From Candidatus Howiella sp. (GTDB lineage: Bacteria; Bacillota; Clostridia; Oscillospirales; Acutalibacteraceae), in assembly GCA_050946935.1 (NCBI GenBank), contig JBMNVR010000006.1, forward strand, positions 22,691 through 86,690: a stretch of DNA of 64,000 bases. Direction: 5' to 3'. A model generated the notes under the pieces. That model searched no databases. It saw nothing but the letters and a program-made list of their open reading frames with translations, and was not told the DNA's origin. A program made the position numbers and the translations under genes. This document shows, piece after piece, positions 1 to 64,000 of the stretch. Numbering within the stretch: position 1 is the first letter of the stretch; every line of letters begins with the position of its first letter.

Positions 1-239
1 ACCGCTTTTTCCTATGGAAAGGGTTCATATGTCTTATAACTCCTTTATATTTAAAATAGCTATCCAATCAGAGGTTAAAATAAAAATATCCATGTATCGT
101 TATCCGGTTTCCCTGTTCAAAGCCTGATAAGAGGCGTAATGGTTTCTTCCTTTTGGTTGATTCCCTTGCGAAAAATATGTCGGGAGATCCCGGCACAACC
201 GATTATGTGCCGGGATCCTCCCAGAAGAAGGGAAATGCG

Positions 240-2930
240 TCAACTGGCGGAATCTGCGTATGTACTGACTGTTTTCGCCGAACTGCACACCGTATAGGTT
301 TCGCCCTCATAGGAATAGGTCAGATAGAAAATCACCGTGCGCAGGCGGTCGGGAGCGACGTTCTTCAGCCGGAAGCCATAACGGACATAAACGTCTATAT
401 CCTCCCCGCTGTTGAAAGACACCATCCGTGCCAACGCATCCATATCTCCGGAAATCAGCTTGCTGATTTCCGCTTCCGACGTGGCGTAATACACGCCGTA
501 ATTCTTGATCTGAATCTGGCTGCTGATGTCAGCGTAGGAGGTATTTTCCCCGGCCAGAATATGAGCGTTCCAGGTAATATCATACCGGTCTTCTGTAACC
601 GAATTGGTCACCATGCCTTCAGAAATATCAAAAGACATATCTACCGTGATCTCCCGCAAAGCGGCGATGGCCGCGCGGATAGCGGCGGCAAAAGCGTCTA
701 CCTCTTCCTGTCGGCCGGCGGGAAGGTCGCGAACCACGGCGCCGACCGCGTTTTGCAGGGCAAGCGTCGTCTCCAGAGTATATATGGAGAGGTCGCTTGG
801 GATCTCAGCGATTGCAGCGTCCACATCAGTATAATCCGCCGGCTCCGGTGCGTAAAGCTGCAGCTCAGCAAACTGTGTCCGGTTGTTGGTCGCGCCATTG
901 TTCGCGGTAATCTGCAACCGGTAGAATGTATAAGCCGCCGCGCCTTCGATTTCATATTTCTTTGTGCTGGAGGTGTTGTCCTCCCGGTCGGAGAAATCCT
1001 GCTCTGTTCTCGTATCCAAAACGACCCATTCGTTTCCGTCCGTCGACCCTGCCAGAGTCCAGTCGCGCGGGTCCCGGATAAAAAAGGTCGACTGATCCTC
1101 CGCCGTACTGATCGAATAGGCGGAAAGGGTTCGTGCCTCAGTCAGGGCAAATGTAATCTCAATCGGCGCGTCAACCGACGGGGTCACCTCAAACAGGCAC
1201 TTGGTTCCAACCATACCGTCAAACAGATAGCGCGCCAGATAGGTTCCCTGCTGGGTAGCTGCGCTCTGGATCGAGTCAGGATCAATCAGCCTTCCAAGAT
1301 CGGTGGGATCGCTCTCCGGCTCGGTGAGACGACCTATCTTCATCTCGGCAATCTGGGTGCGGTTGTCCGCTCCGTTGTTGGCGGTAATATTCAGCTTGTA
1401 ATAGAGGTAGGGCGTGTCATTGGTAAAATAATAAGCCTTTTCCAAAGAGAGCTTATCACTGCGGCCGTAAAAATCCTCCTCCGTCCGGGTGTCCAGTACA
1501 ACCCAATCCTCTCCGTTCAGCGAACCCTCAAAGGTCCACGCCTTAGGATCCCGGGGGAACTGGCCGCTGCCGTCGATACCGGCGTAGAGACTGTAATAGC
1601 TGACCGCCTTGGCCTCTGACAAGCGGAAGGTGACAAAGACCGGATTATCCGTGCTTGGCGTAATGTTGAAAAGCACCTTGGTTGTGACATCATCGTCGAA
1701 CAAATTACCAATCGGCTGGGATGTGTTCTGCGGTGTAGCCGCATCAATCGAATCGCCGACGATAAAGGGCGTGTAATCCCAGTCTGCAATCTCTATGAAT
1801 TCATACCCGATCGACAATTCGGCAATATGGCTACGATTGGTTGCGCCGTTGTTTTCTGTAATGTTCAGCTTATAATATGTATAGGCCGTCTCATTGCTGA
1901 ACGTAAAGGTTTTCGCCTCATATCGGGTAGAGAAGGTCTGCCCCGCACGAGTGTCCAGCACAACCCAATCCTCTCCATTCAGCGAACCTTCGAAAGTCCA
2001 AGCCCTGGGATCCCGAGTGCTCTGATCACCGGCGGTAGTGACCGTATACCGGTTGACCACTGCCGCCTCGCTCAGGGCAAAGGAAGCCCATACCGGGCTG
2101 GCCTCCGTCGACTGGATACTCAGCAGCCACTTGGTCGCCGGCGTCCCGTCGATCAGGTGAGAAATATCGTGCGCCGCCTGCTGGGTTTCGGTCGAACCGG
2201 TCAGAGTTTCCGAATCAATCAAACCGGTCAAATCGGTATAGGTCGGCTCCGGCATTGCCACACGCTGGGTACTGACGGCTAACTCAGCCAACTGTGTACG
2301 GTTGGAAGATCCGGTATTAGACGTAATATTCAGCTTGTAGTACAAGTAAGCGACGTCGTTGTCAAACGAGTAGGTTGCATTTTGGTTTGCGCCGGCGGCC
2401 CGTCCGGTAAACTGCTGCCGGGTTCTCGTATCCAGCACGACCCAATCCTCTCCATTCAGCGACCCTTCAAAGGTCCACGCCATAGGATCCCGGTCATAGA
2501 GACTGAGATCCGTCTCGGCCGCCATGGTCAGAGTATAGGAACGGATCGCGGCCGCTTCAGACAGCCCGAACGACACCCAGACCGGACTGTCTTCCGAGGG
2601 GGCGGCATAGACCAGCCATTTGGTTGTATAATCGCCGTCAAACAGGTTTGCGACCAGGTTTTCTCCATTCCCCTCGCTGCCGTCAACCGATTCGGTCAAA
2701 ACGGTGACCGCCGCGTCATTTTCCTCACCAGAGGCAAGCACTCGCAGCGTTTCCGACGAAGACGCAGTCACTGGTTTCATCGACTGCGAAGCTTCTTTAC
2801 CGTTGTCCGCCTGCTGTGCCGCGTCAGTCGCTACTGCATAGCCCGAACTCATTCCGAAAATGCTGCAAATCAAAGCTGCGGACAGTAAAACCGAACAACA
2901 TTTTTTCCTCCATAACGCCATGATGACCAT
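240..2930 (-). CDS. Secreted multi-module glycan-binding protein: signal peptide, five tandem F5/8 type C (discoidin/CBM32-like) modules, and a conserved C-terminal module shared with three neighbouring genes
   Basis: 896-aa ORF. N-terminus MVIMALWRKKCCSVLLSAALICSIFG looks like a Sec signal peptide. Repeated ~140-aa units each contain DPRAWTFEGSLNGEDWVVLDTR and YYKLNIT motifs typical of F5/8 type C domains. The last ~130 aa (GMVTNSV..YDITWNAHIL..NYGVYYATSE..VYVRYGFRLKNV) align with the C-termini of 15673..18285, 18675..22517 and 23088..25794. Confidence 0.8.
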   Translation of the reverse strand: MVIMALWRKKCCSVLLSAALICSIFGMSSGYAVATDAAQQADNGKEASQSMKPVTASSSETLRVLASGEENDAAVTVLTESVDGSEGNGENLVANLFDGDYTTKWLVYAAPSEDSPVWVSFGLSEAAAIRSYTLTMAAETDLSLYDRDPMAWTFEGSLNGEDWVVLDTRTRQQFTGRAAGANQNATYSFDNDVAYLYYKLNITSNTGSSNRTQLAELAVSTQRVAMPEPTYTDLTGLIDSETLTGSTETQQAAHDISHLIDGTPATKWLLSIQSTEASPVWASFALSEAAVVNRYTVTTAGDQSTRDPRAWTFEGSLNGEDWVVLDTRAGQTFSTRYEAKTFTFSNETAYTYYKLNITENNGATNRSHIAELSIGYEFIEIADWDYTPFIVGDSIDAATPQNTSQPIGNLFDDDVTTKVLFNITPSTDNPVFVTFRLSEAKAVSYYSLYAGIDGSGQFPRDPKAWTFEGSLNGEDWVVLDTRTEEDFYGRSDKLSLEKAYYFTNDTPYLYYKLNITANNGADNRTQIAEMKIGRLTEPESDPTDLGRLIDPDSIQSAATQQGTYLARYLFDGMVGTKCLFEVTPSVDAPIEITFALTEARTLSAYSISTAEDQSTFFIRDPRDWTLAGSTDGNEWVVLDTRTEQDFSDREDNTSSTKKYEIEGAAAYTFYRLQITANNGATNNRTQFAELQLYAPEPADYTDVDAAIAEIPSDLSIYTLETTLALQNAVGAVVRDLPAGRQEEVDAFAAAIRAAIAALREITVDMSFDISEGMVTNSVTEDRYDITWNAHILAGENTSYADISSQIQIKNYGVYYATSEAEISKLISGDMDALARMVSFNSGEDIDVYVRYGFRLKNVAPDRLRTVIFYLTYSYEGETYTVCSSAKTVSTYADSAS

Positions 2931-3223
2931 CCTTTCCCTTGCGATTCCTCTTCTTTTTCAATCTTGCTTTGGCCGTGCGAGGATTGACGAAAGCGCCGTT
3001 CATTTTAAAGCCTTGGAATCTGATATTCATGCCAAAATATATCCAATTTAAACATCAAAATGTCCGGCTTTCCTGTTTTATTTTACACCCTTTGTCTTAA
3101 CATACCATTGCAAATAAGATCGTATTAATTGTTTTTCTGACTATTTCTAAAAATAACTTTTTGTTCAAAAAACCATGTCAACAATCCGCTGTTTCCCTTC
3201 CAATCAATATATAATGACGATAT

Positions 3224-4171
3224 ATGTTGCAAAAAGAAAACCATCATCTTATAATACAATTGTCAAAACAGATCGAACAGCATAGCGGTTTTGATTCCTG
3301 CCGCAATTTAATCGACAAAGGAAAGCCGGGTTCAGCCATGCAGATTACAATAGGACATCTCTGTACGCCTAAGATGGCGCCAGACCGTTTTGAATGGCAC
3401 ACACATGAAACCTTTGAGATTTATTATATGCTGTCGGGCGCGGGACATTTTCTGATCGGGCAGGAGGCTTATGCGATTTATCCCGGCACACTGCTGATTC
3501 TCCGACCCGACGAAATGCATAAGGCGGTGATCGAATCCGATCAGCCCTACGAGCGCATTTTCGTTCATTTTTCTCCGGACGTGTTGCGGCCGATTGATCC
3601 CGAGCTACGGCTGTTGGCCCCTTTTATCAACCGGCCGGTCGGAAAACAAAATCTCTACAACTGCAAAAACTGCGACACCACCTTTATCGAGCGGTGCCTG
3701 AATCATATCGACACCCTGGTGGACACCAACTATGATGATTCTCTCGCGCTACGATCCTGCCTGTATCCGATTCTGCTGGAAATCGGCAAGGCTTTTCGCC
3801 AGACCGGGCCGGGCACATGCAAATACCGGGAGGTCATCATCCCGCGCATCCTTGATTATATTCATCTGAATCTCGGGCAGGATCTCTCCAAACAAACCCT
3901 GTGTTCTTTGTTTTATATCAGCCCCTCCCACCTCGGCCGGGAGTTTAAAAGAGCCACCGGACAATCGGTCAGCAACTATATCCGGGAGCGGCGTTTGATT
4001 CAAGCCCGCCGGCTGATCCACTCCGGCGCCTCTGTAACAGAGGCTGCCGCGAAGGCGGGGTTCAAGGATTATTCGGCTTTTTACCGGGCCTACCGCACGC
4101 AATTTGGCACGGGTCCGCGTCAAACGGGACGACAATCTGCCGCCCCGCTTTCCCAAAAATCAGATGCGTAA
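3224..4171 (+). CDS. AraC-family transcriptional regulator (cupin-like N-terminal domain plus AraC HTH)
   Basis: C-terminal RERRLIQARRLIHSGASVTEAAAKAGFKDYSAFYRAYRTQFG is a classic AraC HTH. The N-terminal HTHETFEIYYMLSG is a cupin fold. An alternative start ATG at 3338 (MQITIGHL) is possible. Confidence 0.8.
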   Translation: MLQKENHHLIIQLSKQIEQHSGFDSCRNLIDKGKPGSAMQITIGHLCTPKMAPDRFEWHTHETFEIYYMLSGAGHFLIGQEAYAIYPGTLLILRPDEMHKAVIESDQPYERIFVHFSPDVLRPIDPELRLLAPFINRPVGKQNLYNCKNCDTTFIERCLNHIDTLVDTNYDDSLALRSCLYPILLEIGKAFRQTGPGTCKYREVIIPRILDYIHLNLGQDLSKQTLCSLFYISPSHLGREFKRATGQSVSNYIRERRLIQARRLIHSGASVTEAAAKAGFKDYSAFYRAYRTQFGTGPRQTGRQSAAPLSQKSDA

Positions 4172-4201
4172 GCCTCATTCTGCAAAGAAGGCATACCGTC
4201 G

Positions 4202-4519
4202 TCAGAAATCCGATCCGACGGTTAACAGGGCGGCGACAGCCTGTACCGCCTCTTCCCCCGGATGATTCAGGGCGTAGGTGATTTCCCGGAAATGAATTCC
4301 CTCATATTCTCCCGTTTTGGCCGCGTCAATGAGGGTGCAGATTTCCTGCTCTGCCGGTAGAGCCTCCGCATTTTGGAAGGTCACAAGAACATGATTTTCA
4401 CGCAAGGCGTCAGAAGATGGGATAAAAGTATATTCTTCATCAGCCGCTTGCACGGATAATAAAGAGAATCCCCCAATCAATAAAATAACAGATAAACACC
4501 ATGAGAGAAGCTTTCGCAT
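4202..4519 (-). CDS. Small secreted hypothetical protein (signal peptide)
   Basis: 105-aa ORF. N-terminus MRKLLSWCLSVILLIGGFSLLSVQA is a signal peptide. No recognisable domain. Confidence 0.4.
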   Translation of the reverse strand: MRKLLSWCLSVILLIGGFSLLSVQAADEEYTFIPSSDALRENHVLVTFQNAEALPAEQEICTLIDAAKTGEYEGIHFREITYALNHPGEEAVQAVAALLTVGSDF

Positions 4520-4632
4520 ACGAATTTCTCTTTTTGTTATTTTTTCAAAAATGTAAAAATGTGTATTTTATATATAAAAACAAGCAAGCCCGAGGGGAGC
4601 GCAGCGGCTTCTCTCGGGCTTGCTTTCAACCT

Positions 4633-5919
4633 TCACGGCCGGGCGATAGGAGGTGCTCCCTCTGCCGAGGCTGGGGACGGTGCGTCTTTCTCCTCCGGAG
4701 GACATCCCTCCTCCGCCATAGTGGACGGAACCACTCCCTCTGCCGAGGCGGAAGCGGCCTCTCCACGATAGCTGAGCTTGAGCAAAATCGGCGTAATAAA
4801 GGAGGAAACGATCACCAGAAGGATTACAAACGGCATGAACGCCTGATCCAAAAAGCCGAGCGAAACGCCCCGCTGCGCGGTGATGAGAATCACCTCCGCT
4901 CGGCACATCATGCCCAGGCCAACCCGGCAGGCCTCTTGTTTCGAATAACCGCAAATTCGTGCACCCACCCCCGTGCCGAGGAATTTGGACAGCAGGCCGG
5001 CCGCTACAAAGCAGATTCCAAACCAAACAAGCGCCGGACTGAAACCGGACAGCTCGGTATTGATGCCGATGGTCGCAAAAAAGACCGGCGAAAAAATCAT
5101 GTAAGAGATAATATCCATCCGGTGTTCCAAATAATTGGAGGTTTTGAGATCGGAAAAAATGATCCCGGCAAAAAAAGCGCCGGTAATGTCCGCCAAACCG
5201 AAGTATCGTTCGGCTATGTATGAGTAGCCAAGGCAAACCACCAACGCAAAAATCACCGTCCGCCGCGTACCGGAGAACCAATCCTCCAGCTTATGGTACA
5301 CCTTGCGGATGACGACGCCGCCGACCCCCGCGACAACAAAAAAAGCCAGGATGCTCAGGGTCATTTTCAGCGGATGGGCTTCCGGATTCTTCAACCCGAT
5401 AAAGACCGTCAGGATAATGATCCCGATAATATCGTCGAGCACCGCTGCCGACAAAATCGAGGTGCCCACCCGGGTGGAAAGACGACCCATCTCTTTCAGC
5501 GCAGCGACCGTGATGGTCACACTGGTCGCGGTCAGCAGCACACCGTAAAACATGTTGGAAATCATCTGCTCCCGCCCGACAGCAAAGCCGCCGTTAAACA
5601 GGCTGGCTACAACATACCCGAAAACAAAGGGTACAATTACCCCGAGGCTTGTAATCACAGCTGAAGCCTTTCCGGTTGCGCGGATCTGCTTCAAATTGGT
5701 TTCGGTTCCGGCTGTAAACATGATTAAAACAACACCGATCTCCGCAAAAACATCCAGCAGCTCGCTCCCCTGCACGAGGCCGAGTGCCGTCGGCCCCAGC
5801 AAAACGCCGGCCAACAAAGCGCCGACCACCTCCGGCACATGGATTTTGCGCATAGCAAGGCCAAAGATTTTGGTAAATACCAAAATCAGGATCAGATCGT
5901 AAAAAATTTGCAGTTTCAT
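4633..5919 (-). CDS. Cation:proton antiporter (Na+/H+ exchanger family, CPA)
   Basis: 428-aa polytopic membrane protein. The N-terminal MKLQIFYDLILILVFTKIFGLAMRKIHVPEVVGALLAGVLLGPTALG is typical of Na+/H+ exchanger family proteins. The C-terminal tail is Pro/Ala/Glu-rich and low-complexity. Confidence 0.8.
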   Translation of the reverse strand: MKLQIFYDLILILVFTKIFGLAMRKIHVPEVVGALLAGVLLGPTALGLVQGSELLDVFAEIGVVLIMFTAGTETNLKQIRATGKASAVITSLGVIVPFVFGYVVASLFNGGFAVGREQMISNMFYGVLLTATSVTITVAALKEMGRLSTRVGTSILSAAVLDDIIGIIILTVFIGLKNPEAHPLKMTLSILAFFVVAGVGGVVIRKVYHKLEDWFSGTRRTVIFALVVCLGYSYIAERYFGLADITGAFFAGIIFSDLKTSNYLEHRMDIISYMIFSPVFFATIGINTELSGFSPALVWFGICFVAAGLLSKFLGTGVGARICGYSKQEACRVGLGMMCRAEVILITAQRGVSLGFLDQAFMPFVILLVIVSSFITPILLKLSYRGEAASASAEGVVPSTMAEEGCPPEEKDAPSPASAEGAPPIARP

Positions 5920-6069
5920 ACGAGTACTCCTCCCTTTCGCCGCTACGGACGATATTTTTGCTGTTTTCCTTTATCGTCGACGCACTGAAAATAGACACCG
6001 TCCATTTTCAGAAAGCGAAAAACAGCAAGAATCCATAAAGTATACAGACCATCCGTTGCCCGGCTGTTT

Positions 6070-6504
6070 TTACAGTACCATCAACAAGGTACCCGCACTG
6101 ATCAGCACACAGCCGATCGCCGATTTCCATGTGAAATCCTCATGCAGGAAAACGAACGCCAGAACAAGCGTAATCACCACGCTCAGCTTGTCAATAGAGA
6201 CCACTCTGGACGCCGGACCCGTTTGCAAGGCCTTATAATAACACAACCATGAAGCGCCGGTGGCAAGGCCAGACAAAATCAGAAACAGCCAGCTTTTGTT
6301 ACTGATCTCACCGATGCCCTTTTGCGCGTTGGTCAGAAAAACCATCCCCCAGGACATAAGCACCACAACGCAGGTTCGGATAGCCGTCGCAAGATTTGAA
6401 TTGACCCCGTCTATACCGATCTTGGCAAGAATCGAGGTAAGGGCCGCAAAGACAGCGGAACAAACAGCGAAAAGCATCCACACAATCCAACACCACTTTA
6501 CCAT
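6070..6504 (-). CDS. Small EamA-like (DMT superfamily) 4-TM transporter
   Basis: 144 aa with four hydrophobic helices. The LAKIG..LSGLATGASWLCYYKALQ motif resembles EamA domains. Confidence 0.65.
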   Translation of the reverse strand: MVKWCWIVWMLFAVCSAVFAALTSILAKIGIDGVNSNLATAIRTCVVVLMSWGMVFLTNAQKGIGEISNKSWLFLILSGLATGASWLCYYKALQTGPASRVVSIDKLSVVITLVLAFVFLHEDFTWKSAIGCVLISAGTLLMVL

Positions 6505-6945
6505 TCATTTATCAAATTGTTCTTTCCATTTGCTTCCGTCAGCAGGCGCCGGATCGCGCGGGCCGACGAAATCTTCGTCTTTTTGCGGAAAGATGACGGC
6601 ACGCAGCCGGCATACACAGGCAAACGCCAACTTTTATCATTATACGCTTATGCACAAATACAGTCAAGAACAGCCCACCACAAACTTTTGCGTATGCGAC
6701 ACAGCCTTTTCTGTTTATTTTTGCACCGAAGCACACGCTTGCGGCGTCTTGTGTTTTTCTTTGTATTTTGTGCTGCCGCGGCATCCCCGTCCGCCGCGCA
6801 AAACGACGGCGAAAAAACAATGTTCAAAGACGGACTTTATTGCGGAGAAATCGAAAAGCAGCGTATTCTTTGCGTATTATAACAAGAAAGACGGGGGAAA
6901 CTATCAGAAAGAAGAAAGACGAGGTGAACTGCCGTGAGCGACAAT

Positions 6946-7098
6946 ATGCAAAAACGATACCTACAGGATAAACCGGAGCTTTTGCAGTATTTTGAGACTC
7001 TGCCGACTGCTCTGCAGGAGACGATTCTGATGGAGAGCCCTGATTTTTCCACCGTGGAGGAGATGCGCTGCTTTGTCGACAATATCCAGAAGCAGTAG
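6946..7098 (+). CDS. Small hypothetical protein (~50 aa)
   Basis: ATG at 6946 (MQKRYLQDKPELLQYFETLPTALQETILMESPDFSTVEEMRCFVDNIQKQ), stop at about 7098. It lies between a ~430-bp non-coding stretch and a bidirectional terminator hairpin. It is shorter than the ORF-track cutoff. Coding potential was not verified. Confidence 0.25.
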   Translation: MQKRYLQDKPELLQYFETLPTALQETILMESPDFSTVEEMRCFVDNIQKQ

Positions 7099-7170
7099 GG
7101 TGTAAACACTGCCTCTTCAAAGCTTGCGCGACTGAAAAGAGATGGGCAGCGATATAGCAAGGGAGTGGCT

Positions 7171-7210
7171 CTGCGAACATTTCGCAGAGCCACTCCCTTT
7201 TCGGTTACCC
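7171..7210. terminator. Bidirectional Rho-independent terminator between convergent genes
   Basis: Perfect hairpin GGGAGTGGCTCTGCGAA-CATT-TCGCAGAGCCACTCCC followed by TTTT, located between the small (+) ORF and the 3' end of galU (-). Confidence 0.55.
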
Positions 7211-7267
7211 CGACAGCAAGAAACGCCCGCTTTCAGGGCGGATGTTTCTTCCATCCAAGCAAAAAAT

Positions 7268-8137
7268 TTACAGCGTTTGGCCGAGCGCCTTCAGATAGCT
7301 GCGCAATTGGTCGCGAATCTCAGGATGCGAGAGACCCACCTCAATATTCGCCTGCAGAATGCCGAATTTGTTACCCATGTCGTACCGCTTTCCGGTGAAG
7401 TCCACCCCCACCATGCCGTCCCGCCGAGCCAGCGTTTTCATCGCGTCGGTGAGCTGCAGCTCGCCGCCCGCACCGGTCGGCGTCTGACGCAGAATTTCAA
7501 ATATCTCCGGCGTAAGGACGCAGCGCCCCAAAATGGAAAAGAGGGAAAGAATCTCCTCCTCCGAGGGTTTTTCCACCATGTCGGTCACGGCGTAGGTTCG
7601 CTCTTCCAAGGGGGAAACCGCCATGGAACTGTATTTTTTGATCGCCTCGCGCGAAACCTCCTTAATTCCAACCACCCCTTTGCCATAGGTCTCATACGCG
7701 CGGCAAAGCTGAGCGATCGCGGGATCCTCCCCGATAATCACGTCGTCGCCGTAGAGAACAGCAAACGGCTCGTTCCCGACAAACTGCTCGGCGCACAGCA
7801 CCGCATGGCCGAGGCCCTTTGTCTCCTTCTGGCGGAGAAAATATATGTTTGCGAGGTTGGCCGGCGCTTCAACCGCGGTCAGCAGATCGGTCTTGCCACG
7901 GGCGCGGAGCATACTTTCCAGCTCGGGCGCATGGTCAAAATGATCCTCGATAATCCCTTTGCCGCGGTTTGTGATAATCAGGATGTCGGTAATGCCGGAC
8001 GCTGCCGCCTCTTCCACGATATATTGAATAGCCGGCTTGTCCGCTATGTTCAGCATCTCCTTCGGTACCGCCTTGGAAGCCGGAAGCACCCGTGTGCCCA
8101 GGCCGGCCGCCGGAATAATCGCCTTGCGTATTTTCAT
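7268..8137 (-). CDS. galU: UTP--glucose-1-phosphate uridylyltransferase
   Basis: MKIRKAIIPAAGLGTRVLPASKAVPKEMLNIADKPAIQYIVEEA is the canonical GalU N-terminus. Start ATG at 8137 with RBS GGAAAGAGGG upstream. The upstream extension to 8254 in the ORF track is not coding. Confidence 0.9.
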   Translation of the reverse strand: MKIRKAIIPAAGLGTRVLPASKAVPKEMLNIADKPAIQYIVEEAAASGITDILIITNRGKGIIEDHFDHAPELESMLRARGKTDLLTAVEAPANLANIYFLRQKETKGLGHAVLCAEQFVGNEPFAVLYGDDVIIGEDPAIAQLCRAYETYGKGVVGIKEVSREAIKKYSSMAVSPLEERTYAVTDMVEKPSEEEILSLFSILGRCVLTPEIFEILRQTPTGAGGELQLTDAMKTLARRDGMVGVDFTGKRYDMGNKFGILQANIEVGLSHPEIRDQLRSYLKALGQTL

Positions 8138-8289
8138 AATAAAACCCTCTTTCCGCATCCGGAATGATTTTTGAAAACGCCGGTCTGATCGGGCTGGCGT
8201 TTTTATATAGGTATTTTTGTATGCGGAACACCTTACCCTCAATATACAAACCATACTGTCCTTGGTACATCGAGGGAAACATTCCGTTT

Positions 8290-9228
8290 TTATAAGAAAG
8301 AATAGACCAAAACCGGCAGCCAGTTGGAAATCAGAATCGCCGCCAACAGCAGAGCTAAGCTGACCCCTCCCGTGCGTGCCAGCAGGTCGGAGTATTCTGC
8401 CTCTCCCCGGATTTTATGAATCTGCTCAATCGCCCGGGCACGATACATCGAGTCACCAAACAAGCCGCAAACCACCCGATAGCCGAGATTGATCGCCCCA
8501 CTCAGCAGAGAGGTCACCATCGCAAAAGGAGAAATCTGTACCGCGCCCGACATCAGCATAGTATACATCTGGGTCATGGTGGCATTCTCCGGCAGGGCGG
8601 ACAAAACGGCGTTTGCAGCCGCCTGGTAAGGAAAACCGAGAACCGAGGCAATCAAAGACAGCATTAAAAACAAAATGCCCGGCCCATAGCATTTGCGGTA
8701 AAAAAGCCACCCTTCCGGCAACAGGAAAGCCGCCCAGTTCCAGGAAATCCGCTTTTTTCCGGACAGCCGGCGGAAAACCGGAATATACCGCGGCGTGTTC
8801 ACCGCCACAAACCGAGCCATATCGGTGACCGGAATATCCTCGATCTTCTCCCCCTGGCCGACGCCGCCCAGCGGGTCAATGATAAAGGGCGCGCCGCCCA
8901 GCGGACCCGGTCCGTGTGCAGAGTGCGCTCTACCATTCACCGGATTGCCGCACCGATCGCAGAACAGCGCATCCCCGGCCAGGTCGGCGCCGCAGTACGC
9001 GCATTTTTTTTCGTGAGCAGAAGACGGCTCGTCCGTTTTTTCAGAGGCCTCCGGCCGGGTGTATTGCCGATCGGTGCCGTGATCCCCCTCCAGCGCGCAG
9101 TGCCCGAGGGCGCTGTAGCAGTCCCGGTGGTGCGGCGCGCCGCAAACCGGGCAATAGACGATATCGTCGTCATCAAACAAATGCCCTTTGCATACCGGGC
9201 AATCCTGCCCCTCAACATGCAGGCTCAA
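8290..9228 (-). CDS. Membrane protein with two N-terminal zinc-ribbon (CxxC..CxxC) motifs
   Basis: CPVCKGH..CPVCGAPHH and CAYCGAD..CDRCGNP pairs, followed by several hydrophobic helices. Hypothetical function. Confidence 0.5.
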   Translation of the reverse strand: MSLHVEGQDCPVCKGHLFDDDDIVYCPVCGAPHHRDCYSALGHCALEGDHGTDRQYTRPEASEKTDEPSSAHEKKCAYCGADLAGDALFCDRCGNPVNGRAHSAHGPGPLGGAPFIIDPLGGVGQGEKIEDIPVTDMARFVAVNTPRYIPVFRRLSGKKRISWNWAAFLLPEGWLFYRKCYGPGILFLMLSLIASVLGFPYQAAANAVLSALPENATMTQMYTMLMSGAVQISPFAMVTSLLSGAINLGYRVVCGLFGDSMYRARAIEQIHKIRGEAEYSDLLARTGGVSLALLLAAILISNWLPVLVYSFL

Positions 9229-9827
9229 TCCGCCACCTCCGCCGCAGCCGACCGCACGGCCGACAGCACAATTTCAAAATAATCGTTGCCATAGTTGTGA
9301 AATTCCCCGTCGCGCACCATCTGTTCCAACGCCGCGGGGGCAATCCACCGTGCCTCAGCCACCTCCGATTTCTGGAGGATAAGCTGATCCAGCGACACGT
9401 TGGCCCGCGCCAGCCAGACGTCGACGAAAGAATTTTTGCGGGTCAGCCGCCGGATCAGCGAAATTTCCCGATCCGAGACGGGAATGCCCATCTCTTCAAA
9501 CAGCTCGCGCTTGGCCGCCTGTAAAGAGGTCTCCCCCGAAATGGCGGCACCGCCAATGGCTGCCCACTCGCCCGGCATCAGTTCCTTGTCATCCGCCCGG
9601 CGCTGGATCATCAGACGCCCGTCGGGTGTCAGCACCCAGATGTGCACAACCAGATGATATTCGCCGGGGGCAAGACGCACGTTTCCCCGGAGAACCGTTT
9701 TTCCAGTATTCTTTCCCGTTTCGTCGAGTATATCCCAGCGTTCCACCGGCCTCACATCCTTTGCAGGCAAGATTAAAACATTTCTATAAAATATATCATA
9801 CTGTATTTTACAGAAAAAGGCAACCAA
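9225..9827 (-). CDS. NUDIX hydrolase
   Basis: Nudix box GGAAISGETSLQAAKRELFEEMGI. The true start is probably internal (GTG/ATG near 9780). The stop overlaps the start of the zinc-ribbon gene (ATGA). Confidence 0.7.
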   Translation of the reverse strand: MVAFFCKIQYDIFYRNVLILPAKDVRPVERWDILDETGKNTGKTVLRGNVRLAPGEYHLVVHIWVLTPDGRLMIQRRADDKELMPGEWAAIGGAAISGETSLQAAKRELFEEMGIPVSDREISLIRRLTRKNSFVDVWLARANVSLDQLILQKSEVAEARWIAPAALEQMVRDGEFHNYGNDYFEIVLSAVRSAAAEVAD

Positions 9828-9832
9828 TCCGA

Positions 9833-10519
9833 CTATCTTTTTTCGACAATCTCACCCTGGTTTTTATAAATACAGCCGGCCGGGACAACTCCCCGGACCG
9901 AGGATAAGGGATAGATATTCGAATGCCGTCCGATCACCGTCCCGGGATTGAGGACCGAGCCGCAGCCGACCTCCACAAAATCGCCAAGGATGGCTCCCAT
10001 CTTTTTCAGGCCGGTTTCGATCCGCTCCCCCTGGCAGCAAACCGTGACCAGCGTCTTGTCCGACTTGACGTTGGAGGTAATCGACCCCGCCCCCATGTGC
10101 GAACGATAACCCAACACCGCGTCCCCGACATAATTATAGTGCGGCGCCTGCACACAGTCGAAGAGGAGGGCGTTCTTCAGTTCGGTCGAGTTGCCAACCA
10201 CGCTGCCCTTGCCGATCAGCACATTGCCGCGGATAAAGGCGCAGTGACGCACCTCAGCCTCATGGTCAATGATGCAGGGCCCGGCGATATAGGCCGAATC
10301 AAATACAACCGCGTCCCGTGCGATCCAGACATCCTCCCCCCGGCGCGCATACTCCGCCTCGGGCAGAGAGGCCCCCAGCACCCTGATGTATTCGCCAAGG
10401 CGGGGCAGTACCTCCCACACGTTGGAGACTCCGTCGAAAAGACCGGCGGCGATGGTTTTGGAAAGATCGAACAAAGCGTCCGGTGCAAAAAAGTGCATTC
10501 TGATTTTCTCCTTTTTCAT
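9833..10519 (-). CDS. Left-handed beta-helix (hexapeptide-repeat) protein, GlmU C-terminal-like acetyltransferase
   Basis: Start MKKEKIRMHFF at 10519. Hexapeptide repeats such as IGKGSVVGNSTELKNALLFD and YVGDAVLGYRSHMGAGSITSN. The upstream part of the track ORF (to 10720) overlaps the end of hisF and is not coding. Confidence 0.6.
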   Translation of the reverse strand: MKKEKIRMHFFAPDALFDLSKTIAAGLFDGVSNVWEVLPRLGEYIRVLGASLPEAEYARRGEDVWIARDAVVFDSAYIAGPCIIDHEAEVRHCAFIRGNVLIGKGSVVGNSTELKNALLFDCVQAPHYNYVGDAVLGYRSHMGAGSITSNVKSDKTLVTVCCQGERIETGLKKMGAILGDFVEVGCGSVLNPGTVIGRHSNIYPLSSVRGVVPAGCIYKNQGEIVEKR

Positions 10520-10571
10520 AAAATCGCATGAAACCACACGGCGACGGCGCTCTCCCGCACCGCGGAAAGCA

Positions 10572-11330
10572 TTATAATCGAACCGGGATTCCCTCGCCTT
10601 GCAGATAGTGTTTAAGCTCCATAATCCCAAGCTCCTTAAAATGGAACAAAGAGGCGGCCAGCGCCGCATCGGCCTTACCCCTCGTAAAGGCGTCGCGGAA
10701 ATGGGATTTGTCCCCTGCACCGCCGCTCGCGATGACCGGCACGCCGACGCTTTCGCTTACGGCGCGGGTCAGCGCAAGGTCATAGCCCTTTTTCTGTCCG
10801 TCCTCGTCCATGCTGGTGAGGAGAATCTCCCCCGCACCGCGGAGGACCCCCTCCTTCGCCCATTTGACGGCATCCAGACCGGTCGGGACGCGGCCGCCGT
10901 TCACATAAACCTCAAAACCGCCGTCCTCCCGCCGCTTCGCGTCGATGGCAAGCACCACGCACTGGCTGCCGAATTTATAGGCCGCCTCGTCGATCAGGCC
11001 GGGGTTCTTCACCGCCGCCGAATTGACCGAAACCTTGTCCGCGCCCGCCCGCAGCAGAGCGGTGAAATCCTCCACCTCGCTGATGCCGCCGCCGACCGTA
11101 AAGGGGATGAAGATCGACTCCGCCACCCCGGTCACCACGTCAAGAATGGTCTTGCGCGCCTCATGCGAGGCGGTGATGTCAAGCAGCACCAGCTCGTCCG
11201 CGCCGCTTTCGTAATACGCACGGGCGCAGGCGACCGGATCTCCCGCGTCGATCAGATTGACAAAGCTGACCCCCTTGACCACACGCCCGTTTTTGATATC
11301 CAGGCAGGGGATGATTCGTTTGGCAAGCAT
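10572..11330 (-). CDS. hisF: Imidazole glycerol phosphate synthase cyclase subunit (HisF family)
   Basis: [34 protein letters not shown] is the canonical HisF sequence. Start ATG at 11330. Confidence 0.85.
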
Positions 11331-11334
11331 GCAC

Positions 11335-11967
11335 TCAGCCCTCCCTTCCGGCGGCGCAAACCTCGGCAAACGCCTTTAAAATTTGCAGGCCGTCTTCGCC
11401 ACTTTTTTCGGGATGGAACTGACAGGCCGAGATGTTCCCCCGCTCAACTGCGGCGTCAACCGGCACGCCGTACCGGGTTGTAGCGGCCACAACCGACCTA
11501 TCCTGTGCATCCAAATAAAAGGAATGGACAAAGTAGGCGTACATATCTGCCGGCACATAGCGGAAAATCCCGTCTTTTTTCAAAATTTCCAGCCGGTTCC
11601 AGCCGATGTGCGGCACCTTAAGCCCCAGGTCGGAGGGGAACCGCCGGAAGCCGCCCCGGAAAATTCCAAGGCCGCGCACGCCGGGACTCTCCTCACTATA
11701 CTCGAACAGCAGCTGCAGACCGAGGCAGATACCCAGCAGCGGACGGCCGGCCACCGCGTGGGCGCGAAGAAGCTGGCAGAAGCCCCGCTCTTCCAACTGG
11801 TGCATAGCATCGCCGAAAGCGCCCACGCCGGGCAAAATCAGACCGTCTGCTGCCCCGTCCAACTGGCTGCCGGCGGAATACACCCTCCACGACAGGCCGA
11901 GGCGGGTCAGCGCGTTCTCCACACTTTTGAGGTTCCCAGCCCCATAATCAATAATTCCGATTTCCAT
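11335..11967 (-). CDS. hisH: Imidazole glycerol phosphate synthase glutamine amidotransferase subunit (HisH family)
   Basis: [38 protein letters not shown] is a class-I GATase triad. Start ATG at 11967. hisF follows 4 nt later. Confidence 0.85.
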
Positions 11968-12155
11968 TTTCACATTCCCCCGACGCGGTGGAGCGGCGCG
12001 GCTGTTTTGCACATGGCTGAAGCGCCCCTGCCTTTATCCGCGCACAGCGGCGAAACCGCATGGCAATAAAAAATTTAATACACATATTCTATCAAAAAAC
12101 CAACGGTTTCACAACCGTTTTGGAAAAGAAAATCGGAAAGAAACCGAAAAAACGG

Positions 12156-12184
12156 TTGCGAAGCCATATAAAATCGGTTATAAT
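12156..12184 (+). promoter_or_regulatory. Sigma-A-type promoter (TTGCGA-17-TATAAT) driving the SRP RNA
   Basis: TTGCGA at 12156-12161, a 17-nt spacer, TATAAT at 12179-12184. Confidence 0.5.
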
Positions 12185-12191
12185 AGTTCGA

Positions 12192-12395
12192 GCAACGGAG
12201 CTTTTCGCTGCAATGTGATACAGAGCCAGAACATACCTTCGGGCGTGCAAACGGGCGGGTCCTGCGCGACGGGACGCCGCGAACCATGTCAGGCGGGGAA
12301 CCGAGCAGCATTAAGGGGCACTCCCCGTGCGCCGCAGATTGCCTGTCCGTTTGCACTCCCAAGGGTATGTACCGCCGTTTGGCGGCGGCTCTGTA
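12192..12395 (+). ncRNA. ffs: Signal recognition particle RNA (long Bacillus-type scRNA/ffs)
   Basis: GGGTCCTGCGCGACGGG..GAACCATGTCAGGCGGGGAACCGAGCAGCATTAAGG..GTGCGCCGCAGATTGCCTG is near-identical to the B. subtilis scRNA domain IV region. GTGCAAACGG (12245-12254) pairs with CCGTTTGCAC (12345-12354). A terminator hairpin ACCGCCG-TTT-GGCGGCGG plus a T-run follows at ~12362-12395. The gene lies immediately upstream of dnaX, as in Bacillus. The 5' boundary is approximate. Confidence 0.75.
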
Positions 12396-12550
12396 TTTTT
12401 ATCTTTTAAAAAAAGCGACCGGATGCCGGGACGTTTTTCCACCGGAGAAAACCCCTCTTAAAGCGCCGGGGCGCTTTTCTCCGCACGATTCCGACCGGAA
12501 CAAATGCTCCGGACAACAGCCCCGTTTTTTCAGAAAGGCGGTCGATTCAT

Positions 12551-14281
12551 TTGTATCAGGCTCTTTACCGCAAATACCGGCCCCGCACCTTTTCGGACGT
12601 ATACGGGCAGGCGCATATTACCGAGACGCTGAAAAACCAGCTCAAGGCCGGCCGGATTTTCCACGCCTACCTCTTCACCGGGTCGCGCGGTACCGGAAAA
12701 ACCACCTGCGCCAAGATTTTGGCAAAGGCGGCCTGCTGCGCCCACCCGCAGGATGGGGAACCCTGCAACGCGTGCGAGTTCTGCCGCGGCGTGGATGATG
12801 GCAGCCTGCTCGACGTGCTGGAGATTGACGCCGCCTCCAATAACGGTGTGGACGACATCCGCGACCTTCGGGAGAAGGCAGTCTACACCCCCAGCGCGGC
12901 CAAATACCGGGTCTACATTATCGACGAGGTACATATGCTCTCGAGCGGAGCTTTCAACGCCCTGCTCAAAACGCTGGAGGAACCTCCGGCTCACGTCATT
13001 TTCATTCTCGCCACGACCGAGGTACACAAGCTGCCGGCTACCATTCTCTCCCGCTGCCAGCGGTTCGACTTCCACCGCATTACCCCCGAGCTGATCGCCA
13101 GGCGGGTGCGGTTCGTCTGTGAGGCGGAGGAGTTGTCGATCACCGACGGCGCCGCCCGGCTGATTGCCTCACTCGCCGATGGCGGAATGCGGGATGCCCT
13201 TTCGATCCTCGACCTGTGCATCGGCGACGGGGGAGAGATTACCGAGCAAACCGTCGCCGACATCTGCGGCCTCGCCGGACGGGAGTATTTGCTTTCTTTC
13301 GTCGAGGCGCTGCGCGCAGGCGATATATCGGCCGCACTTGAATTGATCGGCCGGCTGCACGCCGACTCGGTCGACATGCTCCGCCTGTGTGAGGAGGTCA
13401 TTGCTGAGCTGCGCAACCTGATGCTGCTCAAAACCCTCCGCGCGCCAGAGGAACTGATTGTCTGCTCGTCGGAGGAGCTGGAGGCCCTGCGCACCGCGGC
13501 CGAAGCGTGGACGCTGGACGAGGTGGTTTACGCCCTCTCGGTATTTGAGGAAGCGCTGGCCAAAATGGGAAGGGGCAGCCGGCGCACCGCCCTCGAAATG
13601 GCGGTGGTTAAATTCTGTACACCGGCGCTGAACAGCTCAGCGGCCGGGCTGACCGCCCGGCTGGCCGCTTTGGAGCGGGCGGTCAAAACTGGTCTTTTCC
13701 CGGACGGAGGCAAAGCATCCTCCCCCCGGACAGAGGCGGCCGCGTCTGAGAAACCGGTTCCGCCCACACACGGGACAGAGCATCTGTCACCCAAGCCCGT
13801 GCCCCCGGTCGCGTCGCAGACACAGCCGGCTGCGCAGAACCCGGACGATCCTGACGACCTCCCCCCGTGGGAGGATGGAGCGGCCGCGCCCCCCGCGGGG
13901 CAGACAGCGCTGCCCGGGAAGGAGGAACCCTCGCTTCCCGAACCGCCCCCCGCGGCCGAAGAAACCTCTCCCGCGCCGGTCGGCAGCCTCCCCCAATGGA
14001 GCGAGATACTCGGCATCATCGCCAAAACCTGTCCGCTCATGCACGGGGTACTGCAAGGATCGACCGCTTATCTGGAGGGGGATCTCCTCCTGATCGACTG
14101 CGAAAACAGCCAGTTCCGCGACCTTGTCAACAGCGAAAACACAATGTACAAGGATTCCATCCGCAACGCCACGCTGGAGATTCTGGGCAAGCGGTGCCGG
14201 CTCGGCCCCTATAACCGAAAAAAACAGCCGAAGGATCCGCTGGACGAGCTGCTCCACAAGGCGGAAAATCTCGGCCTGTAA
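12551..14281 (+). CDS. dnaX: DNA polymerase III subunit gamma/tau
   Basis: MYQALYRKYRPRTFSDVYGQAHITETLKNQLKAGRIFHAYLFTGSRGTGKTTCAKILA is a clamp-loader AAA+ signature. A Pro/Ala-rich linker precedes the C-terminal domain. Confidence 0.9.
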   Translation: MYQALYRKYRPRTFSDVYGQAHITETLKNQLKAGRIFHAYLFTGSRGTGKTTCAKILAKAACCAHPQDGEPCNACEFCRGVDDGSLLDVLEIDAASNNGVDDIRDLREKAVYTPSAAKYRVYIIDEVHMLSSGAFNALLKTLEEPPAHVIFILATTEVHKLPATILSRCQRFDFHRITPELIARRVRFVCEAEELSITDGAARLIASLADGGMRDALSILDLCIGDGGEITEQTVADICGLAGREYLLSFVEALRAGDISAALELIGRLHADSVDMLRLCEEVIAELRNLMLLKTLRAPEELIVCSSEELEALRTAAEAWTLDEVVYALSVFEEALAKMGRGSRRTALEMAVVKFCTPALNSSAAGLTARLAALERAVKTGLFPDGGKASSPRTEAAASEKPVPPTHGTEHLSPKPVPPVASQTQPAAQNPDDPDDLPPWEDGAAAPPAGQTALPGKEEPSLPEPPPAAEETSPAPVGSLPQWSEILGIIAKTCPLMHGVLQGSTAYLEGDLLLIDCENSQFRDLVNSENTMYKDSIRNATLEILGKRCRLGPYNRKKQPKDPLDELLHKAENLGL

Positions 14282-14313
14282 ACATAAAGAAAGAAAAAGG
14301 AGTTCGTATTGTT

Positions 14314-14658
14314 ATGAAAGCAAGATTACCCAAAGGCGTGGGCGGCGGCCCCGGCAACATGAACAGCATGCTCAAGCAGGCGCAAAAAATGCAGGCCGAT
14401 ATTGAGGCGCTGCAGGCCGAGCTGGACGAGCGGGAATACAGCGCCGTCTCAGGCGGTGGGATGGTAGAGGTTACAGTCACCGGCAAACACCAGATTAAGT
14501 CGCTCAAGATCAACCCCGACGCGGTCGATCCCGAGGATGTCGAAATGCTGGAGGACATGATCGCCGTCGCTGTGAACGAAGCCATGCGCACCGCGGACGA
14601 GACCGCTGAAAAAGAAATGAGCGGCGTTACCGGCGGCATGAACTTTCCGGGGCTTTAA
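14314..14658 (+). CDS. ybaB: YbaB/EbfC nucleoid-associated protein
   Basis: 114 aa with [21 protein letters not shown]. Conserved position between dnaX and recR. Confidence 0.9.
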
Positions 14659-14660
14659 AT

Positions 14661-15263
14661 ATGGCATCGTACAAGGTAGCGCCCTTGATGCGGCTGATCG
14701 AGCAGTTCGAGCGGCTGCCGCAGATCGGACATAAAACCGCACAGAGGCTGGCCTTCCACGTCCTCGGTATGCCGGAAGGGCAAGCCGAGCAGTTGGCCGA
14801 GGCCATCACCGATGCCCGGCAGAAAATTCACACCTGTGCCGTCTGTCAAAACCTGACCGACGGAGAGCTTTGCAACATTTGCGCCGACGAGGGACGGGAT
14901 CACAGCCTGATCTGCGTGGTCGAGGATCCCCAGGATGTCATGGCATTTGAACGCACACGGGAATACGGCGGGCTGTATCATGTACTGCACGGCGTGATCT
15001 CTCCCTTGGACGGGGTCGGGCCGGAGCAGATCCGGATCAAAGAGCTGATGAGCCGCCTTTCCTCCGACGAGGTGCAGGAGGTCATCATGGCCACCAACCC
15101 CACAGTGGAGGGGGAGGCAACCGCCAGCTACATCTCTCGCCTGCTCAAGCCGATGGGAGTCAAGGTGACCCGGCTCGCCTACGGCATCCCGGTTGGCGGC
15201 GACCTCGAATATGCGGATGAGGTCACTCTCTCCCGCGCGCTGGAAGGGCGAAACGAAATCTAA
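14661..15263 (+). CDS. recR: Recombination protein RecR
   Basis: [35 protein letters not shown], a C4 zinc finger ([16 protein letters not shown]) and a Toprim domain. Confidence 0.9.
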
Positions 15264-15351
15264 ACCCACCTTTTCCCCGGCGGTTTGCCGGCAGATACCC
15301 CTTTGCGCGCATGTCCTTGGCAGCACGAGGTTTTCTTTACCCATCCCGCAT

Positions 15352-15395
15352 TTCCTATCCGGTCGGCCGAAAGCCGACCGGATTTTTATTTTGTC
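15352..15395 (+). terminator. Rho-independent terminator after recR
   Basis: Hairpin ATCCGGTCGGC-CGAAA-GCCGACCGGAT followed by TTTTATTTT. Confidence 0.5.
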
Positions 15396-15672
15396 CGAGT
15401 CCCCGCCGTCCTCCCCCCGAGATCTATAAGAGAGGCTGCAGCACCTGCAAAAAGGCAGGGGTTCTGATGCGCCGGTCAGCGCCGATATAGGCTGCTTCGG
15501 CAATACCAATGCCCAGATGCTTCGGAAAATCCCCAGCTTTGCGAATACCCCTCGTACATAAGAACACCCCCTGACGCAGAGAATCCAGTCTGTGTCAGGG
15601 GGTGTTTTATCGTTGTTTTAATTTATGCCGTGTTACAGTTGGTTTTGCCGTTTGTTCAGTTTTGTTTTTCGA

Positions 15673-17170
15673 CTACGCCGCAATGACGGCAAGCACCTCG
15701 TCGACCGTGCTGAGCAGGATGTAGCTCTGTCCGTTCAGCTCGTACTCGATGTAGAACATGGCCGCGCGTACACGGTTCTCGGTCACGTTCTTCAGCCGGA
15801 AGCCATAGGCGGTGTAGACATCTACATCCTCGCCCTGGGCAAAGACGATCTTACGGATCTGATCGGCCGAGGCATTCTTGTAGTCGTCCAGCACATCTTT
15901 GCCGGTCGAGTAGTAGACGCCGTAGTTCTTGAACTTTACACCGGCCGCGTTGATGTCCTCAGCCAGCTTGTCGTCGGGGAGAAGAATCCGTGCGTTCCAG
16001 GTGATGTCATACTTGCCCTCGGCCGCGGCGGTCACCATGCCGGCGCCGATGGTCAGCTCCATCTCGGCCGACGCGGGTACGAGAGCGAGGATAGCCTCCT
16101 CAATCGCGGCGGCATAGCCGTCGACCGTCGCCTGCTCGCTGGCTGTGAGGTCGCGCACCACCGCGTTCACCGCGGTCTGCAGTTTCGCCCAGGAGGCTTC
16201 GGTGTAGTCTCCCTCGGTCAGAGCGGCAGCCTTGTCAAGGGCCGCGTCCACCGCGGTGTAGTCGGCGTAAATAGACGCCGCAAACGCTACAACTGTATCA
16301 TTCAGAGTAAAATCACGGAATGTGGCCGGAATTTCAGCCGTTTCGGCCTTATTGCCGCCTTTACCGGTAAACAATCCGACCTGCACCGCACCGGAGAGCC
16401 CTTCGTGTTCCTTAGTCCAAACCGTCTCCCAAGTACTGTTGTCGGTGCTCCACGATGCTTCAAAGGAAGTCCCGGTTCTTACAATTTTCAAATAGATATC
16501 TGAACCCACAGCCGTATCGGCGACTGCGTTTTCACTCGGACTGCCGGCCTGCACATCCACGCCGCAAACGCAATTGTTTCCGTGGCCGGAATGATACCGT
16601 CGCTGTACCGAGAATATTTCCTCATCGCTCGCGTATACGATCAGGCCGGCCGACTGATAATCGGTGTCCGGGGCAAAGCTCAGTTTTGTGGTAACTGAAA
16701 AATCGCCCTCGCCCGCATCGGTCAGCAGCATGTTGGTGTACACCCGCGGGGAGTCCCAGAGTTCCCCGGTTGTCGTATACATGGTAATCTGTTTTTCAGA
16801 TTCCAAATCATACAGGGTTTTGTCCTCGTTTTTAAACGTCCAGACGTCGGACAGGGTATAAGCCGACTTGGGCGCCAACTGCGAAATTGCGTTTTCAATC
16901 GCGGCGGCCATGGCATCTACTTCAGCCTGCTCAGTGGCATACTTACCGGTAACCACTGCGGCAACCGCTGCGTCCACAGCCTTACAGGAAGCTACCGTAT
17001 ACTGTGTACGGTCGATCTTTTCGGCCGCCTCGATCGCCGCATTCACGGCCGTATAGTCCGCCTTGGGATCGTTTCTCATGATAAATTTCGCATCGGAATA
17101 GGTTCCGTTCGCGCCGTTTACGCTGTCTCCGCTTTGTAGAATACGAATTTCCAGACTGCTTTTGCCCTGC
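15673..17170. repeat. Inverted-repeat arm A (near-identical blocks ~15673-16330 and ~16860-17170) matching arm B at ~24360-25794
   Basis: Identical 62-aa antisense ORFs 16868..17056(+) and 24414..24602(-). Near-identical ORF pairs 15929..16117(+)/25350..25538(-) and 16722..16916(-)/24554..24748(+). The encoded protein blocks PKADYTAVNAAIEAAEK..ITMY and EIPATFRDFTLNDTVVAFAAS..end are ~97-100% identical between the two paralogs. The intervening concanavalin-like segment is only ~60% identical. Confidence 0.8.
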
Positions 17171-18285
17171 ACATTCAGGCTGATTTTCTCCGCCTCGCTG
17201 TCGCGGGTAAAGACCACACCGGATACATTGGCAGGCGTGACATCCTCGCCGTCAAGATAAACAGCAAACGTACACTGTCCGGAAGCAGCCCCTGTAATTC
17301 CTACATAGGATTCAAAGGTAACGGCGTCCACCGGGACAGCGTAGGCGATCTTGGCTGTTGCGTTGGCTGAAACGCCCTTGACCTGATAGGTGGCCACCCC
17401 GTTCATTTGCAACGTATAGGCCTTATACTCCACAGCGGCATCCACCCACTTGCCGGCCCAGCTGAAGCTTTCAGAGGTTGGGGTCAAATCGGAAAGATAT
17501 GTGATATTCTCCGGCTTTTCACCAATCACAACAGTGAGGGAGGGCGCCAATTTATCCGGGTTGGAAACCGTCGCCGGCAGACTACCGGTCAGGACATAGG
17601 TTCCGACGATTGCCGGCGTAAATTCGGAGATATCCCAGCTAACCTCCACCTCCTCTGTGGTATTGTCGCTCATCTGCAACGACACTGACTGCGGCAGAAG
17701 ATAAGGATCTCCGTAGGTAAGATTCAGAGTATCAGGATTCGTAATGCCCACAACCGAACGGCTGTCTTTTTCGGTAAATTCAAAATAATCCACCGTAATC
17801 CGATCACCGCTCGTCGTTCCGGTAAGGGTAAAGGTGATGGTATTATCCCCTTCGTTCAGTTCAACATCCCCGACCGTCACCAGCAACATTGCATTTTTCT
17901 TGGTCGCATACGTGCTGATCGGATCGCCAATGTTCGTCCCGTTTACCGAAACCTGAACAACCCCGGGGTTTCCGTCATGCGACCGATACTGCCAAGACAT
18001 GGAGTAGCTTCCCGCGTTCATGGTCGACACCGTATAGGTCACATATTCTCCGACGCCGCCACCCGAGACCTGCAAATACCCGTCGCCCGAGATCGAATTC
18101 CCACCCGGCGAAAAAGTGCCTTTCGCGGCGGTGGCGCCATCCGAAACCACGTAGGAAGTTGTCTCTCCCTCGAATCTGGTCACGTCCCCTGCGACCGCGT
18201 TTACCGATGGAATCATCGACACGGAAAACAGAGATACCGTCAGCATCAAAGCCAGAACAAGCGCAAGACATTTTTTAATCTGCAT
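15673..18285 (-). CDS. Large secreted glycan-binding protein. Modules: CBM6/35-like, Ig-like, NPCBM-like, FIVAR helical repeats, concanavalin-like (GH43-C/DUF1349-like), and the conserved C-terminal module
   Basis: Signal peptide MQIKKCLALVLALMLTVSLFSVSMIPSVNA. An NPCBM-like segment (NITYLSDLTPTSESFSWAGKWVDAAVEYKAY..). A concanavalin-like segment (WDSPRVYTNMLLTD..DYQSAGLIVY..FSVQRRYHSGH). FIVAR-like DYTAVDAALDKAAALTEGDYTEASWAKLQTAVNAV. C-terminal module KYDITWNARILLPDD..YILLSTVDEVLAVIAA. Confidence 0.8.
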   Translation of the reverse strand: MQIKKCLALVLALMLTVSLFSVSMIPSVNAVAGDVTRFEGETTSYVVSDGATAAKGTFSPGGNSISGDGYLQVSGGGVGEYVTYTVSTMNAGSYSMSWQYRSHDGNPGVVQVSVNGTNIGDPISTYATKKNAMLLVTVGDVELNEGDNTITFTLTGTTSGDRITVDYFEFTEKDSRSVVGITNPDTLNLTYGDPYLLPQSVSLQMSDNTTEEVEVSWDISEFTPAIVGTYVLTGSLPATVSNPDKLAPSLTVVIGEKPENITYLSDLTPTSESFSWAGKWVDAAVEYKAYTLQMNGVATYQVKGVSANATAKIAYAVPVDAVTFESYVGITGAASGQCTFAVYLDGEDVTPANVSGVVFTRDSEAEKISLNVQGKSSLEIRILQSGDSVNGANGTYSDAKFIMRNDPKADYTAVNAAIEAAEKIDRTQYTVASCKAVDAAVAAVVTGKYATEQAEVDAMAAAIENAISQLAPKSAYTLSDVWTFKNEDKTLYDLESEKQITMYTTTGELWDSPRVYTNMLLTDAGEGDFSVTTKLSFAPDTDYQSAGLIVYASDEEIFSVQRRYHSGHGNNCVCGVDVQAGSPSENAVADTAVGSDIYLKIVRTGTSFEASWSTDNSTWETVWTKEHEGLSGAVQVGLFTGKGGNKAETAEIPATFRDFTLNDTVVAFAASIYADYTAVDAALDKAAALTEGDYTEASWAKLQTAVNAVVRDLTASEQATVDGYAAAIEEAILALVPASAEMELTIGAGMVTAAAEGKYDITWNARILLPDDKLAEDINAAGVKFKNYGVYYSTGKDVLDDYKNASADQIRKIVFAQGEDVDVYTAYGFRLKNVTENRVRAAMFYIEYELNGQSYILLSTVDEVLAVIAA

Positions 18286-18584
18286 AATCGTTTCCTCCTC
18301 AATTTCTTAATTTTATCGTCCGCATTTTATATAAAAAATCCACACGGCAACAATAAAATTTGTTTTTTCTTCCTATATAGAATAGCACTTTCCCATTCGA
18401 TTGTGCAATAAAAATATTGCTAAAATAAATAAAATATTTTAAATAATTAAGCCAATATCATCCTGGTTTATCATAAATATTATCAAAACAGTGTTTTTTT
18501 AAACAAGCCAGAATCATTTTTTGCAATTTTGATAAACAAGGAATGTAACCTTGTTTCCTTCTTGGATACACAGGCTAAAAAGAC

Positions 18585-18625
18585 AAAAGCAGCCTCCTGA
18601 AAAATCAGGAGGCTGCTTTTCGTTA
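18585..18625. terminator. Bidirectional Rho-independent terminator downstream of the 18675..22517 gene
   Basis: AAAAGCAGCCTCCTGA-AAAAT-CAGGAGGCTGCTTTT is a perfect palindrome with T-runs on both sides. Confidence 0.55.
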
Positions 18626-18674
18626 ACCGTTATACAAATAACCCGCGGCTGATCCGGCAAAACCCGGATGCATA

Positions 18675-21600
18675 TTACTCCGCAATCACAGCGACAACCT
18701 GATCGGTTGTGCTGAGAAGAATGTAGCTCTGCCCATCCAGTTCATATTCCAAATAGAACATAGCGGCACGAACCCTGTTTTCCAGCACGCCCTTGAGACG
18801 GAATCCGAACTGGGTATAGACCTCTATATCCGTACCCTGCTCAAAGACAATCTGCCGGATCTGCTCGGCCGAGGCATTCTTATAGTCATCCAGAACCTCG
18901 CTTCCGGTCGCGTAATACACGCCATAGGCTTTAAAGATGATGCCCGATTCATTAATCTCGCCGACCGAAGTATTCGCTCCCGGAACGATCGAACCATTCC
19001 AGGTAATATCGTACTTTCCGTCTTCGGCATTGGCGGTCACCATGCCGGTGCTGATCTGCACCGACATTTCAACCTTATCGGCGATATCCGCGATCAGTTG
19101 GAGGTCGGAAAGCGCCGCCTCAATCGCGTCGGCATAGCCGTCGACGACCGATTGCTCAGTGATCTTTTTGCCCTCGACCACCGCGTTCACCGCTTCTTCC
19201 AAAACCAACCAGCTTTCCGGCGTGTAGTTGGCCTGGGTCAGAGCGGCTGCCTTGGCCTTTGCCGTATTGACCCTCGAATAATCGGCGTCTTTTATCTCCA
19301 GCCCGGTCACTGCGCTCTCAATCGCGGAGGCATAGTCGTCCACCGTAGACTGAGCCGCAGGGGCAAGGTTGTATTCCACCGCATCCACAGCAGCAGTCAG
19401 AGCGTCCGCACTCGCGTCGGTATAGATCGAAAGATCGGCGGGGACCTTGGCCAGCGCGGCCAAAACCGCGTCATAGTTGGCTTCTTTCGTCGTGATCAGC
19501 GCCAGCTCTCCAAGCTGCATCTTGCCGACCGAGGACATGGTAAAGGCCGCCTTGAAATAGGTATAGCCTTCGGTTGCGCTGTCCAGATACATGGTAACCG
19601 GGGTATTATTGGTCGTCGGCAGGCTCAAGGCCGAGTTGATAATCTCGGTCCAGCTCTGACCCTCGTCATTGGAACCGTACAGAATCCAGGAGACCGGGTT
19701 GCGTCCGCCCGGCGTATTGTCCGCAACCGCGGTATCTCCGCCGGTGGAGAGGATATAGCCCGAGATCTTAACCGGCGTGGCCGTACTGAACACGGTATCC
19801 ACATAGCTGTCATTATTCATATACAGCTTATTGGTATAGTCGCCGTCGAACAGCTTCTCATAGCCCTCACTATCGTGCTCCCGTCCAGAGATCGGGGTGA
19901 CATACTTCGCGTTGTCATAAACTTCCAGCGCGTCGACCAGCGCGTCATAGGCCGCGCGGGCGGCAGTCAGGGTCGCATAATTGGTTACATAGACACGCGC
20001 GTCGACCAGAAGATCGGCATAAGCTGCCTCGGCCGCTTCGATGGCGGACAGCTTGTTGCCGGACGGGCCGAGGGTGGTCACCTCGCCAATCGCATCGATC
20101 AAAGCAACGACCGGCGCAGCCATCGTCTGAAGCTCTTCTTCGCTCAGCGTACTTTCAAAACCGTCGGCGGTCAATACGCCCTTGGCAAAGACCAGACGCT
20201 CAGCCGTAGACTCTGTCGCATTCAAATCGCCCGTACCCGAGAAGAAGGCAGTAGCGCCGCCCTTGGCGTCGATGACCGCCGCCATATCTCCGGTAATAAC
20301 ATAGCCGTTGCCAGCAGCAGTCTTCAACTGCGCCTCATACCCTTCGGCATCGGTGGCCAGCGCCACACTGCTGAGAATATCACCCGTGCTCAGCAAAACG
20401 GCCGAGCCATCATCGCTTTGGAAATTCTGATAATAGGTATTCTCGCCCGCGAGACCGGCGTTGGCCGTGGGATACCCGAGCGTCTTACCCGCCCACTTGT
20501 TGGTTTGCGCATAGTTGGCGTACATATACCGGAACACGTTGCCGATCGCAGCAGCATAGTCGCCGGATCCGGGGTAGGTCGCGACGGAATCTACCGTGAT
20601 GCTCTTCCCGTTTTCGCGCGGGGTGGTAACGTGCGAGATGGTTTTATCCCACATGACCTGATAGGTCCGCCCGTCGGCGGTCAGATCAAATTCCTCGCCC
20701 AGCGGCGCCTGCTTGTGATTATCGTTTACAACCATGTAGCCGCCGACATCAAAGGCCATTCCACTGAACGGCACAATCAGGTAGGACCAGTACCGTCCGT
20801 CCTGATTCCAGGGGTTCCAACAGTTGTCATTGGCGCCATTCTTGCCGATATCCACAAACTTGTTATCGAGCTGTGCGCCAAACACGCTGTCATGGTTTTC
20901 GGTTGACCCGGTGCGGCCGGAGACAACACCGATGTTAATCATCCGTTCGGAGTAGAAATATTTGACCGTATCCTCCATCGCGCGAAGGGTGGTGTTCCAC
21001 TCGTCGTCGGTCTGGAGCGCCAGCCAAGGCTGGTTGGTCGCAGTCATACGATCGCGGTTCAAAGTAAAGGTAACGCCAAAGTCGGCAATGACCTGCGCAT
21101 AGGTCGCCTTGGCATTCTTCGCGTCAGCATAGTTGACCACATAGGTCTGCACATCCGTCTCGCCCAAAGCAGAGACCGCATCGGTGTAAATTGCCTCGAT
21201 CGCATCCAGACTGGTTTTGGATTTATAGGTGATCGGCATGACCGCCTTGATCGCTTCGATCGTGTTGTAGATATAGGTATAATCCTTGCCGTCCGCTTTG
21301 GCCTGCGCGATGGCCGCCGGCGCGGTGAGATCGGCAATATTGGAGACATATGCCTGATTCTCCACGCTCAGAGCCGCATACGCATCCCGCGCGGCGTCAA
21401 CCGCTTCGAAATACGCGTCGGTGAGCGGCTCAGTGGAAGCAATCGCGGCAATCAGCGCCTCCGTCTCCTCGATCGCAGCCGTGCCCGAATACACGCTGCC
21501 ATAGGTCCGCCACTCATCGAACTGGCAATAGCCGCTGGTGATGTTTCTGAAAGCGGTAATCTCCAATTTGTAATAGGAATATTCGGCCGGGCTGTCCACC

Positions 21601-22517
21601 TTGAACATGGTGTCTACCCAGCAGCAGCGCGTCTCTGACGCAGGGGTAAAATCGGTCACCGCGTCGATCAGCGTGTAATCCTTTCCGTCAGAGGAGCCGT
21701 AGAAATTCCAGGATTTCGGATCGCGCTCGCTGCTGTCGTTGGCCGTCATATAGGTATAAGCGTACACCGTGGTCGGCACGGTCGTCGTATAGGTCAGAGT
21801 GGGCACCTCGCCCGCGTCGAAATTGATGCCCATTTTGTTGCCGAGACCGGCAAAAAGCTTAGCCGGGCCTTCCCCGCCATCGGCCCCGGTTTTGCTGCGG
21901 CTTCCCGAAACAACCTTTGCGTTATCGGCATCCACATAGGAGGTCAGATCAGTAATGGCATCCTTGTAAAAATACATCTGCCGGGCATTGGCCACGGCGG
22001 AATACCCCTCCTCGCCGATATACTCGACTGAAATGGTCTGTGTACCCGTCAGTCCCGCAAAGGAGACGATGGTCGAGAGATTGCGATTCTCCCAACTGGC
22101 ATCGGAGGACCGGGTATAGGGCGGCAGCTTCACATTGCCAAGCAACGTGCAGTTTGCAGGATCAGTCCAGTAGTTGCCAAGATAGACGTTGGCGTTGGCC
22201 GAAGCCGGGCAGCGGTTATCCGTGCTGCGCCCCGAATAGTGGATTTGCATCGATGAGTAGGTTCCTTCCCCGAATTCGATGCTGTAAACCGCGACCGAAC
22301 CGTTGATCGTACTGATGTTGCTCGTCTCATTCGCAACACCGTAGTTGCCGTTGGAATTGGTTTCGGTCTTGCTGGTTGCACCAATGGTGGTGTTGCACTC
22401 TACCGTTAGGTAGTCGGCCGATGCATACTCGGCCACGACTGTAAACATAGCCATCGGCAAAGCCGAAAGACACAGGCAGACAGCGAGCAACACAGCAAGC
22501 AGCTTCTTTGCTTTCAT
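18675..22517 (-). CDS. Giant (~1280 aa) secreted multi-module protein. Modules: CBM-like N-terminal domain, two F5/8 type C modules, several FIVAR helical repeats, a ~300-aa central domain of unknown function, and the conserved C-terminal module
   Basis: Start MKAKKLLAVLLAVCLCLSALPMAMF at 22517 with RBS AGGAGGAAAAATC. First discoidin segment DPKSWNFYGSSDGKDYTLIDAV..YYKLEITAF. Second discoidin segment YEKLFDGDYTNKLY..NPVSWILYGSNDEGQSWTEI. C-terminus KYDITWNGSIVPGANT..YILLSTTDQVVAVIAE. Confidence 0.8.
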   Translation of the reverse strand: MKAKKLLAVLLAVCLCLSALPMAMFTVVAEYASADYLTVECNTTIGATSKTETNSNGNYGVANETSNISTINGSVAVYSIEFGEGTYSSMQIHYSGRSTDNRCPASANANVYLGNYWTDPANCTLLGNVKLPPYTRSSDASWENRNLSTIVSFAGLTGTQTISVEYIGEEGYSAVANARQMYFYKDAITDLTSYVDADNAKVVSGSRSKTGADGGEGPAKLFAGLGNKMGINFDAGEVPTLTYTTTVPTTVYAYTYMTANDSSERDPKSWNFYGSSDGKDYTLIDAVTDFTPASETRCCWVDTMFKVDSPAEYSYYKLEITAFRNITSGYCQFDEWRTYGSVYSGTAAIEETEALIAAIASTEPLTDAYFEAVDAARDAYAALSVENQAYVSNIADLTAPAAIAQAKADGKDYTYIYNTIEAIKAVMPITYKSKTSLDAIEAIYTDAVSALGETDVQTYVVNYADAKNAKATYAQVIADFGVTFTLNRDRMTATNQPWLALQTDDEWNTTLRAMEDTVKYFYSERMINIGVVSGRTGSTENHDSVFGAQLDNKFVDIGKNGANDNCWNPWNQDGRYWSYLIVPFSGMAFDVGGYMVVNDNHKQAPLGEEFDLTADGRTYQVMWDKTISHVTTPRENGKSITVDSVATYPGSGDYAAAIGNVFRYMYANYAQTNKWAGKTLGYPTANAGLAGENTYYQNFQSDDGSAVLLSTGDILSSVALATDAEGYEAQLKTAAGNGYVITGDMAAVIDAKGGATAFFSGTGDLNATESTAERLVFAKGVLTADGFESTLSEEELQTMAAPVVALIDAIGEVTTLGPSGNKLSAIEAAEAAYADLLVDARVYVTNYATLTAARAAYDALVDALEVYDNAKYVTPISGREHDSEGYEKLFDGDYTNKLYMNNDSYVDTVFSTATPVKISGYILSTGGDTAVADNTPGGRNPVSWILYGSNDEGQSWTEIINSALSLPTTNNTPVTMYLDSATEGYTYFKAAFTMSSVGKMQLGELALITTKEANYDAVLAALAKVPADLSIYTDASADALTAAVDAVEYNLAPAAQSTVDDYASAIESAVTGLEIKDADYSRVNTAKAKAAALTQANYTPESWLVLEEAVNAVVEGKKITEQSVVDGYADAIEAALSDLQLIADIADKVEMSVQISTGMVTANAEDGKYDITWNGSIVPGANTSVGEINESGIIFKAYGVYYATGSEVLDDYKNASAEQIRQIVFEQGTDIEVYTQFGFRLKGVLENRVRAAMFYLEYELDGQSYILLSTTDQVVAVIAE

Positions 22518-23087
22518 GATTTTTCCTCCTTCATATATTCCGTTTTCAGAACACCGAAAGTTATTTGGCCACAAAAACAGGTGTTTTTACGACACACTTG
22601 CTCAAACTTCACTATATTTTTACAAAAATCCGGAGAAGCTTTAAGCACAATAACTATCTTCCTATTATGTATAGCACATTTTGAAAAATAATTATATAAA
22701 AATTGTGCTCTAAAATTCCAAATTTTTGTTTTAAAATGTTTCAATTGAATCCACACTGAAAGATTCTCGCCTTTTTATTCACTTGAAGGATTCAAGCGTG
22801 GTAAAATTTTGTTAAATAGTATTTTTTTGTTATAGTCTGCTCGAATTTTTCCTTTACAACCATCCATTTGATAACAAAAGAACATCTTTTCTGAAAGAAT
22901 ACTCCAAAAAAGAAGAATTCGCCTTTTTTACACAGCACCATATGTTCGGGTCAGTAAATTGTCATATTTTTTCAATTTATTTGTATTATAGTTAAAACAA
23001 CTTAACTTTTTATTGATTTTTATGGACTATATTGTATAATATTAAGCATAAAGTTTATGTTTAGTATGTTATAGGAGGTAAAAGACA

Positions 23088-25794
23088 ATGAAAAAATATA
23101 TTTTCAAAGCGTTTTTGATCATCCTTGCTCTGGCCATGGCGCTGTCATCCGTGGGGACTACGCTGGTGGTCGCTGCTATCAACGACGGGGACGAGGTGAT
23201 CTATCTCTCCTCCAACGAGGGTCAGAAGTTGCTGACCGACTCCAACACCGGATTTGGCGATCTCACCTACAACCAGAATCTGAACAAGAACGGGAAGATC
23301 ACCTACAACAAGCCGAATACGACAGGGGATTCCTATACGGCAACCGAATCTGACAACGGATTGGTCGCCCATGCCGAGGCCAACCTCTATTATAATATTG
23401 AGGGGCAGGGCTTTACTGCGTTTGAAAGCTGGATTGGCATTGATTCAGTCACCGGCAACGGAGACGGGGTAGCCAGCGTAATTTTTGAATTTTATCTTGA
23501 CGACGCCCTAATCTATACGGCGAGCGAGCAGACCCTTACCTCGGCGGCCGAGTATGTTTCCATCAACATCAGCGGCGGCAAGACCTTCCGGATCCATATT
23601 GACCCGAACGGTGTGAACAACTGCGACCACGCCGTACTGGTCGAGGCCGCTTTCTTAAAACAGAGTGCGGAGGGGAAGACCACCGTGACCTCGATCACAC
23701 CGCAGTTTATGAACATGGAGTATGCGCAACCATATGTGTTTCCCTCCACCGCCAGCGTCACCCTGAGCGATGGCACCACGCAGGAATGTGCCGTGTCGTG
23801 GGACACCTCTTCATTTTCAGCGACCACACCGGGAGAGCAGCTACTAAACGGCACAATCAGGCTTGGTGACAACATGCTGAATCCGAATGGGGTGCATGCC
23901 TCCCTCAGCGTGACGGTCGGGGAGAAGGATGAAAACATTCTCTATCTTTCCGATCTGACGGTCCAGGATGAATCCTATGACTGGGCATCCTCCTGGCTGG
24001 ACGCTGCGGTGGAGAACAAGACCTGGCAGTTGAAGATTGAGGATGTCTATACCAACATGGTAAAGGGCGTCTCGGCCAATACCTACGCCTATCTGACCTA
24101 TGAAATTCCGACCGGTGCGACGAATTTTGAGGCGTATGTCGGCACAACAGCGGCTGCGTCCGGTAAGACCGCGTATTCCATTCGGCTTGTACGATACCTA
24201 TGAAAACAAGGATTCGACGTATACGGACGCGACGCCGGATAACATCAAGAACGCGGTTTTCACCAAGGACACCAATGCACAGAAGATCAGCGTAGACGTT
24301 ACCGGATACAATTACATCATGATCCGCTTTGAAAAGGTAAACGACGACAACTCCAGCGCGCACGGCACGTATGCGGACGCCAAATTTCTGATGGAAGACG
24401 CACCTAAAGCGGACTATACGGCCGTGAATGCGGCGATCGAGGCGGCCGAAAAGATCGACCGTACACAGTATACGGTAGCTTCCTGTAAAGCTGTGGACGC
24501 AGCGGTTGCCGCAGTGGTTACCGGTAAGTATGCCACTGAGCAGGCTGAAGTAGATGCCATGGCCGCCGCGATTGAAAACGCAATTTCGCAGTTGGCGCCC
24601 AAATCGGCTCATACCCTGTCCGACGTCTGGACGTTTAAAAACGAGGACAAAACCCTGTATGATTTGGAATCTGAAAAACAGATTACCATGTATGCGACAA
24701 CCGGGGATCTCTGGGATTCCCCGCGGGTGTACACCAACATGCTGCTGACCGATGCGTCAGAAGGGAATTTCACTGCGACGGTGCAGCTGACCTTCTCGCC
24801 GGACACCGATTATCAGTCGGCCGGCCTGATCGTATACGGCAGCGATGCGGAGATCTTCTCAGTACAGAGGCGGTATCACTCTGGCCACAACGGCAACTGT
24901 ATCTGCGGCGTTTCGGTGACGTCGGGCAACCCGAGCGAATCGTCGGTCAGCGACACCGGCGCGGAAACGATCTATCTGAAGGTAGAGCGGACAGGGAACA
25001 GCCTCGCCGGATACTGGAGCACGGACAATACCGAGTGGACGACCGTTTGGACCAAGGAAAACGCCTCGCTTTCGGGCACAGTTCAGGTAGGCCTGTATAC
25101 TGGCAAGGGAGGAGATTCCCCAAAGGCAGCTGAAATTCCGGCCACATTCCGTGATTTTACTCTGAATGATACAGTTGTAGCGTTTGCGGCGTCTATTTAC
25201 GCCGACTACACCGCGGTGGACGCGGCCCTTGACAAGGCTGCCGCTCTGACCGAGGGAGACTACACCGAAGCCTCCTGGGCGAAGCTGCAGACCGCGGTGA
25301 ACGCGGTAGTGCGCGACCTCACAGCCAGCGAGCAGGCGACGGTCGACGGCTATGCCGCCGCGATCGAGGCGGCTATCCTCGCCCTCGTACCTACATCGGT
25401 TGAGATGAGTCTGACCATCGGCGCCGGCATGGTGACCGCCGCGGCCGAGGGCAAGTACGACATCACCTGGAACGCACGGATTCTTCTCCCCGACGACAAG
25501 CTGGCTGAGGACATCAACGCAGCCGGTGTGAAATTCAAGAACTACGGCGTCTACTACGCGACCGGCAAAGATGTGCTGGCCGACTACAAGAATGCCTCGG
25601 CCGATCAGATCCGTAAGATCGTCTTTGCCCAGGGCGAGGATGTGGATGTCTACACCGCCTACGGCTTCCGGCTGAAGAACGTGACCGAGAACCGTGTACG
25701 CGCGGCCATGTTCTACATCGAGTACGAGCTGAACGGACAGAGCTATATCCTGCTCAGCACGGTCAACGAGGTGGTTGCCGTCATCACGGCGTAA
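23088..25794 (+). pseudogene. Frameshifted paralog of 15673..18285 (NPCBM-like, concanavalin-like, FIVAR and C-terminal module), split into ORFs 23088..24203 and 24100..25794
   Basis: The N-terminal ORF has a signal peptide (MKKYIFKAFLIILALAMALSSVGTTLVVA) and NPCBM-like content. It stops at 24203 (..GKTAYSIRLVRYL*). The reading frame continues in the +1 frame (IPFGLYDTYENKDSTYTDA..) and aligns to the intact paralog (..CTFAVYLDGEDVTPANV..). The frame switch lies near 24175-24190. Confidence 0.7.
24360..25794. repeat. Inverted-repeat arm B (matches 15673-17170)
   Basis: See arm A. The same identical or near-identical antisense ORF pairs apply. Confidence 0.8.
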
Positions 25795-25974
25795 AGCGCA
25801 CCACGGATACATGAATTAAGCTGCAACCCAACTGTAAGGTTTTATACACTGCAAAACATCCCCGCCCTTTCCGGAAGAATCCGAAAAGGGCGGGGATTTC
25901 ATATGCAAGTCAAGCAAAAAGACGCCGCCGACAGAATCTTGTCGACGGCGTCTAACCCGAAAGTGTTTATAAAA

Positions 25975-27000
25975 TCATGCCTCTCCAATTTCCTCCCCGG
26001 TCAGCCGCGCGTCTTTCGAAGCGGCGTGCGGCTTTCCCCGGCGTTTGAGAAAAGCCAGCTTGGTCTCCGACAGCAGTACGGCGCAGAAAATCAACAGAAA
26101 GCCTGCGACAATGCGGAGGGTGAGCCTCTCTCCATACAACGCCACCGAAAAAGCAACGCCGAACACCGATTCCAGCGAAAGCAAAATCGAGGCGGTGGCG
26201 GGCGGGGTGTATTTCTGCCCGAAATTCTGCATCAGCAAAGCCGCCGCCGTACAGAATACGGCCAGATATCCAATACCAAGAAGCAGTTGCCGGTTCCAGA
26301 CAATCCCACCCCTATCCTCAAACAGCAGCGTACCGGCAAGAGCCAGCAGACCGCTGGAAGCAAACTGCACCACCGTAAGAAGAACGGGATCGCGCCCGTC
26401 ACTGAACCGACAAACAGCAATGATATGCGCGGCATAGAAAAAACCGCCGCAAAGGGTCAAAATATCTCCCCGGCCGATCGAAAAATCGCTCGTGAGGGAA
26501 ACCAAGCCGATCCCGGTGATGCACAACAAGGCGGCCGCAATGTTGTATCGATCCGGCCTCTTTTTCCCGACGATCCAGTAGAGAAACGGTACCAGCACGC
26601 AGTATACCGCCGTCAAAAAGGCGTTCTTGCCCGGCGTCGTCTCGGTAATACCCAGTGTTTGCAGAGCATAAGCGGCAAAAAGCAACAGGCCGAGGACGCC
26701 CCCCTGCCAAAGATAGCTGCGGTTCAGTCCGCGCATCCGTTTCCGGAACACGGCCGCAAGAATCAGGCTGGCCGACAAAAACCGAATCGCCAAAAGCAGA
26801 CAGGTAGGCACCGTGTCCACCACATCCTTGACGATGATAAAAGAACTGCCCCAAATCAGGGTCGCGGCCAGCAGCGCGGCACGGGCCAGTCCGTTGCGTT
26901 TCTTTTCCTTCACGTTTCTCTTGCCTTTCCAAAAAAACAGGCCCAACACGATCTCTGGGCTTGCCGTAAAATTCTCAACTGAACCAAGCCGGCAGCACAT
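25975..27000 (-). CDS. DMT-superfamily permease (two EamA domains)
   Basis: ~10 TM helices. LIWGSSFIIVK and FFYAAHIIAV are EamA-like segments. The exact start is uncertain: the ATG at 27000 or an internal GTG/ATG. Confidence 0.7.
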   Translation of the reverse strand: MCCRLGSVENFTASPEIVLGLFFWKGKRNVKEKKRNGLARAALLAATLIWGSSFIIVKDVVDTVPTCLLLAIRFLSASLILAAVFRKRMRGLNRSYLWQGGVLGLLLFAAYALQTLGITETTPGKNAFLTAVYCVLVPFLYWIVGKKRPDRYNIAAALLCITGIGLVSLTSDFSIGRGDILTLCGGFFYAAHIIAVCRFSDGRDPVLLTVVQFASSGLLALAGTLLFEDRGGIVWNRQLLLGIGYLAVFCTAAALLMQNFGQKYTPPATASILLSLESVFGVAFSVALYGERLTLRIVAGFLLIFCAVLLSETKLAFLKRRGKPHAASKDARLTGEEIGEA

Positions 27001-27005
27001 AACTG

Positions 27006-27411
27006 ATGAATGAGATAATCAAGCCGGCCACAACGACACCGGCCGCAATGGTCGGCAGTGATTTTCTGATCCGAATATCCAGCGCATCAGCCACCAGCGC
27101 GCCGGTCCAGGCGCCGGTTCCGGGCAGCGGAATGGCCACCAGAATAAACAACCCCCATATTTTATATTTATTTACGGTTGCGCTGCCTTCTCCACCTTAC
27201 GGTCAAGGAACGCCATGAATCGGTCAAAGGCCCTGATTTTTCGCAGCAGAGCAAAAATTTTCTTCAAAGACAGCAAAATAAAAGGGATCGGCAGCATATT
27301 GCCCAGAAAGCAGATCAGGAACACCTTTTCCCAGGATATGTTCAGCAGCGCCGCCGCAATCAGTCCGCCGCGCAGTTCGATCAGCGGCAACATTGAAACT
27401 ATAAATACCAC
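27006..27411 (-). pseudogene. Small multidrug export protein (COG2426-like), interrupted by a 1-nt frameshift
   Basis: N-terminal ORF 27172..27411 (..LRKIRAFDRFMAFLDRKVEKAAQP*). The C-terminal continuation lies in another frame (..NKYKIWGLFILVAIPLPGTGAWTGALVADALDIRIRK..). Together they match the family pattern EK..KYGFWGLL..AIPLPGTGAWTGA. The shift lies in CAACCGTAAATAAATAT around 27165-27175. Confidence 0.5.
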
Positions 27412-27453
27412 CAGCTCAGCCGGCAGACTGTCGCGCAGCGCACGGGTAATATT

Positions 27454-28764
27454 TTACCATGCCGTCGCTCTATCCCCCTCGATATTCGCCGTCCACACTG
27501 GCAAAGCCGCATCCCCGGCGTTTGAAGCAAAATAGCTGTATCCGGACCAAAGCGCCAGCGAAAGCAGCGCGATCACAATAACAGCAATGACAAATTTAGC
27601 CGCACGGCTGACAGGCAGCAGTTCTTCCTCCACCGGCGCCGCAGGATCGCGATCATTCGATAATTCCACCGGCTCCACCCAATCCCCCGGCTTGGGCGTA
27701 TCCACAAAATTCGGGACACGCATTTTCTCCATCTTGACCGGCGGGAGGCCTTTCTCCGCATCCGCGCAGTCTGCCGGATCATCCTGCCGAAAATCAACTA
27801 CAGGCGCTGTCTCCTGTTCTATACAAGATGAGGCAGCGGGGCGAATATCCTTCAGCTCGACATGTGCCTGAGGCAGCGGTTCAGGTGCGGCGGACGGAAA
27901 AGAGAGCTTTTCGGGCAGCCGTTCTGCCTTCCCCGCGTGGTCGGAGGATAAGCGCAGCCGGGGCAACTCCGCCAGAATTTTGCGTTCGGCGGCCGAAGGC
28001 TCTTCCACCTGCGGAATGTGCGGCAAATCTCTGCCGGCCGCCGGATCCGTACCCGGCCGCCGGGGCGTCAGAACGACCCGCTCGCTTTTAATCGGTTGGA
28101 AAGGTGCAGAAGGAATTTCTCTTTTCTCCCTCTTTATCGGAGCGGCCGCCGCTGACTGCGTTTCCACGGGCAGCGGCTTGTCCGGCGTATTCTGCGAGAG
28201 GGACCCGGTCTCTTCCCCGTCGGATAATTCACCGGCCTCCTCCGTCGGAACCGGACGGACGTCACCGCTGCCGGGCGCCGCCCCCGCCGGCTGCACGGCC
28301 GGCGGATCGGCCCACATATACCGGGCCTGAATATGCGGCAAAATTTTCTCCCGCGCCAGACGAACACGGCCAGACCGCTCTTCATCCAGGAAAAAGATCA
28401 TCTGCGGTCCGCTGCAAAGCATCGCGCCACGCAAACAGCCGTCCAATGCAAACGGAACCGCCCCAGCCGGAAAAACCAGTGTTTCTTCCGGTGCTGCGCC
28501 GGCCAATCCGACCCGCTGGCAGGAAAACCCGATCGCCGCCGCGACCGTCGCCGGCAGATATATGTTCCCGTAAAACCCGCCGACAATCAGGATGACCTCG
28601 CTCCGGCCGACGGCGCGGCTGAGGGCGTGCACCGCCTCCGTTTTGGTGGAGGCGGTTTGGGTCAGTAAGCGCAGGTCGTAACCGCCGCCATACAGCTCGG
28701 ATTCAAAGCCCCAATCGGCCGGTGTGCAAAAATAAATAATGTCTATGCGTACATCCTTGTTCAA
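27454..28764 (-). CDS. Hypothetical protein: ~150-aa N-terminal globular domain, long Pro/Glu/Ala-rich disordered region, single C-terminal TM helix
   Basis: TTG start at 28764 with RBS AAGAGGA 8 nt upstream. C-terminal ..LLPVSRAAKFVIAVIVIALLSLALWSGYSYF. It lies 36 nt downstream of the sortase-fusion ORF on the same strand. Confidence 0.5.
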   Translation of the reverse strand: MNKDVRIDIIYFCTPADWGFESELYGGGYDLRLLTQTASTKTEAVHALSRAVGRSEVILIVGGFYGNIYLPATVAAAIGFSCQRVGLAGAAPEETLVFPAGAVPFALDGCLRGAMLCSGPQMIFFLDEERSGRVRLAREKILPHIQARYMWADPPAVQPAGAAPGSGDVRPVPTEEAGELSDGEETGSLSQNTPDKPLPVETQSAAAAPIKREKREIPSAPFQPIKSERVVLTPRRPGTDPAAGRDLPHIPQVEEPSAAERKILAELPRLRLSSDHAGKAERLPEKLSFPSAAPEPLPQAHVELKDIRPAASSCIEQETAPVVDFRQDDPADCADAEKGLPPVKMEKMRVPNFVDTPKPGDWVEPVELSNDRDPAAPVEEELLPVSRAAKFVIAVIVIALLSLALWSGYSYFASNAGDAALPVWTANIEGDRATAW

Positions 28765-28800
28765 AGCTGCAATCCTCTTTCTCTGAAAGCATAAAGGCCC

Positions 28801-31638
28801 TTACTCGATATCCGGTTCCGCGTCCGCCGTCGAACCTCCGGTATCCACGTCGGCGCCGGAGCCGGCAGAGGTTTCCGACGACATGATCGCAACGGTCGAG
28901 GTTGTGCGCGAAGCCGCGCCGGCGACGGTCGAAGCCGTTCGCGACGTGGAGCCGGTCTGCCCGGCCGTGCCCGTGCGCTTGGAACTGGTCGCAGCAGCCG
29001 CCTTACTGGCCGCGGCATTCTGCGCAGCCGCGTCGGCCGTCGTGTTGAACTCTTCGGTATCTATATCCAGCGACGGCTTGGAACCGCCCTTCTTATCATA
29101 CCACGCCTGCGGATAAAGCGGCGAGGGATTCAGAACGACGGCCGACGAATCAACCTCGCTGCTCTCCCCATCCCGAACCTTGCGTGCCATCACAACCAGC
29201 CGGGCGTTGTCGAAATCATAAATGCAGGTCGACAGGGTCAAAATCTCATCATACGGCTGGACGTCGACCGGCGTATTGTAAATCGAACGGGCTTTGCAGT
29301 TCTCAATCCAGCGGAGGAATTCCGACTGGGTGGAAAAATCCGGAATCCGGTAATTAAAGATAAATCCGCCGTCATGCTTCGACTCGGTATTCGTTATGAT
29401 CACGGCAAAGATTTTATACTCGCCCAAATCATACAGCGTATCATAGTCGATACGCATATGCTCCTTGGTAAAGGCCAGATCCCGGTACTTGCGGAGGTTA
29501 TTGAACATCGTACCGTCATTCATATTGTGCCCGTAGATCACCTGATTTTGGCTGACCGTGTCGCGTGAAAAGGTCGAGCTTGAATCCAGGAACAAGGCGC
29601 CGTACATATTGTTTTCCCTGTACATGTTGTGATTGACGTAGTAGTTGTTTTTCTCCTGCTCGGTGGTACCCTTGTCGGTGTTGTGAAAAACCGGGTTATC
29701 AATGTTGGTATCGGCAATGCTCAACCAGCCGATGGTATCGGAATTCATCGCGAGCAGCGCGTCAAATTTTTTATAGATGCCGTTTTCCCCAACCTCGTTG
29801 TTGTCAGCGACTACCTTGTATAAGCCCTGCACATTGGTAAGCTGCTGCCTCTGAAAATATCCGTTGATGTAATAATTGGCGATATAAATCCCCGACCCGA
29901 TCAGCGCAATCAGCGCAACCAGGAAGATCAATTTACGCACAACCTCTCCCGGCCGGTCGCCCTTGCAGGGAAAGAGGAAGCACAAGAATCGTTTGTACCA
30001 CGGCTTTTTCTTTGCCGGCGGCAAAGGCGGCTGTTTTTCATCCGGCAGCGCTGCCTTTCGTCCCGCCAGGTCGGAAAGGCTAACGGCATCCGCATCATCC
30101 CCGGGGAAGGGAACGTTCTGCCCAATCTCCTCCGGTGTGAGGGCGCCGGTGCGTGCCGGCACATTGGCGTTGGCATCCGGGTCGGCGGCGGACGCAGGGG
30201 AGAAGCCGGAATACAGCTCCTGCACATTCTTCTCCCCTTCACCCGACGCCCCGGTCTGCTCGGCTGCCGTTTTCTCCGCATCCGCCCGGACAGCCGCTGC
30301 GCCGGAGAACACCGCAAGCTCGGCCGCTGTCGGCAGCAGATGATCGAAAATACCCGCGCTGTACAGATTGACAGTCGGAACGCTCTCTTTCTTCGGCAGG
30401 CCGCCGCAAAGATACCGCCGGGCAAGATCAAGAACCGATTTGGCTGCGACCTCACGAATTTTTTCCCGCTCGTCGCTGCGGCCGCGGCCGAGCATCAGCC
30501 GCTCGACCCAGACGGCCGTCCCGTCGCACAACGCGATATAGACAAGGCCGACCGGTTTCTCCTCTGAGGCGGCGGGTCCGGCAACTCCGGTGACCGACAC
30601 GCCAATATCTGCACCGCTGATCTCCCGCACGCCGAGGGCCATGCCCGCCGCCGTCTGCGGACTGACCGCCCCATGTTCGGCAATAACCTCGGCCGGGACG
30701 CCCAGCGCGTTGGTCTTGACCGCGTTGGCATAAGCCACAATACCCATATCGAACACAGCTGAGGAACCGGACACCTCGGTCAGCTTTTTGGAAAGCAGGC
30801 CGGCGGTGCAGGACTCTGCGGTCGCAATTTTCTTTTTCTGCTCCTGCAGCAGGGCGATCACCGCCTGCTGCAAATTCTCAGTATCCACACCGTACACATA
30901 GCCGCCCATACGAGCCGTAACCTTCTCAACCATCGGGCGGCAGAGATGGTCGGCCGCGGCCTGATCCCGGCCGGAAGCGGTCACACGGATCTCCACCTCG
31001 CCGGTTTTGGCATAGGGCGCGACGGTCGGATTCTCCGACTCGAACAGATCAGAAAGGGCTTCAGCCGCCGCAGCCTCCCCAATCCCGAACAGGCGAACCG
31101 AGTGGGAGACGATCGCCGCCCCGCTTTTTCCTGCCAGATAGGGGCGAACCTGCGTCTCAAACATCGGCCGCATCTCATCCGGCGGCCCGGGCAGCAGAAT
31201 AATCGTCTGATTTCCGGAGGAAATAGCGATTCCCGGCGCCGTGCCGTTATCATTCTGAAACACCTCCGCCCCCTGCGGAACCAAGGCCTGCTTGCGGTTA
31301 TTTTCGGTCATTTTACGCCCGCCCCGGCGGAAATATGCCTCCATCCGGCGAAGGCTCTCTCCATCCTCAACCAACGACAGGCCGAGCAGGTCGGCCACCG
31401 TCTCTTTGGTCAGGTCATCCCCCGTCGGGCCAAGTCCGCCGGTCAGCAGCACAAGATCGCTGCGGCCGAGAGCCTCACCCACCGCCTCCTTCAGACGGGC
31501 GGGATTATCCCCCACCACCGTCTGATGAAAAAGATTGATGCCCAGCGCCGCCAACTCGCGGGAGAGATACTGCGCGTTGGTATTGACGATATCACCGAGC
31601 AACAGTTCGGTTCCCACGCAGATGATTTCACCGTTCAT
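28801..31638 (-). CDS. In-frame fusion: CinA (competence/damage-inducible protein A, MoCF-binding domain plus CinA C-terminal domain), then a ~150-aa Pro/Ala-rich linker, a TM helix, and a class B sortase domain
   Basis: Start MNGEIICVGTELLLGDIVNTNAQYL at 31638. CinA domains: LLTGGLGPTGDD and KKIATAESCTAGLLS. Linker: PDANANVPARTGALTPEE..KQPPLPPAKKKPWYKRF. TM helix: VVRKLIFLVALIALIGSGIYI. Sortase B signatures: NSDTIGWLSIADTNIDNPVF, VIYGHNMNDGTMF, ILTLSTCIYDFDNARLVVMARKV. There is no stop codon between the CinA and sortase parts. A possible internal GTG with GGAG lies at about 29940. Confidence 0.7.
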   Translation of the reverse strand: MNGEIICVGTELLLGDIVNTNAQYLSRELAALGINLFHQTVVGDNPARLKEAVGEALGRSDLVLLTGGLGPTGDDLTKETVADLLGLSLVEDGESLRRMEAYFRRGGRKMTENNRKQALVPQGAEVFQNDNGTAPGIAISSGNQTIILLPGPPDEMRPMFETQVRPYLAGKSGAAIVSHSVRLFGIGEAAAAEALSDLFESENPTVAPYAKTGEVEIRVTASGRDQAAADHLCRPMVEKVTARMGGYVYGVDTENLQQAVIALLQEQKKKIATAESCTAGLLSKKLTEVSGSSAVFDMGIVAYANAVKTNALGVPAEVIAEHGAVSPQTAAGMALGVREISGADIGVSVTGVAGPAASEEKPVGLVYIALCDGTAVWVERLMLGRGRSDEREKIREVAAKSVLDLARRYLCGGLPKKESVPTVNLYSAGIFDHLLPTAAELAVFSGAAAVRADAEKTAAEQTGASGEGEKNVQELYSGFSPASAADPDANANVPARTGALTPEEIGQNVPFPGDDADAVSLSDLAGRKAALPDEKQPPLPPAKKKPWYKRFLCFLFPCKGDRPGEVVRKLIFLVALIALIGSGIYIANYYINGYFQRQQLTNVQGLYKVVADNNEVGENGIYKKFDALLAMNSDTIGWLSIADTNIDNPVFHNTDKGTTEQEKNNYYVNHNMYRENNMYGALFLDSSSTFSRDTVSQNQVIYGHNMNDGTMFNNLRKYRDLAFTKEHMRIDYDTLYDLGEYKIFAVIITNTESKHDGGFIFNYRIPDFSTQSEFLRWIENCKARSIYNTPVDVQPYDEILTLSTCIYDFDNARLVVMARKVRDGESSEVDSSAVVLNPSPLYPQAWYDKKGGSKPSLDIDTEEFNTTADAAAQNAAASKAAAATSSKRTGTAGQTGSTSRTASTVAGAASRTTSTVAIMSSETSAGSGADVDTGGSTADAEPDIE

Positions 31639-31800
31639 ATATGTCACCACGCCTTTGCGGGACAAAGGCTTCCTTTCTTTGGAAGTTTACACCGTATTTC
31701 CGCCGCTGCATTCAAACCATGCCCGCCTCTCTTTTTTACGATTGCCGGCGGGCAAAAGCCGTGTCAAATTCCGACGACGGAATAACCGGTTAAAGCTATT

Positions 31801-32970
31801 CTACCCCACATATTGCACCCTTACGCCGTCCATCGCACGGGCGATCAGGTTTTCAAGATCAAGCGCCGACTCCGCCTCGGCCACCTTTTCGAGTACCGGC
31901 CGGGTCTTGGGATGCCGCGGGGTAAAGACGGTACAGCAATCCTCAAACGGCAGGGTGGAGATCTCAAAGGTGTCAATCTTTCTGGAAATGGCAATGATCT
32001 CCTCCTTATCCATGCCGATCAGCGGCCGGAACACCGGCATACCCACCACCGCATCGGTCACGCCGAGCGCCGGCAGGGTCTGGCTTGCGACCTGCCCGAC
32101 GCTCTCCCCCGTGATGAGGGCGAGGGCGTTTCGCCGCCGCGCAAGCTGCTCGGCGATCCGCATCATAATACGCCGCATGATCAGGGTAAAATATTCCTCC
32201 GGGCAATGGCGGCCGATCTCCTCCTGAATTTCGGTAAAGGGGACGATCTCCAGCCGGATGGTGCTGCTGTATTCAGCCACTTTTTCAAGGAGATTTATGA
32301 CCTTCAGCTCGGCCCGCTGACTGGTATAGGGCGGGCTGGCGAAATGGACGGCGTTCAGCTCCAGCCCCCGCTTGGCCATCATCCAGGCTGCCACCGGGCT
32401 GTCGATGCCGCCCGAAATCAGGACGGTCGCCCGGCCGCCGCTGCTCACCGGCATACCGCCGGCGCCGGTAATCTGCCCCGCATGGACGTAGGCGCCGAAA
32501 TCCCGCACCTCCACCATCACGACCACATCGGGGTTGTGCACGTCGACCGACAGATTGCGGAATCTGGAAAGGAGATAACCGCCCACCTCCCTGCAAATCT
32601 CGGGCGACTTACAGGAGAAGGTCTTGTCGGCGCGCTTGGCCTCCACCTTAAACGTAGAGATACCGCGCAGCGTATCGGCCAAATAATCGGCGGCGGTGCG
32701 CTTGATAACCTCCAGATCCTTTTCAGTCACGGCCGCCCGGCTGAAGGCGGCGATGCCGAACACCTTTTTCACCCGCTCAACCGCCTCGTCAAAATCGTAG
32801 CATTCTGTCCCCGGCTCCAGATAGATCGTCGACTGGGCCTTACGGATTTTTACCGGGCCAAGCGGCGAAAGGCTCCGCCGCAGATTTTTAATCAAAATAT
32901 CCTCAAAGGTCGAGCGGTTCAGTCCCTTTAAAGCCAACTCTCCGTTTTTGATCAGTAAAATTTCCTTCAT
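31801..32970 (-). CDS. thiI: tRNA 4-thiouridine(8) synthase
   Basis: MKEILLIKNGELALKGLNR (THUMP domain) and ATVLISGGIDSPVAAWM (PP-loop). Start ATG at 32970. Confidence 0.85.
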   Translation of the reverse strand: MKEILLIKNGELALKGLNRSTFEDILIKNLRRSLSPLGPVKIRKAQSTIYLEPGTECYDFDEAVERVKKVFGIAAFSRAAVTEKDLEVIKRTAADYLADTLRGISTFKVEAKRADKTFSCKSPEICREVGGYLLSRFRNLSVDVHNPDVVVMVEVRDFGAYVHAGQITGAGGMPVSSGGRATVLISGGIDSPVAAWMMAKRGLELNAVHFASPPYTSQRAELKVINLLEKVAEYSSTIRLEIVPFTEIQEEIGRHCPEEYFTLIMRRIMMRIAEQLARRRNALALITGESVGQVASQTLPALGVTDAVVGMPVFRPLIGMDKEEIIAISRKIDTFEISTLPFEDCCTVFTPRHPKTRPVLEKVAEAESALDLENLIARAMDGVRVQYVG

Positions 32971-33174
32971 TCTGTAACCGTGCCTTTCCGTACCGTCAGA
33001 CTTTTTTTCAAAAACGATGCCGCGCACCGTTTGTTTTACCCTGAAAAGCCATGCGTCAAACAGCACGGCTGTTTTTTCTTTCCTCTCCGGGATTTCGGCG
33101 CCGCGCCATCCGCGCGGCAGAAGGCGGTTTGCGCCAACAAAAATTCCCGCGTAAACCGTTCGAAGAAGGGTTTT

Positions 33175-34308
33175 CTATCTTTTTTTCAACCGGGCGGCCG
33201 CCGCGCGAATGCCTTCGGCCAGGGCGGCGCATTCCTCCGCCGTGTTCTCCCTTGAGAAGCTGATGCGCACCGCGCTGTCCACCCGCTCCCGCGGCAGGCC
33301 CATGGCCGCCAGCACATGGCTGCCCTTCCCTCTGGCGCAGGCGCTCCCGCTGGAAACATAGAGACCCCGCTCCTCCAGAAAATGCAGCATGGTCTCCGAC
33401 CTTATGCCGGCTACCGACAGGTTGAGAATATAGGGCGAGCCATCGGCCGGCGAGTTGATCTCGACGCCCGGCAGACCACGAAGCCCCTCGAGCACCGCCG
33501 CTTTCAGCATGGCCGCATGAACTGCAGCAGTCTCCGCCTCCGGAAGAGATTCAACCGCCCCGAGCAGGCCGGCAATCAGCGGCGACGCCTCGGTTCCGGG
33601 GCGCAGCCTTTTCTCCTGCTCGCCGCCGAAGACGCGGGGAAGGATGCGCGCCTCCCGCCGCTTGACCAGCGCACCAACCCCCTTTGGGCCGTGGATTTTA
33701 TGGGCGCTGAGGGTAATGAGATCGGCCCCCAATCGTTCCATTTTAAACGATAGCTTGCCGAACGCCTGCACACAATCGCAGTGCAGCAACGCCGCCGGGC
33801 TGGCCTCTTTAAGAAGCCGCGCCGCCTCCCCCACCGGGTTGACACTGCCGGTCTCGTTATTCACCAGCATCAGGCTGAGGAGAATGGTCTCTCTATTCAC
33901 AGCGGCAGCCACCGTTTCGGGCAAAATCCGGCCGTCAGGCGCGGGAGAAAGACGGATTACCTCAAACCCCTGACGCTCCAGCTCGTCTGCCGCCTCCAGC
34001 ACCGAGGAATGCTCGACCGCCGAAACAACCACCCGCCTGCCCCGACGCCGCAGAGCCGCCGCCCCCCCAAGCAGGGCTAAATTGTTCGCCTCAGTTCCAC
34101 CGGAGGTAAAGTATACCTCCTCCGCCCTGGCGCCGACCCGACCGGCGACCGCGCGGCGCGCCTCCTCCAGCACCGATTCGGCGGCGACGCCCATGTCGTA
34201 TAGGGAGGAGGGATTGCCCCAGATCTCGGTCAGCATTCGTTCCATACGCGAAACCGCTGCCGCGCAGGGCTTTGTTGTCGCGCTGTTGTCAAAATAACCG
34301 CCGTACAT
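33175..34308 (-). CDS. Cysteine desulfurase (class V aminotransferase, NifS/IscS-like), paired with thiI
   Basis: FDNSATTKP.., FTSGGTEANNLAL.., SAHKIHGPKGVGAL (PLP lysine motif). Confidence 0.85.
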   Translation of the reverse strand: MYGGYFDNSATTKPCAAAVSRMERMLTEIWGNPSSLYDMGVAAESVLEEARRAVAGRVGARAEEVYFTSGGTEANNLALLGGAAALRRRGRRVVVSAVEHSSVLEAADELERQGFEVIRLSPAPDGRILPETVAAAVNRETILLSLMLVNNETGSVNPVGEAARLLKEASPAALLHCDCVQAFGKLSFKMERLGADLITLSAHKIHGPKGVGALVKRREARILPRVFGGEQEKRLRPGTEASPLIAGLLGAVESLPEAETAAVHAAMLKAAVLEGLRGLPGVEINSPADGSPYILNLSVAGIRSETMLHFLEERGLYVSSGSACARGKGSHVLAAMGLPRERVDSAVRISFSRENTAEECAALAEGIRAAAARLKKR

Positions 34309-34593
34309 GAAACCGTCAACCTCCTGAAAATACAGAGACTCCGCCCCATTATCATATTGTTTTACATTATACTACAAATGGCTTCCCTTTACAATAATCA
34401 AGTTGTAAATTTGATGTGAACGCTCTCTGTTCCGCACCGAAAAGCGGTAGGCCGGTTCAAAAAGCCCAAATACCCCCGCAAACTTTTATAAGGCAGGAAT
34501 TTTTTTGGTACAACTGGCAAAAATAAACTGTACCAAGGCTGCTTTCGGGCAAACGCAAAGCGGCAAAAATAAATCGAAATCAAGGTGAGCGAC

Positions 34594-35919
34594 ATGAAAA
34601 CAAGCACCCTGTCCAAACGGGCCTGTGTCCGGATCATCAGCTTCGCGGCGGCCTTTGTGATCGTCGCCGGCGTGGCGCTGATTACCCTTTACACCGAACG
34701 CAACAATTACCGGATGCAGGTCGAATACGCCTACGAACTGGCGCTCGAAGACCTGACCGCCTCGCTGGAGCGGATTGACACCGAGCTGAAAAAAGGGGTG
34801 TACTGCACGTCGGCCGCCGGCTGGAATGAGATCGCCTCCAACCTGTCGGCCGCGGCCGGCACGGCAAAATCGGCCATCTCCTCCCTGCCCTTCTCGGGCG
34901 GAGAGCTGACCACCGTCGGCAAATTTTTATCCCAGGTCGGTAACTACGCCGGCAGCCTTTCGCGCAAAATGGTAGAGGGCACGCCGCCGGCCGACCGGGA
35001 TACCCAAAACCTCCGACTGCTGTCCCAGACGGCCGCCTCCCTCTACACGGCGGTCAGCGACATCCGATACGGCGTTTCCGGCTTTGCCAACAGCGCCATC
35101 GGCGAAGCCGGCAGCGCTGTTGAGGAACTGTCCGCCGCCTTGATCGAAACCGACGAGGCCATCACCGATTATCCCACGCTGGTGTACGACGGCCCCTTCT
35201 CCGACCACCTGCTGAACGCCGCGCCCAAGCTGCTCTCCGGCCATGCCGAAATCACGCGGGAAGGGGCGCGGCAGGTCGCCGCCCTCTATCTTGGTGAGAG
35301 CACCTCCGACATCGCCGACGACGGGGAGGAGGAAAGCGCCATGCCGAGCTACTGCTTCTCGAGCGGAAACACCTCGATCTATATCACCAAGCAGGGCGGA
35401 TTCTGCTCCTATTTCCGCAAATACCGCGAGATCGGCGACCCGCAGAAAACCTATGACGAGGCCATCCGCATCGCAGCCGAGTATCTTGACCGGCTGGAGC
35501 TGGGCAGCTTCACCGACAGCTACTACATGACGGACGAGGGAATGTGCGTCATCAACTTTGCCTATACGAAGGACGGAGTGATCTGCTATCCCGATCTGAT
35601 TAAGGTGGGGGTGGCGCTGGACACGGGGGAGGTGCTGCTGTTCGAGGGGCGTGGGTATATTATGAACCACACCGCCCGCGAACTTCCGGCCATCACCAAA
35701 ACGGTCGAGGAGGCCGAGGCGACCCTCAGCACCTCTTTAACGGTCGAGCGTGTGGGCACGGCTCTGATCCCCACCGACGGCGGAGAAGAAAAACTCTGCT
35801 ACGAGTTTTCCTGCACCGACGGAGATCAAAGAATTCTGGTTTATGTAAACTGCAACACCCTCGAGCAAGAGAACATTCTGATTCTTCTGATGGTGGACGG
35901 CGGGATGCTGACGAGGTAG
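34594..35919 (+). CDS. YpeB-like sporulation/germination protein (N-terminal membrane anchor, C-terminal PepSY-like domains)
   Basis: ATG at 34594 (MKTSTLSKRACVRIISFAAAFVIVAGVALITLY). Architecture and the ..ERIDTEL..WNEIASNLS..LPFS motifs resemble B. subtilis YpeB. The C-terminus has PepSY-like repeats. Confidence 0.55.
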   Translation: MKTSTLSKRACVRIISFAAAFVIVAGVALITLYTERNNYRMQVEYAYELALEDLTASLERIDTELKKGVYCTSAAGWNEIASNLSAAAGTAKSAISSLPFSGGELTTVGKFLSQVGNYAGSLSRKMVEGTPPADRDTQNLRLLSQTAASLYTAVSDIRYGVSGFANSAIGEAGSAVEELSAALIETDEAITDYPTLVYDGPFSDHLLNAAPKLLSGHAEITREGARQVAALYLGESTSDIADDGEEESAMPSYCFSSGNTSIYITKQGGFCSYFRKYREIGDPQKTYDEAIRIAAEYLDRLELGSFTDSYYMTDEGMCVINFAYTKDGVICYPDLIKVGVALDTGEVLLFEGRGYIMNHTARELPAITKTVEEAEATLSTSLTVERVGTALIPTDGGEEKLCYEFSCTDGDQRILVYVNCNTLEQENILILLMVDGGMLTR

Positions 35920-35950
35920 AGGTTGTTTTTTGTACCGGGTTTGTGCGGAT

Positions 35951-36080
35951 ATAAAGCCTTTCCGCTGATACCGTGAAAAATACAAGCCCTGCGTGTTTGG
36001 CCGCAGGGCAAACACATAGGAAAGGCAGATCAAAGCTTAACGCACAGTAAAGTATAAGCCTTTCCGCTGATACCGTGGGA
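35951..36080. repeat. Two direct copies of a ~26-bp motif (A[TG]TATAAGCCTTTCCGCTGATACCGTG) spaced ~105 bp apart. The same motif forms a palindromic hairpin at 45312-45355.
   Basis: ATAAAGCCTTTCCGCTGATACCGTG at 35951-35975. AGTATAAGCCTTTCCGCTGATACCGTG at 36054-36080. AGTATAAGCCTTTCCGC-GGCATCAGC-AGAAAGGCTTATACT at 45318-45355. Confidence 0.45.
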
Positions 36081-36335
36081 CGCCCCATTTTTGTCCGGAC
36101 AGGAATGGGGGAAAGATCCGCTAAGGGGAAAAACCACAAACGCTTAGGCATGGATAAAACTTTATCCCCCCTTAGAATCCCCTTTCCAAAGCGGCCAAAG
36201 GGTTCCACCCTCCGGAATCCCGGCCGGAGTACAGAATTTGTTCTGGTTTGCAGATAATCAAAAACTTTTGTTTTGATCTTGCTATTAAAATACAATAGAT
36301 AGATTCTATTGTATTTGAACATATGAAAAAGCTGT

Positions 36336-36365
36336 CTGCTTTTTCAGACAGCTTTTTCATATGAT
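36336..36365. terminator. Bidirectional hairpin terminator
   Basis: AAAAAGCTGTCTG-CTTTTT-CAGACAGCTTTTT is a perfect palindrome inside an AT-rich region. Confidence 0.5.
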
Positions 36366-36444
36366 TTTGGAATTTGACCGTGTTCTTTTTGGTCACAACC
36401 ATCTTCTCATTTTAATAATTATGAGTATATTTTAAGTTTTAATT

Positions 36445-36747
36445 ATGAACAAACAAAAAATCTGCTGTACGATCGGGCATAATGGATGGTGTTATAGTAC
36501 GAATTTAGAATATTTCATTTTGTCTGCGGTTCATGATTGTATTTTGAAAGGGGTGGATACCTTCATCAATCTTTGGAGCGGTGATTTTGATTTGCTTTAT
36601 GCACTGGCGGTTAATCAGTTAAAAAAAGAATTTCCTAATATTAAACCATTTAAAATGGTTCCCGATGCCGGATTAAGCGACCGTTTATTTTATCTGTTTG
36701 ATGGGGATGTTTTTGTGAAAAAAGACGGCTTGCACGGAAATGGATAA
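36445..36747 (+). CDS. SLOG/YpsA-like (DUF1273-like) protein, apparently truncated (100 aa)
   Basis: KICCTIGHNGW..FINLWSGDFDLLYALAVNQLKKEFPNIKPFKMVP resembles the YpsA pattern ITGYKPFE..ILISGQLGVELWAAE..EYPDLK. It is only ~100 aa versus the ~180 aa expected. It lies within a low-GC island. A weak call. Confidence 0.3.
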   Translation: MNKQKICCTIGHNGWCYSTNLEYFILSAVHDCILKGVDTFINLWSGDFDLLYALAVNQLKKEFPNIKPFKMVPDAGLSDRLFYLFDGDVFVKKDGLHGNG

Positions 36748-37025
36748 AGTGCATTGGATGATTGAACAACACAGCATCCATGCTCTGTGCTTCGTTCAGC
36801 ACGATTTAGCCCGGCTGAAACATATTTGCAAAAAGCTGAAAACGCGGGTTTAAATATACATAAAATTATTCTTCCTGAGTATCATTATCCTGTTCATAGG
36901 GAAAAGCGATTTTTTTGATCTCATAGCCACGAAAGTTTGTTGTGCGTTTGAACAAAATGTTCAAACGCCTCGCTTATCATAAAACTTTGGGTTCCAAGAC
37001 CTTCCCTATAGCCTAAGCGCCAATT

Positions 37026-37274
37026 TCAAAAAGGCCGCTCCGCCTGCCACTCAAAATCAAATACCCGAATAGAAAAGCCCTCTTCCTCATTCCCCCACAC
37101 AAGGTCGAAGGCGCGCGCTTTCTCACCAAAGCCGTTTTGCCGTACCGCCTCATACGCGCGGGCGCTGCCGAGAAAAACGGTCGCCAGGCCCCCGAGCAAA
37201 ATCAGCGTAATCCAGAAGGCGCGGAAAAACGGCCTCTTCCATTGCTTTTGTGTCCCTGCTTTTGTTTTCGCCAT
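37026..37274 (-). CDS. Small hypothetical membrane protein
   Basis: 82 aa with one TM helix (FFRAFWITLILLGGLATVFLG). Confidence 0.3.
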   Translation of the reverse strand: MAKTKAGTQKQWKRPFFRAFWITLILLGGLATVFLGSARAYEAVRQNGFGEKARAFDLVWGNEEEGFSIRVFDFEWQAERPF

Positions 37275-37347
37275 CCTTTACCTCTCCCTCCGAACCGAGC
37301 ACCCATCTTTTTACAAATTCTCCGCGATTTTATTCGTTATGTAAACC

Positions 37348-38406
37348 TTATTGCAGTCCTTTCAGCACGCGGGAGAGAATGTCTCCAACCAGCTCGGCTG
37401 AATATTCCGCCTCGGCCAGGGTGTTGGCCTCAGTCCCGATCTCGATCAGCATCGAGCCGGAGGTCAGATTCTGATTATAGCAGCGGGGCACCAGCATAAT
37501 CGAGCGGGCCAGCCCGGGATATTTCAGCTCGGCCGCCTGCTGAAACCGCATGGCCAGCCGAAGATTCTGCCGCCAGTTGGGATGATTGGTGATACTGCCG
37601 TCCTCGCACCCCATGACCAGCATGATCTGCGCGGCGTTTTTATCTCCGATTTTCTGCACTGCCTTGACCTTCTCAGCCTCACTCCCGACTGAGTCACGGT
37701 GGAGGTCGAGCACCACCTTGATGGAGGGATATTTTTTCAGATTGGCTGAAACGGTCGCCGCCGACCGATCGTAGCTGCCGGTATAGGACTCGGCGTCGTG
37801 CTGGGTCATGTCGTGCACGACCGAGATGCCGTTGGCCCGCAAAATCTCAGCAACCTTCTCTCCGATGCGGTTCATGTTGACCGCGTCGTCGGTGCTGCGC
37901 GCCGCGTCGGAGGCGCTGTAGTAATCCCGCTCCTCCAGCATATAGCTCTCGGTGGCGTGGGTGTGCATAATCAGCACCTCCGGCTCGGCAGAGAAGGTCA
38001 TCTGAAAGCCGACCGGGCTTTGCAGTTCGGTCTCTATATCGACCGATTTCGAGGTGCTGTTTTTGATATAGATATTGCCGAACGACAGCCCGGCCGTATA
38101 GGGCGAGATGAATTTCGAGGTGATTTTGCCCAGCGCCTCCCCCGGGTCGGCGGCCGCTGCCGCCGTGTCGGAGGAAGTTGCAGCTCCGCCGGTTTCTTCC
38201 TCCGTGTCGGCCACCAGTCCGACCGTATCGTCGGACATACTTTCAGCAGGGGCGGCCGTCCCACCCTTCAGATTGCCCACCATAGCCGACAAGGCCGCAG
38301 CCTCTCCCGCCCGACCGAGCAGGGAGGTATCGGCCGCCTGTCCGGCCAGCAACACACAGAAAACGGCGAGGAAGGCGAGCAGCGCCGCTAAAAACAGCTT
38401 TTTCAT
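37348..38406 (-). CDS. spoIIP: Stage II sporulation protein P (SpoIIP) family
   Basis: Signal/anchor MKKLFLAALLAFLAVFCVLLAG. The VLIMHTHATESY motif and ..VVLDLHRD..EIGTEANT match the SpoIIP family. It is adjacent to gpr, as in Bacillus. Confidence 0.75.
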   Translation of the reverse strand: MKKLFLAALLAFLAVFCVLLAGQAADTSLLGRAGEAAALSAMVGNLKGGTAAPAESMSDDTVGLVADTEEETGGAATSSDTAAAAADPGEALGKITSKFISPYTAGLSFGNIYIKNSTSKSVDIETELQSPVGFQMTFSAEPEVLIMHTHATESYMLEERDYYSASDAARSTDDAVNMNRIGEKVAEILRANGISVVHDMTQHDAESYTGSYDRSAATVSANLKKYPSIKVVLDLHRDSVGSEAEKVKAVQKIGDKNAAQIMLVMGCEDGSITNHPNWRQNLRLAMRFQQAAELKYPGLARSIMLVPRCYNQNLTSGSMLIEIGTEANTLAEAEYSAELVGDILSRVLKGLQ

Positions 38407-38496
38407 CCTGATCGCCCCCCTCTCGCAAATCCTTTTTATCCATGCATATGAGGGTGCGACGCCGGATTATGCCGCAGGACAGGCCCGTGCGGCCCG

Positions 38497-39366
38497 CTAT
38501 TTTGTGATAGCAAGAAGAAAAGCAGGATCAAATGCCGGCTGCAGGGCGCAGTTGATCGCGTGGCCGAGCAGCGCCGCCGCCCGCTGGATGATAAGGTCAA
38601 TCTCCCGCGGGGTGACGATCATCTGCTCACCGCGGGGATTGACCCGCTCGGCGCAGCCCTCCCCGGTCAGGTCGGCAGCCAGCGTCCGGGCGTCCACAAC
38701 GGTCGGAATGCCGACCGCGATGACCGGTAAGCCGAGGGTGGCGGCGCTGATCTCCTTCCGGCGGTTGCCAACCCCCGACCCAGGCGAGATGCCGCTGTCC
38801 GAAATCTGGATGGTGCAGCCCAGCCGCGCCAGCCGGCGGGAGGCCAGCGCGTCGATGGCCAGCACAGCGGCCGGTCGGATCTTTTCGACCACCCCCTCTA
38901 AGATTTCAGAGGTTTCGATGCCGGTGCTGCCCAGCACCCCCGGAGAGAGCACCGCCACGCCCCGCAGATCCTCCAGCCCGGCCGAGCGGGCCAGTTCCCC
39001 TGTGATGTGCCGGGTAGCCAGGACCGCGCCAGCCGCCTTGGGACCCAGCGCGTCGGGCGTGATGGCCGTGTTGCCAAGGCCGGCAACCAGCACGGTTCCC
39101 TCGGCCGGCAGCAATTCGCCAAGCTCCCGTTTCAGGGACTGCACGATCGACTCGTCCATATCACCGTCGTCGGAGAGGGGCGGAATCTCCACTGTGATGT
39201 ACCGCCCCTCCGGCTTGCCGAGGGCGGCCGCTCCGGTCGCGTTTTCCACCGTAATGCGGCTGATGTGGGCGTCCCCCTCGTCGAACTCCTCTGAGCGCAC
39301 CCCCTCAGGTAAATCGGGGGAAAGCTCCCGTTGTTCCAGGGCAAGATCGGTCCGTATCTGCATCAC
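38497..39366 (-). CDS. gpr: Germination protease (GPR endopeptidase)
   Basis: MMQIRTDLALEQRE..VLVAGLGNTAITPDALGP is the characteristic Gpr N-terminus and core. Confidence 0.85.
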   Translation of the reverse strand: MMQIRTDLALEQRELSPDLPEGVRSEEFDEGDAHISRITVENATGAAALGKPEGRYITVEIPPLSDDGDMDESIVQSLKRELGELLPAEGTVLVAGLGNTAITPDALGPKAAGAVLATRHITGELARSAGLEDLRGVAVLSPGVLGSTGIETSEILEGVVEKIRPAAVLAIDALASRRLARLGCTIQISDSGISPGSGVGNRRKEISAATLGLPVIAVGIPTVVDARTLAADLTGEGCAERVNPRGEQMIVTPREIDLIIQRAAALLGHAINCALQPAFDPAFLLAITK

Positions 39367-39516
39367 GCCACTCCCTCTTTTTTAATGTTCAGATTTATCT
39401 TTTGCCGGGACGGCGGTTCTATACAGAAAAATATTGCAAAACGCGAAAAAAAGGCTTGCAATCCACGACAAGGGATGGTATTATATTAGTACTGTCAAAA
39501 TCAAGGAGGTGGAACC

Positions 39517-39783
39517 ATGCCTAACATCAAGTCCGCGAAAAAGCGCGTGATCCTGACCGAGAAGGCCAATCTCCGCAACCGGAGCCTCCGCTCTGCGCTG
39601 AGAACTTCGATCAAGAAGGCCGACACCGCGATCGACGCCAAAGCTTCCGATATGGACGCGAATGTTACCGCCGCCATCAAGAGCATTGACAAGGCTGCTG
39701 CGAAGGGCATTCTGCACAAGAACACGGCCGCCAGAAAGAAGTCTGCTCTGACCGTGAAACTCAACAAGGCCAAGGTTTCCTAA
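39517..39783 (+). CDS. rpsT: 30S ribosomal protein S20
   Basis: MPNIKSAKKRVILTEKANLRNRSLRSALRTSIKK. Confidence 0.9.
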   Translation: MPNIKSAKKRVILTEKANLRNRSLRSALRTSIKKADTAIDAKASDMDANVTAAIKSIDKAAAKGILHKNTAARKKSALTVKLNKAKVS

Positions 39784-39960
39784 GGCTGCGGGAGATTTCC
39801 AGGAAAAATGGAAGCATTTGAATCAGGCTTTTGCGAACAGCCTTCTGTACGCTAAGGCCTGTTTTTTGCACCTGTTTTAGGAAAATGAGAAGCGGCCGGA
39901 GAGGCTTCCTCATGTATACGCCGCATACACCGTGTATGCCGGATTCTTAAAAAAGAAAAT

Positions 39961-40007
39961 GAATTGCCCTGCCTGTGATTTTCCACACAGGCAGGGCAAT
40001 TTTTTAT
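39961..40007 (+). terminator. Rho-independent terminator after rpsT
   Basis: TTGCCCTGCCTGTG-ATTTTCCA-CACAGGCAGGGCAA followed by TTTTTTATT. Confidence 0.6.
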
Positions 40008-40549
40008 TGATTTTATAGACGAAAATCGTTTTATAACTTCTTGTAAGTGTTTATTAAAGCGAGAAAAAAGCCAATATTATCAACGGTTACCTCATTTTCG
40101 CTTGTATCTTCTCATATCGCCGTATAAGTTGGTTTTGTAGAGTTGGGCACCATTTTTGCACCACAAATAGGATAATATACACCAAACGCAGGGCGTTTTA
40201 TCACACCCAAAAAGGCAATTTCAGGACAACTTTTTTACGGCACTATGTTACACACTAGAGGCAAATAATCCTTGCGAAAAAGGACTTTACAGGCACTAAA
40301 ACGGATAGAGCAAGGGTTTGTACCTTGCCCCTCGAAAATGCCATTTAACTGCATAACATTTCAAAGCAAGCTACTATCTGTTTAGCTTATCCTTACCTTT
40401 CTGTTCCTTTGCAAAAAGTTCCGTAGCAAGCATAGGAAGGGGGTACCCTTTCCGTAAAAATCACTCGTTCCCATCTGCGACAATAAAAGGGATTTTTGCT
40501 TGTTGGTCAAATCCCAAACCCTTGCATAAACTGGAATTTGTAAGTTTCG

Positions 40550-41320
40550 TTATTGTTTGTTCATAGATGCGACCATCTCTGATGATTTCACAGTCATTTG
40601 AACCCAAGCGGGTTTAAATCCGCTTCTAATCGCGTTTCTGGCTGATTTTATATTTGACCATGCACAACAATAAAATGGTACCTTTCCGCAGTTAATAATT
40701 TCGATAGCCAATCTACTCGTAAGTGCTGATGCAATTCCTTGTTTGCGATACTTAAGTAACACATCTACGCCAATTTGCCACATAGTATCACAATCAGCAG
40801 AACATGCCGCTAATCCAATCAATCTTCCTTTCTCATACGCACCGACTCCAAGTACATCAAGTTCCTTTCTGTCTTCGCAAAGGGCATTACTCCATTCTGC
40901 CTTGTATAAATCCTTAAAATCCTCTGCAAAAAGAACTTTAGTTTCATACTTACATGGCAATGCTACTAAATCTTCAACATCAGGAAGAAAATATTCCGCC
41001 ATAAAACAAACTCTATAGCCGTCTTTTTGAAATGCATCATTAAGGATATGCATATTAGGTGTTTCAAAACAATGTTCTACTGCATATGTATTGATATAAT
41101 CTGAAACAGTAGCCATATACTTTTCATCTACCGTTGCAACTATATTATTTCCATATGAAGTCAAGTCACAAATATGTGGAAGTTTTAAGTATCTTCGTGC
41201 ATTAACATTTTCTTTCGATACTGTGACAACATTTTGAAACTGTTTAAAATCTTCCACCTTGCAATTTGAGTCTATAGCAGATTGTTCCATAGCAATCTGA
41301 ATAATCATTTCATTTGTCAT
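40550..41320 (-). CDS. GNAT-family N-acetyltransferase, encoded in a low-GC cassette
   Basis: C-terminal RKQGIASALTSRLAIEIINCGKVPFYCCAWSNIKSARNAIRSGF is GNAT motif A/B-like. Local GC is far below the flanking ~60%. Confidence 0.65.
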   Translation of the reverse strand: MTNEMIIQIAMEQSAIDSNCKVEDFKQFQNVVTVSKENVNARRYLKLPHICDLTSYGNNIVATVDEKYMATVSDYINTYAVEHCFETPNMHILNDAFQKDGYRVCFMAEYFLPDVEDLVALPCKYETKVLFAEDFKDLYKAEWSNALCEDRKELDVLGVGAYEKGRLIGLAACSADCDTMWQIGVDVLLKYRKQGIASALTSRLAIEIINCGKVPFYCCAWSNIKSARNAIRSGFKPAWVQMTVKSSEMVASMNKQ

Positions 41321-41717
41321 AATAATTCCTTTTTAATTATATAAATTAACCATTTGTTAATTTATCTGCTTAAATTATAGCATACATATATGAATTTTTC
41401 TATCTTAATCCTGCTCTGTACTAAATAGCAGAGCCAGCCGCCCTCGTCAACTGTCAAGAAGAACGGGCTTCGCCCGCCGTTGACAAGTGTGTCTGCCCCT
41501 GCTTATGTGGCAACCAAGAGAGCGAAAGCAACGAGTGCTTTCGCCCTCGCATAGTATGTTTTCTTATATCTGCCCGTATGGTTTTATATCTCCACAGGAA
41601 ATCAGGGCACCATTTAGGCACCAAAGCGTTATAAAACCTTGTTGCTTCAATCATTTTAAGCAGACGAAAAAGCCGGTATTTTCAAGGCTTTTCACAGTTT
41701 AAAATTTTTCAATAGCA

Positions 41718-41815
41718 GAAATTTAAATACTATTTTTTATTGCTTCGCAATAAAAACGCGATTTCTATGCCCTCCCCCTCGTCCGCTTTCGCGCGGCAAT
41801 CGGGGAAGCCGGCGG
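41718..41815 (-). repeat. Solo partial copy of the terminator-like repeat unit found 5x in tandem at 52345-53020, in inverse orientation, immediately downstream of the glycyl-radical enzyme stop
   Basis: ATTGCTTCGCAATAAAAACGCGATTTCTATGCCCTCCCCCTCG..CGGCAATCGGGGAAGCCGGCGGCAAAAAATA matches the reverse complement of the array unit ATTGCTCCGCAATAAAAAACGGGATTTCAATGCCCTCCCCCTCGCCGCC..GGCGGCAAAAAATA. It contains a hairpin plus T-run in the sense of the upstream gene. Confidence 0.6.
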
Positions 41816-41848
41816 CAAAAAATACAAGAGGCAACGTCGGACAAAACT

Positions 41849-43924
41849 CTATAGCCCCAGTTCCATCCGGCGCATAATATGAGCCTGAAACTCCGGATCC
41901 AACTCGACAAAATAGCCGCTCCACCCCCATACCCGCACGATCAGGTTGCGATAGTTCTCGGGATGGCGTTGCGCATCCTCCAGCGTCTCGCGATTGACCG
42001 TGTTGAGCTGAAGCTGATGTCCGCCCGAGTCGATAAAAAATTTGACCAGCGCGCCAACCTTGGCCACGCTCCCCTCCCCCCGGAAGACCGAATCATGCAG
42101 CTCGATGGTCAACGGCCCGCCGTTCATTGCGCGTCTCAGGTCCTGCCGCGCAAAAGAACGGATGATCGAAACCGGGCCGGGACACTCGCTGAACAGGCTG
42201 GGGGAGAAATTGGCCGCCAGCGGCTCGTCCTTCCGGCGGCCGTCGGGGGTCGCGGGCAAGCCCTCTCCATAATAAATATAATACATCGCCGTGCCTGTTC
42301 CGGCGCGGAAAATGCCGCCCCGGTCGTTGCGCCGTCCCTCCAGCGCATCGGCAAAGGCATCGAGCAGCGTGCCGGCAATCCCGTCGGTGAGATCGTCGCC
42401 CTGTCCCATCTTGGGCGCGCGGTAGCGCAGTTTGTTCAACAGGCGGTCATATCCTTCAAAATTCTTTTTCAACGCGTCGATCAGCTCCGCTTTTCCAACC
42501 GAGCCGTCGCCGAACACATACCGCCGGATGTTTCCCAGTGAGTCGGCCGCCGTCGCCAGGCCGCAGCCGTGAAAACCGTAATTGTTGTACCGTCCCCCGC
42601 GGGAGATGTCACCGTACTCTTCCGCCGGCTGCATCATCAGGGAAACAAAAGGCGCCGGCCGGATGTAGAGGCGCCGCACCTTTTCACACAGCGCATTGAC
42701 CTGCCCGGTGATCCGGCGGACGACCGCGGCGAAAAAGGCGTCGTAATCCGCCGCCCCCTCCAGCTCGGCAAAGACCGCCTCCTCTACCGCGAGGGGGAAA
42801 GAAACCGCGCCGATATTCGGCACATCCATCGCCTTTTCGGGAATGATAAACTCCCAGCAGGCGGCGACAACGTAGTTGTAAGCATCCTCTTTGGCATAGC
42901 CCCAGTCCAACAGCGCGGGGATTACCGCGTCATCGTTGGAATACTGCGGGAATCCGGTGCCGCAGCGGGTCAACTCGGACCCTAAGCTATACACCTCCGC
43001 CGGGGTGTTTTTATGCACCCGAAGATTGATCTTCGGGTCGATCAGATGCAGTTCCAGACTGGCCTTGAGACAAAGCTCACTGAGCAGATTATAGCTGTCT
43101 CTGCCGTCCGGGTGCAGCCCGCCGAGCACCATGCTCTGCCCGTTGTCTCCCTGTTGAACGCCGGGGTACAGGTCGCTGTCCCGGTTGAAAGTGAGGAAAA
43201 ATTCCTCCACCAGCTCGAGTGCTGTGTCGTAGGTATAAAGGCCGGCCGCCATATCCTTTTCAAAATACGGAGCCATGTACTGATCAAACCGGCCGACCGT
43301 ATTGTGCCAGTTGGCCGAAAGCCAGAGGGTATAATGAATAATCCGGAACATCTGCAAAGCTTCGAGAAAGCTTTCCGGAGGATATTCCGGCACCCGGGCA
43401 AGCGTTTTCGCCACCGTGTCGTTGCCGACCCGCTCAGCCTCCGCCCGGTAGCGGCCGGCCAACGCCATAACCTCCTCCAGTATCGCGATTTGAAAACCGA
43501 GATAGTCGGCCTTCTCCGCCCGGCCGTCGGCAAGATATTCTGCCTGCTTCCGGGACAGTCGCTCGCACATGCCGGCAAAGCCAACCGACATCAGAGCCGC
43601 ATAATTCGGGCTGATGTTGCTAACGTCCCCCCGCTCGTGTATATAGTGGGTTTTGCGGATTTCCTCCCACTCCTCCGGCGTGTGTAACTCGGGGATGACC
43701 GGTATTGTGCGGAGAAAGGCAATCCGCTCCTCCGGGAAAACCACCGGCTTTTCCTCCCGCAGCATAAGGCAGAGGCGCCGCGCCGCCCGCTCCTCATCCG
43801 AAAAACCCTGCGCGCAAAATTCCCGCGCGAGGGCGTACGGATCACTGATCGGCGTCCGGCGCAAGGCGCGATGGGATTGCTCCACCACAAAGAAGCGGCG
43901 TAGATTTTCAATTCGTTCGATCAT
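41849..43924 (-). CDS. Glycyl radical enzyme (PFL-like family, eliminase-type C-x-E active-site loop), 691 aa
   Basis: C-terminal glycyl radical motif LIVRVWGWSGYFVEL. Putative thiyl loop VVAACWEFIIPE (Cys-x-Glu, as in GRE dehydratases/lyases). The start overlaps the activase stop (ATGA). Confidence 0.85.
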   Translation of the reverse strand: MIERIENLRRFFVVEQSHRALRRTPISDPYALAREFCAQGFSDEERAARRLCLMLREEKPVVFPEERIAFLRTIPVIPELHTPEEWEEIRKTHYIHERGDVSNISPNYAALMSVGFAGMCERLSRKQAEYLADGRAEKADYLGFQIAILEEVMALAGRYRAEAERVGNDTVAKTLARVPEYPPESFLEALQMFRIIHYTLWLSANWHNTVGRFDQYMAPYFEKDMAAGLYTYDTALELVEEFFLTFNRDSDLYPGVQQGDNGQSMVLGGLHPDGRDSYNLLSELCLKASLELHLIDPKINLRVHKNTPAEVYSLGSELTRCGTGFPQYSNDDAVIPALLDWGYAKEDAYNYVVAACWEFIIPEKAMDVPNIGAVSFPLAVEEAVFAELEGAADYDAFFAAVVRRITGQVNALCEKVRRLYIRPAPFVSLMMQPAEEYGDISRGGRYNNYGFHGCGLATAADSLGNIRRYVFGDGSVGKAELIDALKKNFEGYDRLLNKLRYRAPKMGQGDDLTDGIAGTLLDAFADALEGRRNDRGGIFRAGTGTAMYYIYYGEGLPATPDGRRKDEPLAANFSPSLFSECPGPVSIIRSFARQDLRRAMNGGPLTIELHDSVFRGEGSVAKVGALVKFFIDSGGHQLQLNTVNRETLEDAQRHPENYRNLIVRVWGWSGYFVELDPEFQAHIMRRMELGL

Positions 43925-44775
43925 AAAACCACGCTCCTGATTGCGTATTTTGAAAAGGCGGCAAACGCCGTCCTCGGCGTCCGGGCGGTATCGAACCCCG
44001 GCGCGTATTTCCGTCCAAGCATCGGATATTTCGCCGCTGCCGCCCGATTATAGGGCAACAGCTCAACCCGGTCGAGATGTCCCATTCCTCCCTCCGCCAA
44101 AAAGGCGGCCGTATGTTCCATATTCTCCTCCGTATCGTTGACACCGGGAATCAGCGGAATACGGATGCAGTAAGGCAGTCCGCTGCGCTTCAACAACCGG
44201 ATGTTGTCGAGAATCCCCTTGTTTGTCCGGCCGGTATAGCGCTCATGCACCGCGCTGTCGAAGATTTTCAGATCGGCGAAAATATATTCAACACGGGAGA
44301 GCAGAGCCTCAAACACCTCCGGTGCCGCGCAGCAGGAGGTTTCGACCGCCCGATGGATCCCGGAAAGGCGGTCGAGCGTCTCAAACAAAAAGGCGGGCTG
44401 CATCAGCGGCTCCCCGCCCGAGAAGGTCACCCCCCCGCCCGACGCGGTATAAAAGCCGGCGTTTTTCCGCAGCCGGCCGGCCAGCTCGGCCGAGGTCAGC
44501 CGCTCTCCCACGATTTTGCGCAGACCATTCGGACAGACCTCGGTACACACGCCGCAGGCCGTGCAGCCCTCCGGACTCGGGCAGACCGCCCGGCAGCGGC
44601 CGCACCCGGTGCAGGAGGCAGTGCGCACCATCAGCTCCGGCTGTGTACGCTGTCCCTCGGGGTTGTGGCACCAGGTACAGCGCAACGGACATCCCTTCAA
44701 AAAAGCGGTCGCCCGAACACCCGGCCCGTCATGCACCGTAAATTCCGATATATTGATCAGTGTACCGGTTTCCAC
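43921..44775 (-). CDS. Glycyl-radical enzyme activating protein (radical SAM, with auxiliary ferredoxin-like cluster domain)
   Basis: CPLRCTWCHNPEG is a CxxxCxxC radical-SAM motif. Extra Cys clusters: CTGCGRCRAVCPSPEGCTACGVCTEVCP. GTG start at 44775 with RBS GGGAGAG. Confidence 0.85.
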   Translation of the reverse strand: METGTLINISEFTVHDGPGVRATAFLKGCPLRCTWCHNPEGQRTQPELMVRTASCTGCGRCRAVCPSPEGCTACGVCTEVCPNGLRKIVGERLTSAELAGRLRKNAGFYTASGGGVTFSGGEPLMQPAFLFETLDRLSGIHRAVETSCCAAPEVFEALLSRVEYIFADLKIFDSAVHERYTGRTNKGILDNIRLLKRSGLPYCIRIPLIPGVNDTEENMEHTAAFLAEGGMGHLDRVELLPYNRAAAAKYPMLGRKYAPGFDTARTPRTAFAAFSKYAIRSVVL

Positions 44776-44805
44776 TGGGCATCTCTCCCTTTTGTTGAGG
44801 CTACA

Positions 44806-44860
44806 TTATCGTTAACCTTAACGTTAATGTAATGATACTATATTTTGATAAATTTGTCAA
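44806..44860 (-). promoter_or_regulatory. Near-consensus sigma-A promoter (TTGACA-17-TATCAT) with overlapping 24-bp double-palindrome operator ATTAACGTTAAGGTTAACGATAAT, upstream of the activase/GRE operon
   Basis: Minus-strand reading: TTGACAaatttatcaaaatatagTATCATtacATTAACGTTAAGGTTAACGATAATgtagcc. An almost identical arrangement occurs at 61879-61934. Confidence 0.55.
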
Positions 44861-45311
44861 GAGGGAGGCGAAAAAAACACAGTGGACGATCTGGCAGACC
44901 TCCCGAAAGAGGGAGGATTTATATATGTTGCAGAATGTGGGCACGGCAGTTTCAGAAAAAACAGGAAGTGAATGATCTGCCGTCCACATTATTTTCCCGA
45001 CGGTACGGTACAGAATAAAACGGACGGGGAAGCACATTCCCATCATAAGGGATGTACATCACGCCGCAGAGAGCGGAGCGAAAGGAAATCGGAAAGCCGA
45101 GAGTCTAAGAGAGGGATGTCCCCCCCTGGTCGTTCCGGAGGGAATTATTAAGAGGAGCCCAGAGCCTTGCGTTAAGTAAGAAGTTTGAAGGTTTATGTTC
45201 AAACACCAAGGCTTTGTATTTCCTATAGTCCAAGGGCAAAAAATTAATCTTTATCCGGGTTTATTTTTGTTGTAACTTGAACACGCTGAATCCAAGTCAA
45301 CTTACAGCAAA

Positions 45312-45355
45312 GTATAAGCCTTTCCGCGGCATCAGCAGAAAGGCTTATACTTGAC
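45312..45355. repeat. Palindromic hairpin carrying the AGTATAAGCCTTTC(C/T)GC motif, just downstream of the GH38 gene
   Basis: AAGTATAAGCCTTTCCGCGGCATCAGCAGAAAGGCTTATACTT. The same motif occurs in direct copies at 35951 and 36054. Confidence 0.45.
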
Positions 45356-45389
45356 TACGAGTTTATTTCGGCTCCGCATATTTACCCCG

Positions 45390-47801
45390 TCAAATAGGAT
45401 TGGTAAAAGAAGCAAAGCCCAAAATGGATCCGTTCAAAGCGCGCAGCTTCCGGAAAACCTCTTCCGCAGGCCGCGGGCCGTCCAGGGTCAGAGAATAGTG
45501 ATACTCATGGAACCCGGCCAGGCTCACCTTAAAGTTGGTCTCCCAGAAATTGTTCATCACCCAAGCATAGATTTCATCCAAATTCTCCGCACCCGGTTCC
45601 CCGCACAGCCGAATCTCATGGGCGGGCAGAGGCCCCATGGTGACCAGCGGCGTATCGGGCAGGCCGATGGTCAGGGTGGCATTTGCCGAGGACAGGCAGA
45701 GGCCGTTTTGCACCGCATAAAAATCAGTACAGGTACCGGGCAACTGATCCACGCGCGGACGGAAAACGCACCCGGTCTTATCCATCCACAGGGTCTCCTC
45801 CTCCCCGGTGGTAAACGGCAGGGCGAGATATACGTTCTCCGGATCCCACACACAGTCCTTCTGAAAGCGCAGCGCCAGATCTATGCGGGGCATATGCTTA
45901 TACGCGGTCAGGATCAGATAACAGAATTGGCAGCCCTCCAGCGCATACTGTAGCTGCACGCGGGAGAAAAGAGGCCCGTCCGCCAACACCTTTGCGCCGC
46001 AGCATACGCCGGCCGAGCGTTTTGTGGCCGAAGACTTGCGATTCCGTCCCATCTCCCGCCGGACGCCGCAGGGATCACCGTTGCCCGGCGTAACCTCATA
46101 GATCGGGGTAAAGGCGGCATATTCTCCGGGTTTTATCAGTTCTTTTCCCCGCGCCTTATCCCAGAGGGAAACAATCCCCCGCTGATCGTATTGAATATGG
46201 AAAAATTCGTTCTCCAGCCGGTACGGCGTGACCACCGACCCCGTTTCCAGCCGGCGCTGGAAGGTGGAATACAGATCATATACCCCTTCAATACCCCTGT
46301 CCGCCCGGCGGCCGGAGGATATAGGTGCGGGCGTCTCAGTCTCCCGAATGCCGTATTCTCTCTGCTCGCCCGGCTCCAGCCGAACCAGAATGTTCAGCTC
46401 CACCCCCCGGGCATAAGAACTGAGCTGATACGGAACCGGGCGGCCGGTAGCCGTATCTACAATTTCAAAATGAGTATGGCCGGCCAAACTCTCGGAATTG
46501 ATCCGCATCACGTCGGTCACCGGTACATCGTGGGGATTTACAGCCCGGAAAACCGGCTCGTTCTGCATGGAATAAGGCGTGGCACCCCGGGAATAGGCGA
46601 TTTTGTCCAGCGCCCGCGAAGCCGACTCGTTGGCCTTCAGAGCATAGAGGCTCTTGCGCAGATCCAAATTATTCACACAGGTATTCCACGGCTCGGACAC
46701 TGAAGAGCAGTAGCCCCAGGTATGCTCGGCGTAAAACATCAGGTTATAGGCCGTGTCGTCCAGCAGCTCTTTTCCGCAGATTTCCCCCTCTGGATCCAGC
46801 CGGCGCGCCATCTCATACTTGCGCTCGGCCTCCCGATAGTGCTGCACCACATTGGGCGTGGAGCCCACCCCGTCGGCCCACCAGTCGGTCCAATCCCCCC
46901 GGTAGGTGGGAATATCCCCGCAAGAGTCCTCCACCGCGTCGAAAAATTCATCCAGCGTGGCCATTTGCAGCCGAATTTCCTCCCCGTGCAGCGCATTGTA
47001 CCGGTTGACAAATTCCACCGCGCCCACATAAGGCGAACCGTTGTCGGTCTGACGGCTGGAATAGGTGACGGGCGCCAAATCATAGGGATGGCCCTGCTTC
47101 TTCAGTGTGTCTACATAAGTGGCTATGCGGATTTCAGCCTTGTGGAAAGGCTCCAGGCCGGCGCCGTCCAATCCGTCCTGGATGGTATATTCAAAGGATT
47201 GTACCGGCGCGACGCCCAGCTCGTTGCCCAAATGATAGTGCTCACCCACCCAGGAAAGCAGGCGATTGCCCTTGGGGCTCTCCCAATAAAAAGGGGTCTG
47301 CTTTTGAAACAGAGGATGATAGCCGTGATGGGTATGAATGCAGGAAAGCAGGCGGGTGACGCCGTTTTCATACAGCGCGTCGGCAAAACCCCAGCCGTAG
47401 CCGTTAACGTCGGCCGTCATAGCCGAACGCATCAAAAGGCCGTGCGCCTCCATTCCGGCCGCCGAACGGCGCACGGCGTCCGACAGCACGTCGTAGGAAA
47501 TCAGGTCAGTGAGGTTCAGATAGCTGCCGGACAGGCCGATCTCACCGGATTTCACAAAACGGATAAAATCCTCCCTCTCCCGGAGATCGGCAAGCTCAAA
47601 GAACTTCTCCACACACCAGAAGCTTTCGCAGTTCCACTTAAAGCCCAGCCATTCCGGCCGATCACTGTGGGCCTGACGCAGAATCCGAATCGCCTCCTGA
47701 ATATACTGTACCTGATGCAGCTCAATCTTTTCCTGATAATCGGTATAGCCGATATCGGTGTGGCTGTGATGAATCAAATATAAAGTAAAAGGCTTGGGCA
47801 T
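45390..47801 (-). CDS. Glycoside hydrolase family 38-like (alpha-mannosidase-type) cytoplasmic enzyme
   Basis: Start ATG at 47801 with RBS GGAGGAAAACAAT. N-terminal LYLIHHSHTDIGYTD resembles the GH38 metal-binding HxHxD motif. ~800 aa with no signal peptide. Family assignment is by motif resemblance only. Confidence 0.6.
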   Translation of the reverse strand: MPKPFTLYLIHHSHTDIGYTDYQEKIELHQVQYIQEAIRILRQAHSDRPEWLGFKWNCESFWCVEKFFELADLREREDFIRFVKSGEIGLSGSYLNLTDLISYDVLSDAVRRSAAGMEAHGLLMRSAMTADVNGYGWGFADALYENGVTRLLSCIHTHHGYHPLFQKQTPFYWESPKGNRLLSWVGEHYHLGNELGVAPVQSFEYTIQDGLDGAGLEPFHKAEIRIATYVDTLKKQGHPYDLAPVTYSSRQTDNGSPYVGAVEFVNRYNALHGEEIRLQMATLDEFFDAVEDSCGDIPTYRGDWTDWWADGVGSTPNVVQHYREAERKYEMARRLDPEGEICGKELLDDTAYNLMFYAEHTWGYCSSVSEPWNTCVNNLDLRKSLYALKANESASRALDKIAYSRGATPYSMQNEPVFRAVNPHDVPVTDVMRINSESLAGHTHFEIVDTATGRPVPYQLSSYARGVELNILVRLEPGEQREYGIRETETPAPISSGRRADRGIEGVYDLYSTFQRRLETGSVVTPYRLENEFFHIQYDQRGIVSLWDKARGKELIKPGEYAAFTPIYEVTPGNGDPCGVRREMGRNRKSSATKRSAGVCCGAKVLADGPLFSRVQLQYALEGCQFCYLILTAYKHMPRIDLALRFQKDCVWDPENVYLALPFTTGEEETLWMDKTGCVFRPRVDQLPGTCTDFYAVQNGLCLSSANATLTIGLPDTPLVTMGPLPAHEIRLCGEPGAENLDEIYAWVMNNFWETNFKVSLAGFHEYHYSLTLDGPRPAEEVFRKLRALNGSILGFASFTNPI

Positions 47802-48021
47802 ATTGTTTTCCTCCTTGGCAATATATCTCTCCCGTATAAGGGCATTATAAGACACTCATCATCCTTTCGCAAGCTTTTTTGTCAAACCGCATTCCCCACC
47901 CGGACGCGCACATTACCCTGACCCCGGTTGGCGCGGGGGAACATGGCGAGAAGAATAAAATGTAATATTAATAGAAAAAAACACCCCGTGCCGGGGTGTT
48001 TCCAAAAAACAATGTCCTATT

Positions 48022-48468
48022 CTAAAATTCCGAGTGACCTTCGCAGCTCTCGCAATGCTCACACGCACAGGCCGGGCCGACAAAAGGGGTCGGATCAATT
48101 CCCTGCCGGGTGTAGTAGTCCGCAATGGCCGCTTTGACCGCCTGCTCCGCCAGCACCGAACAGTGAATCTTGTGCGCCGGCAGACCGCCGAGCGCCTCCA
48201 CCACCGCTTTGTTGGAAAGCTCCAGCGCCTTGGAAAGCGGCTGCCCCTTAATCATTTCGGTCGCGATCGAAGAGGTCGCGATGGCCGAGCCACAGCCATA
48301 GGTCTTGAATTTGACGTCCTTGATGATACCATCCTCAATTTTCAGATACATCTTCATAATATCGCCGCATTTGGCGTTGCCGACCTCCCCCACGCCGTTG
48401 GCGTCAGGCAGCTCGCCCACATTCCGCGGATTATTGAAATGGTCCATAACCTTTTCGGTGTAAATCAT
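48022..48468 (-). CDS. nifU: Fe-S cluster assembly scaffold protein (NifU/IscU N-terminal domain)
   Basis: [53 protein letters not shown] has the three conserved Cys of IscU/NifU. Confidence 0.85.
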
Positions 48469-49652
48469 TTGCTTTCACTCTCCTTGATAATTTTCTCCCA
48501 AAGCGGAGACATGGCGCGCAGCCGCTCGATGATCGGCGGCAGCACAGAAAGAATCGCATCTGCATCCTCCATCGTATTCTCATCGCTGAAGGAGAGCCGC
48601 AGACTGCCGTGCGCCACCTCATGCCTGAGGCCGATGGCCAGCAGCACATGGCTCGGATCCAGCGAGCCGGAGGTGCAGGCCGAGCCGGAGGAGGCACAGA
48701 TTCCCTTGGCGTCCAGCATCAGCAGGAGGGATTCCCCCTCCACTCCCTCAAAGCAGAGGCTGACATTGCCGGGCAGCCGCTTTTGGGGATCGCCGTTGAG
48801 CCGGCTGCGGGGAATCTTCAGGCCGCCTGCGATCACATGATCGCGGATGGCGGTCAACTTCTCCGCCCGCTGGTCAATGGTCGCGACGGCGCGGGTGATC
48901 GCCTCACCCAGACCGACGATACCGGGGGTGTTTTCGGTTCCGGCGCGGCGGCCGCGCTCCTGCGCCCCGCCGTGGATGAGGTTGTCGAGCACAATCCCCT
49001 TGCGGATATACAGGGCGCCGATTCCCTTCGGTCCGTGGAACTTGTGCCCGGAGAGGGAGAGCATGTCAATGTTCTGCGCTTTTACATCAATATGCACATT
49101 GCCGACCGCCTGCACCGCGTCGGTGTGAAAAAGAACTCCCCGCTCATGGCAGATACGACCAAGCTCCTCCACCGGCTGGATGGTGCCGATCTCATTATTC
49201 GCGTACATAATGGAGACGAGACCGGTCTCCTCCTTGATCGCGGCAGCCAGCTCCTCCGGCCGGACGAGGCCGTCCGCATGCACGTCCAGCAGGGTGATCT
49301 CAAACCCCTGTTTTTCGAGAAATTCCAGCGTGTGGAGCACGGCGTGATGCTCAAATGCAGAGGAAATGATGTGGGTCTTCCCCTTCTGTTTCAACCGATT
49401 CATCACGCCCTTGATGGCCCAGTTGTCCGCCTCGCTACCGCCGGAAGTAAAATAAATCTCCCCCGCATCGGCGCCGAGCGCAGCGGCAACCTGCTCTCTC
49501 GCCCGGTCGACAGCGGCGTGCGCCTCGCTCCCGAAGGCATATAGGCTCGACGGATTGCCGTACTGCTCGGTCAGATAGGGCATCATGCAGTCCAACACCT
49601 CAGGCGACAGCCGGGTGGTGGCGGCATTGTCAGCGTATATCAAACGTTCCAT
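48465..49652 (-). CDS. nifS: Cysteine desulfurase NifS
   Basis: [56 protein letters not shown] (PLP-Lys), SSGSACTSG (catalytic Cys loop). Overlaps nifU by 4 nt. Confidence 0.85.
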
Positions 49653-49803
49653 ATAGGATCCTCTCCCTTTTCCGGACCTGGTCCGGGTAACTTTATAATG
49701 AAGATAAAAATCTTATCTGCATCGTTATTGTATACCAAACAGGTATACTTTTCAATAGCCTGCCCGAAAATAAGACGAAAATTCGCCATTTTCTGCATTT
49801 TCA

Positions 49804-50238
49804 CTAAAACCTTGCGGATTCAGCCACGGCCAGCCGGTCACAACGCTCATTTTCCGGATGGCCGGCGTGCCCCTTCACCCAGACGACCGTAACCTTGTGG
49901 TATCCGGTAAGCTCCAGCAGACGCTCCCACAAATCGGGATTGAGGGCAGGAGACTTGTCCGCCTTGCGCCAGCCGTTGCGTTTCCAGGCGGCAGCCCACC
50001 CTTTGGAAAGACCGTTCGCCACATACTGCGAGTCGGTATACAGCGTAACCTCGCACGGTTCTTTGAGAAGCGCCAGCCCGCCGATCACGGCCGAAAGCTC
50101 CATCCGGTTGTTGGTGGTTGGATTCTCCCCGCCGGAAAGCTCCTTCTCCTGCCCTTTATAGCGCAGAATGGCGCCCCAGCCGCCCGGACCGGGGTTGCCG
50201 GAACAGGCGCCGTCGGTATAGAGATCGACATGCTTCAT
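49804..50238 (-). CDS. rnhA: Ribonuclease HI
   Basis: [58 protein letters not shown] has the DEDD catalytic residues in canonical context. Confidence 0.85.
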
Positions 50239-50433
50239 GGCCGGCGCCTCCTTTCATCAGACAAAATAGCTGTATTATTGTAACACAGCGAAAAGAAAAT
50301 AACAAGATTTTTGCGCCGATCCATTTGGCACTGCAAAAAAGCCGCAAAATGCAAGAGACACCCGCCCCAAATGGCAGATGTCCCTTGCATTTCAGGAAGG
50401 AATATGAAAATGTGGGGATAGCAATGTTGGTGC

Positions 50434-50841
50434 TCAGCCAAGCTCGGCCGAGAGGGTAAGGGTACAGTACACGCCGCCCGCCACAACCGAGATGGGCGTC
50501 TCGCCGGTGTACACGCTGAGCTTTCCGACGAAGTCCGACTCACCGGCCGGCGTTCCGGTAAAAATGTGTACCGCATGAAACTCCTTCGCGGCGGCCGCAA
50601 CGCTCTTGACAGCGTTGTCGCTGTACCGCACCGAAATTTCGATGCCTGTGCGCTGAGCCAGACTGCAAAGCAGCTTCATATCTTTGGAGCGTTTGCTCGC
50701 AGCAGCTTTCTTTGGCTGCACTGTGACGACCGTAACTTTTGTACCCATTCTGCTCGCCATTTCCTTGGCGGCTTCGATGATTCTTTCACATCCGGCCTGA
50801 GGTGTGATACAGGCCATGACAGAATTTTTCGCGGTGTACAT
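50434..50841 (-). CDS. Small alpha/beta protein, universal-stress-protein (UspA)-like fold (tentative)
   Basis: ATG at 50841 (MYTAKNSVMACITPQAGCERIIEAAKEMASRMGTKVTVVTV..) with RBS AAAGGAAG. 135 aa. Resemblance to Usp/KdpD-Usp domains is weak. The upstream part of the track ORF (to 51192) is not coding. Confidence 0.35.
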   Translation of the reverse strand: MYTAKNSVMACITPQAGCERIIEAAKEMASRMGTKVTVVTVQPKKAAASKRSKDMKLLCSLAQRTGIEISVRYSDNAVKSVAAAAKEFHAVHIFTGTPAGESDFVGKLSVYTGETPISVVAGGVYCTLTLSAELG

Positions 50842-51339
50842 GGTGTCACTTCCTTTTTGGATTGCCGTTTTAAATGGTTTCCCTTTCGGCGATTTTATAA
50901 TACTATACCCATAAGAAAAATTTGCATACTTTTTGCGTATAAACTGTAAATAAATTAAGAACAAGCAAAACCGACACCGTGCGACAATCGTAACGATGCA
51001 AAACACAGGCTTGGGTCCGTCGGCCGCGCGGGATACGCCCTCCGCCGCAGCCCGCGCGCCGTCCGACAGCAACCGAGCCAAAACCGAAAGCGTCCCGGGC
51101 TGCGTTCGGTATTTGTACAACTTTTTTAAAATATCGCAGCACACCAGTGTCAAATCATCTTTTGACGAGATATTTCGCGCCCCGCATGTCATGATTTTAC
51201 AATATTTTTAGGACAAATGCGAAAAAATTCTTTACAATTTCCTTTTGTACATGCTATAATAAAGCCATCGTCGGCAGACAAAATCATTTGCACATCTTGG
51301 CCTGTCTGCTCCCGACAGTCTATGGTAGGAGGTTTCGGT

Positions 51340-52359
51340 ATGGTATATGACCTGTACGATAAAAAGCTGCTGACCGAGCCGGGATATTACCCTGTCATTC
51401 AATCCTATTATTATAATGAGTGGAACACCTACGACATGCCGCAGCATTTCCACAGCCGGATTGAAATCATGTATATTATTAAAGGAGACTGCACCGTCCG
51501 TTCAAGGAAAGAAAAAATTCGCATGTTTTCGGGCGATTTTATCCTGATTAACGCCGGTACGCCGCACGCCCTCTCGATCAGCAATCCGCGCGGCTGCATG
51601 GTGCTGAACATCGAATTCACCTTTGAAAAGCAGGACAACGCCGCGCCGGATTTTGCAACCCTCTATCGCAACAGCGAGGAAATGCGCAATTTTCTCGAAC
51701 AGGGATCGGAATACTTTCGGATCAAGGACGATGGAGAGGTGTACCGCATCCTTTTCTCCGCGCTGGAAAACGTCGATATTACCAAACCCAACCGGTTTGC
51801 CCTCGACCTGTGGCTGTCGCTGCTGCTCCTCTCTTCCGCGAGGCTGGCCTGTGCCGATCTCAACAACGACTCGGATGATTACATACAGTGTGCGAAAGAT
51901 TTTATCTCCCGCAACTATTTCCGGGAAATCCACATCAGCGACATTGCCGAATATATCCATATTCACCCTGCGTATTTACAGCGTCTGTTTAAAAAGGAAT
52001 GCGGCATCTCGGTGATCGACTACATGACCAACTACCGGATGGAGAAGGCTTACTACCTGCTCTCCCGCACCAATATGTCGATCATCGACATTGCCAACAG
52101 CGTCGGCATCAATTCGCAGCAATATTTCACCCGCCTGTTCAAAAAGACCATGAACATCACGCCCAAGGCGCTGCGCGACAGCAAAGCGTCGGACAATCCT
52201 CTCGCGGATCCGATCGACAACGATGTCGAGTGGACCTGGCGTCCGGGTCTGAAAAACACCGAAACCATCTGCGACAATGACCTCGACTGGCTGAACATTA
52301 TCTCCAGCGGCAAGCTGCCGGGAGATGCCCGGGGCTATAAAAAGCCGTCGGAGCAATAA
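51340..52359 (+). CDS. AraC-family transcriptional regulator (cupin N-domain plus AraC HTH)
   Basis: ATG at 51340 with RBS TAGGAGG. FHSRIEIMYIIKGD (cupin). Dual HTH ..DIAEYIHIHPAYLQRLFKKECGISVIDYMTNYRMEKAYYLL..IANSVGINSQQYFTRLFKK. Confidence 0.8.
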   Translation: MVYDLYDKKLLTEPGYYPVIQSYYYNEWNTYDMPQHFHSRIEIMYIIKGDCTVRSRKEKIRMFSGDFILINAGTPHALSISNPRGCMVLNIEFTFEKQDNAAPDFATLYRNSEEMRNFLEQGSEYFRIKDDGEVYRILFSALENVDITKPNRFALDLWLSLLLLSSARLACADLNNDSDDYIQCAKDFISRNYFREIHISDIAEYIHIHPAYLQRLFKKECGISVIDYMTNYRMEKAYYLLSRTNMSIIDIANSVGINSQQYFTRLFKKTMNITPKALRDSKASDNPLADPIDNDVEWTWRPGLKNTETICDNDLDWLNIISSGKLPGDARGYKKPSEQ

Positions 52360-53020
52360 AAAATATCCGCCAAATCAGGGTCGAATAATAAAAATCCCTG
52401 GCGGCGGATATTTTTTGCCGCCCTGTCTCCCGGTTGTCATGCGAAAGCATGACGAGGGAGACGGCATTAAAATCGTATTTTTTATTGCGGAGCAATAAAA
52501 AATATCCGCCAAATCAGGGTCGAATAATAAAAATCCCGGCGGCGGATATTTTTTGCCGCCGTCTCCCCCCGGTTGCCGCGCGTAGCGGCGGCGAGGGGGA
52601 GGGCATTGAAATCCCGTTTTTTATTGCGGAGCAATAAAAAATATCCGCCAAATCAGGGTCGAATAATAAAAATCCCTGGCGGCGGATATTTTTTGCCGCC
52701 CTGTCTCCCGGTTGTCATGCGAAAGCATGACGAGGGAGACGGCATTAAAATCGTATTTTTTATTGCGGAGCAATAGAAAATATCCGCCAAATCAGGGTCG
52801 AATAATAAAAACCCCCGGCGGCGGATATTTTTTGCCGCCATCTCCCCCGGTTGCCGCGCGCAGCGACGGCGAGGGGGAGGGCATCGGAATCCCGTTTTTT
52901 ATTGCGGAGCAATAAAAAATATCCGCCAAATCAGGGTCGAATAATAAAAACCCCGGCGGCGGATATTTTTTGCCGCCATCTCCCCCGGTTGTCATGCGAA
53001 AGCATGACGAAGGGGACGAA
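52345..53020 (+). repeat. Tandem array of ~5 units (period 138-139 bp) of a structured, terminator-like repeat. It begins inside the last codons of the AraC gene and fills the convergent intergenic region
   Basis: Unit boundaries (TTATTGCGGAGCAATAAAAAATATCCGCC) at about 52348, 52486, 52624, 52762 and 52901. Each unit holds hairpin 1 (AAAAATATCCGCC-AAAT-CAGGG..CCCTG-GCGGCGGATATTTTTT) and hairpin 2. Hairpin 2 has two alternating variants: GTCTCCCGGTTGTCATGCGAAAGCATGACGAGGGAGAC versus TCTCCCCCCGGTTGCCGCGCGTAGCGGCGGCGAGGGGGAGGG. Both keep their pairing, and both are followed by a T-run. Confidence 0.8.
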
Positions 53021-53215
53021 ACTTGGAATACGAAGTGTTGCTTAGCCGCACGAAAAAGGCACGCTCCGCCTGGCAGCGTCTGTAGCCTGCCTTGCAAACG
53101 ATAAAACATCCACAGCCGGGAAAACCATGGTTCCCCGACTGTGGATGTTTTTGATCTGTGAATCCATAAACTTTTCGATCTCTCCAAGCAGGCATGCGGC
53201 GTTCATGCCCAACCT

Positions 53216-53584
53216 TTATGTATAGCGGCTGAGCAGCCGCTCGACGTCGGCCGGCGGCGTCTCCGGCTCGAAGGCGATATAGCTGTCGCCGCGAAAGGTC
53301 AGCCGCCCGGTCATATGCGGGCTGCAACGTGCAAACTCCCTTTGCGGCATCAACAGCCACCGGTTGGTTCCGTCGGTAAGCCGGAAGGTCACGCCGAAGG
53401 TCTCCCGTCGATTGGATGTATATTTCCCATAATCTCTCGTAGCGGATATATACGACCGCCGGTCGACCACTCGCACCCACTCGGTCCGTTTGAGGTAGGC
53501 CAGATTCATCAGCCGGTCGCATTTCCAGACCAGCAAAATCAGCAGAATCACCACTGCGGCAAACAGAATCCAAAAAAGCTTCAT
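53216..53584 (-). CDS. Hypothetical N-terminally anchored small protein
   Basis: 122 aa. MKLFWILFAAVVILLILLVW is a signal-anchor. No recognisable domain. Confidence 0.35.
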   Translation of the reverse strand: MKLFWILFAAVVILLILLVWKCDRLMNLAYLKRTEWVRVVDRRSYISATRDYGKYTSNRRETFGVTFRLTDGTNRWLLMPQREFARCSPHMTGRLTFRGDSYIAFEPETPPADVERLLSRYT

Positions 53585-54195
53585 CGCGGCTTTTTCTCCT
53601 CTGCATCGCGGGCGCGCCGCTCGGAGAAGAACGCTTCCTCGAAATCGGCGCGGTCTTCCTCACGCACCTCTTGCCGTCGGGCGGCCATATCGGCCTCCAG
53701 CCGGAGACGACGGGCCTCTCCCTTGATGTGGCCCTTACGATAAACAGCCAACATCAGGCAGCCGTGAAGAAGCAGCACCGGCAGCGCGGCCAAAAACGGA
53801 TTGGGAATCAGAAAATCCAGCAATCCAAACGGGCTGAGCAGCGAGCTCAGCCGCCAGCTCAGCAAACTCTCCCCCAAAGCGGCCGGCAAAAGCAAAAGCA
53901 AGAGCAGCACGTGAAGCATGAAGAGTCTTCGATAAACCCGCCCCGGCTCGACATGGGTGACCGGATCAAGCGCCGCCCGGTAAAGAAGAAGCGGATTCAG
54001 CACACAGCAGAGGACGGTCGGAAAAACCGCCAGGATACTGGCCATCGCCCGCGAGTCGCTGATCAGGTTATAAAGCGTAAAATCACTTAAAACCGGATAA
54101 ATAAAAAGATTCAACACGCCCTTGGTAAGCAGCACCCCGATATAGGAAATCAAAAAGGTGAGCGCCAGCATCTTGGGCACGGTACAATATTTCAT
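53581..54195 (-). CDS. Hypothetical polytopic membrane protein with charged C-terminal tail
   Basis: 204 aa with ~5 hydrophobic helices. C-terminal RRLRLEADMAARRQEVREEDRADFEE. Its stop overlaps the start of 53216..53584. Confidence 0.4.
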   Translation of the reverse strand: MKYCTVPKMLALTFLISYIGVLLTKGVLNLFIYPVLSDFTLYNLISDSRAMASILAVFPTVLCCVLNPLLLYRAALDPVTHVEPGRVYRRLFMLHVLLLLLLLPAALGESLLSWRLSSLLSPFGLLDFLIPNPFLAALPVLLLHGCLMLAVYRKGHIKGEARRLRLEADMAARRQEVREEDRADFEEAFFSERRARDAEEKKPR

Positions 54196-54474
54196 AAAAC
54201 CCCTCTTTTATAACACTCCACAATCCGAAAGCCCCGGATTCAATCCCCGCTATGCAGAGCACGGCGGCCGGCGGATCAATCCCGTCCACCAAACAAAATC
54301 TGCTTTTTTCTCTCCGTTTTCCGGCTTTTGTCCCCGCCGGCCTGTGGTTTTCCGCAGGTCGGCGCAAAAGCAAACCGCTTTCCGGGCGGAGACAGCCGGG
54401 CGGTTCCCGATGCCAAAGGCCGCTCCTCCGGCATCGGGAGCATGTATGCCAAAGCGCCCCGCGCGCCGGACGGT

Positions 54475-55890
54475 TTACGCTTCAGTCGTCGGAACAGGCG
54501 CCTCTTCGGCCACTGGCGCCGCTGCCGGCTCGCCCATCTTTTTGCCGAGATACTTTGGCAGCTCCATTCCCGCCATGTTAAACAAATCGCTCATAGGCGG
54601 GATCGACTTGAACATCCCCGACAGGAAGTTGGCGGTGGCCGGCGTGCCGTCCTTGCCGCCCATCCCGTCCCAGACGGTCACCTTATCGATCCTGAGCTTG
54701 CCGATCGCCTCGACCTGCGTCTTGACCAAATCCTCTAACTTATCGGCGATCATCAGCTTCATCGCGTCGTCGGCGTTGCCGCCCACCGCGTCAATGATTT
54801 TCTGAAAACCCTCGGCCTGCTTGGTGAGGATCTCCTGCACGCCGCGGGCCTCGGCTTCCATTTTGGCGAAGATGGCGTCGGCCTCGCCCTGTGCCTTGCG
54901 GCGGATCTGCTCGGCCTCGGCTTCGGCGGCCAGTTCCTTCTGGCGTTTATCGATCTCTGCCTTAACGATGATGTCGGCCTCCAGCGTGGCCTTCTCACGG
55001 GTTGAACGGGCGGCCTCAGCCTCCTGCTCGGCGGCGTAGGCCTCCTGCAGCGCGCGGGCCGCCTGGATTTTCTCGGCCGCGGTGGCGCGGCGGAGAGCGT
55101 CGGCCTGCTTTTCCTTCAGGGTCGCATCGGACTCGGCCACCTGCGCCCTGGCTTCATTCTCGCCCTTGATGGCCTCCGAATCGGCCAGAGAGACCTGAAT
55201 TCTCTGCTCCCTTTTGGCGTTGGCCTCGCCGATGTCACCGGCCCGGTCGGCCTCCGCCACCGAGATTTTGGCATCGTTGATGGCCTTGGCCGCCGCCTCC
55301 TTACCCAGGGCGACGATATAACCCGACTCGTCGGTGATGTCGGTGACGTTGACGTTGATCAGCCGCAGACCGATCTTCTTCAGCTCGCTTTCCACGTTAT
55401 TGGAGACGGCCGTGAGAAATTTGTCGCGGTCGGTGTTGATCTCTTCAATATCCATGGTCGCGATGACCAAACGAAGCTGTCCGAAGATGATGTCCTTCGC
55501 CAGTTCCTGAATCTCGGTCAGCTTGAGGCCGAGCAGCCGCTCGGCCGCGTTCTGCATGACGCCGTTCTCAACCGAGATGCCCACCGTAAATCGGGACGGC
55601 ACGTCAATCCGGATATTCTGCTTGGACAGCGCGTTTTTCAGATCCACCTGAATCGACATCGGGGTCAGATCCAGATATTCATAGGATTGCAGCACCGGCA
55701 CGATGAAAGCCGCCCCACCGTGAATGCACTTGGCGCTGCGCGCCGTGCCGTCCCGGTTGCGCCCGATCTTGCCATATACAACCAGAATTTTGTCCGAAGG
55801 ACACTTGCGGTACCTCGATAAAAGCACGATCAGGCTGGAAAAAAACAGCAGCGCAATCACAACGATCAGGACGATTACTCCAGGTTCCAT
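54475..55890 (-). CDS. floT: Flotillin-like SPFH/band-7 protein (FloT/YuaG-like)
   Basis: N-terminal TM plus SPFH domain (..RIDVPSRFTVGISVENG..ELKKIGLRLINVNVTDI). Long Ala/Glu-rich coiled coil (EAEAARSTREKATLEADIIVKAEIDKRQKELAAEAEAEQIRRKAQGEADAI) typical of flotillins. Confidence 0.85.
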   Translation of the reverse strand: MEPGVIVLIVVIALLFFSSLIVLLSRYRKCPSDKILVVYGKIGRNRDGTARSAKCIHGGAAFIVPVLQSYEYLDLTPMSIQVDLKNALSKQNIRIDVPSRFTVGISVENGVMQNAAERLLGLKLTEIQELAKDIIFGQLRLVIATMDIEEINTDRDKFLTAVSNNVESELKKIGLRLINVNVTDITDESGYIVALGKEAAAKAINDAKISVAEADRAGDIGEANAKREQRIQVSLADSEAIKGENEARAQVAESDATLKEKQADALRRATAAEKIQAARALQEAYAAEQEAEAARSTREKATLEADIIVKAEIDKRQKELAAEAEAEQIRRKAQGEADAIFAKMEAEARGVQEILTKQAEGFQKIIDAVGGNADDAMKLMIADKLEDLVKTQVEAIGKLRIDKVTVWDGMGGKDGTPATANFLSGMFKSIPPMSDLFNMAGMELPKYLGKKMGEPAAAPVAEEAPVPTTEA

Positions 55891-56516
55891 TTTGATATTC
55901 CTCCTCTTACATTCTTTTCATCATCGGTATGCAGCCGCCCGACCACAACCGTTTCCGAATCGCACAAAGCGAGGACGACCACCGACTCTCCCGTGGGAAT
56001 CGACGTTTCCTCCTCACAGACCGCCTCAATCTCACAAAGGCGGTTTTGCAAAGTCAGATTGATTTTCCCGCGGCCCTCACCCTTCGGAGGAACCGGGATA
56101 TAGACCCGTCCGGTTTTCCCGAGCGCGCCGGACAGCTCGATATTGCCGCTGTCCTGCAGCTTCATCGCCTTTTTAAACAGCAGCGCCACCACAAGAAAGG
56201 CCGCCGCGCCGGCGCTAAGCGAAATCGCGATTGAAACCGCCAGCGGCATCCGGTATGTATCCGCTACCAGCCCGGCCCAGCCGCCGACCGAAAAAAAGGC
56301 GACCAGAGCCCGCACGCTGAACATGGAAAAGCCGTCATCGCCCACATCATCCGGAATGCCGTCGCCGTCAAAATCCGCGTCGGCGCCGACGCCGAAAAAA
56401 AGCAGCAGGGTTTGAAGCAACATAATAACCGTTGCCGGAATCGCCACGGCCGAGAAAATTTTGCTGACCTCGCTTAAAGAATTCCACCATGCAAGCATTT
56501 TCATTCCTCCTTCCAA
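55875..56516 (-). CDS. NfeD-family membrane protein (YuaF-like), upstream partner of flotillin
   Basis: N-terminal TM helices plus a C-terminal OB-fold-like segment (GRVYIPVPPKGEGRGKINLTLQNRLCEIEAV). Overlaps the flotillin start. Same arrangement as yuaF-floT. Confidence 0.7.
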   Translation of the reverse strand: MEGGMKMLAWWNSLSEVSKIFSAVAIPATVIMLLQTLLLFFGVGADADFDGDGIPDDVGDDGFSMFSVRALVAFFSVGGWAGLVADTYRMPLAVSIAISLSAGAAAFLVVALLFKKAMKLQDSGNIELSGALGKTGRVYIPVPPKGEGRGKINLTLQNRLCEIEAVCEEETSIPTGESVVVLALCDSETVVVGRLHTDDEKNVRGGISKWNLE

Positions 56517-56531
56517 AAAAAGAAAAAACGC

Positions 56532-57101
56532 TTATTTTCCGATTGCATACCGCCTGATCAGCCGGTCGGCGCGCACCTTGACCAAGGCGGAGGCATAGTA
56601 GATTAAAATAATCTTCATCCCCCGCGTCAGTTTTTCCCGTGCGCCGGGAAACGGCTCGACATAATCCGCAATCGTATCGGCAATTTTTTGCTCGAGCGAT
56701 TTTTCATCGAACACCGTCTCATAGTCGATTGTATCCAACAGATCACAGGTATATATATACAGCTTTGCCTCCGGAATAATGTCATCATCGGTACAATTGG
56801 CGGTGCCGTTGATGTATTCTAAAATATTGGCGATGTTTTCAAGGCTCGTCACCTCCCGCAGCATGTTGATAAGCATGATCCGGGTCAGATGATTGACCGA
56901 GTACCGTTTCTCCACGGGGCGGCCTACCCAGCCGCGGTTGATCCAGTTCTGAATCACCGGCGTTTCCAGCCCGGTAATCTCCCGCACCTGCTGCAGCATG
57001 ATGCCGCGGGTTGCAAAAAACAGGCCGGAGAGAAATTCCTCCGCCGTGCGGCCCCTCCTTTCAAGAACAGTGCCGGGGAACTTCGGCTCCATTCCGATCA
57101 C
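56532..57101 (-). CDS. Hypothetical protein with predicted HTH segment (DUF1836-like, tentative)
   Basis: 189 aa. IMLQQVREITGLETPVIQNWINRGWV looks like an HTH. It is the first gene of the nfeD-flotillin cluster. Confidence 0.4.
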   Translation of the reverse strand: MIGMEPKFPGTVLERRGRTAEEFLSGLFFATRGIMLQQVREITGLETPVIQNWINRGWVGRPVEKRYSVNHLTRIMLINMLREVTSLENIANILEYINGTANCTDDDIIPEAKLYIYTCDLLDTIDYETVFDEKSLEQKIADTIADYVEPFPGAREKLTRGMKIILIYYASALVKVRADRLIRRYAIGK

Positions 57102-57452
57102 CCGCCTTTCCTTTTCTTGGATTCATCCTATCATACATTCACGTGAATGTCAATAGTATTTTCGAGAATGTTAATTATGTTTTTCAGATTGAATGCAAAT
57201 TCTGCAGTTTCTGTCTTGGGTGAGAACGTTCGCACAAATCTTCCGACCGTTTTTCAAAAACCAGGACGGCAAAATCTCGCCCGAACGGTGACAGCGGATA
57301 ACCCCCGTAAAAAAACAGAAAGGCCGAAAGGAAAACTCCTTTCAGCCTCTTCACCCACAACAAAACGCACCCGTGCCGCTTTCCATCCGGTGCAAGCCGT
57401 GCACTTCACCTTTACAAACGCCCTCTTATCCAACCGACCGCGCGCAAAAAAA

Positions 57453-58109
57453 CTACTCGACGCCGGGCAGACCGTAAAGCCTTCGGCCGATCAGACGACC
57501 AAGCCAGGACACGACCGGCCCGACGGTCAGGATCACCAGTACGGTCATCAGCCCGACCGGCCCGCCGATCCAAAGAGACATTACAGTAAACAGCGCGTCC
57601 CAGGCCATTCGGATAAAGCGGAAGGGAATTCCCGGCAACCGGGCGGAGAGCAGCATCGGGATCGCGTCATAGGGTGCAACGCCTGCCGACGCGGTCATAT
57701 ACAGCACGGCTCCAAGTAAAAAAATAACAACCGTAGGAATCAGAATGCCGATCCGCGCCGGCAGGGTCAAATGATCATACGCCGGCACCAGCCGCCGCAA
57801 AATCCAGGTGCATCCATCCGCAATATATCCAAGCAAAAACATATTGCAGATGGTTCCGGTGCCGATAAACCCTCGACCGAACAGCAGTACAAATATTATC
57901 ATAATCAGATTCATCAGCATCTGACATACGCCGTAATAAATACCCAGACGCGCCGCCAGACCGATACTCAGGGACGAGTTGGGATCGGTCCCGAAATCCA
58001 GCATGACAAATAAAGAGACCGCAATCGACAATAACAGCACGCCGACCAGCATACCGATCTGACGTTTACGGACATAAGGATCTCGCAGCCACCGTTTCAG
58101 TTTTGACAT
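57453..58109 (-). CDS. Polytopic membrane protein (YczE/YitT-like, tentative)
   Basis: 218 aa with ~6 TM helices. No catalytic motifs recognised. Confidence 0.45.
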   Translation of the reverse strand: MSKLKRWLRDPYVRKRQIGMLVGVLLLSIAVSLFVMLDFGTDPNSSLSIGLAARLGIYYGVCQMLMNLIMIIFVLLFGRGFIGTGTICNMFLLGYIADGCTWILRRLVPAYDHLTLPARIGILIPTVVIFLLGAVLYMTASAGVAPYDAIPMLLSARLPGIPFRFIRMAWDALFTVMSLWIGGPVGLMTVLVILTVGPVVSWLGRLIGRRLYGLPGVE

Positions 58110-58417
58110 GGTTGTGCCCCCTCTTTACACATAAAACGCCGCGGCCGAGTCTTTGACCGTCGCATATCCGGGATTGTTTAAACATGGTAGCACAAAGTCG
58201 ACGGCATTGCAACCGCCAAAAGGAAGAGAACAATATGATGCTTAAAAAGCGCATTGTGATACATAAAACGGAAGATCTCCCCTGTGCCATCCGGCTCCGG
58301 CGCCCAAACAGAAAAACTCCGGAACACCCAAAATCGGTGGTGTTCCGGAGTTTTCCGTATTCTGAAAAGGAGCGTATGGTATGTGAATCAATAATTTGTA
58401 CTGCAAAGGCAGGGAAT

Positions 58418-61400
58418 TTAACCGGCCACGATCATTTTCCGCAGATCGACCACATCGCTGACCGTCAGAAGCTTATCCTTGTTGATGTCGCCGGCCGCCA
58501 TCTGCTGCGCCGTCTGGCTGCCGCTGACAATGATCTGGCGCAGTTCCACCACATCCGAGACGGTCACCGAACCATCACCGTCCAGATCGCCCAGTTTGAC
58601 GTCGGGTGCCTTCTCCCCCCGGACGAGGGTGACAACGCTGACCGAGTAGCCTTCGGTCGCAATGACGATACCACCCGCATTCATGGTGAACGCAGAGGTC
58701 TCCGCCGCCTGCGGCACGATATTCTCCGGATTCTCCGACGTATTGGTGTCCTTCAGCCCGGCCGTGTAGGTCTGTGCCGTCCGGCTGACCGTATAACCGG
58801 CGAACTCCGGAATCGCAATGCCGAGGTTTTTCGCCTCGCCCGTGCGGTTGACAATCTTGACACAGACGGTGCCGCCGTCCTCCGATCCGGTGAGGGTTAC
58901 ATCGAAATTTTGGGTGTTCACAATATCCAGGCCCTCTGCCGTCAGCAGATAAGGCTGGTGCGCCCCGCCAAAGAGAATATCCATATACGCCGGCGCCTGA
59001 TACCACGCACTGTCGTTGTCCATGAAAATAAGGCCCTGATCCCAGCCGTTGTCGTTGTGGCCGTCTACCTGCAGGCAGTTGGCCGAGCAAACGATCGGGA
59101 TGATGTCGCTGATACGCTCGGCATTATTGATCGCAAAAGCGTTGCAAAGCGCCCGTTCAAAATCGTGAGATGCCGCGTTCAGCTCGAACACCGGGAAGGC
59201 AAATTCCGCGTCAGGACAGATCGACCGCAGCGCGTCGTAGAGACTGATCGCCGCATGGATAAAGCTATAGGGCTGGGTGCCGTTCTCCGACCAGAAGTGA
59301 ATGTCAAACCAAACCGGCATACCATGCGCAACCGCGTTGTCGAGGATGGTTTTGTGATTGGCCAGAGTGGTAAGCCCGGACGCCGATCCGGTGAAGTTGT
59401 AAGGATCGGTGATGATATCCTTGTAATCAAAGTCGCCGGCAATCAGTGTAATATCGGTATCCAGCGCCCACACGGCGTTGGCGATCGCATTGAAACGCTC
59501 GGCAAAGGCCGCGTCAATCCGCTCTTCATTGCCGATCTGGAGGTAAGGCAGGTCATACGGCTCCTCCCTGCCCATCGAAATGCGAAGCTGAACCCACTCG
59601 TTAGAGGGATCGGTGCCCGTCGCGAACTGGATGAAGTCAGCCATATCCTCCGGCGACTCATAGCTGTTGAAATCGGGAACCGCCGCTACGCCCAGCGCAT
59701 CGCAGAGATCGAGGAACTCAATAATTCCAAAGCCGAAGGAGGAGTAGGTGTACCACCAGCCTCTATAGGTCCGGCGCTCCTCAGGCGCGCCGACCATATC
59801 CTTCCACCGGTACTCACTCGCGTTAGCCATACAGCCGCCGAACCGAAGAACCGTAATGCCCTGATTTTCCAAAAGCTCACCGACATCCTTGCGAACCGAC
59901 AGACCTTTATACCGTCCCCACTCGCCCGGCTGCAAGAAGACGTAGCCGAGGTCGAGGGTTCCGGGCTGTGCAATCTCAATCACAAGCTGCCCGGCGGTGT
60001 CGCCGCCGTCCGGCGTCAGGGCGAAGCTGTATTTGCTCCAGTCGCCCGAAACCGACACTTTCTCCTTTGCATAAACGGTCGCGCCGTCCGCGCTGACAAA
60101 AGAAACATAAGCGTCTATGGCCGTATCGGACTTGGCGTAGAAATAGCCCTCATAATCCTTGCCGTCGACAATATTCATCCCCTTGCGGTTGAGGCCCTTG
60201 TTGCTGATGCCGATCGTTCCCTCGCCGCCGGTCATGGTGATGCGCTGGCTCTGCCCATCCTTGAACGCATTCTCTGAGAAGAGGTCGAGCGTCCCTTCGG
60301 CCGAACCGGTCACCACGCCTCTCCACATGCCGGAGACCTTCAGATCAGCACGATAGGTCGGGATTTCCACCGTTTGCTCCGCGCCGCTGTCAGCCGTGTA
60401 CTTGATATTTTTAAACTTGGCGGTCGAGTTCCAGGCGCGCAGACCCGAAAGGCCGGTGCTGATCGGATTGGAATCGGTATAAGAGGCCGCCTTGTTCCCG
60501 TCGACATATACGGTTATGCTGTTTTCGGTCATGTCCACCCGCAAATTGATCCAACGACCTGCCGCAACCGCCGCACAGGGCGTGTCGCCGAGGTTGTTGT
60601 AATTATACTGATGCTTGGCAATACGCACCGCGCCGCCGCTGAGGAGCGAAATCTCATACCCGTTAAAGCTGTCGGCACCCGGCTTGGCGTCGCTGGTTTT
60701 CACGATAAAGCCGGCGGCCTCCCCGTCGAACCAGACGTCGGCCGAGAAACTGCCGCTGGTGCATTCGGAATCGTTGACAGTCAGCTTCGGTCCGTCCGAT
60801 TCCCGGTTAATATATATCAATTTCTCTTCGCCGGAGTCGTCGGTCATCCACTGTCCCGCCGCAACCGTGAAGGCCGATTCAAATTCGACCTGATTCGGTT
60901 CGGCAAAGCTCTCTCCGAAAATCATCTGAGACCAGATGCCGCCGTACAGCTCGTGGTTCACGTCCTCCATACAGGCGCCATACAGCAGGTCCGAAACCTC
61001 CCCGGCCTTTTCGGACGCCGCAACCTCCAGCGCGTAGTCCACACCGTACCGTCCGCTGGCAGGCGCCGACACAGCGTTGCCTTTCGCATCCTGCACCACG
61101 GCGGTATACAAATAGTCTTTTTCTTCACTCAGCACGTCTTCAACCTCCCAAATATTCTGACCGGCCGGTCGGGCCGCTTCAAACGTATCGACAAGATTGC
61201 CGTCCAGATCGCGTTTCTCCAGCACAAGGACAAGGGGGGCGTCGCTGTCACACAAAAGGTGAGCAGCCGCCTTCTCGCCCGTTTCGGAGTAAGTCAGCGA
61301 AACCGCCGCCTCATATTCCGGCAGGAAAAGATTTTCCGCCGGCACCAGCGTTTTGTCCATGCCGGTCGTCTGCCAGTAGAGCGAAAGCCCGCCGCCGCCG

Positions 61401-61834
61401 TATCCGTTATAATATTCAATCACAAGGCTGTAAAACCGACCGGCCTCCATCTCATACCAGCCGGTCGTGTTGGTCGCCCCGTGCGGCCCGGGATCACTGA
61501 TAATCTGCTTGCCGTCGATCAAGACCTTGACCCCGTCGTCGGCACTGGTCGTAAATATGTAGGAGCCGCTTGTCGGAGCCTGAATCCGCCCGGTCCAGCG
61601 GATCGAATAATGCTCGGCCGGAACACCGGCCATGGGCGAACCGCTCCATTCAAAATGGATCTGCTCAGATACCCCGCCGGTCACATAGGTCTCAAACCCG
61701 GTGCCGCTGTAATACTCGGCCCAAAGGCCGGTCTCCACCGTTTCCTCAGCCGATACGGGAATCCACATTCCAAGCAAAAGCAGGGAAACAATCCCCAGAG
61801 AAAGAATACGGCACAATACATTCTTTTTTAGCAT
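58418..61834 (-). CDS. Secreted cellulosomal-type enzyme: signal peptide, PA14 domain, LamG/concanavalin-like domain, clan GH-A TIM-barrel glycoside hydrolase (GH51/GH39/GH79-like), C-terminal type-I dockerin
   Basis: Start MLKKNVLCRILSLGIVSLLLLGMWIPVSA at 61834 with RBS GGGAGGA. PA14: GLWAEYYSGTGF..YSIRWTGRIQAPTSGSYIF..DDGVKVLIDGKQI. GH-A motifs: VLRFGGCMANASEYRW and LQIGNEER. Dockerin: LGDLDGDGSVTVSDVVELRQIIV..AGDINKDKLLTVSDVVDLRKMIV. Confidence 0.8.
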   Translation of the reverse strand: MLKKNVLCRILSLGIVSLLLLGMWIPVSAEETVETGLWAEYYSGTGFETYVTGGVSEQIHFEWSGSPMAGVPAEHYSIRWTGRIQAPTSGSYIFTTSADDGVKVLIDGKQIISDPGPHGATNTTGWYEMEAGRFYSLVIEYYNGYGGGGLSLYWQTTGMDKTLVPAENLFLPEYEAAVSLTYSETGEKAAAHLLCDSDAPLVLVLEKRDLDGNLVDTFEAARPAGQNIWEVEDVLSEEKDYLYTAVVQDAKGNAVSAPASGRYGVDYALEVAASEKAGEVSDLLYGACMEDVNHELYGGIWSQMIFGESFAEPNQVEFESAFTVAAGQWMTDDSGEEKLIYINRESDGPKLTVNDSECTSGSFSADVWFDGEAAGFIVKTSDAKPGADSFNGYEISLLSGGAVRIAKHQYNYNNLGDTPCAAVAAGRWINLRVDMTENSITVYVDGNKAASYTDSNPISTGLSGLRAWNSTAKFKNIKYTADSGAEQTVEIPTYRADLKVSGMWRGVVTGSAEGTLDLFSENAFKDGQSQRITMTGGEGTIGISNKGLNRKGMNIVDGKDYEGYFYAKSDTAIDAYVSFVSADGATVYAKEKVSVSGDWSKYSFALTPDGGDTAGQLVIEIAQPGTLDLGYVFLQPGEWGRYKGLSVRKDVGELLENQGITVLRFGGCMANASEYRWKDMVGAPEERRTYRGWWYTYSSFGFGIIEFLDLCDALGVAAVPDFNSYESPEDMADFIQFATGTDPSNEWVQLRISMGREEPYDLPYLQIGNEERIDAAFAERFNAIANAVWALDTDITLIAGDFDYKDIITDPYNFTGSASGLTTLANHKTILDNAVAHGMPVWFDIHFWSENGTQPYSFIHAAISLYDALRSICPDAEFAFPVFELNAASHDFERALCNAFAINNAERISDIIPIVCSANCLQVDGHNDNGWDQGLIFMDNDSAWYQAPAYMDILFGGAHQPYLLTAEGLDIVNTQNFDVTLTGSEDGGTVCVKIVNRTGEAKNLGIAIPEFAGYTVSRTAQTYTAGLKDTNTSENPENIVPQAAETSAFTMNAGGIVIATEGYSVSVVTLVRGEKAPDVKLGDLDGDGSVTVSDVVELRQIIVSGSQTAQQMAAGDINKDKLLTVSDVVDLRKMIVAG

Positions 61835-61878
61835 ACAGTCCATCCTCCCGGAAGTTTTGGCCACAAACCGCAGCAAAC

Positions 61879-61934
61879 ATTAACGTTAACATTAACGTTA
61901 ATCATACTATAACATCGAATCAACAAAATGTCAA
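61879..61934 (-). promoter_or_regulatory. Near-consensus sigma-A promoter (TTGACA-17-TATAGT) followed by tandem ATTAACGTTAA(C/T) palindromes, upstream of the dockerin enzyme gene
   Basis: Minus-strand reading: TTGACAttttgttgattcgatgtTATAGTatgATTAACGTTAATGTTAACGTTAATgtttgc. Same architecture as 44806-44860. Confidence 0.55.
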
Positions 61935-61995
61935 TAGGAAAATCGTGCTTTTTTTGATGCCCTGCAATAAAAAACACGATTTAAAATTCCACATA

Positions 61996-62328
61996 TTATA
62001 TGTATCGAAAGCGATTCTCTTCATGGTCAGAAACCGTCTGCCCGGCCGAGCCTTTCAAATACAGGTACAACATTTTCAGCATGAGTTCGCTCATATCATC
62101 CTTTTTATGAATCTCCAAATCATAATAAAACCAGCGGTACAGGTCGCTCTTCTCGTCCAGGATCACGTTGCGGAAATACTCCCCCAGGGTAAAGTGGTAA
62201 AAGATCAGCTCCTCATAATCGCAGTTGGTCAGATCGCGAATGATCGTTTTAGGCAAAAGCTCCTTCAATCTGCGGGTCACAATCTCGCCGAACGAAAAAA
62301 AGGACATAATTCTCACCTCGAATTTCAT
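61996..62328 (-). CDS. Hypothetical protein (110 aa), divergent from an XRE regulator
   Basis: No recognisable domain. Lower GC than the core genome. Confidence 0.35.
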   Translation of the reverse strand: MKFEVRIMSFFSFGEIVTRRLKELLPKTIIRDLTNCDYEELIFYHFTLGEYFRNVILDEKSDLYRWFYYDLEIHKKDDMSELMLKMLYLYLKGSAGQTVSDHEENRFRYI

Positions 62329-62382
62329 TATAGGTCAATTTCACCATATTTTCAATAGGTCGAAATAACATAATTAAATCGG

Positions 62383-62616
62383 GTGATTGAAATGAACCGA
62401 TTGAAGCAACTACGAAAAGCAAAAGGTTATACGCAGATAAAAGTACAGTTTCTAACCGGAATCAATCAGAGTGATTATTCCAAAATCGAAAATGGCAAAC
62501 GCTTTATGACCTTTGAGCAATGCAAGCGCATTGCAATCGCGCTCAATACCAGCATGGATTATCTCGCCGGGTTGACAGATGTAAAGGAAGCCTATCCCCG
62601 CACAATTTCCAAATAG
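62383..62616 (+). CDS. XRE-family helix-turn-helix transcriptional regulator
   Basis: LKQLRKAKGYTQIKVQFLTGINQSDYSKIENGKRFMTFEQCKRIAIAL is a Cro/C1-type HTH. Confidence 0.7.
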   Translation: MIEMNRLKQLRKAKGYTQIKVQFLTGINQSDYSKIENGKRFMTFEQCKRIAIALNTSMDYLAGLTDVKEAYPRTISK

Positions 62617-62863
62617 GCCAATTTATCCATATATTTATTAGGTCATTAAAACCACTTCTCTCCACGCCCTTGAAAACAGCGGCTTTTCTCCTCCGCCCGT
62701 AGCAACGGCGGAGCAACGGAAAAGTTTCTGCACAGGTTCAAGGTGTTGCAAGCCGGCCTCGGAAGCTTTTTCTGTTCGCACATTGTAACAAACCCGCTCT
62801 CTGTCGAAAAAACAGAGGGCGGGTTTCATTTTCGGCCGGCGCTTGCCGTTCAAACAGATCAGG

Positions 62864-63793
62864 CTATTCCCCGTCGAGGCAGAGGCCCCGATAGGTTTTG
62901 ATGCCGACGATTCCATCGGCCGCCTTGCCCTCTCGCTTCTGCCACGCCTTAACCGCCGCGCGTGTTTTCGCGCCGTAAATAGCGTCTACACCGTCCGGTA
63001 TCAAAAGCCGCTGCACAAATACGACCAGGTGTCCTCGGCTGCCAGTCTTCAGAACATGTGCCTTGCATGCTGCCTCTGTCTTTTTACCGATGATTCCATC
63101 AACGTCCACCGGGCTGCCGTCCAGAGTTAGCGCGATCTGCATGGCCTTTACCTTGTCGCTCTCGCTGGATGCCGCAGACACGGCATAAATAAATGCTGCC
63201 GGGTCTGTTCCATATCCGGGGATCGGTTCATTTTTTGCCGGGTTTTCGTTCACCGAAAACGCCACTCCGGCCCAATCGCACACGCCCTTTGCGATTGCCG
63301 CTGCCAACGCGGTCTGATAGGCCGGGTCGCAGAGCCTCGCCCGGTCGGCGTCATTGTTGATGAATCCGGTTTCCACCAGGATGGCGGGCATATTTGTTGC
63401 TTTCAGCACATACAGTCCCGGCCGCAGCTTGACCCCGCGGTCGGTTGCGCCGGTGGTCTGAACTATGGCCGTCTGCACCGTCTGCGCAAGGCTGTATGCC
63501 TTGCTCCCGGTCGAGTAGACCAGCGTCTCGATCCCGGTGGCGGGTGTGCCGCTGTTGGAATTCAAATGGATGGAGACAAATACATCCGCGCGCGCGCCGT
63601 TGGCCGCTCCACAACGGCTTGCAAGGGTCGTGCTCACATCCTCTGTCCGGGTCAGTTCGGCCTTTACGCCGTTCGCCATCAACTGTTCAGCCAGCTTTTT
63701 GGAAATCTCCAGTGCCAGATCTTTTTCAGCCTGTCCGCCACCGGCCGCGCCGGGGTCTATGCCGCCGTGACCCGGGTCTATGTATACCAGCAT
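62864..63793 (-). CDS. N-acetylmuramoyl-L-alanine amidase (Amidase_3 catalytic domain plus C-terminal peptidoglycan-binding repeats). Endolysin-like.
   Basis: MLVYIDPGHGGIDPGA..FVSIHLNS..ILVETGFINN (Amidase_3). C-terminal tandem PG_binding_1-like repeats (..DGIIGKKTEAACKAHV.. and ..DAIYGAKTRAAVKAWQ..). RBS GAGGAGGAATAAGC. Confidence 0.8.
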   Translation of the reverse strand: MLVYIDPGHGGIDPGAAGGGQAEKDLALEISKKLAEQLMANGVKAELTRTEDVSTTLASRCGAANGARADVFVSIHLNSNSGTPATGIETLVYSTGSKAYSLAQTVQTAIVQTTGATDRGVKLRPGLYVLKATNMPAILVETGFINNDADRARLCDPAYQTALAAAIAKGVCDWAGVAFSVNENPAKNEPIPGYGTDPAAFIYAVSAASSESDKVKAMQIALTLDGSPVDVDGIIGKKTEAACKAHVLKTGSRGHLVVFVQRLLIPDGVDAIYGAKTRAAVKAWQKREGKAADGIVGIKTYRGLCLDGE

Positions 63794-63795
63794 GC

Positions 63796-63996
63796 TTATT
63801 CCTCCTCTTTCTTGGGCAGATTCATGACCGCCGCAAGGCCGGCCGCCACGGCCGACACGCCCACGCCCATCAACACGGTTTTCAGCACGTTCAGGTCGGA
63901 GAAATCGCTCCCGACATACAGTGCAATGTTGGCGGCAAAATACCCCACCGCTGCCTGGACAAAGGTTCTCACTGCTCTTTTCAATGTTTCTTTCAT
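63796..63996 (-). CDS. Phage-type holin (66 aa, two TM helices, charged C-terminus)
   Basis: MKETLKRAVRTFVQAAVGYFAANIALYV..LMGVGVSAVAAGLAAVMNLPKKEEE. It ends 3 nt before the amidase start, a classic holin-endolysin arrangement. Confidence 0.6.
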   Translation of the reverse strand: MKETLKRAVRTFVQAAVGYFAANIALYVGSDFSDLNVLKTVLMGVGVSAVAAGLAAVMNLPKKEEE

Positions 63997-64000
63997 TTTT

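Follow-up and report, generated by a model that had tools for sequence, protein, structure and literature searches.

The locus raises the question of why two divergent genes, placed on either side of a third one, carry nearly the same 3' parts around a segment that differs, and whether the interval between them can be turned around. The window, i.e. the whole stretch of 64,000 nucleotides analysed here, comes from a contig of Candidatus Howiella sp.

Gene content and the inverted repeat

Gene A (15673..18285, minus strand), defined by its open reading frame and translation, encodes a secreted multidomain protein of 870 aa, to which the MAG protein MGI6269888.1 of Candidatus Howiella sp. in NCBI is an exact match. 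According to Pfam, its domains follow the order: signal peptide, CBM6-like/DUF8441 head, Big_4, NPCBM, FIVAR1, ConA-like (GH43_C2/DUF1349), FIVAR2 and a C-terminal domain (CTD). Its paralog, gene B (23088..25794, plus strand), which codes for 901 aa when intact and is split in the window, has its own signal peptide and an additional N-terminal NPCBM head, the 5' halves of the two genes sharing 31% aa identity. The central gene C (18675..22517, minus strand) encodes a secreted protein of 1280 aa that matches F5/8 type C weakly. The 3' end of this gene (the last ~600 nt, 18675-19288) is a diverged FIVAR+CTD copy, 68-74% identical to A and B at the nucleotide level, and this divergence keeps it out of the exchange described below. 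A FIVAR + CTD tail is also present in a fourth gene of the window (240..2930, minus strand), the CTD of which is 40% identical to that of A in amino acids; this gene is a distant member of the family and stands outside the exchange, too.

The genes A and B each have a start, a signal peptide, a promoter-like site and a terminator of their own. The terminator-like hairpin downstream of A (15563..15606, minus strand) is unrelated to that downstream of B (25860..25895, plus strand), and since a further hairpin (18585..18620, minus strand) follows gene C, A represents a separate transcription unit. The best promoter-like site for B (23013-23040, 10/12) is found inside the AT-rich intergenic region between the divergent genes C and B (22518..23087). 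Within ~10 kb, the locus contains dnaX, ybaB, recR, A, C, B, an EamA transporter and a small Sm_multidrug_ex protein, as well as a gene for 436 aa without Pfam hits, cinA-sortase, thiI, a class-V aminotransferase and ypeB. The gene recR (14661..15263) adjoins the locus, but it belongs to the usual dnaX-ybaB-recR cluster. The reading frame 14655..15509 on the minus strand, considered as a neighbour of A, is spurious, the real genes there being ybaB and recR on the plus strand.

Concerning the shared parts, the 3' halves of A and B do form inverted repeats, as the initial annotation had proposed: blastn places them in a single, continuous inverted alignment of 1443 nt with 87.7% identity and 3 gaps, the homology ending exactly at both stop codons. 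A repeat search recovered two arm pairs, 15674-16497/24970-25793 (824 nt, 89%) and 16514-17114/24356-24956 (601 nt, 87%), with the inner ends of the arms 7241 nt apart; both genes are oriented tail-outward, their shared tails being ~7.2 kb from each other. The inverted repeat is real and far above chance.

The mosaic within the repeat is seen directly in the alignment. Block 1 (16714..17061, minus strand, in A; 24409..24756, plus strand, in B) covers FIVAR1 and the start of the ConA-like domain over 348 nt and is 98.3% identical (6 mismatches), while block 2 (15673..16338, minus strand, in A; 25129..25794, plus strand, in B) covers FIVAR2 and the CTD over 666 nt and is 95.9% identical (27 mismatches, nine of them clustered at 25383-25410). 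The two near-identical blocks had thus been recognized correctly, but with wrong limits, block 1 occupying 24409-24756 and not 24360-24660 in B. The segment between them, the core of the ConA-like domain (16339..16713, minus strand, in A; 24757..25128, plus strand, in B), is diverged as expected from the first inspection, with measured identities of 66% (nt) and 64% (aa), and the identity around the blocks is 58-75%. The longest perfect runs between the arms are 155, 113, 83, 83 and 80 nt; when the mismatch positions were permuted 20000 times, the longest run had a mean of 45 nt and a maximum of 111, against the observed 155. The arms nevertheless retain 33 fixed differences inside the blocks.

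Exchange between the tails of the paralogs

Synonymous sites separate the blocks sharply from their surroundings, the dS between A and B amounting to 0.05 (block 1) and 0.10 (block 2), as opposed to ~2.3 for the intervening segment and to saturation further upstream; the third codon positions differ at 21 of 338 sites inside the blocks and at 71 of 142 outside. A dS of 0.05-0.10 in the blocks versus >2 between them means that the identity is recent and does not result from protein constraint.

The ortholog of A was identified in a related species, UMGS577 (L004/L001), by the same head and by the cinA-sortase and EamA genes nearby; the radical-SAM gene beside it is absent from the window, so that the two loci are not syntenic in detail. 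Paralog and ortholog comparisons are directly incongruent: in the blocks, A is 97-98% identical to B versus 72-82% to L004, whereas in the middle, it is closer to L004 (76% nt) than to B (66%). In both blocks, A and B are equidistant from the ortholog. In a UMGS577-like lineage, moreover, L005 is orthologous to the locus L003 (90.7% over 5.5 kb), yet ~1 kb of its tail is 99-100% identical to the A-type gene at another locus, which marks an independent event in that related lineage.

All the sequences compared are metagenome assemblies, with only a handful of conspecific contigs spanning the repeats; they were reached indirectly, via cluster membership and invariant neighbour proteins, a scan of metagenome contigs with the tail of A having yielded no conspecific contig (best matches 77-81%). 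The conspecific assembly L085 is colinear with the window at 99.4% identity, and the differences between the two are concentrated in block 2 (3.15% in A, 2.4% in B), the 5' halves differing by 0.16-0.23% and gene C by 0.26%; for other coding regions of the locus, the differences between strains amount to 0.2-0.8% versus 2.4-3.2% in block 2. At 17 sites of block 2, it is the A copy of the window alone that differs, the A of L085 being the same as both B copies, and at nine of these 17 sites the A of the window matches the outgroup; the A of L085 has therefore been overwritten by B. Since B is identical in the window and L085 at the same sites, the transfer was non-reciprocal. A third A allele, that of L088, is intermediate, so the conspecific assemblies hold three A tail alleles stepping towards B, which, among assemblies ~99.4% identical, indicates that the conversion is ongoing. 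No tract crossing the middle, where 126 sites are paralog-specific, was found in any strain compared.

Based on the above results, the tails of A and B have very probably been homogenised repeatedly by ectopic gene conversion, i.e. by non-reciprocal homologous recombination still under way in the species. The gene conversion between paralogs suggested originally is thus backed by synonymous-site identity, the ortholog test and the differences among conspecific strains. A and B are most probably old paralogs from a family of secreted surface proteins of the glycan-binding type in an uncultured gut Clostridia species, in which differing N-terminal heads are set on a common tail of FIVAR, ConA-like, FIVAR and a C-terminal beta-sandwich of 135 aa. 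The exchange might proceed by RecA-type repair of breaks or gaps, the enzymology and the RecA dependence being assumed here from other bacteria. The tracts are a few hundred nt long, a size that fits the conversion measured in bacteria for tufA/tufB, and halt where the homology breaks down, in one direction at the stop codon and in the other at diverged domain sequence, leaving two near-identical blocks around a ConA-like core that stayed diverged. The recent transfers run mainly from B to A, and occasional crossovers may accompany the conversion.

Arrangement of the interval and alternative readings

It was also proposed initially that the interval could be inverted by RecA and that this would re-pair the N-terminal modules with the promoter-distal halves. 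On such a reading, the inverted blocks (348 nt and 666 nt) would serve as substrates of RecA-type inversion, segments of 7.2-8.9 kb would flip, A and B would exchange their distal halves, and populations would hold both orientations. This is possible, yet rather doubtful. The arms, ~7-9 kb apart, include perfect runs (155 and 113 nt) well above the minimum that efficient recombination needs, conversion is ongoing between these very arms, and the conspecific assembly ERZ27244345 shows switched flanks around a 594-nt module between family members. However, the switched junctions could be misassemblies, and no inverted or recombinant form occurs among the assemblies spanning the repeats. The full arrangement is identical in the window and L085, and L119, from a third sample and covering block 1 and the middle, has the parental links of each 5' part to its own middle (A to A, B to B); a single 'cross' site was seen among the four-way informative sites. 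The search for both orientations in conspecific assemblies thus returned one arrangement in all those spanning the repeats (window, L085 and L119), and the data lend the inversion no support, although two to three informative assemblies are a tiny sample and a weak test, short-read contigs usually breaking at repeats.

No site-specific recombinase gene is present within ~10 kb and no neighbour has a recombinase domain; no short inverted recombination sites were detected, the only inverted repeats found being the long coding arms and weaker matches to gene C; and the GC skew across the segment exhibits no trace of a recent flip. Expression would remain unswitched, each gene retaining its own promoter-like site and signal peptide. 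With separate terminators in addition, all that a flip could do is to exchange the near-identical tails and, at most, to swap the ConA-like middle domain. A crossover in block 1 would bring about this swap, while one in block 2 would leave the proteins unaltered. The invertible segment is no more than a mechanistic possibility.

A broader role may be considered for the 594-nt module itself, which consists of FIVAR2 and the CTD (15673-16266 in A), is common to no fewer than five genes in this species (A, B, D, E and F) and is ~90-97% identical among them in nucleotides. In ERZ27244345, the contig L088 joins the recR side via an A-type module to the 5' part of gene D and the upstream neighbours of D, and the contig L112 joins the lipase side via a D-type module to gene F; the switch point in L088 lies within a stretch of identity of 56 nt, below the final k of 141 of the assembler. 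The CTD is an undescribed domain and has no sequence match in Pfam or PDB; a word-indexed search with the domain alone returned one fragment and a full profile search only 81 clusters, and the model built from the shallow alignment is poor (pLDDT 65). The module could be a genome-wide recombination hub that homogenises tails, moves them between heads and, through crossovers, rearranges the chromosome, with the strictly C-terminal CTD as a new tag for surface attachment or sorting in a narrow clade of Clostridia. This is less likely still than the inversion; in its terms, the junctions of ERZ27244345 suggest strain-specific large rearrangements at 99.4% identity, and co-evolution of the CTD with a putative partner would explain its uniformity.

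It is improbable that the blocks arose without ongoing conversion, either by one recent partial duplication of the tail of A onto B, the middle having been replaced or diverged later, or by purifying selection. FIVAR and the CTD are indeed conserved throughout the family (the CTD with ~80% aa identity among paralogs and species), and the basic mosaic takes no more steps by a duplication and a replacement than by two tracts. Selection, however, cannot yield the low dS of the blocks beside that of the middle, and in these blocks the differences between orthologs reach 18-28%. As to the duplication, the tract-like runs matching B in three conspecific A alleles are impossible from a single old event, and replacing the middle would itself be recombination.

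A programmed switch, with B as a silent donor whose ConA-like domain the expressed A would sample by inversion or long conversion, changing its ligand specificity or antigenicity, is more improbable again. It draws on the B to A direction of the recent transfers, on the ConA-like core being the one part kept different, and on B being out of frame in the sample of the window. Here, B falls into two reading frames, 23088..24203 and 24100..25794, owing to an extra T at 24187 (plus strand; cttg instead of the ctg of other strains). The frameshift noted in one copy is therefore confirmed for the B of the window, but it is peculiar to this sample and does not characterise the locus: the extra T is shared by the window and the Logan assembly of run SRR31066337, apparently made from the sample of the window itself, and is absent from L085, L119, L120, L121 and L122. 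In these five contigs, from at least four other samples, B is intact with its promoter-like site and signal peptide (901 aa in L085), and this argues against a silent donor, as do the lack of any strain with a tract across the 126 paralog-specific sites of the middle and the lack of a recombinase, short recombination sites or a cassette array.

That repeat collapse or mis-phasing created the blocks or their linkage is hardly credible, for although the window is a MAG contig, the 155-nt perfect run is longer than common k-mer sizes and many short-read contigs end inside the blocks, independent assemblies of other samples, made with other pipelines, show this structure with identical block limits (L085, L119 and L120-L122), a different assembler reproduces 17032-24438 exactly in what is apparently the same sample (L097), and the blocks keep their fixed arm-to-arm differences.

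Relation to known systems

Gene conversion is a process already well known, and the locus does not reveal a new mechanism. It offers, instead, a clean natural case of ongoing conversion in an uncultured gut anaerobe, with a three-allele series of stepwise overwriting, and illustrates that families of modular surface proteins can hold a shared tail uniform while the heads diversify. It should also be pointed out that such repeats break or may mis-join short-read assemblies and inflate the apparent divergence of strains.

Among the closest counterparts is the pair tufA/tufB of Salmonella enterica and E. coli, inverse paralogs on one chromosome kept alike by RecA-dependent, non-reciprocal transfer in contiguous tracts of hundreds of nt, sometimes with inversion. 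The processivity of conversion there is ~0.998 per nt, and the tracts are stopped by large differences in sequence (PMC5485169); tuf events can also invert the interval between the genes (PMC6735719). The tuf genes are, however, alike over their whole length and 762 kb apart, whereas A and B, with shared tails 7.2 kb apart, exchange nothing but these tails. Their heads are unrelated or share 31% identity, the homology is divided in two by a diverged core, and no inversion was seen in the assemblies.

The bab genes have near-identical ends around a diverged, ligand-binding middle. In Helicobacter pylori, the outer-membrane adhesin paralogs babA, babB and babC and related ones recombine within the genome and give rise to chimeras (PMC3444412, PMC4552749), and to that extent they resemble A and B as paralogous surface-protein genes recombining within one genome. 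They belong, on the other hand, to another phylum and to other folds, and their exchange is tied to on/off switching and antigenic variation during infection, while A and B have no evident expression effect and differ most in the heads, not in the middle.

With Hin/Gin/Cin, fim, the invertons of Bacteroides and the shufflons of plasmids, the locus shares inverted repeats flanking a segment that carries the 5' ends of genes. Those switches use sites of tens of bp and a dedicated recombinase to flip a promoter or alternative gene ends; A and B, by contrast, have long coding repeats with no recombinase nearby and a single orientation in the sampled assemblies. Finally, the recent transfers from B to A recall the non-reciprocal donor-to-recipient transfer in the silent-cassette antigenic variation of pilE/pilS in Neisseria and vlsE in Borrelia. 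There, arrays of partial cassettes without promoters act as donors, and what is exchanged is the variable part, whereas A and B are both complete genes and the part they exchange is the conserved one.

Architecture of the locus and the C-terminal domain

The DNA of the window is chromosomal and originates from an uncultured Clostridia bacterium, the product of gene A being identical to the NCBI MAG protein MGI6269888.1 ('Candidatus Howiella sp.'). The genes A, C and B, each with a promoter-like site and a terminator-like hairpin of its own, have dnaX, ybaB, recR, cinA, thiI and ypeB as housekeeping neighbours. Gene A (15673..18285, minus strand; 870 aa) encodes, from the N- to the C-terminus, a signal peptide, a weak CBM6-like head, Big_4, NPCBM, a FIVAR-like helical unit, a ConA-like domain (GH43_C2/DUF1349), a second FIVAR-like unit and a C-terminal domain of 135 aa. 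Gene B (23088..25794, plus strand) possesses its own signal peptide and an additional N-terminal NPCBM head, after which the domains are arranged as in A, and gene C (18675..22517, minus strand; 1280 aa), lying between them, has in common with both only the FIVAR and C-terminal tail, in a diverged copy.

The hitherto undescribed C-terminal domain, marked by the motifs ITWNA, YGVYY, FGFRLKNV and RAAMFYxEYE, is present in four genes of the window (15673-16080, 25387-25791, 18678-19082 and 267-647), has no sequence match in Pfam or PDB, and is rare, 1.84 billion representative proteins yielding only about 81 clusters with it; in the best 51 full-length matches it ends 0-10 residues from the protein C-terminus. 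Its AF2 model (pLDDT 93) is a beta sandwich, the structural neighbours of which are only generic FN3/Ig-like domains. The LPXTG motif is absent from A, B and C; that the domain serves attachment or sorting is a guess.

It should be mentioned that a single 954-aa ORF (28801-31665, minus strand) combines CinA, with its MoCF_biosynth, CinA_KH and CinA domains, and a sortase domain at the C-terminus. The fused gene is also called in conspecific assemblies, with a full-length, 80% identical copy in the related species UMGS577, and the CinA-sortase fusion, situated near surface-protein genes without LPXTG, seems genuine. The adjoining gene (27454-28764, minus strand), conserved in this species and 56% identical in UMGS577, encodes a proline- and acidic-rich protein of 436 aa with a hydrophobic segment near the C-terminus and no Pfam match.

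Mosaic identity and gene conversion between A and B

A and B align over their 3' parts in inverted orientation, continuously for 1443 nt and with 87.7% identity, 7241 nt separating the inner ends of the arms; the homology is limited exactly by both stop codons, the 3' flanks being unrelated. The identity is strongly mosaic: block 1 (24409-24756 = 17061-16714; 348 nt) contains 6 mismatches, the middle (24757-25128) is only 66% identical at the nucleotide and 64% at the amino acid level, and block 2 (25129-25794 = 16338-15673; 666 nt) contains 27 mismatches, nine of them clustered at 25383-25410. The longest perfect runs reach 155 and 113 nt; with the same mismatches placed at random (20000 trials), the longest run was 45 nt on average and at most 111 nt. 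The inverted mosaic described in the initial annotation was thus recovered, block 2 with the limits proposed there, but block 1 shifted by about 50-100 nt.

Gene conversion between the two tails, which that annotation had put forward as the cause, is supported, and shown to be ongoing, by three independent tests that agree with each other—synonymous sites, an ortholog and a strain series. Concerning the first, dS between A and B, which is saturated upstream and 2.3 in the middle, falls to 0.05 in block 1 and to 0.10 in block 2, a pattern that rules out protein constraint as the cause. With regard to the second, UMGS577 (L001 = L004) contains an A-type gene in a matching neighbourhood (cinA-sortase, the 436-aa gene and EamA). 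A and B agree by 97-98% within the blocks, where each has only 71-82% identity to this ortholog. In the middle the order is reversed, A having 76% identity to the ortholog and 66% to B; the homogenisation therefore postdates the species split.

The strain series relies on another assembly of this species (L085, ENA ERZ28618647), reached through cluster membership and colinear with window positions 13087-35795 at 99.4% identity. The two differ by 3.15% in block 2 of A and 2.4% in that of B, compared with 0.16-0.26% in the 5' halves and gene C. When block 2 of all four copies is compared, the window A is the sole outlier at 17 sites, nine of which match the outgroup, so that the A copy of L085 was overwritten by B, the latter being constant there. 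A third A-tail allele, on a contig of ERZ27244345 (L088), is intermediate: in terms of the tail module, i.e. the final 594 nt (15673-16266 / 25201-25794) comprising the second FIVAR unit and the C-terminal domain, the conversions at positions 84-170 and 285-585 are present and the old cluster at 183-210 is retained. No tract has crossed the middle, since 126 paralog-specific and no strain-shared-type sites were counted there between the window and L085. The lengths of the tracts agree with conversion as measured in bacteria, where the processivity is about 0.998 per nt and large sequence differences stop a tract (PMC5485169). The L085 B copy also carries, at the equivalent of 25565-25569, four changes unique to it, all within 5 nt and turning TGK into TDA in the protein, which may represent a micro-conversion from another family member.

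In the UMGS577-like lineage, the contig L005 is the ortholog of the locus on L003 (90.7% over 5.5 kb), and about 1 kb of its tail (FIVAR1, ConA-like core and FIVAR2) is 99-100% identical to the A-type gene at another locus (4079-5477 versus L004 3971-5365), L003 being just 85-89% identical there. The tract is a conversion event separate from A/B, with different limits and the ConA-like core included; the mosaic is thus not inherited but arises anew, with other limits, in different lineages.

The tail module in other genes and the switched junctions

The module also occurs, at about 90-97% nucleotide identity, in at least three further genes of this species: D (908 aa, LamG-like head), usually adjoining a GDSL lipase gene (contigs L103, L110 and L111), E (966 aa; L086) and F (1461 aa; L112). 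The MAG of the window also encodes D and the lipase, their protein accessions being two apart. B, D and E moreover have in common about the first 60 nt of 3' untranslated sequence (window 25795-25858; L086 8902-8965; downstream of D in L110 and L111), the module in some members therefore having been copied with a short piece of its 3' flank; that of A is unrelated.

In ERZ27244345, assembled with MEGAHIT, two junctions are switched at modules corresponding to window 15673-16266. Colinearity of L088 with the window ends at 16266, continuing into the 5' part of D and its upstream neighbours (recR/A-module/D 5' part; module at 10985-11578), and in L112 the lipase side runs on into F (lipase/D-module/F 5' part; module at 13220-13813); the remaining sequence shows 99.4% identity to the window. 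Both would result from two successive crossovers between modules; the junctions reflect either such a chromosomal rearrangement or a misassembly. In L088 the switch occurs within 56 nt that are identical in A-type and D-type sequences (module positions 52-107). The final k of the assembler, 141, exceeds the length of this stretch, which favours real junction reads.

Possible inversion, the frameshift in B and known parallels

The arms of A and B are adequate substrates for homologous inversion, an outcome reported for tuf genes in as many as half of the recombination events (PMC6735719). The full arrangement is nevertheless the same in the window and L085, a contig from a third sample (L119) covers block 1 plus the middle in both A and B with parental links, and no inverted form was seen among these three. 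The remaining conspecific contigs end inside block 1 or the tail module, as short-read assemblies would give. Neither a recombinase gene nor short recombination sites were found at the locus and its neighbouring genes. A crossover in block 2 would leave the proteins almost unaltered and one in block 1 would exchange their ConA-like cores; in neither case would a gene be turned on or off. The segment of about 7 kb, suspected in the initial annotation to be invertible, is therefore judged likely to invert at some low rate, though not as a designed switch; the available assemblies do not support the invertible reading, and an inversion would have little functional consequence.

The frameshift noticed in one copy was confirmed in B, where the window reads cttg instead of the ctg of other strains, i.e. 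one extra T at 24187. The Logan assembly of SRR31066337, taken from its sequence to be the window's own sample, is 100% identical over 17032-24438, including this T, which would place it in the reads rather than among assembler slips. B is intact in L085 and four further contigs (L119, L120, L121 and L122), yielding a protein of 901 aa. Position 24187 precedes block 1, in a part of the genes too dissimilar between A and B for conversion to repair it. The window and L085 differ by three indels in all, each a single T: 24187, the only coding one, 15605 in a terminator tail and 33002 upstream of thiI.

The mechanism at work in A and B is the well-known concerted evolution of paralogs, as in the tufA/tufB and bab genes, here affecting a protein family that is new and belongs to an uncultured gut bacterium.

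What the first reader, a model, noticed from the sequence alone, without database searches (positions are those of the whole stretch)
28801..31638. In-frame fusion of CinA (competence/damage-inducible protein) to a class B sortase via a disordered linker and TM helix
A single 945-aa ORF contains a complete CinA (MoCF-binding domain with LLTGGLGPTGDD, plus the CinA C-terminal domain with KKIATAESCTAGLLS). It continues without any stop through ~150 aa of Pro/Ala/Glu-rich linker and a positive-inside TM helix (KKKPWYKRF..VVRKLIFLVALIALIGSGIYI). It then reaches an unmistakable sortase B catalytic domain (NSDTIGW.., VIYGHNMNDGTMF, ILTLSTCIY..R, matching S. aureus SrtB segments NKDIVGW / ILYGHHVGDNTMF / IMTLSTCED).

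The topology is consistent: CinA cytoplasmic, sortase extracellular. I do not know of any described CinA-sortase fusion. An internal GTG at about 29940, preceded by GGGAGAGG, could allow independent translation of the sortase. The gene sits 3 kb from the surface-protein cluster and directly upstream of a Pro-rich membrane protein.
Basis: partly seen in the sequence, partly recalled or inferred. Interest (0 to 1): 0.7.

Follow-up and report, generated by a model that had tools for sequence, protein, structure and literature searches.

The report
Conserved CinA–sortase B membrane fusion protein
A real, widely conserved gene in spore-forming gut-type Clostridia joins a cytoplasmic NAD-recycling enzyme (CinA) through a membrane helix to an outward-facing cell-wall enzyme (sortase B); it sits next to a degenerate copy of itself, an arrangement that I could not find described in the literature and whose purpose is unknown.

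Summary
Window 28801-31638 (-) is one 945-aa ORF with a complete CinA (MoCF/COG1058, KH, PncC), a disordered linker, a TM helix and a class B sortase with an intact His/Cys/Arg triad. It is not an artefact: at least 120 protein clusters down to 42% identity share the architecture, and all 8 indels against an 80%-identical relative are multiples of three.

New findings:
- The gene lies in a conserved Oscillospirales operon: nifS – thiI – cinA/pncC – sortase (1-3 copies) – pseudo-paralogue.
- In 52 of 59 loci with thiI upstream, cinA or pncC directly precedes the sortase: full CinA fused, MoCF-only fused, KH-PncC fused, or separate abutting genes.
- The downstream "Pro-rich membrane protein" is a degenerate paralogue. 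It has a dead MoCF domain (hhalign 99.3%), a linker and a TM. In relatives it continues into a catalytically dead sortase and a SpoIID/LytB domain.
- Marasmitruncus massiliensis has CinA + sortase + SpoIID/LytB in one protein.

Not supported: a conserved internal start (1 of 13 fused genes), and the nearby secreted proteins as classical sortase substrates.

The function is inferred. Both enzyme halves look active. The CinA-type cytoplasmic domains probably scaffold a sortase / wall-remodelling complex. This is a new variant of known kinds, of moderate to high interest.

The parts
28801..31638 (-). CinA–sortase B fusion gene (945 aa from ATG 31638; stop codon 28801-28803; an alternative TTG start at 31665 would give 954 aa)
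31123..31638 (-). CinA N-terminal MoCF/COG1058 domain (aa 1-172). Blocks GTExxxGxxxNTN, VGDN, GGLGPTxDDxT, GTAPG and LPGPPxE are present.
   Evidence: (90-100% conserved in 121 family members)
30883..31113 (-). CinA KH-type middle domain (aa 176-252)
   Evidence: PF18146, E 1.5e-25
30403..30882 (-). CinA C-terminal PncC (NMN deamidase) domain (aa 253-412). Blocks AESCTxG, GxS, YxNxxK, GAVS, MAxG, TGVAGP, KPVG and RxxxR are present.
30004..30402 (-). Variable Ala/Pro/Gly/Glu-rich linker (aa 413-545; predicted disordered at 453-539)
   Evidence: (indels all multiples of 3)
29932..30003 (-). Conserved cytoplasmic juxtamembrane motif (aa 546-569, PWYKRF..FPCKGDxxxEvvRK; family consensus LPWKGDxxxExIRK). 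It is also present in stand-alone members of this sortase clade.
29869..29931 (-). Transmembrane helix (aa 570-590, LIFLVALIALIGSGIYIANYY), positive-inside, part of a long predicted helix 563-610
29065..29841 (-). Class B sortase catalytic domain (aa ~600-836; His704 at 29529-29527, Cys805 at 29226-29224, Arg813 at 29202-29200), plus a clade-specific conserved C-terminal extension (aa 837-858, NxxPLYPxxWYxxxxxxxP)
28804..29064 (-). Low-complexity Ala/Thr/Ser/Gly-rich extracytoplasmic tail (aa 859-945), predicted disordered. In relatives this position holds PASTA, Big_2 or SpoIID/LytB domains.
29938..29940 (-). It is not conserved.
27454..28764 (-). Downstream partner gene (436 aa), a degenerate paralogue. 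It has a pseudo-MoCF domain (aa 1-150, nt 28315-28764), a Pro/Ala/Glu-rich linker, a TM helix (aa ~389-408, nt 27541-27600) and a ~30-aa tail.
31801..33066 (-). thiI (tRNA 4-thiouridine synthase), the conserved upstream operon neighbour
33175..34308 (-). Class V aminotransferase / cysteine desulfurase (nifS/iscS-like), the first gene of the conserved cluster
34366..34394 (-). Best sigma-70-like promoter match (TTGTAA-17-TATAAT), upstream of nifS. No comparable site or convincing terminator lies between thiI, the fusion gene and the partner gene.
   Evidence: consensus scan only

Best explanation
SHOWN:
- The ORF is a genuine single gene for a bitopic (N-in, C-out) membrane protein.
- The cytoplasmic half is a full three-domain CinA (COG1058 ADP-ribose-pyrophosphatase-type domain, KH domain, PncC NMN-deamidase domain). 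It carries every sequence block that distinguishes active from inactive family members.
- A ~90-135-aa disordered linker, a conserved juxtamembrane motif and one TM helix lead to an extracytoplasmic class B sortase. The sortase has an intact His-Cys-Arg triad, a clade-specific C-terminal extension and a disordered Ala/Thr/Ser tail.
- It belongs to a large Oscillospirales family and sits in a conserved operon: nifS – thiI – cinA/pncC – sortase (1-3 copies) – pseudo-paralogue.
- The next gene is a degenerate paralogue of the fusion. It has a dead MoCF domain, a linker and a TM. In relatives it also has a catalytically dead sortase domain and a SpoIID/LytB peptidoglycan-acting domain.

INFERRED:
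- An ancestral CinA(MoCF)–TM–sortase fusion was duplicated as a unit. Since then the cinA–sortase junction has repeatedly split and re-fused.
- Both enzyme halves work in their own compartments: NMN/ADP-ribose recycling inside, Cys-transpeptidation on the wall side.
- The CinA-type cytoplasmic domains (CinA is a dimer in the solved structure) and their dead paralogue act as a cytoplasmic assembly or scaffold module. This module holds the active sortase together with its pseudo-sortase/SpoIID-LytB partner at the membrane.
- In this organism the partner has been reduced to the pseudo-MoCF domain plus membrane anchor.
- The sortase substrate is encoded elsewhere and is unknown.
For: Real gene:
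- The 120 best clusters all carry the CinA domains, 118 of them with a precomputed Sortase hit, at 42-100% identity.
- All 8 indels against an 80% relative are multiples of 3, six of them in the linker.
- AlphaFold mean pLDDT is 83, with confident CinA and sortase modules and a disordered linker and tail.
- Foldseek finds T. thermophilus CinA at TM 0.89 and SrtB structures at TM ~0.9.
- A profile search finds B. anthracis, C. difficile and S. aureus SrtB at E 1e-47 to 1e-59.

Active-site integrity:
- The CinA blocks defined in PMC3855486 and PMC4246079, and sortase H704, C805 and R813, are 90-100% conserved in 121 fused proteins.

Persistent linkage:
- 52 of 59 loci with thiI upstream have cinA or pncC directly before the sortase: 19 full fusions, 2 KH-PncC fusions, 3 MoCF-only fusions, 13 separate cinA, 15 separate pncC.
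- Among 50%-identity representatives there are full-CinA, MoCF-only and PncC-only fusions.

Paralogue:
- The downstream N-domain against the CinA MoCF profile gives hhalign 98.6% and 99.3% (E 5.8e-16 and 4.4e-20). Controls are below 1%.
- The same gene follows the sortase in 41-45 of 80 loci.
- In 10 or more loci it carries a sortase-like domain (E 1e-36 to 1e-50) with His, Cys and Arg replaced.
- SpoIID hits occur in 17 of 39 downstream proteins. TIGR02669 SpoIID/LytB scores above its cutoff.
- There is a triple fusion in Marasmitruncus massiliensis.
- The short form is kept in the 80% relative.
- In the tree, fused and unfused forms are interleaved and the pseudo-paralogue clade is deep.

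Dimeric CinA: PMC4246079.
Against: - No experiment or structure shows that the MoCF and pseudo-MoCF domains interact. Blocks M-I and M-II, reported to form the COG1058 dimer interface, are not conserved in the pseudo-MoCF domain.
- Seven Ruminococcus-type loci have the sortase after thiI with no cinA or pncC, so the sortase clade can exist without an adjacent CinA.
- Frequent fission, a variable linker, and conserved gene order with the unrelated housekeeping genes thiI and nifS are also what a functionally neutral operon neighbourhood would show.
- No sorting-signal substrate is co-located, so the sortase's role in protein anchoring is untested.
- The TIGR03064 score is only just above its cutoff (156.1 vs 153.75).
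Confidence: 0.6

Rival explanations
1. Functionally neutral 'operon-neighbour' fusion. cinA and this sortase are simply adjacent genes of one housekeeping operon, and loss of a stop codon joined them. A cytoplasmic enzyme in front of an N-in membrane anchor is topologically harmless. Each half works independently, and tethering has no mechanistic meaning.
For: - Separate, abutting cinA or pncC genes with ATGA overlaps or a single in-frame stop occur in 28 of 59 loci.
- Fused and unfused forms are interleaved in the tree.
- The linker is the least conserved part, at 63.5% nucleotide identity against ~85% in the domains.
- The operon also contains the functionally unrelated thiI and nifS.
- Seven loci lack cinA or pncC next to the sortase.
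Against: - The association persists across hundreds of species, with at least three different fusion types: full CinA, MoCF-only, PncC-only.
- A dead MoCF domain has been retained for a long time in front of the TM of the paralogue. It is kept even where that paralogue has lost all ectodomains, as in this window and its 80% relative. This is hard to explain unless the cytoplasmic domain has a role tied to the membrane protein.
- The Marasmitruncus triple fusion.
Confidence: 0.28
2. Two products from one ORF. The sortase (or CinA) is released as a separate protein, either by internal translation initiation near the TM (the GTG at 29940) or by proteolytic cleavage in the disordered linker. The fusion would then be only a transient or precursor form.
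For: - A GTG preceded by GGGAGAGG exists at 29940-29938. It would give an N-terminus (M-RKLIFLVALIALIG...) resembling ordinary SrtB anchors.
- A long disordered linker is protease-accessible.
- Unfused arrangements are viable in relatives.
Against: - A start codon at that position is found in only 1 of 13 fused genes and 1 of 25 unfused ones.
- The SD-like string is explained by the conserved Gly-Glu codons and ends 2 nt before the GTG.
- That start would omit the juxtamembrane motif that stand-alone sortases of this clade retain.
- The frame is maintained through the linker.
Confidence: 0.1
3. The 'sortase' is not a surface-protein anchoring enzyme here. It is part of a peptidoglycan-remodelling or sporulation-associated machine. 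Together with its pseudo-sortase/SpoIID-LytB partner it acts on wall peptides or on a sporulation-specific target. This is a variant of the best explanation that differs in what the ectodomain does.
For: - The partner family carries SpoIID/LytB domains.
- Some fusion proteins carry PASTA domains (PF03793) or SpoIID/LytB domains.
- No co-located sorting-signal substrate.
- The organism and its relatives are spore-formers, with YpeB and SpoIIP in the window.
Against: - The triad and overall fold are those of bona fide protein-sorting SrtB enzymes.
- No sortase is known to act on peptidoglycan itself (my own knowledge).
- The SpoIID/LytB proteins score below the SpoIID equivalog cutoff, and canonical spoIID lies in other operons (bioRxiv 10.1101/2022.02.25.481979).
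- The window's own partner has no ectodomain at all.
Confidence: 0.2
4. A sequencing or assembly indel artificially joined two genes in this window.
For: The window does contain two apparent frameshifts in other genes: Sm_multidrug_ex near 27175 and an NPCBM-family gene near 24100-24200.
Against: - The same fusion is found in at least 120 independent protein clusters from many assemblies and in 24 of 59 genome loci.
- An 80% relative has the same ORF with only frame-preserving indels.
Confidence: 0.01

Closest known systems
CinA (competence/damage-inducible protein A; bifunctional COG1058 ADP-ribose pyrophosphatase + PncC NMN deamidase), e.g. Thermus thermophilus CinA (PDB 4CT8) and Streptococcus mutans CinA (6MR3)
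   Same: It has the same three-domain order and fold: TM 0.89 and 35% identity to 4ct8_A. It scores above the NCBIfam equivalog cutoff. All active-enzyme sequence blocks are present.
   Different: Known CinA proteins are soluble and about 410 aa. Here the C-terminus continues into a linker, a TM helix and an extracytoplasmic enzyme. The gene is not next to recA as in Bacillus and Streptococcus (my own knowledge) but follows nifS–thiI.
Class B sortases (S. aureus SrtB, B. anthracis SrtB, C. difficile SrtB; TIGR03064)
   Same: It has the same fold and the same His-Cys-Arg triad in YGH / TLSTC / AR contexts. A membrane anchor lies N-terminal to the catalytic domain.
   Different: The anchor is internal and is preceded by a 545-aa cytoplasmic region. 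A conserved juxtamembrane motif (LPWKGDxxxExIRK) and a conserved C-terminal extension (NxxPLYPxxWY...P) are specific to this clade. No isd-type operon or NPxTx / (S/P)PxTG substrate is nearby. It is paired with a catalytically dead paralogue.
SpoIID/LytB-domain proteins (B. subtilis SpoIID engulfment lytic transglycosylase; LytB amidase enhancer)
   Same: In relatives the partner gene, and in Marasmitruncus the fusion protein itself, carries a SpoIID/LytB domain above the TIGR02669 cutoff.
   Different: It scores below the SpoIID equivalog cutoff. It is combined with pseudo-MoCF and pseudo-sortase domains. It is absent from the partner gene in this window.
Enzyme/pseudoenzyme pairs of cell-wall machineries (e.g. 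degenerate LytM factors EnvC/NlpD activating amidases; SpoIIQ with an inactive LytM domain in bacilli)
   Same: An active enzyme is encoded beside a paralogue that keeps the fold but has lost the catalytic residues. The degenerate SpoIIQ LytM domain is mentioned in the paper read.
   Different: This is only an analogy. Here both a cytoplasmic domain (MoCF) and an extracytoplasmic domain (sortase) are degenerate in the paralogue. No regulatory interaction has been shown.

Membership tests
CinA (NCBIfam NF001813 / TIGR00200) | Score above the curated family cutoff | tested here: met
   NF001813 scores 519.4 bits against a cutoff of 379. TIGR00200 scores 427.7 against 243.15.
CinA (NCBIfam NF001813 / TIGR00200) | Three-domain architecture MoCF/COG1058 – KH – PncC, with the CinA fold | tested here: met
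   Pfam PF00994, PF18146 and PF02464 occur in that order. Foldseek to 4ct8_A gives E 1.2e-39 and TM 0.89.
CinA (NCBIfam NF001813 / TIGR00200) | Sequence blocks that distinguish active NMN deamidase / ADPR pyrophosphatase from inactive lineages (GGLGPTxDDxT, VGDN, AESCTxG, GxS, YxNxxK, GAVS, [ST]G[IV]AGP, KPVG, RxxxR) | tested here: met
   The blocks are taken from PMC3855486. All are present in the query and 90-100% conserved in 121 fused proteins.
CinA (NCBIfam NF001813 / TIGR00200) | NMN deamidase and ADP-ribose pyrophosphatase activity | not testable with these tools
   This needs enzyme assays on the purified cytoplasmic half.
Class B sortase (TIGR03064) | Score above the curated family cutoff | tested here: met
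   156.1 bits against a cutoff of 153.75, aa 566-816. This is a marginal pass. Stand-alone paralogues of the same clade score 160.7-167.5.
Class B sortase (TIGR03064) | Catalytic His, Cys (TLxTC) and Arg | tested here: met
   H704, C805 and R813 are present and 99%, 98% and 100% conserved in the family.
Class B sortase (TIGR03064) | SrtB fold | tested here: met
   The profile search against PDB gives 1rz2 at E 1.9e-59, 5gyj at 1.4e-52 and 1qwz at 1.7e-47. Foldseek gives TM ~0.9 to 4lfd, 1rz2 and 2oqz.
Class B sortase (TIGR03064) | Membrane anchor N-terminal to the catalytic domain, which faces outward | tested here: met
   A hydrophobic helix at 570-590 is preceded by KKK...RK (positive-inside). 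The model has a helix at 563-610. This is a prediction only.
Class B sortase (TIGR03064) | Cognate substrate with a C-terminal sorting signal (NPxTx or (S/P)PxTG + TM + basic tail), typically encoded nearby | tested here: not met
   None was found in the 64-kb window. Only 2 of 80 related loci have any such ORF. The rest of the genome could not be searched.
Class B sortase (TIGR03064) | Transpeptidase activity | not testable with these tools
   This needs peptide-cleavage or acyl-enzyme assays.
MoCF/COG1058 domain (downstream gene 27454-28764, N-terminal 150 aa) | Homology to the CinA N-terminal domain | tested here: met
   hhalign gives 98.6% (E 5.8e-16) and 99.3% (E 4.4e-20), with controls below 1%. 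The best PDB sequence hit is S. mutans CinA 6mr3, but it is weak at E 0.12. There is no Pfam hit.
MoCF/COG1058 domain (downstream gene 27454-28764, N-terminal 150 aa) | Catalytic and ligand-binding blocks (GTExxxG, VGDN, GGLGPTxDD, GTAPG, LPGPPxE) | tested here: not met
   These blocks are replaced or deleted in the alignments. The domain is therefore filed as a degenerate (pseudo-)MoCF domain, not as an enzyme.
SpoIID/LytB domain proteins (TIGR02669) | SpoIID/LytB domain in the partner gene | tested here: not met
   The window's partner ends ~30 aa after its TM and has no Pfam or NCBIfam hit. The domain is present in relatives: 17 of 39, and 88-150 bits against a cutoff of 83.3.

The most novel reading that the evidence does not exclude
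The CinA–sortase protein and its dead paralogue form a transmembrane enzyme/pseudoenzyme complex. Binding or turnover of pyridine-nucleotide by-products (NMN, ADP-ribose) by the cytoplasmic CinA-type domains would control extracytoplasmic sortase / SpoIID-LytB wall remodelling, or the reverse. That would be a previously unknown link between NAD status and cell-wall or spore-envelope assembly in spore-forming Oscillospirales. It could also explain the old observation that CinA associates with the membrane.
Probability: 0.1. Interest if true: 0.8.

Novelty: new variant of a known kind. Interest (0 to 1): 0.6.

Why it matters
CinA has been known for about 30 years as a competence- and damage-induced protein. 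Its enzymology is defined (NMN deamidase, ADP-ribose pyrophosphatase), but its cellular role remains unclear.

Sortases are normally simple anchored ectoenzymes. Here, a whole order of abundant gut and rumen Clostridia hard-wires CinA, or parts of it, to a sortase. These organisms also keep a dead copy of the same two-sided architecture, often joined to a SpoIID/LytB wall-acting domain.

Why this is useful:
- It gives a concrete, testable handle on a membrane-proximal role for CinA.
- It defines a new sortase B clade with no known substrate.
- It is an unusually clean natural series of fusions and fissions (full CinA, MoCF only, PncC only, separate genes, triple fusion) for asking what tethering contributes.
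- It has an annotation consequence. These ~950-aa proteins are currently named only 'competence/damage-inducible protein A' or 'nicotinamide-nucleotide amidase', which hides the sortase. The partner gene has no annotation.

Tried and rejected
1. Sequencing artefact: rejected.
2. Conserved internal start at the GTG 29940: rejected as a family feature. It cannot be excluded for this one organism.
3. Horizontal origin of the sortase part, suggested by the GC dip (0.46-0.50 against ~0.62): rejected. GC3 is uniform at 0.69-0.76 across all parts, so the dip reflects amino-acid composition.
4. Neighbouring NPCBM/Big_4/GH43_C2 proteins as sortase substrates: rejected on classical criteria. They have no TM or sorting motif and share a soluble C-terminal module.
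5. The conserved NxxPLYP segment after the sortase domain as an NPxTx-like pseudo-substrate: dropped. Only N837, Y842, P843, Y847 and P855 are conserved, and there is no Thr/Ser at the scissile position. The model output gives no coordinates with which to test docking.
6. Exact-sequence lookup of the 945-aa and 954-aa proteins: not on record.
7. Homologue search with the pseudo-MoCF domain: 0 hits with the single sequence and 2 short hits with the profile, limited by the word index.
9. Literature searches for CinA+sortase, sortase+NMN deamidase, class B sortase+SpoIID, and pseudo-sortase found nothing relevant. The library covers open-access papers only.
10. Rfam and tRNA scans found nothing at the locus.

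Full report
**1. Observation**

The minus strand of window 28801-31665 holds one uninterrupted ORF. It is 954 aa from a TTG and 945 aa from the ATG at 31638. The ATG version matches the N-terminus shared by the family (M..EIICVGTELLLG).

- Pfam finds MoCF_biosynth at 4-169, CinA_KH at 178-250, CinA at 254-409 and Sortase at 665-821.
- NCBIfam places residues 1-410 in the CinA equivalog (519 bits, cutoff 379). It places 566-816 in class B sortase TIGR03064 (156.1 bits, cutoff 153.75).

**2. Not an artefact**

A search of about 5.8 billion proteins returned 775 hits at E<=1e-10. The 120 best clusters are 814-1269 aa long and 42-100% identical to the query. All carry the CinA domains, and 118 also have a precomputed Sortase hit.

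An 80%-identical relative from another assembly (L081) has the same ORF in the same context. Aligning the two genes at nucleotide level gives eight indels of 3, 15, 3, 3, 9, 3, 6 and 6 nt. All are multiples of three and six lie in the linker. The reading frame is therefore under selection across the junction.

It does not apply to this ORF.

**3. Anatomy**

An AlphaFold model built with 79 family sequences has a mean pLDDT of 83.

- Residues 1 to ~450 and ~620-860 are confidently folded.
- Residues 453-499, 507-539 and 874-945 are disordered.
- One long helix spans 563-610.

Foldseek matches the N-terminal half to T. thermophilus CinA (4ct8_A, E 1.2e-39, TM 0.89, 35% identity). It matches the C-terminal half to S. 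aureus and B. anthracis SrtB (TM ~0.9). A sequence profile of the sortase part hits B. anthracis, C. difficile, S. aureus, L. monocytogenes and C. perfringens SrtB at E 1e-45 to 1e-59.

The blocks that separate active from inactive CinA/PncC lineages in PMC3855486 are all present and 90-100% conserved in 121 fused proteins. So are sortase His704 (99%), Cys805 (98%) and Arg813 (100%). The blocks are GTExxxGxxxNTN, VGDN, GGLGPTxDDxT, AESCTxG, GxS, YxNxxK, GAVS, TGVAGP, KPVG and RxxxR.

Two further conserved elements belong to this sortase clade rather than to the fusion:

- a cytoplasmic juxtamembrane motif just before the TM helix (consensus LPWKGDxxxExIRK; FPCKGDRPGEVVRK here);
- a C-terminal extension (NxxPLYPxxWY.......P, aa 837-855).

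The tail (aa 859-945) is rich in Ala/Thr/Ser/Gly. In relatives this position carries PASTA, Big_2/PKD or SpoIID/LytB domains.

The lower GC of the sortase-coding part is an amino-acid effect. GC3 is 0.69-0.76 in all parts of the gene.

**4. Context**

Eighty loci were fetched. Most are labelled Acutalibacteraceae, Ruminococcaceae, Oscillospiraceae or 'Eubacteriales', and they include the cultured Marasmitruncus massiliensis.

Clustering of all ORFs shows a conserved order: cysteine desulfurase (57 loci) – thiI (60 loci) – sortase region – downstream gene. In the window the only strong sigma-70-like site lies upstream of nifS, and no convincing terminator separates the genes. In relatives the genes are a few nucleotides apart or overlap by ATGA.

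The window also encodes YpeB and SpoIIP, so the organism is a spore-former.

**5. The cinA–sortase link is older and broader than this fusion**

For the 59 loci (window included) that reach thiI upstream, the gene structures are:

| Arrangement before the sortase | Loci |
|---|---|
| Full CinA fused | 19 |
| KH-PncC fused | 2 |
| MoCF domain only fused | 3 |
| Complete cinA as a separate abutting gene | 13 |
| pncC-only gene abutting | 15 |
| Neither | 7 |

In two of the separate-cinA cases (L010, L012) the two ORFs are in the same frame and separated by a single stop codon.

The same variety appears among 50%-identity representatives of the sortase clade, which has 892 representatives at E<=1e-30. 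These comprise full CinA, MoCF-only, PncC-only and many stand-alone forms that still carry the juxtamembrane motif.

A rough neighbour-joining tree interleaves fused and unfused forms. The junction has therefore been broken or made several times.

**6. The downstream 'Pro-rich membrane protein' is a degenerate paralogue**

Its first ~150 aa are conserved in the gene that follows the sortase in 41-45 of 80 loci. Profile-profile comparison with the CinA MoCF domain gives 98.6% (E 5.8e-16) and, with a deeper alignment, 99.3% (E 4.4e-20). The KH, PncC, sortase and juxtamembrane profiles score below 1%. The GGLGPTxDD, VGDN, GTAPG and LPGPPxE blocks are gone.

In many relatives this protein continues past its TM helix into two further domains:

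- A sortase-like domain (E 1e-36 to 1e-50 with my clade HMM). Its His is replaced by Lys/Asn, and the TLSTC cysteine and the Arg are lost.
- A SpoIID/LytB domain. Pfam SpoIID hits 17 of 39 proteins. TIGR02669 scores 88-150 bits against a cutoff of 83.3, while the SpoIID equivalog stays below its cutoff.

Marasmitruncus massiliensis has CinA, sortase and SpoIID/LytB in one 1301-aa protein.

The window's partner belongs to a recurrent short class that stops ~30 aa after the TM. The 80% relative has the same form, with a conserved N-domain, TM and tail and a variable repetitive linker. It is therefore a maintained gene.

The simplest history is duplication of an already fused MoCF–TM–sortase gene, followed by loss of catalysis in one copy.

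**7.

- *Internal start.* The internal GTG (29940-29938) lies 2 nt after the GGGAGAGG string, which simply encodes the conserved Gly-Glu. A start codon at that position occurs in 1 of 13 fused and 1 of 25 unfused genes. It would also remove the juxtamembrane motif.
- *Nearby substrates.* The nearby secreted NPCBM/Big_4/GH43_C2/DUF1349 proteins share a ~200-aa soluble C-terminal module and have no TM or sorting motif. My scan found no classical sorting-signal ORF in the window and only two in the 80 loci.

**8. How it most likely works**

*Shown:* a bitopic protein whose two halves each retain the full catalytic signature of their family; a conserved operon; a dead paralogue.

*Established knowledge:* CinA is a dimeric bifunctional enzyme of pyridine-nucleotide recycling (PMC4246079, PMC3680494). 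Class B sortases are Cys transpeptidases that attach proteins to the wall.

*Inferred:*

- Each half acts in its own compartment.
- The CinA-type cytoplasmic domains, including the dead one, serve as an assembly module. This module keeps the active sortase with its pseudo-sortase/SpoIID-LytB partner. In this organism the partner is only its membrane-anchored cytoplasmic remnant.

I give the whole statement 0.6. The 'real, conserved, both-halves-intact fusion' part is near certain. The scaffold part is perhaps one in three.

The main rival (0.28) is that the tether is functionally neutral. The substrate is unknown. A wall-remodelling or sporulation-linked role for the ectodomain is possible (0.2, and not exclusive of the best explanation).

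**9. Comparison with the known, and novelty**

The two halves pass the membership tests for CinA and for class B sortase, except that no cognate substrate is nearby and activity is untested. The partner's N-domain is a homologue of the MoCF domain but fails the catalytic-block test.

Public pipelines name these proteins only 'competence/damage-inducible protein A' or 'nicotinamide-nucleotide amidase'. Six searches of the open-access literature found no description of a CinA–sortase fusion, a pseudo-sortase, or a sortase–SpoIID/LytB pairing. PMC3855486 notes in passing that the CinA domain is occasionally fused to other domains but set those proteins aside.

I rate it a new variant of known kinds, with interest 0.6.

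**10. Dead ends**

- Exact-sequence lookups.
- Homologue searches with the pseudo-MoCF domain.
- Structure prediction of that domain.
- Rfam and tRNA scans at the locus.

Noticed in passing
window 27000-27411 (-): The small multidrug export (Sm_multidrug_ex, PF06695-type) gene downstream of the partner gene is frameshifted near 27175. Frame 0 ends at ...KVEKAAQP*, and the rest of the protein (GSATVNKYKIWGLFILVAIPLPGTGAW...) continues in another frame. The 80% relative L081 has an intact 162-193-aa gene.
   Followed up: partly
window 23088-25794 (+): An NPCBM/Big_4/GH43_C2/DUF1349 protein gene is split into two overlapping ORFs (23088-24203 and 24100-25794), and both carry NPCBM fragments. The relative L081 has a gene call of at least 872 aa at the corresponding place that runs off the locus end. 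This is a likely frameshift, from either a sequencing error or a pseudogene.
   Followed up: partly
window 240-2930 (-), 15673-18285 (-), 18675-22574 (-), 24100-25794 (+): Four secreted multidomain proteins share a ~200-aa C-terminal module with 43-96% identity (...YDITWN...YGVYY.T...GFRLK.V..R.R...FY..Y...G..Y...S). It has no Pfam match, no TM and no sorting motif. It may be an undescribed anchoring or binding domain.
   Followed up: partly
window 58418-61876 (-): A 1152-aa secreted protein ends in what looks by eye like a duplicated dockerin-type repeat (GDLDGDGSVTVSDVVELRQ... / GDINKDKLLTVSDVVDLRK...). That would suggest a cellulosome-type organism.
   Followed up: no
window 34585-35919 (+) and 37348-38406 (-): The sporulation and germination genes ypeB (PF14620/PF20769) and spoIIP (PF07454) lie within 3-7 kb upstream of the operon. 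ypeB is divergently adjacent to nifS in 18 related loci as well.
   Followed up: partly
window 12253-12351 (+): Bacterial small SRP RNA (RF00169, 64.9 bits).
   Followed up: no
L060 6651-10553 (Marasmitruncus massiliensis NZ_FYDE01000003.1): A single 1301-aa protein combines CinA, class B sortase and a SpoIID/LytB domain. A further stand-alone sortase gene lies 212 nt downstream.
   Followed up: yes
L077 1887-5762 (Clostridium sp. CAG:169) and L074 6516-10397: These ~1290-aa variants have a degenerate CinA part (KH plus a weak or partial PncC, MoCF not detected), an active-looking sortase, and three Big_2 domains plus PKD-like domains at the C-terminus.
   Followed up: partly
L035 5932-11192 (Eubacterium sp. 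CAG:180) and the similar loci L023, L033, L037, L042, L046, L047, L059, L069: The operon form here is pncC-only (158 aa), then a short stand-alone sortase, then a second sortase with a ~200-aa acidic/Lys-rich disordered N-terminal extension and the juxtamembrane motif, then a pseudo-MoCF–TM–SpoIID/LytB protein. The genes are linked by ATGA overlaps.
   Followed up: yes
L039, L056, L071, L073, L075, L078: In this lineage the copy carrying the juxtamembrane motif appears to lack the His/Cys signature by a simple pattern test, while an upstream stand-alone copy keeps it. The active and dead roles may therefore be distributed differently among the paralogues.
   Followed up: no

Follow-up and report, generated by a model that had tools for sequence, protein, structure and literature searches.

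In a 64-kb stretch of the genome of Candidatus Howiella sp. (hereafter the window), the same combination of a promoter and a palindromic element precedes two unlinked operons, one encoding a glycyl radical enzyme (GRE) and its activase, the other a secreted enzyme that carries a dockerin. What kind of regulator would recognize this element, and why would a glycyl radical pathway and an extracellular hydrolase share it?

Two promoters in the window carry the same tandem palindrome

Direct reading of the sequence reveals a promoter followed by a 24-bp element at both sites, each on the minus strand. At site A, upstream of the GRE operon, the -35 hexamer TTGACA (44855..44860) is separated by a 17-nt spacer from the -10 hexamer TATCAT (44832..44837); after the trinucleotide tac, and thus 3 nt beyond the -10 hexamer, comes the element ATTAACGTTAAGGTTAACGATAAT (44805..44828), and 29 nt lie between its end and the GTG start codon of the activase gene at 44775. 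Site B has the same layout: the -35 hexamer TTGACA (61929..61934), a 17-nt spacer, the -10 hexamer TATAGT (61906..61911) with a TG upstream of it, the trinucleotide atg and, again 3 nt after the -10 hexamer, the element ATTAACGTTAATGTTAACGTTAAT (61879..61902), whose end is 44 nt from the ATG of the dockerin enzyme at 61834. Relative to the start codons, the element spans -53 to -30 at site A and -68 to -45 at site B. A promoter consensus scan likewise finds both promoters, which are near-consensus sigma-70 promoters with 11 of 12 hexamer matches apiece.

The two 24-mers are identical at 22 of 24 positions, confirming the common promoter-operator architecture on two unlinked operons that a preliminary description of this DNA had proposed. 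The spacers between the -35 and -10 hexamers and the leaders, on the other hand, show no sequence relationship between the two sites; the likeness is therefore limited to functional elements and does not reflect a recent duplication. Against the 54.7% G+C of the window, the 24-bp element stands out as A+T-rich.

The element consists of two 12-bp palindromes, ATTAWCGWTAAY, with CG at each center. The units are ATTAACGTTAAG and GTTAACGATAAT at site A, where the symmetry extends over a 30-bp palindrome (TACATTAACG...ATAATGTA, 44802-44831), and ATTAACGTTAAT and GTTAACGTTAAT at site B. The preliminary description had seen two 10-bp palindromes per site; the tandem palindromes are indeed present, but at site A the second 10-mer (TTAACGATAA) is imperfect.

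This arrangement is rare in the surrounding DNA. In the 64-kb window, 0.02 occurrences of the tandem pattern are expected and two are present. Allowing up to one mismatch, the 10-mer TTAACGTTAA has six matches in the window, every one of them within sites A and B, compared to 1.18 expected, and none of 100 shuffled sequences attains six. A position-weight scan found no further strong 12-bp unit, and hence no additional regulon members, in the window; the weak matches at 18616, 20718, and 54961 score at the level of shuffled sequence and were rejected. With only two tandem sites in 64 kb, the motif is not the dispersed or random repeat that the preliminary description had considered as a possible objection. 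A literature search for the string TTAACGTTAA returned primers and unrelated sequences only.

The genes behind the two sites

The first gene of the site A operon (43921..44775, minus strand) encodes a GRE activase of 284 amino acids with a GTG start; it has the Pfam domains Radical_SAM and Fer4_12 and scores 272 bits against NCBIfam TIGR02494, exceeding the cutoff. The start of the GRE gene (41849..43924, minus strand) overlaps the activase stop. The GRE itself, 691 amino acids long, belongs to an uncharacterized subfamily of the PFL2/dehydratase type: a Cys356-x-Glu358 loop and the glycine motif RVWG667W are both retained, the structures closest to it in the PDB are those of diol dehydratase, glycerol dehydratase, PflD, and HypD (E-values of about 1e-69; 1.5e-68 for PflD), and it falls far below all NCBIfam equivalog cutoffs. 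At E<=1e-50 its homologues fill 6603 database clusters, most of them with 58-64% identity, and the subfamily includes the cultured Hungatella and Clostridiaceae NSJ-31.

Site B is predicted to control a secreted dockerin enzyme of 1138 amino acids (58418..61834, minus strand), which comprises a signal peptide, a PA14 domain, a DUF1080/3-keto-disaccharide-hydrolase-like domain, CBM4_9, a GH51-like catalytic region of the arabinofuranosidase type, and a type I dockerin, with Pfam as the evidence for its domains. A database protein (P0121) whose name assigns it to a 'Candidatus Howiella sp.' MAG matches it with 100% identity. The true start is the ATG at 61834, which has GGGAGGA upstream and agrees with both the 1138-residue database protein and the orthologue in a congener (L080). 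The TTG at 61876 that a mechanical list of open reading frames gives as the start of this gene was rejected; it lies inside the element.

No LacI-family gene was found in the 64-kb window by tblastn. The regulators that the window does encode are two AraC genes (3224-4171 and 51217-52359) and a MerR-like gene (56532-57101), none of which adjoins site A or site B, so that the preliminary description was right to report no cognate regulator gene next to either site. Elsewhere in the window, at 12253-12351 on the plus strand, lies a bacterial small SRP RNA (Rfam RF00169, 64.9 bits).

The element is conserved at orthologous activase-GRE operons

The promoter-operator unit is present upstream of the orthologous activase-GRE operon in seven further lineages whose GREs are 49-88% identical to that of the window. 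The layout is constant: TTGACA, a 17-nt spacer, TAnnnT, a gap of 3-8 nt (usually 3), ATTAWCG..., and then the activase gene or, in L133 (GRE 49% identical), the order LacI-GRE-activase. A Howiella relative (L120, GRE 88% identical) has the operator ATTATCGTTAACCTTAACGTTAAT; Hungatella effluvii (L121/L126, 60%) has ATTAACGATAACATTAACGTTAAT; L122 (60%) has a single unit, ACATTAACGATAATGT, of 16 nt; Clostridiaceae NSJ-31 (L123-125, 64%) has three units; L127/128 (59%) has ATTAACGATAACGTTAACGTTAAT; and a Lachnospiraceae lineage (L019) has ATTAACGTTAATGTTAACGTTAAT, the very sequence found at site B. In 175 kb of loci retrieved by protein homology, 20 of 20 strong units sit in these intergenic promoter regions. 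The element is thus not missing from orthologous operons, the second objection that had been foreseen, and its conservation here and at orthologues of the dockerin enzyme (see below) argues for the repressor operator over +1 that was originally proposed.

The general unit of the element is the 12-bp sequence ATTAWC|GWTAAY, degenerate for A/T at +/-2 and for R/Y at +/-6, and it is lengthened to 16-18 bp by an outer ACA/TGT. Across lineages, arrays contain one, two, or three units in strict 12-bp phase, with a center-to-center distance of 12 bp in all tandem sites.

Downstream of the GRE operon, the synteny of rpsT, gpr, and spoIIP is common to the window and the Howiella relative L120. At the upstream boundary of the promoter-operator-activase-GRE module, a comparison of 44860-45390 of the window with 7546-9150 of L120 shows a GH38 gene as the neighbor in the former and ypeB in the latter; with the downstream synteny kept and the upstream neighbor different, the module has been rearranged as a unit.

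Beginning 3 nt past the -10 hexamer, the array would span roughly -4 to +20 relative to the start of the transcript. It might in principle act in the RNA, as a 5'-terminal stem-loop from about +1 that stabilizes the mRNA or modulates translation with no repressor involved. Site A does fold, at -13.4 kcal/mol with a z-score of -2.9, as does the Hungatella site L121 at -10.6 kcal/mol with a z-score of -4.7, but any DNA palindrome folds in this way; site B folds no better than its shuffles (z-score -1.25) and the single-unit site of L122 does not fold at all (z-score 0.1). In 12 of 13 tandem sites at the homology-derived loci there are uncompensated A/T changes at +/-2, and it is the primary sequence, not the pairing, that is conserved across phyla. 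Sites A and B have no Rfam match, and neither a match to an RNA family nor compensatory change marks the element as a structured 5' leader. Finally, in an uncultured member of the Oscillospiraceae (L094) the tandem element abuts the -35 hexamer of a LacI promoter, from which it would therefore not be transcribed. We regard action at the RNA level as very unlikely.

When 185,579 representative genomes were scanned for the pattern alone, at least 118 loci were recovered, and the matches listed fall into two classes. The first class, rumen Bacteroidales hexamer microsatellites of the form (TTAACC/TTAACG/GGGAAC)n, is irrelevant to the operator. The second consists of isolated 24-mers directly after a sigma-70-like -10 hexamer, and among the matches listed these occur in Firmicutes, Atribacterota, KSB1, Spirochaetes, and Actinobacteria. 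About half of the matches listed are satellites in MAGs of Prevotella and other Bacteroidales, often several per genome, which raises the question of whether sites A and B could themselves be a hexamer microsatellite, (TTAACG/TTAACC)n, that plays no part in regulation. We give this idea almost no credence: the flanks in the window are unique sequence into which no repeats run, there are no further copies in the window, the number of units is not variable but fixed at two in the congeners L080 and L120, and across families the element keeps its place with respect to the -10 hexamer. The microsatellites themselves are intergenic arrays of (TTAACC)n, (TTAACG)n, and (GGGAAC)n, for example L002, L031, L047, and L069 in Prevotella, Bacteroidales, and Paludibacteraceae MAGs, and they dominate a naive genome-wide search for the operator pattern.

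The element has the features of a LacI-type operator

Operators of the LacI family are even-length palindromes of 16-22 nt with a central CG pair; even palindromes with a central CG are recognized by 1173 of 1303 LacI-family transcription factors, and more than 75% of the sites lie 30-140 bp upstream of the start (PMC4052901). The element is an even palindrome with CG at its center, and both site A and site B lie at such a position relative to their start codons. Overlapping LacI-family sites about 13 bp apart occur at 110 operons, E. coli GntR at gntKU being one example, an arrangement that is recognized but unexplained (PMC4052901). The tandem units described here, 12 bp apart and conserved within an orthologous group, conform to it. 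Judged by its sequence features, the element is a LacI-type operator, ordinary in kind, and the family of its regulator can be named as LacI.

The closest parallels are the operators of local LacI sugar repressors (RbsR, E. coli GntR, and the PurR type), which are likewise even palindromes with a central CG. The parallel extends to the regulator genes, which have operators of their own, as in the relatives' loci described below, and to the regulons, which combine a transporter with catabolic enzymes and glycoside hydrolases, as here; the double sites of GntR at gntKU, overlapping and about 13 bp apart, resemble our tandem units. There are also differences. The half-site here is ATTAAC, whereas known local LacI operators have TGnAAnC; the units here, one to three per array, keep strictly to a 12-bp phase; and, unlike in known local LacI systems, the regulator gene in this genome would be unlinked to both targets. 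A GRE operon is not known as a target of other sugar regulons.

Catabolite repression would offer a different explanation within the same protein family, in which sites A and B are cre elements for CcpA and not part of a dedicated regulon. The two kinds of site share the CG-centered core AACGTT, and cre sites in Firmicutes often lie over or just downstream of the promoter, like sites A and B. The cre consensus is WTGNAANCGNWNNCW, in which the outer TG...CA is defining. In an alignment with this consensus made by eye on the CG, the sequence here (CATTAACGTTAATG) lacks the outer TG...CA as well as the A at position 4, and this is true of four of four units in the window. Only two sites occur in 64 kb despite several other genes for carbohydrate-active enzymes, and relatives have dedicated local LacI genes beside the operator, with operator units of their own; the sites are few and tied to a dedicated local regulator, whereas cre is tied to a global regulon. 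A role as cre elements is extremely unlikely, bearing out the earlier statement that the motif is not cre, though the cre regulator does share the LacI family.

LacI-family genes accompany the operator in relatives

In five lineages (L019, L122, L123-125, L127/128, and L133) the gene immediately upstream of the operon encodes a LacI-family protein. The proteins are 46-67% identical among themselves and thus form one orthologous group, with the helix-turn-helix TL(K/R)DIAxxTG(Y/F)S(I/V)NTVS(R/H)AL. In four of the five lineages an operator unit is found upstream of the LacI gene itself (the unit in L122 is weak and has no central CG), which suggests from sequence that the GRE-linked LacI genes are autoregulated; autoregulation is found in 72% of LacI-family regulators (PMC4052901). 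Within 10 kb of the operon, no adjacent LacI gene is present in Hungatella (L121/L126) or the Howiella relative L120. The clusters that do hold a LacI gene encode an ABC importer of the CUT2 (ribose) type whose binding-protein gene has a three-unit array (2960-2995 in L122 and 14740-14775 in L123), and the cluster in L127 also encodes an aldose 1-epimerase (mutarotase).

The association extends beyond GRE operons. Among the scan matches listed, at least 18 loci from several phyla have a LacI gene within the operator's 8-kb tile, mostly directly beside the operator; the co-localization is seen in the five lineages above and at 13 further scan loci, and not in the window. These LacI proteins form three subgroups that are about 35% identical to one another and share the same operator core. 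The detail of the operator follows the subgroup: CTTAACGTTAAG is found in L094 and L010, and ATTAACGTTAAT in the GRE-linked group and the L023/L081/L099 group.

Could these adjacent LacI genes be coincidental, and the element be the operator of another family, such as XRE, TetR, or the AraC and MerR-like regulators of the window? There is no LacI gene near either site in the window, yet there are two AraC genes and one MerR-like gene. These genes neither adjoin the sites nor are conserved beside the operator elsewhere, however, whereas LacI genes flank the operator at the scan loci and in the five GRE lineages and have their own operator units upstream. The even, CG-centered palindrome is a LacI hallmark (PMC4052901), and the operator detail tracks the LacI subgroup. 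A regulator from outside the LacI family is therefore very unlikely. We conclude instead that the 24-bp element quite probably serves as operator for a local LacI-family repressor that responds to a sugar and is encoded elsewhere in the Candidatus Howiella sp. genome.

The uncultured Oscillospiraceae locus mentioned above (L094, 176-5691) encodes a second, unrelated GRE family, with a protein of 749 amino acids that is only 26% identical to the GRE of the window, in the same kind of layout. Here the LacI gene is divergent from a series of genes encoding GRE, activase, and CUT2 binding protein, and the tandem element in the intergenic region is TTAACGTTAAGCTTAACGTTAA.

A probable regulatory link between the GRE operon and a secreted hydrolase

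Orthologues of the dockerin enzyme were examined in the same way. The congener L080 (Ruminococcaceae UMGS577), which shows synteny with the window and 77-87% identity at the nucleotide level, has an orthologue of the enzyme that is 84% identical; the spacer between the -35 and -10 hexamers is fully diverged, but the two hexamers are still there, as is the operator. Upstream of a more distant orthologue (L129, 54% identical) we find TTGACA, a 17-nt spacer, TATGAT, ttc, and ATTAACGTTAACATTAACGATAAA.

In L133 both kinds of target are found in one cluster (1044-21834), which encodes two paralogous PA14/GH51-like/dockerin enzymes together with LacI, a GRE of 679 amino acids, and the activase. There is one operator before the first hydrolase gene and one before LacI, and genes for a GH78 rhamnosidase and a GH67 alpha-glucuronidase lie upstream. 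The gene order GRE-activase in this cluster is the reverse of that in the window. In NSJ-31, the LacI-GRE-ABC locus is flanked by giant GH2 and GH43-related enzymes. The regulon joining a glycyl radical operon to a secreted hydrolase, as the preliminary description envisaged, is thus supported by the operators of L080 and L129 and by the single cluster of L133, which argue for a predicted common control.

The link is frequent but not universal, as seen from L131, where the LacI-type operator is absent from the locus of a dockerin-enzyme orthologue that is 49% identical (8759-13414). There the gene is divergent from an AraC-family gene and lies beside a giant GH2, suggesting that regulation of the dockerin-type enzyme was rewired in this lineage.

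A predicted sugar-responsive regulon

How would the repressor work? Given that the array covers the predicted start of transcription, repression by occlusion would be its only plausible action: the bound repressor would block formation of the open complex or escape from the promoter, and an inducing sugar or sugar derivative would bind to the core of the repressor and bring about its release. One repressor could in this way co-switch the dockerin-bearing GH51-like enzyme, which would liberate the sugar, and the activase-GRE pair, which would process it in the cell; in relatives, the CUT2 ABC importer and the repressor gene would be under the same control. The sequences show how the sites are built, how rare they are, that orthologous loci conserve them, and that LacI genes adjoin the operator; physical binding, repression, the action of a single regulator at sites A and B, and the nature of the effector are inferred. 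LacI dimers centered 12 bp apart are expected to overlap sterically, and they may bind alternately or next to each other.

The operator ties a widespread GRE subfamily with no assigned reaction to sugar uptake and glycan degradation. It predicts that the GRE is co-induced with a sugar ABC importer, a mutarotase (L127), and secreted GH51-like, GH43-like, or GH2 enzymes. As the GRE shares its operator with an importer and hydrolases, its substrate can be narrowed to a glycan-derived monosaccharide or polyol. Three proteins could be screened for ligands, namely the LacI sensor, the binding protein of the transporter, and the GRE, and the motif is precise enough for rebuilding the regulon in gut and rumen Clostridia.

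The only sugar-acting GREs characterized to date, as a 2026 review states, are the YbiW/PflD enzymes of 'anhydroglycolysis' (PMC13450708). Like the operon in the window, the YbiW/PflD loci pair a PFL2-type GRE with an activase in the context of carbohydrate utilization. The GRE of the window differs in that it is shorter (691 amino acids) and belongs to a distinct subfamily, and the genes linked to GREs of its type encode a CUT2 ABC importer and glycoside hydrolases that are secreted, whereas YbiW/PflD are linked to a PTS or a kinase. In the literature searched, we found no relevant paper joining a GRE with LacI, with an ABC/CUT2 transporter, or with enzymes of the arabinofuranosidase or furanosidase type. 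As far as that literature goes, the content of the regulon is new; the operator class and the overlapping arrangement of sites are already known.

Two routes to the substrate were tried and set aside. D-apiose has no specific support: the binding protein of the apiose cluster of E. coli SE15 (L135) is 27-28% identical to the GRE-linked binding proteins, and the regulator of that cluster has no annotation beyond 'sugar-binding transcriptional regulator', with no mention of the LacI family. The best PDB matches of the binding protein (4yo7, 2ioy, and 4rsm) include both ribose- and polyol-type binders and are not decisive.

A broader proposal can be made tentatively, as something possible but short of probable. 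The operator may mark an undescribed anaerobic pathway for a sugar or sugar alcohol, in which a furanosidase-like enzyme, a CUT2 importer, and a GRE all act on one plant-glycan-derived compound that is sensed by a single LacI protein, while the orthologous LacI proteins and operators of Paenibacillaceae would control a non-radical route; on arrays phased at 12 bp, the dimers may pack side by side.

In the aerobic Paenibacillaceae in question (L074, L097, L101, and L115, from Cohnella and Paenibacillus isolates), the LacI protein is 50-52% identical to the GRE-linked LacI. Here, TTGACA, a 17-nt spacer, a -10 hexamer, and ACATTAACGTTAATGTTAACGTTAATGT precede a three-gene operon (also found in L076, 4047-7712) that encodes an EryC-like TIM barrel, a kinase of the PfkB type, and a FucI-like protein, which has the C-terminal domain of FucI. 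The EryC-like TIM barrel matches PDB 4k3z, 'D-erythrulose 4-phosphate dehydrogenase', with an E-value of 1.9e-51. This operon may be the non-radical counterpart of the GRE route, acting on a related substrate.
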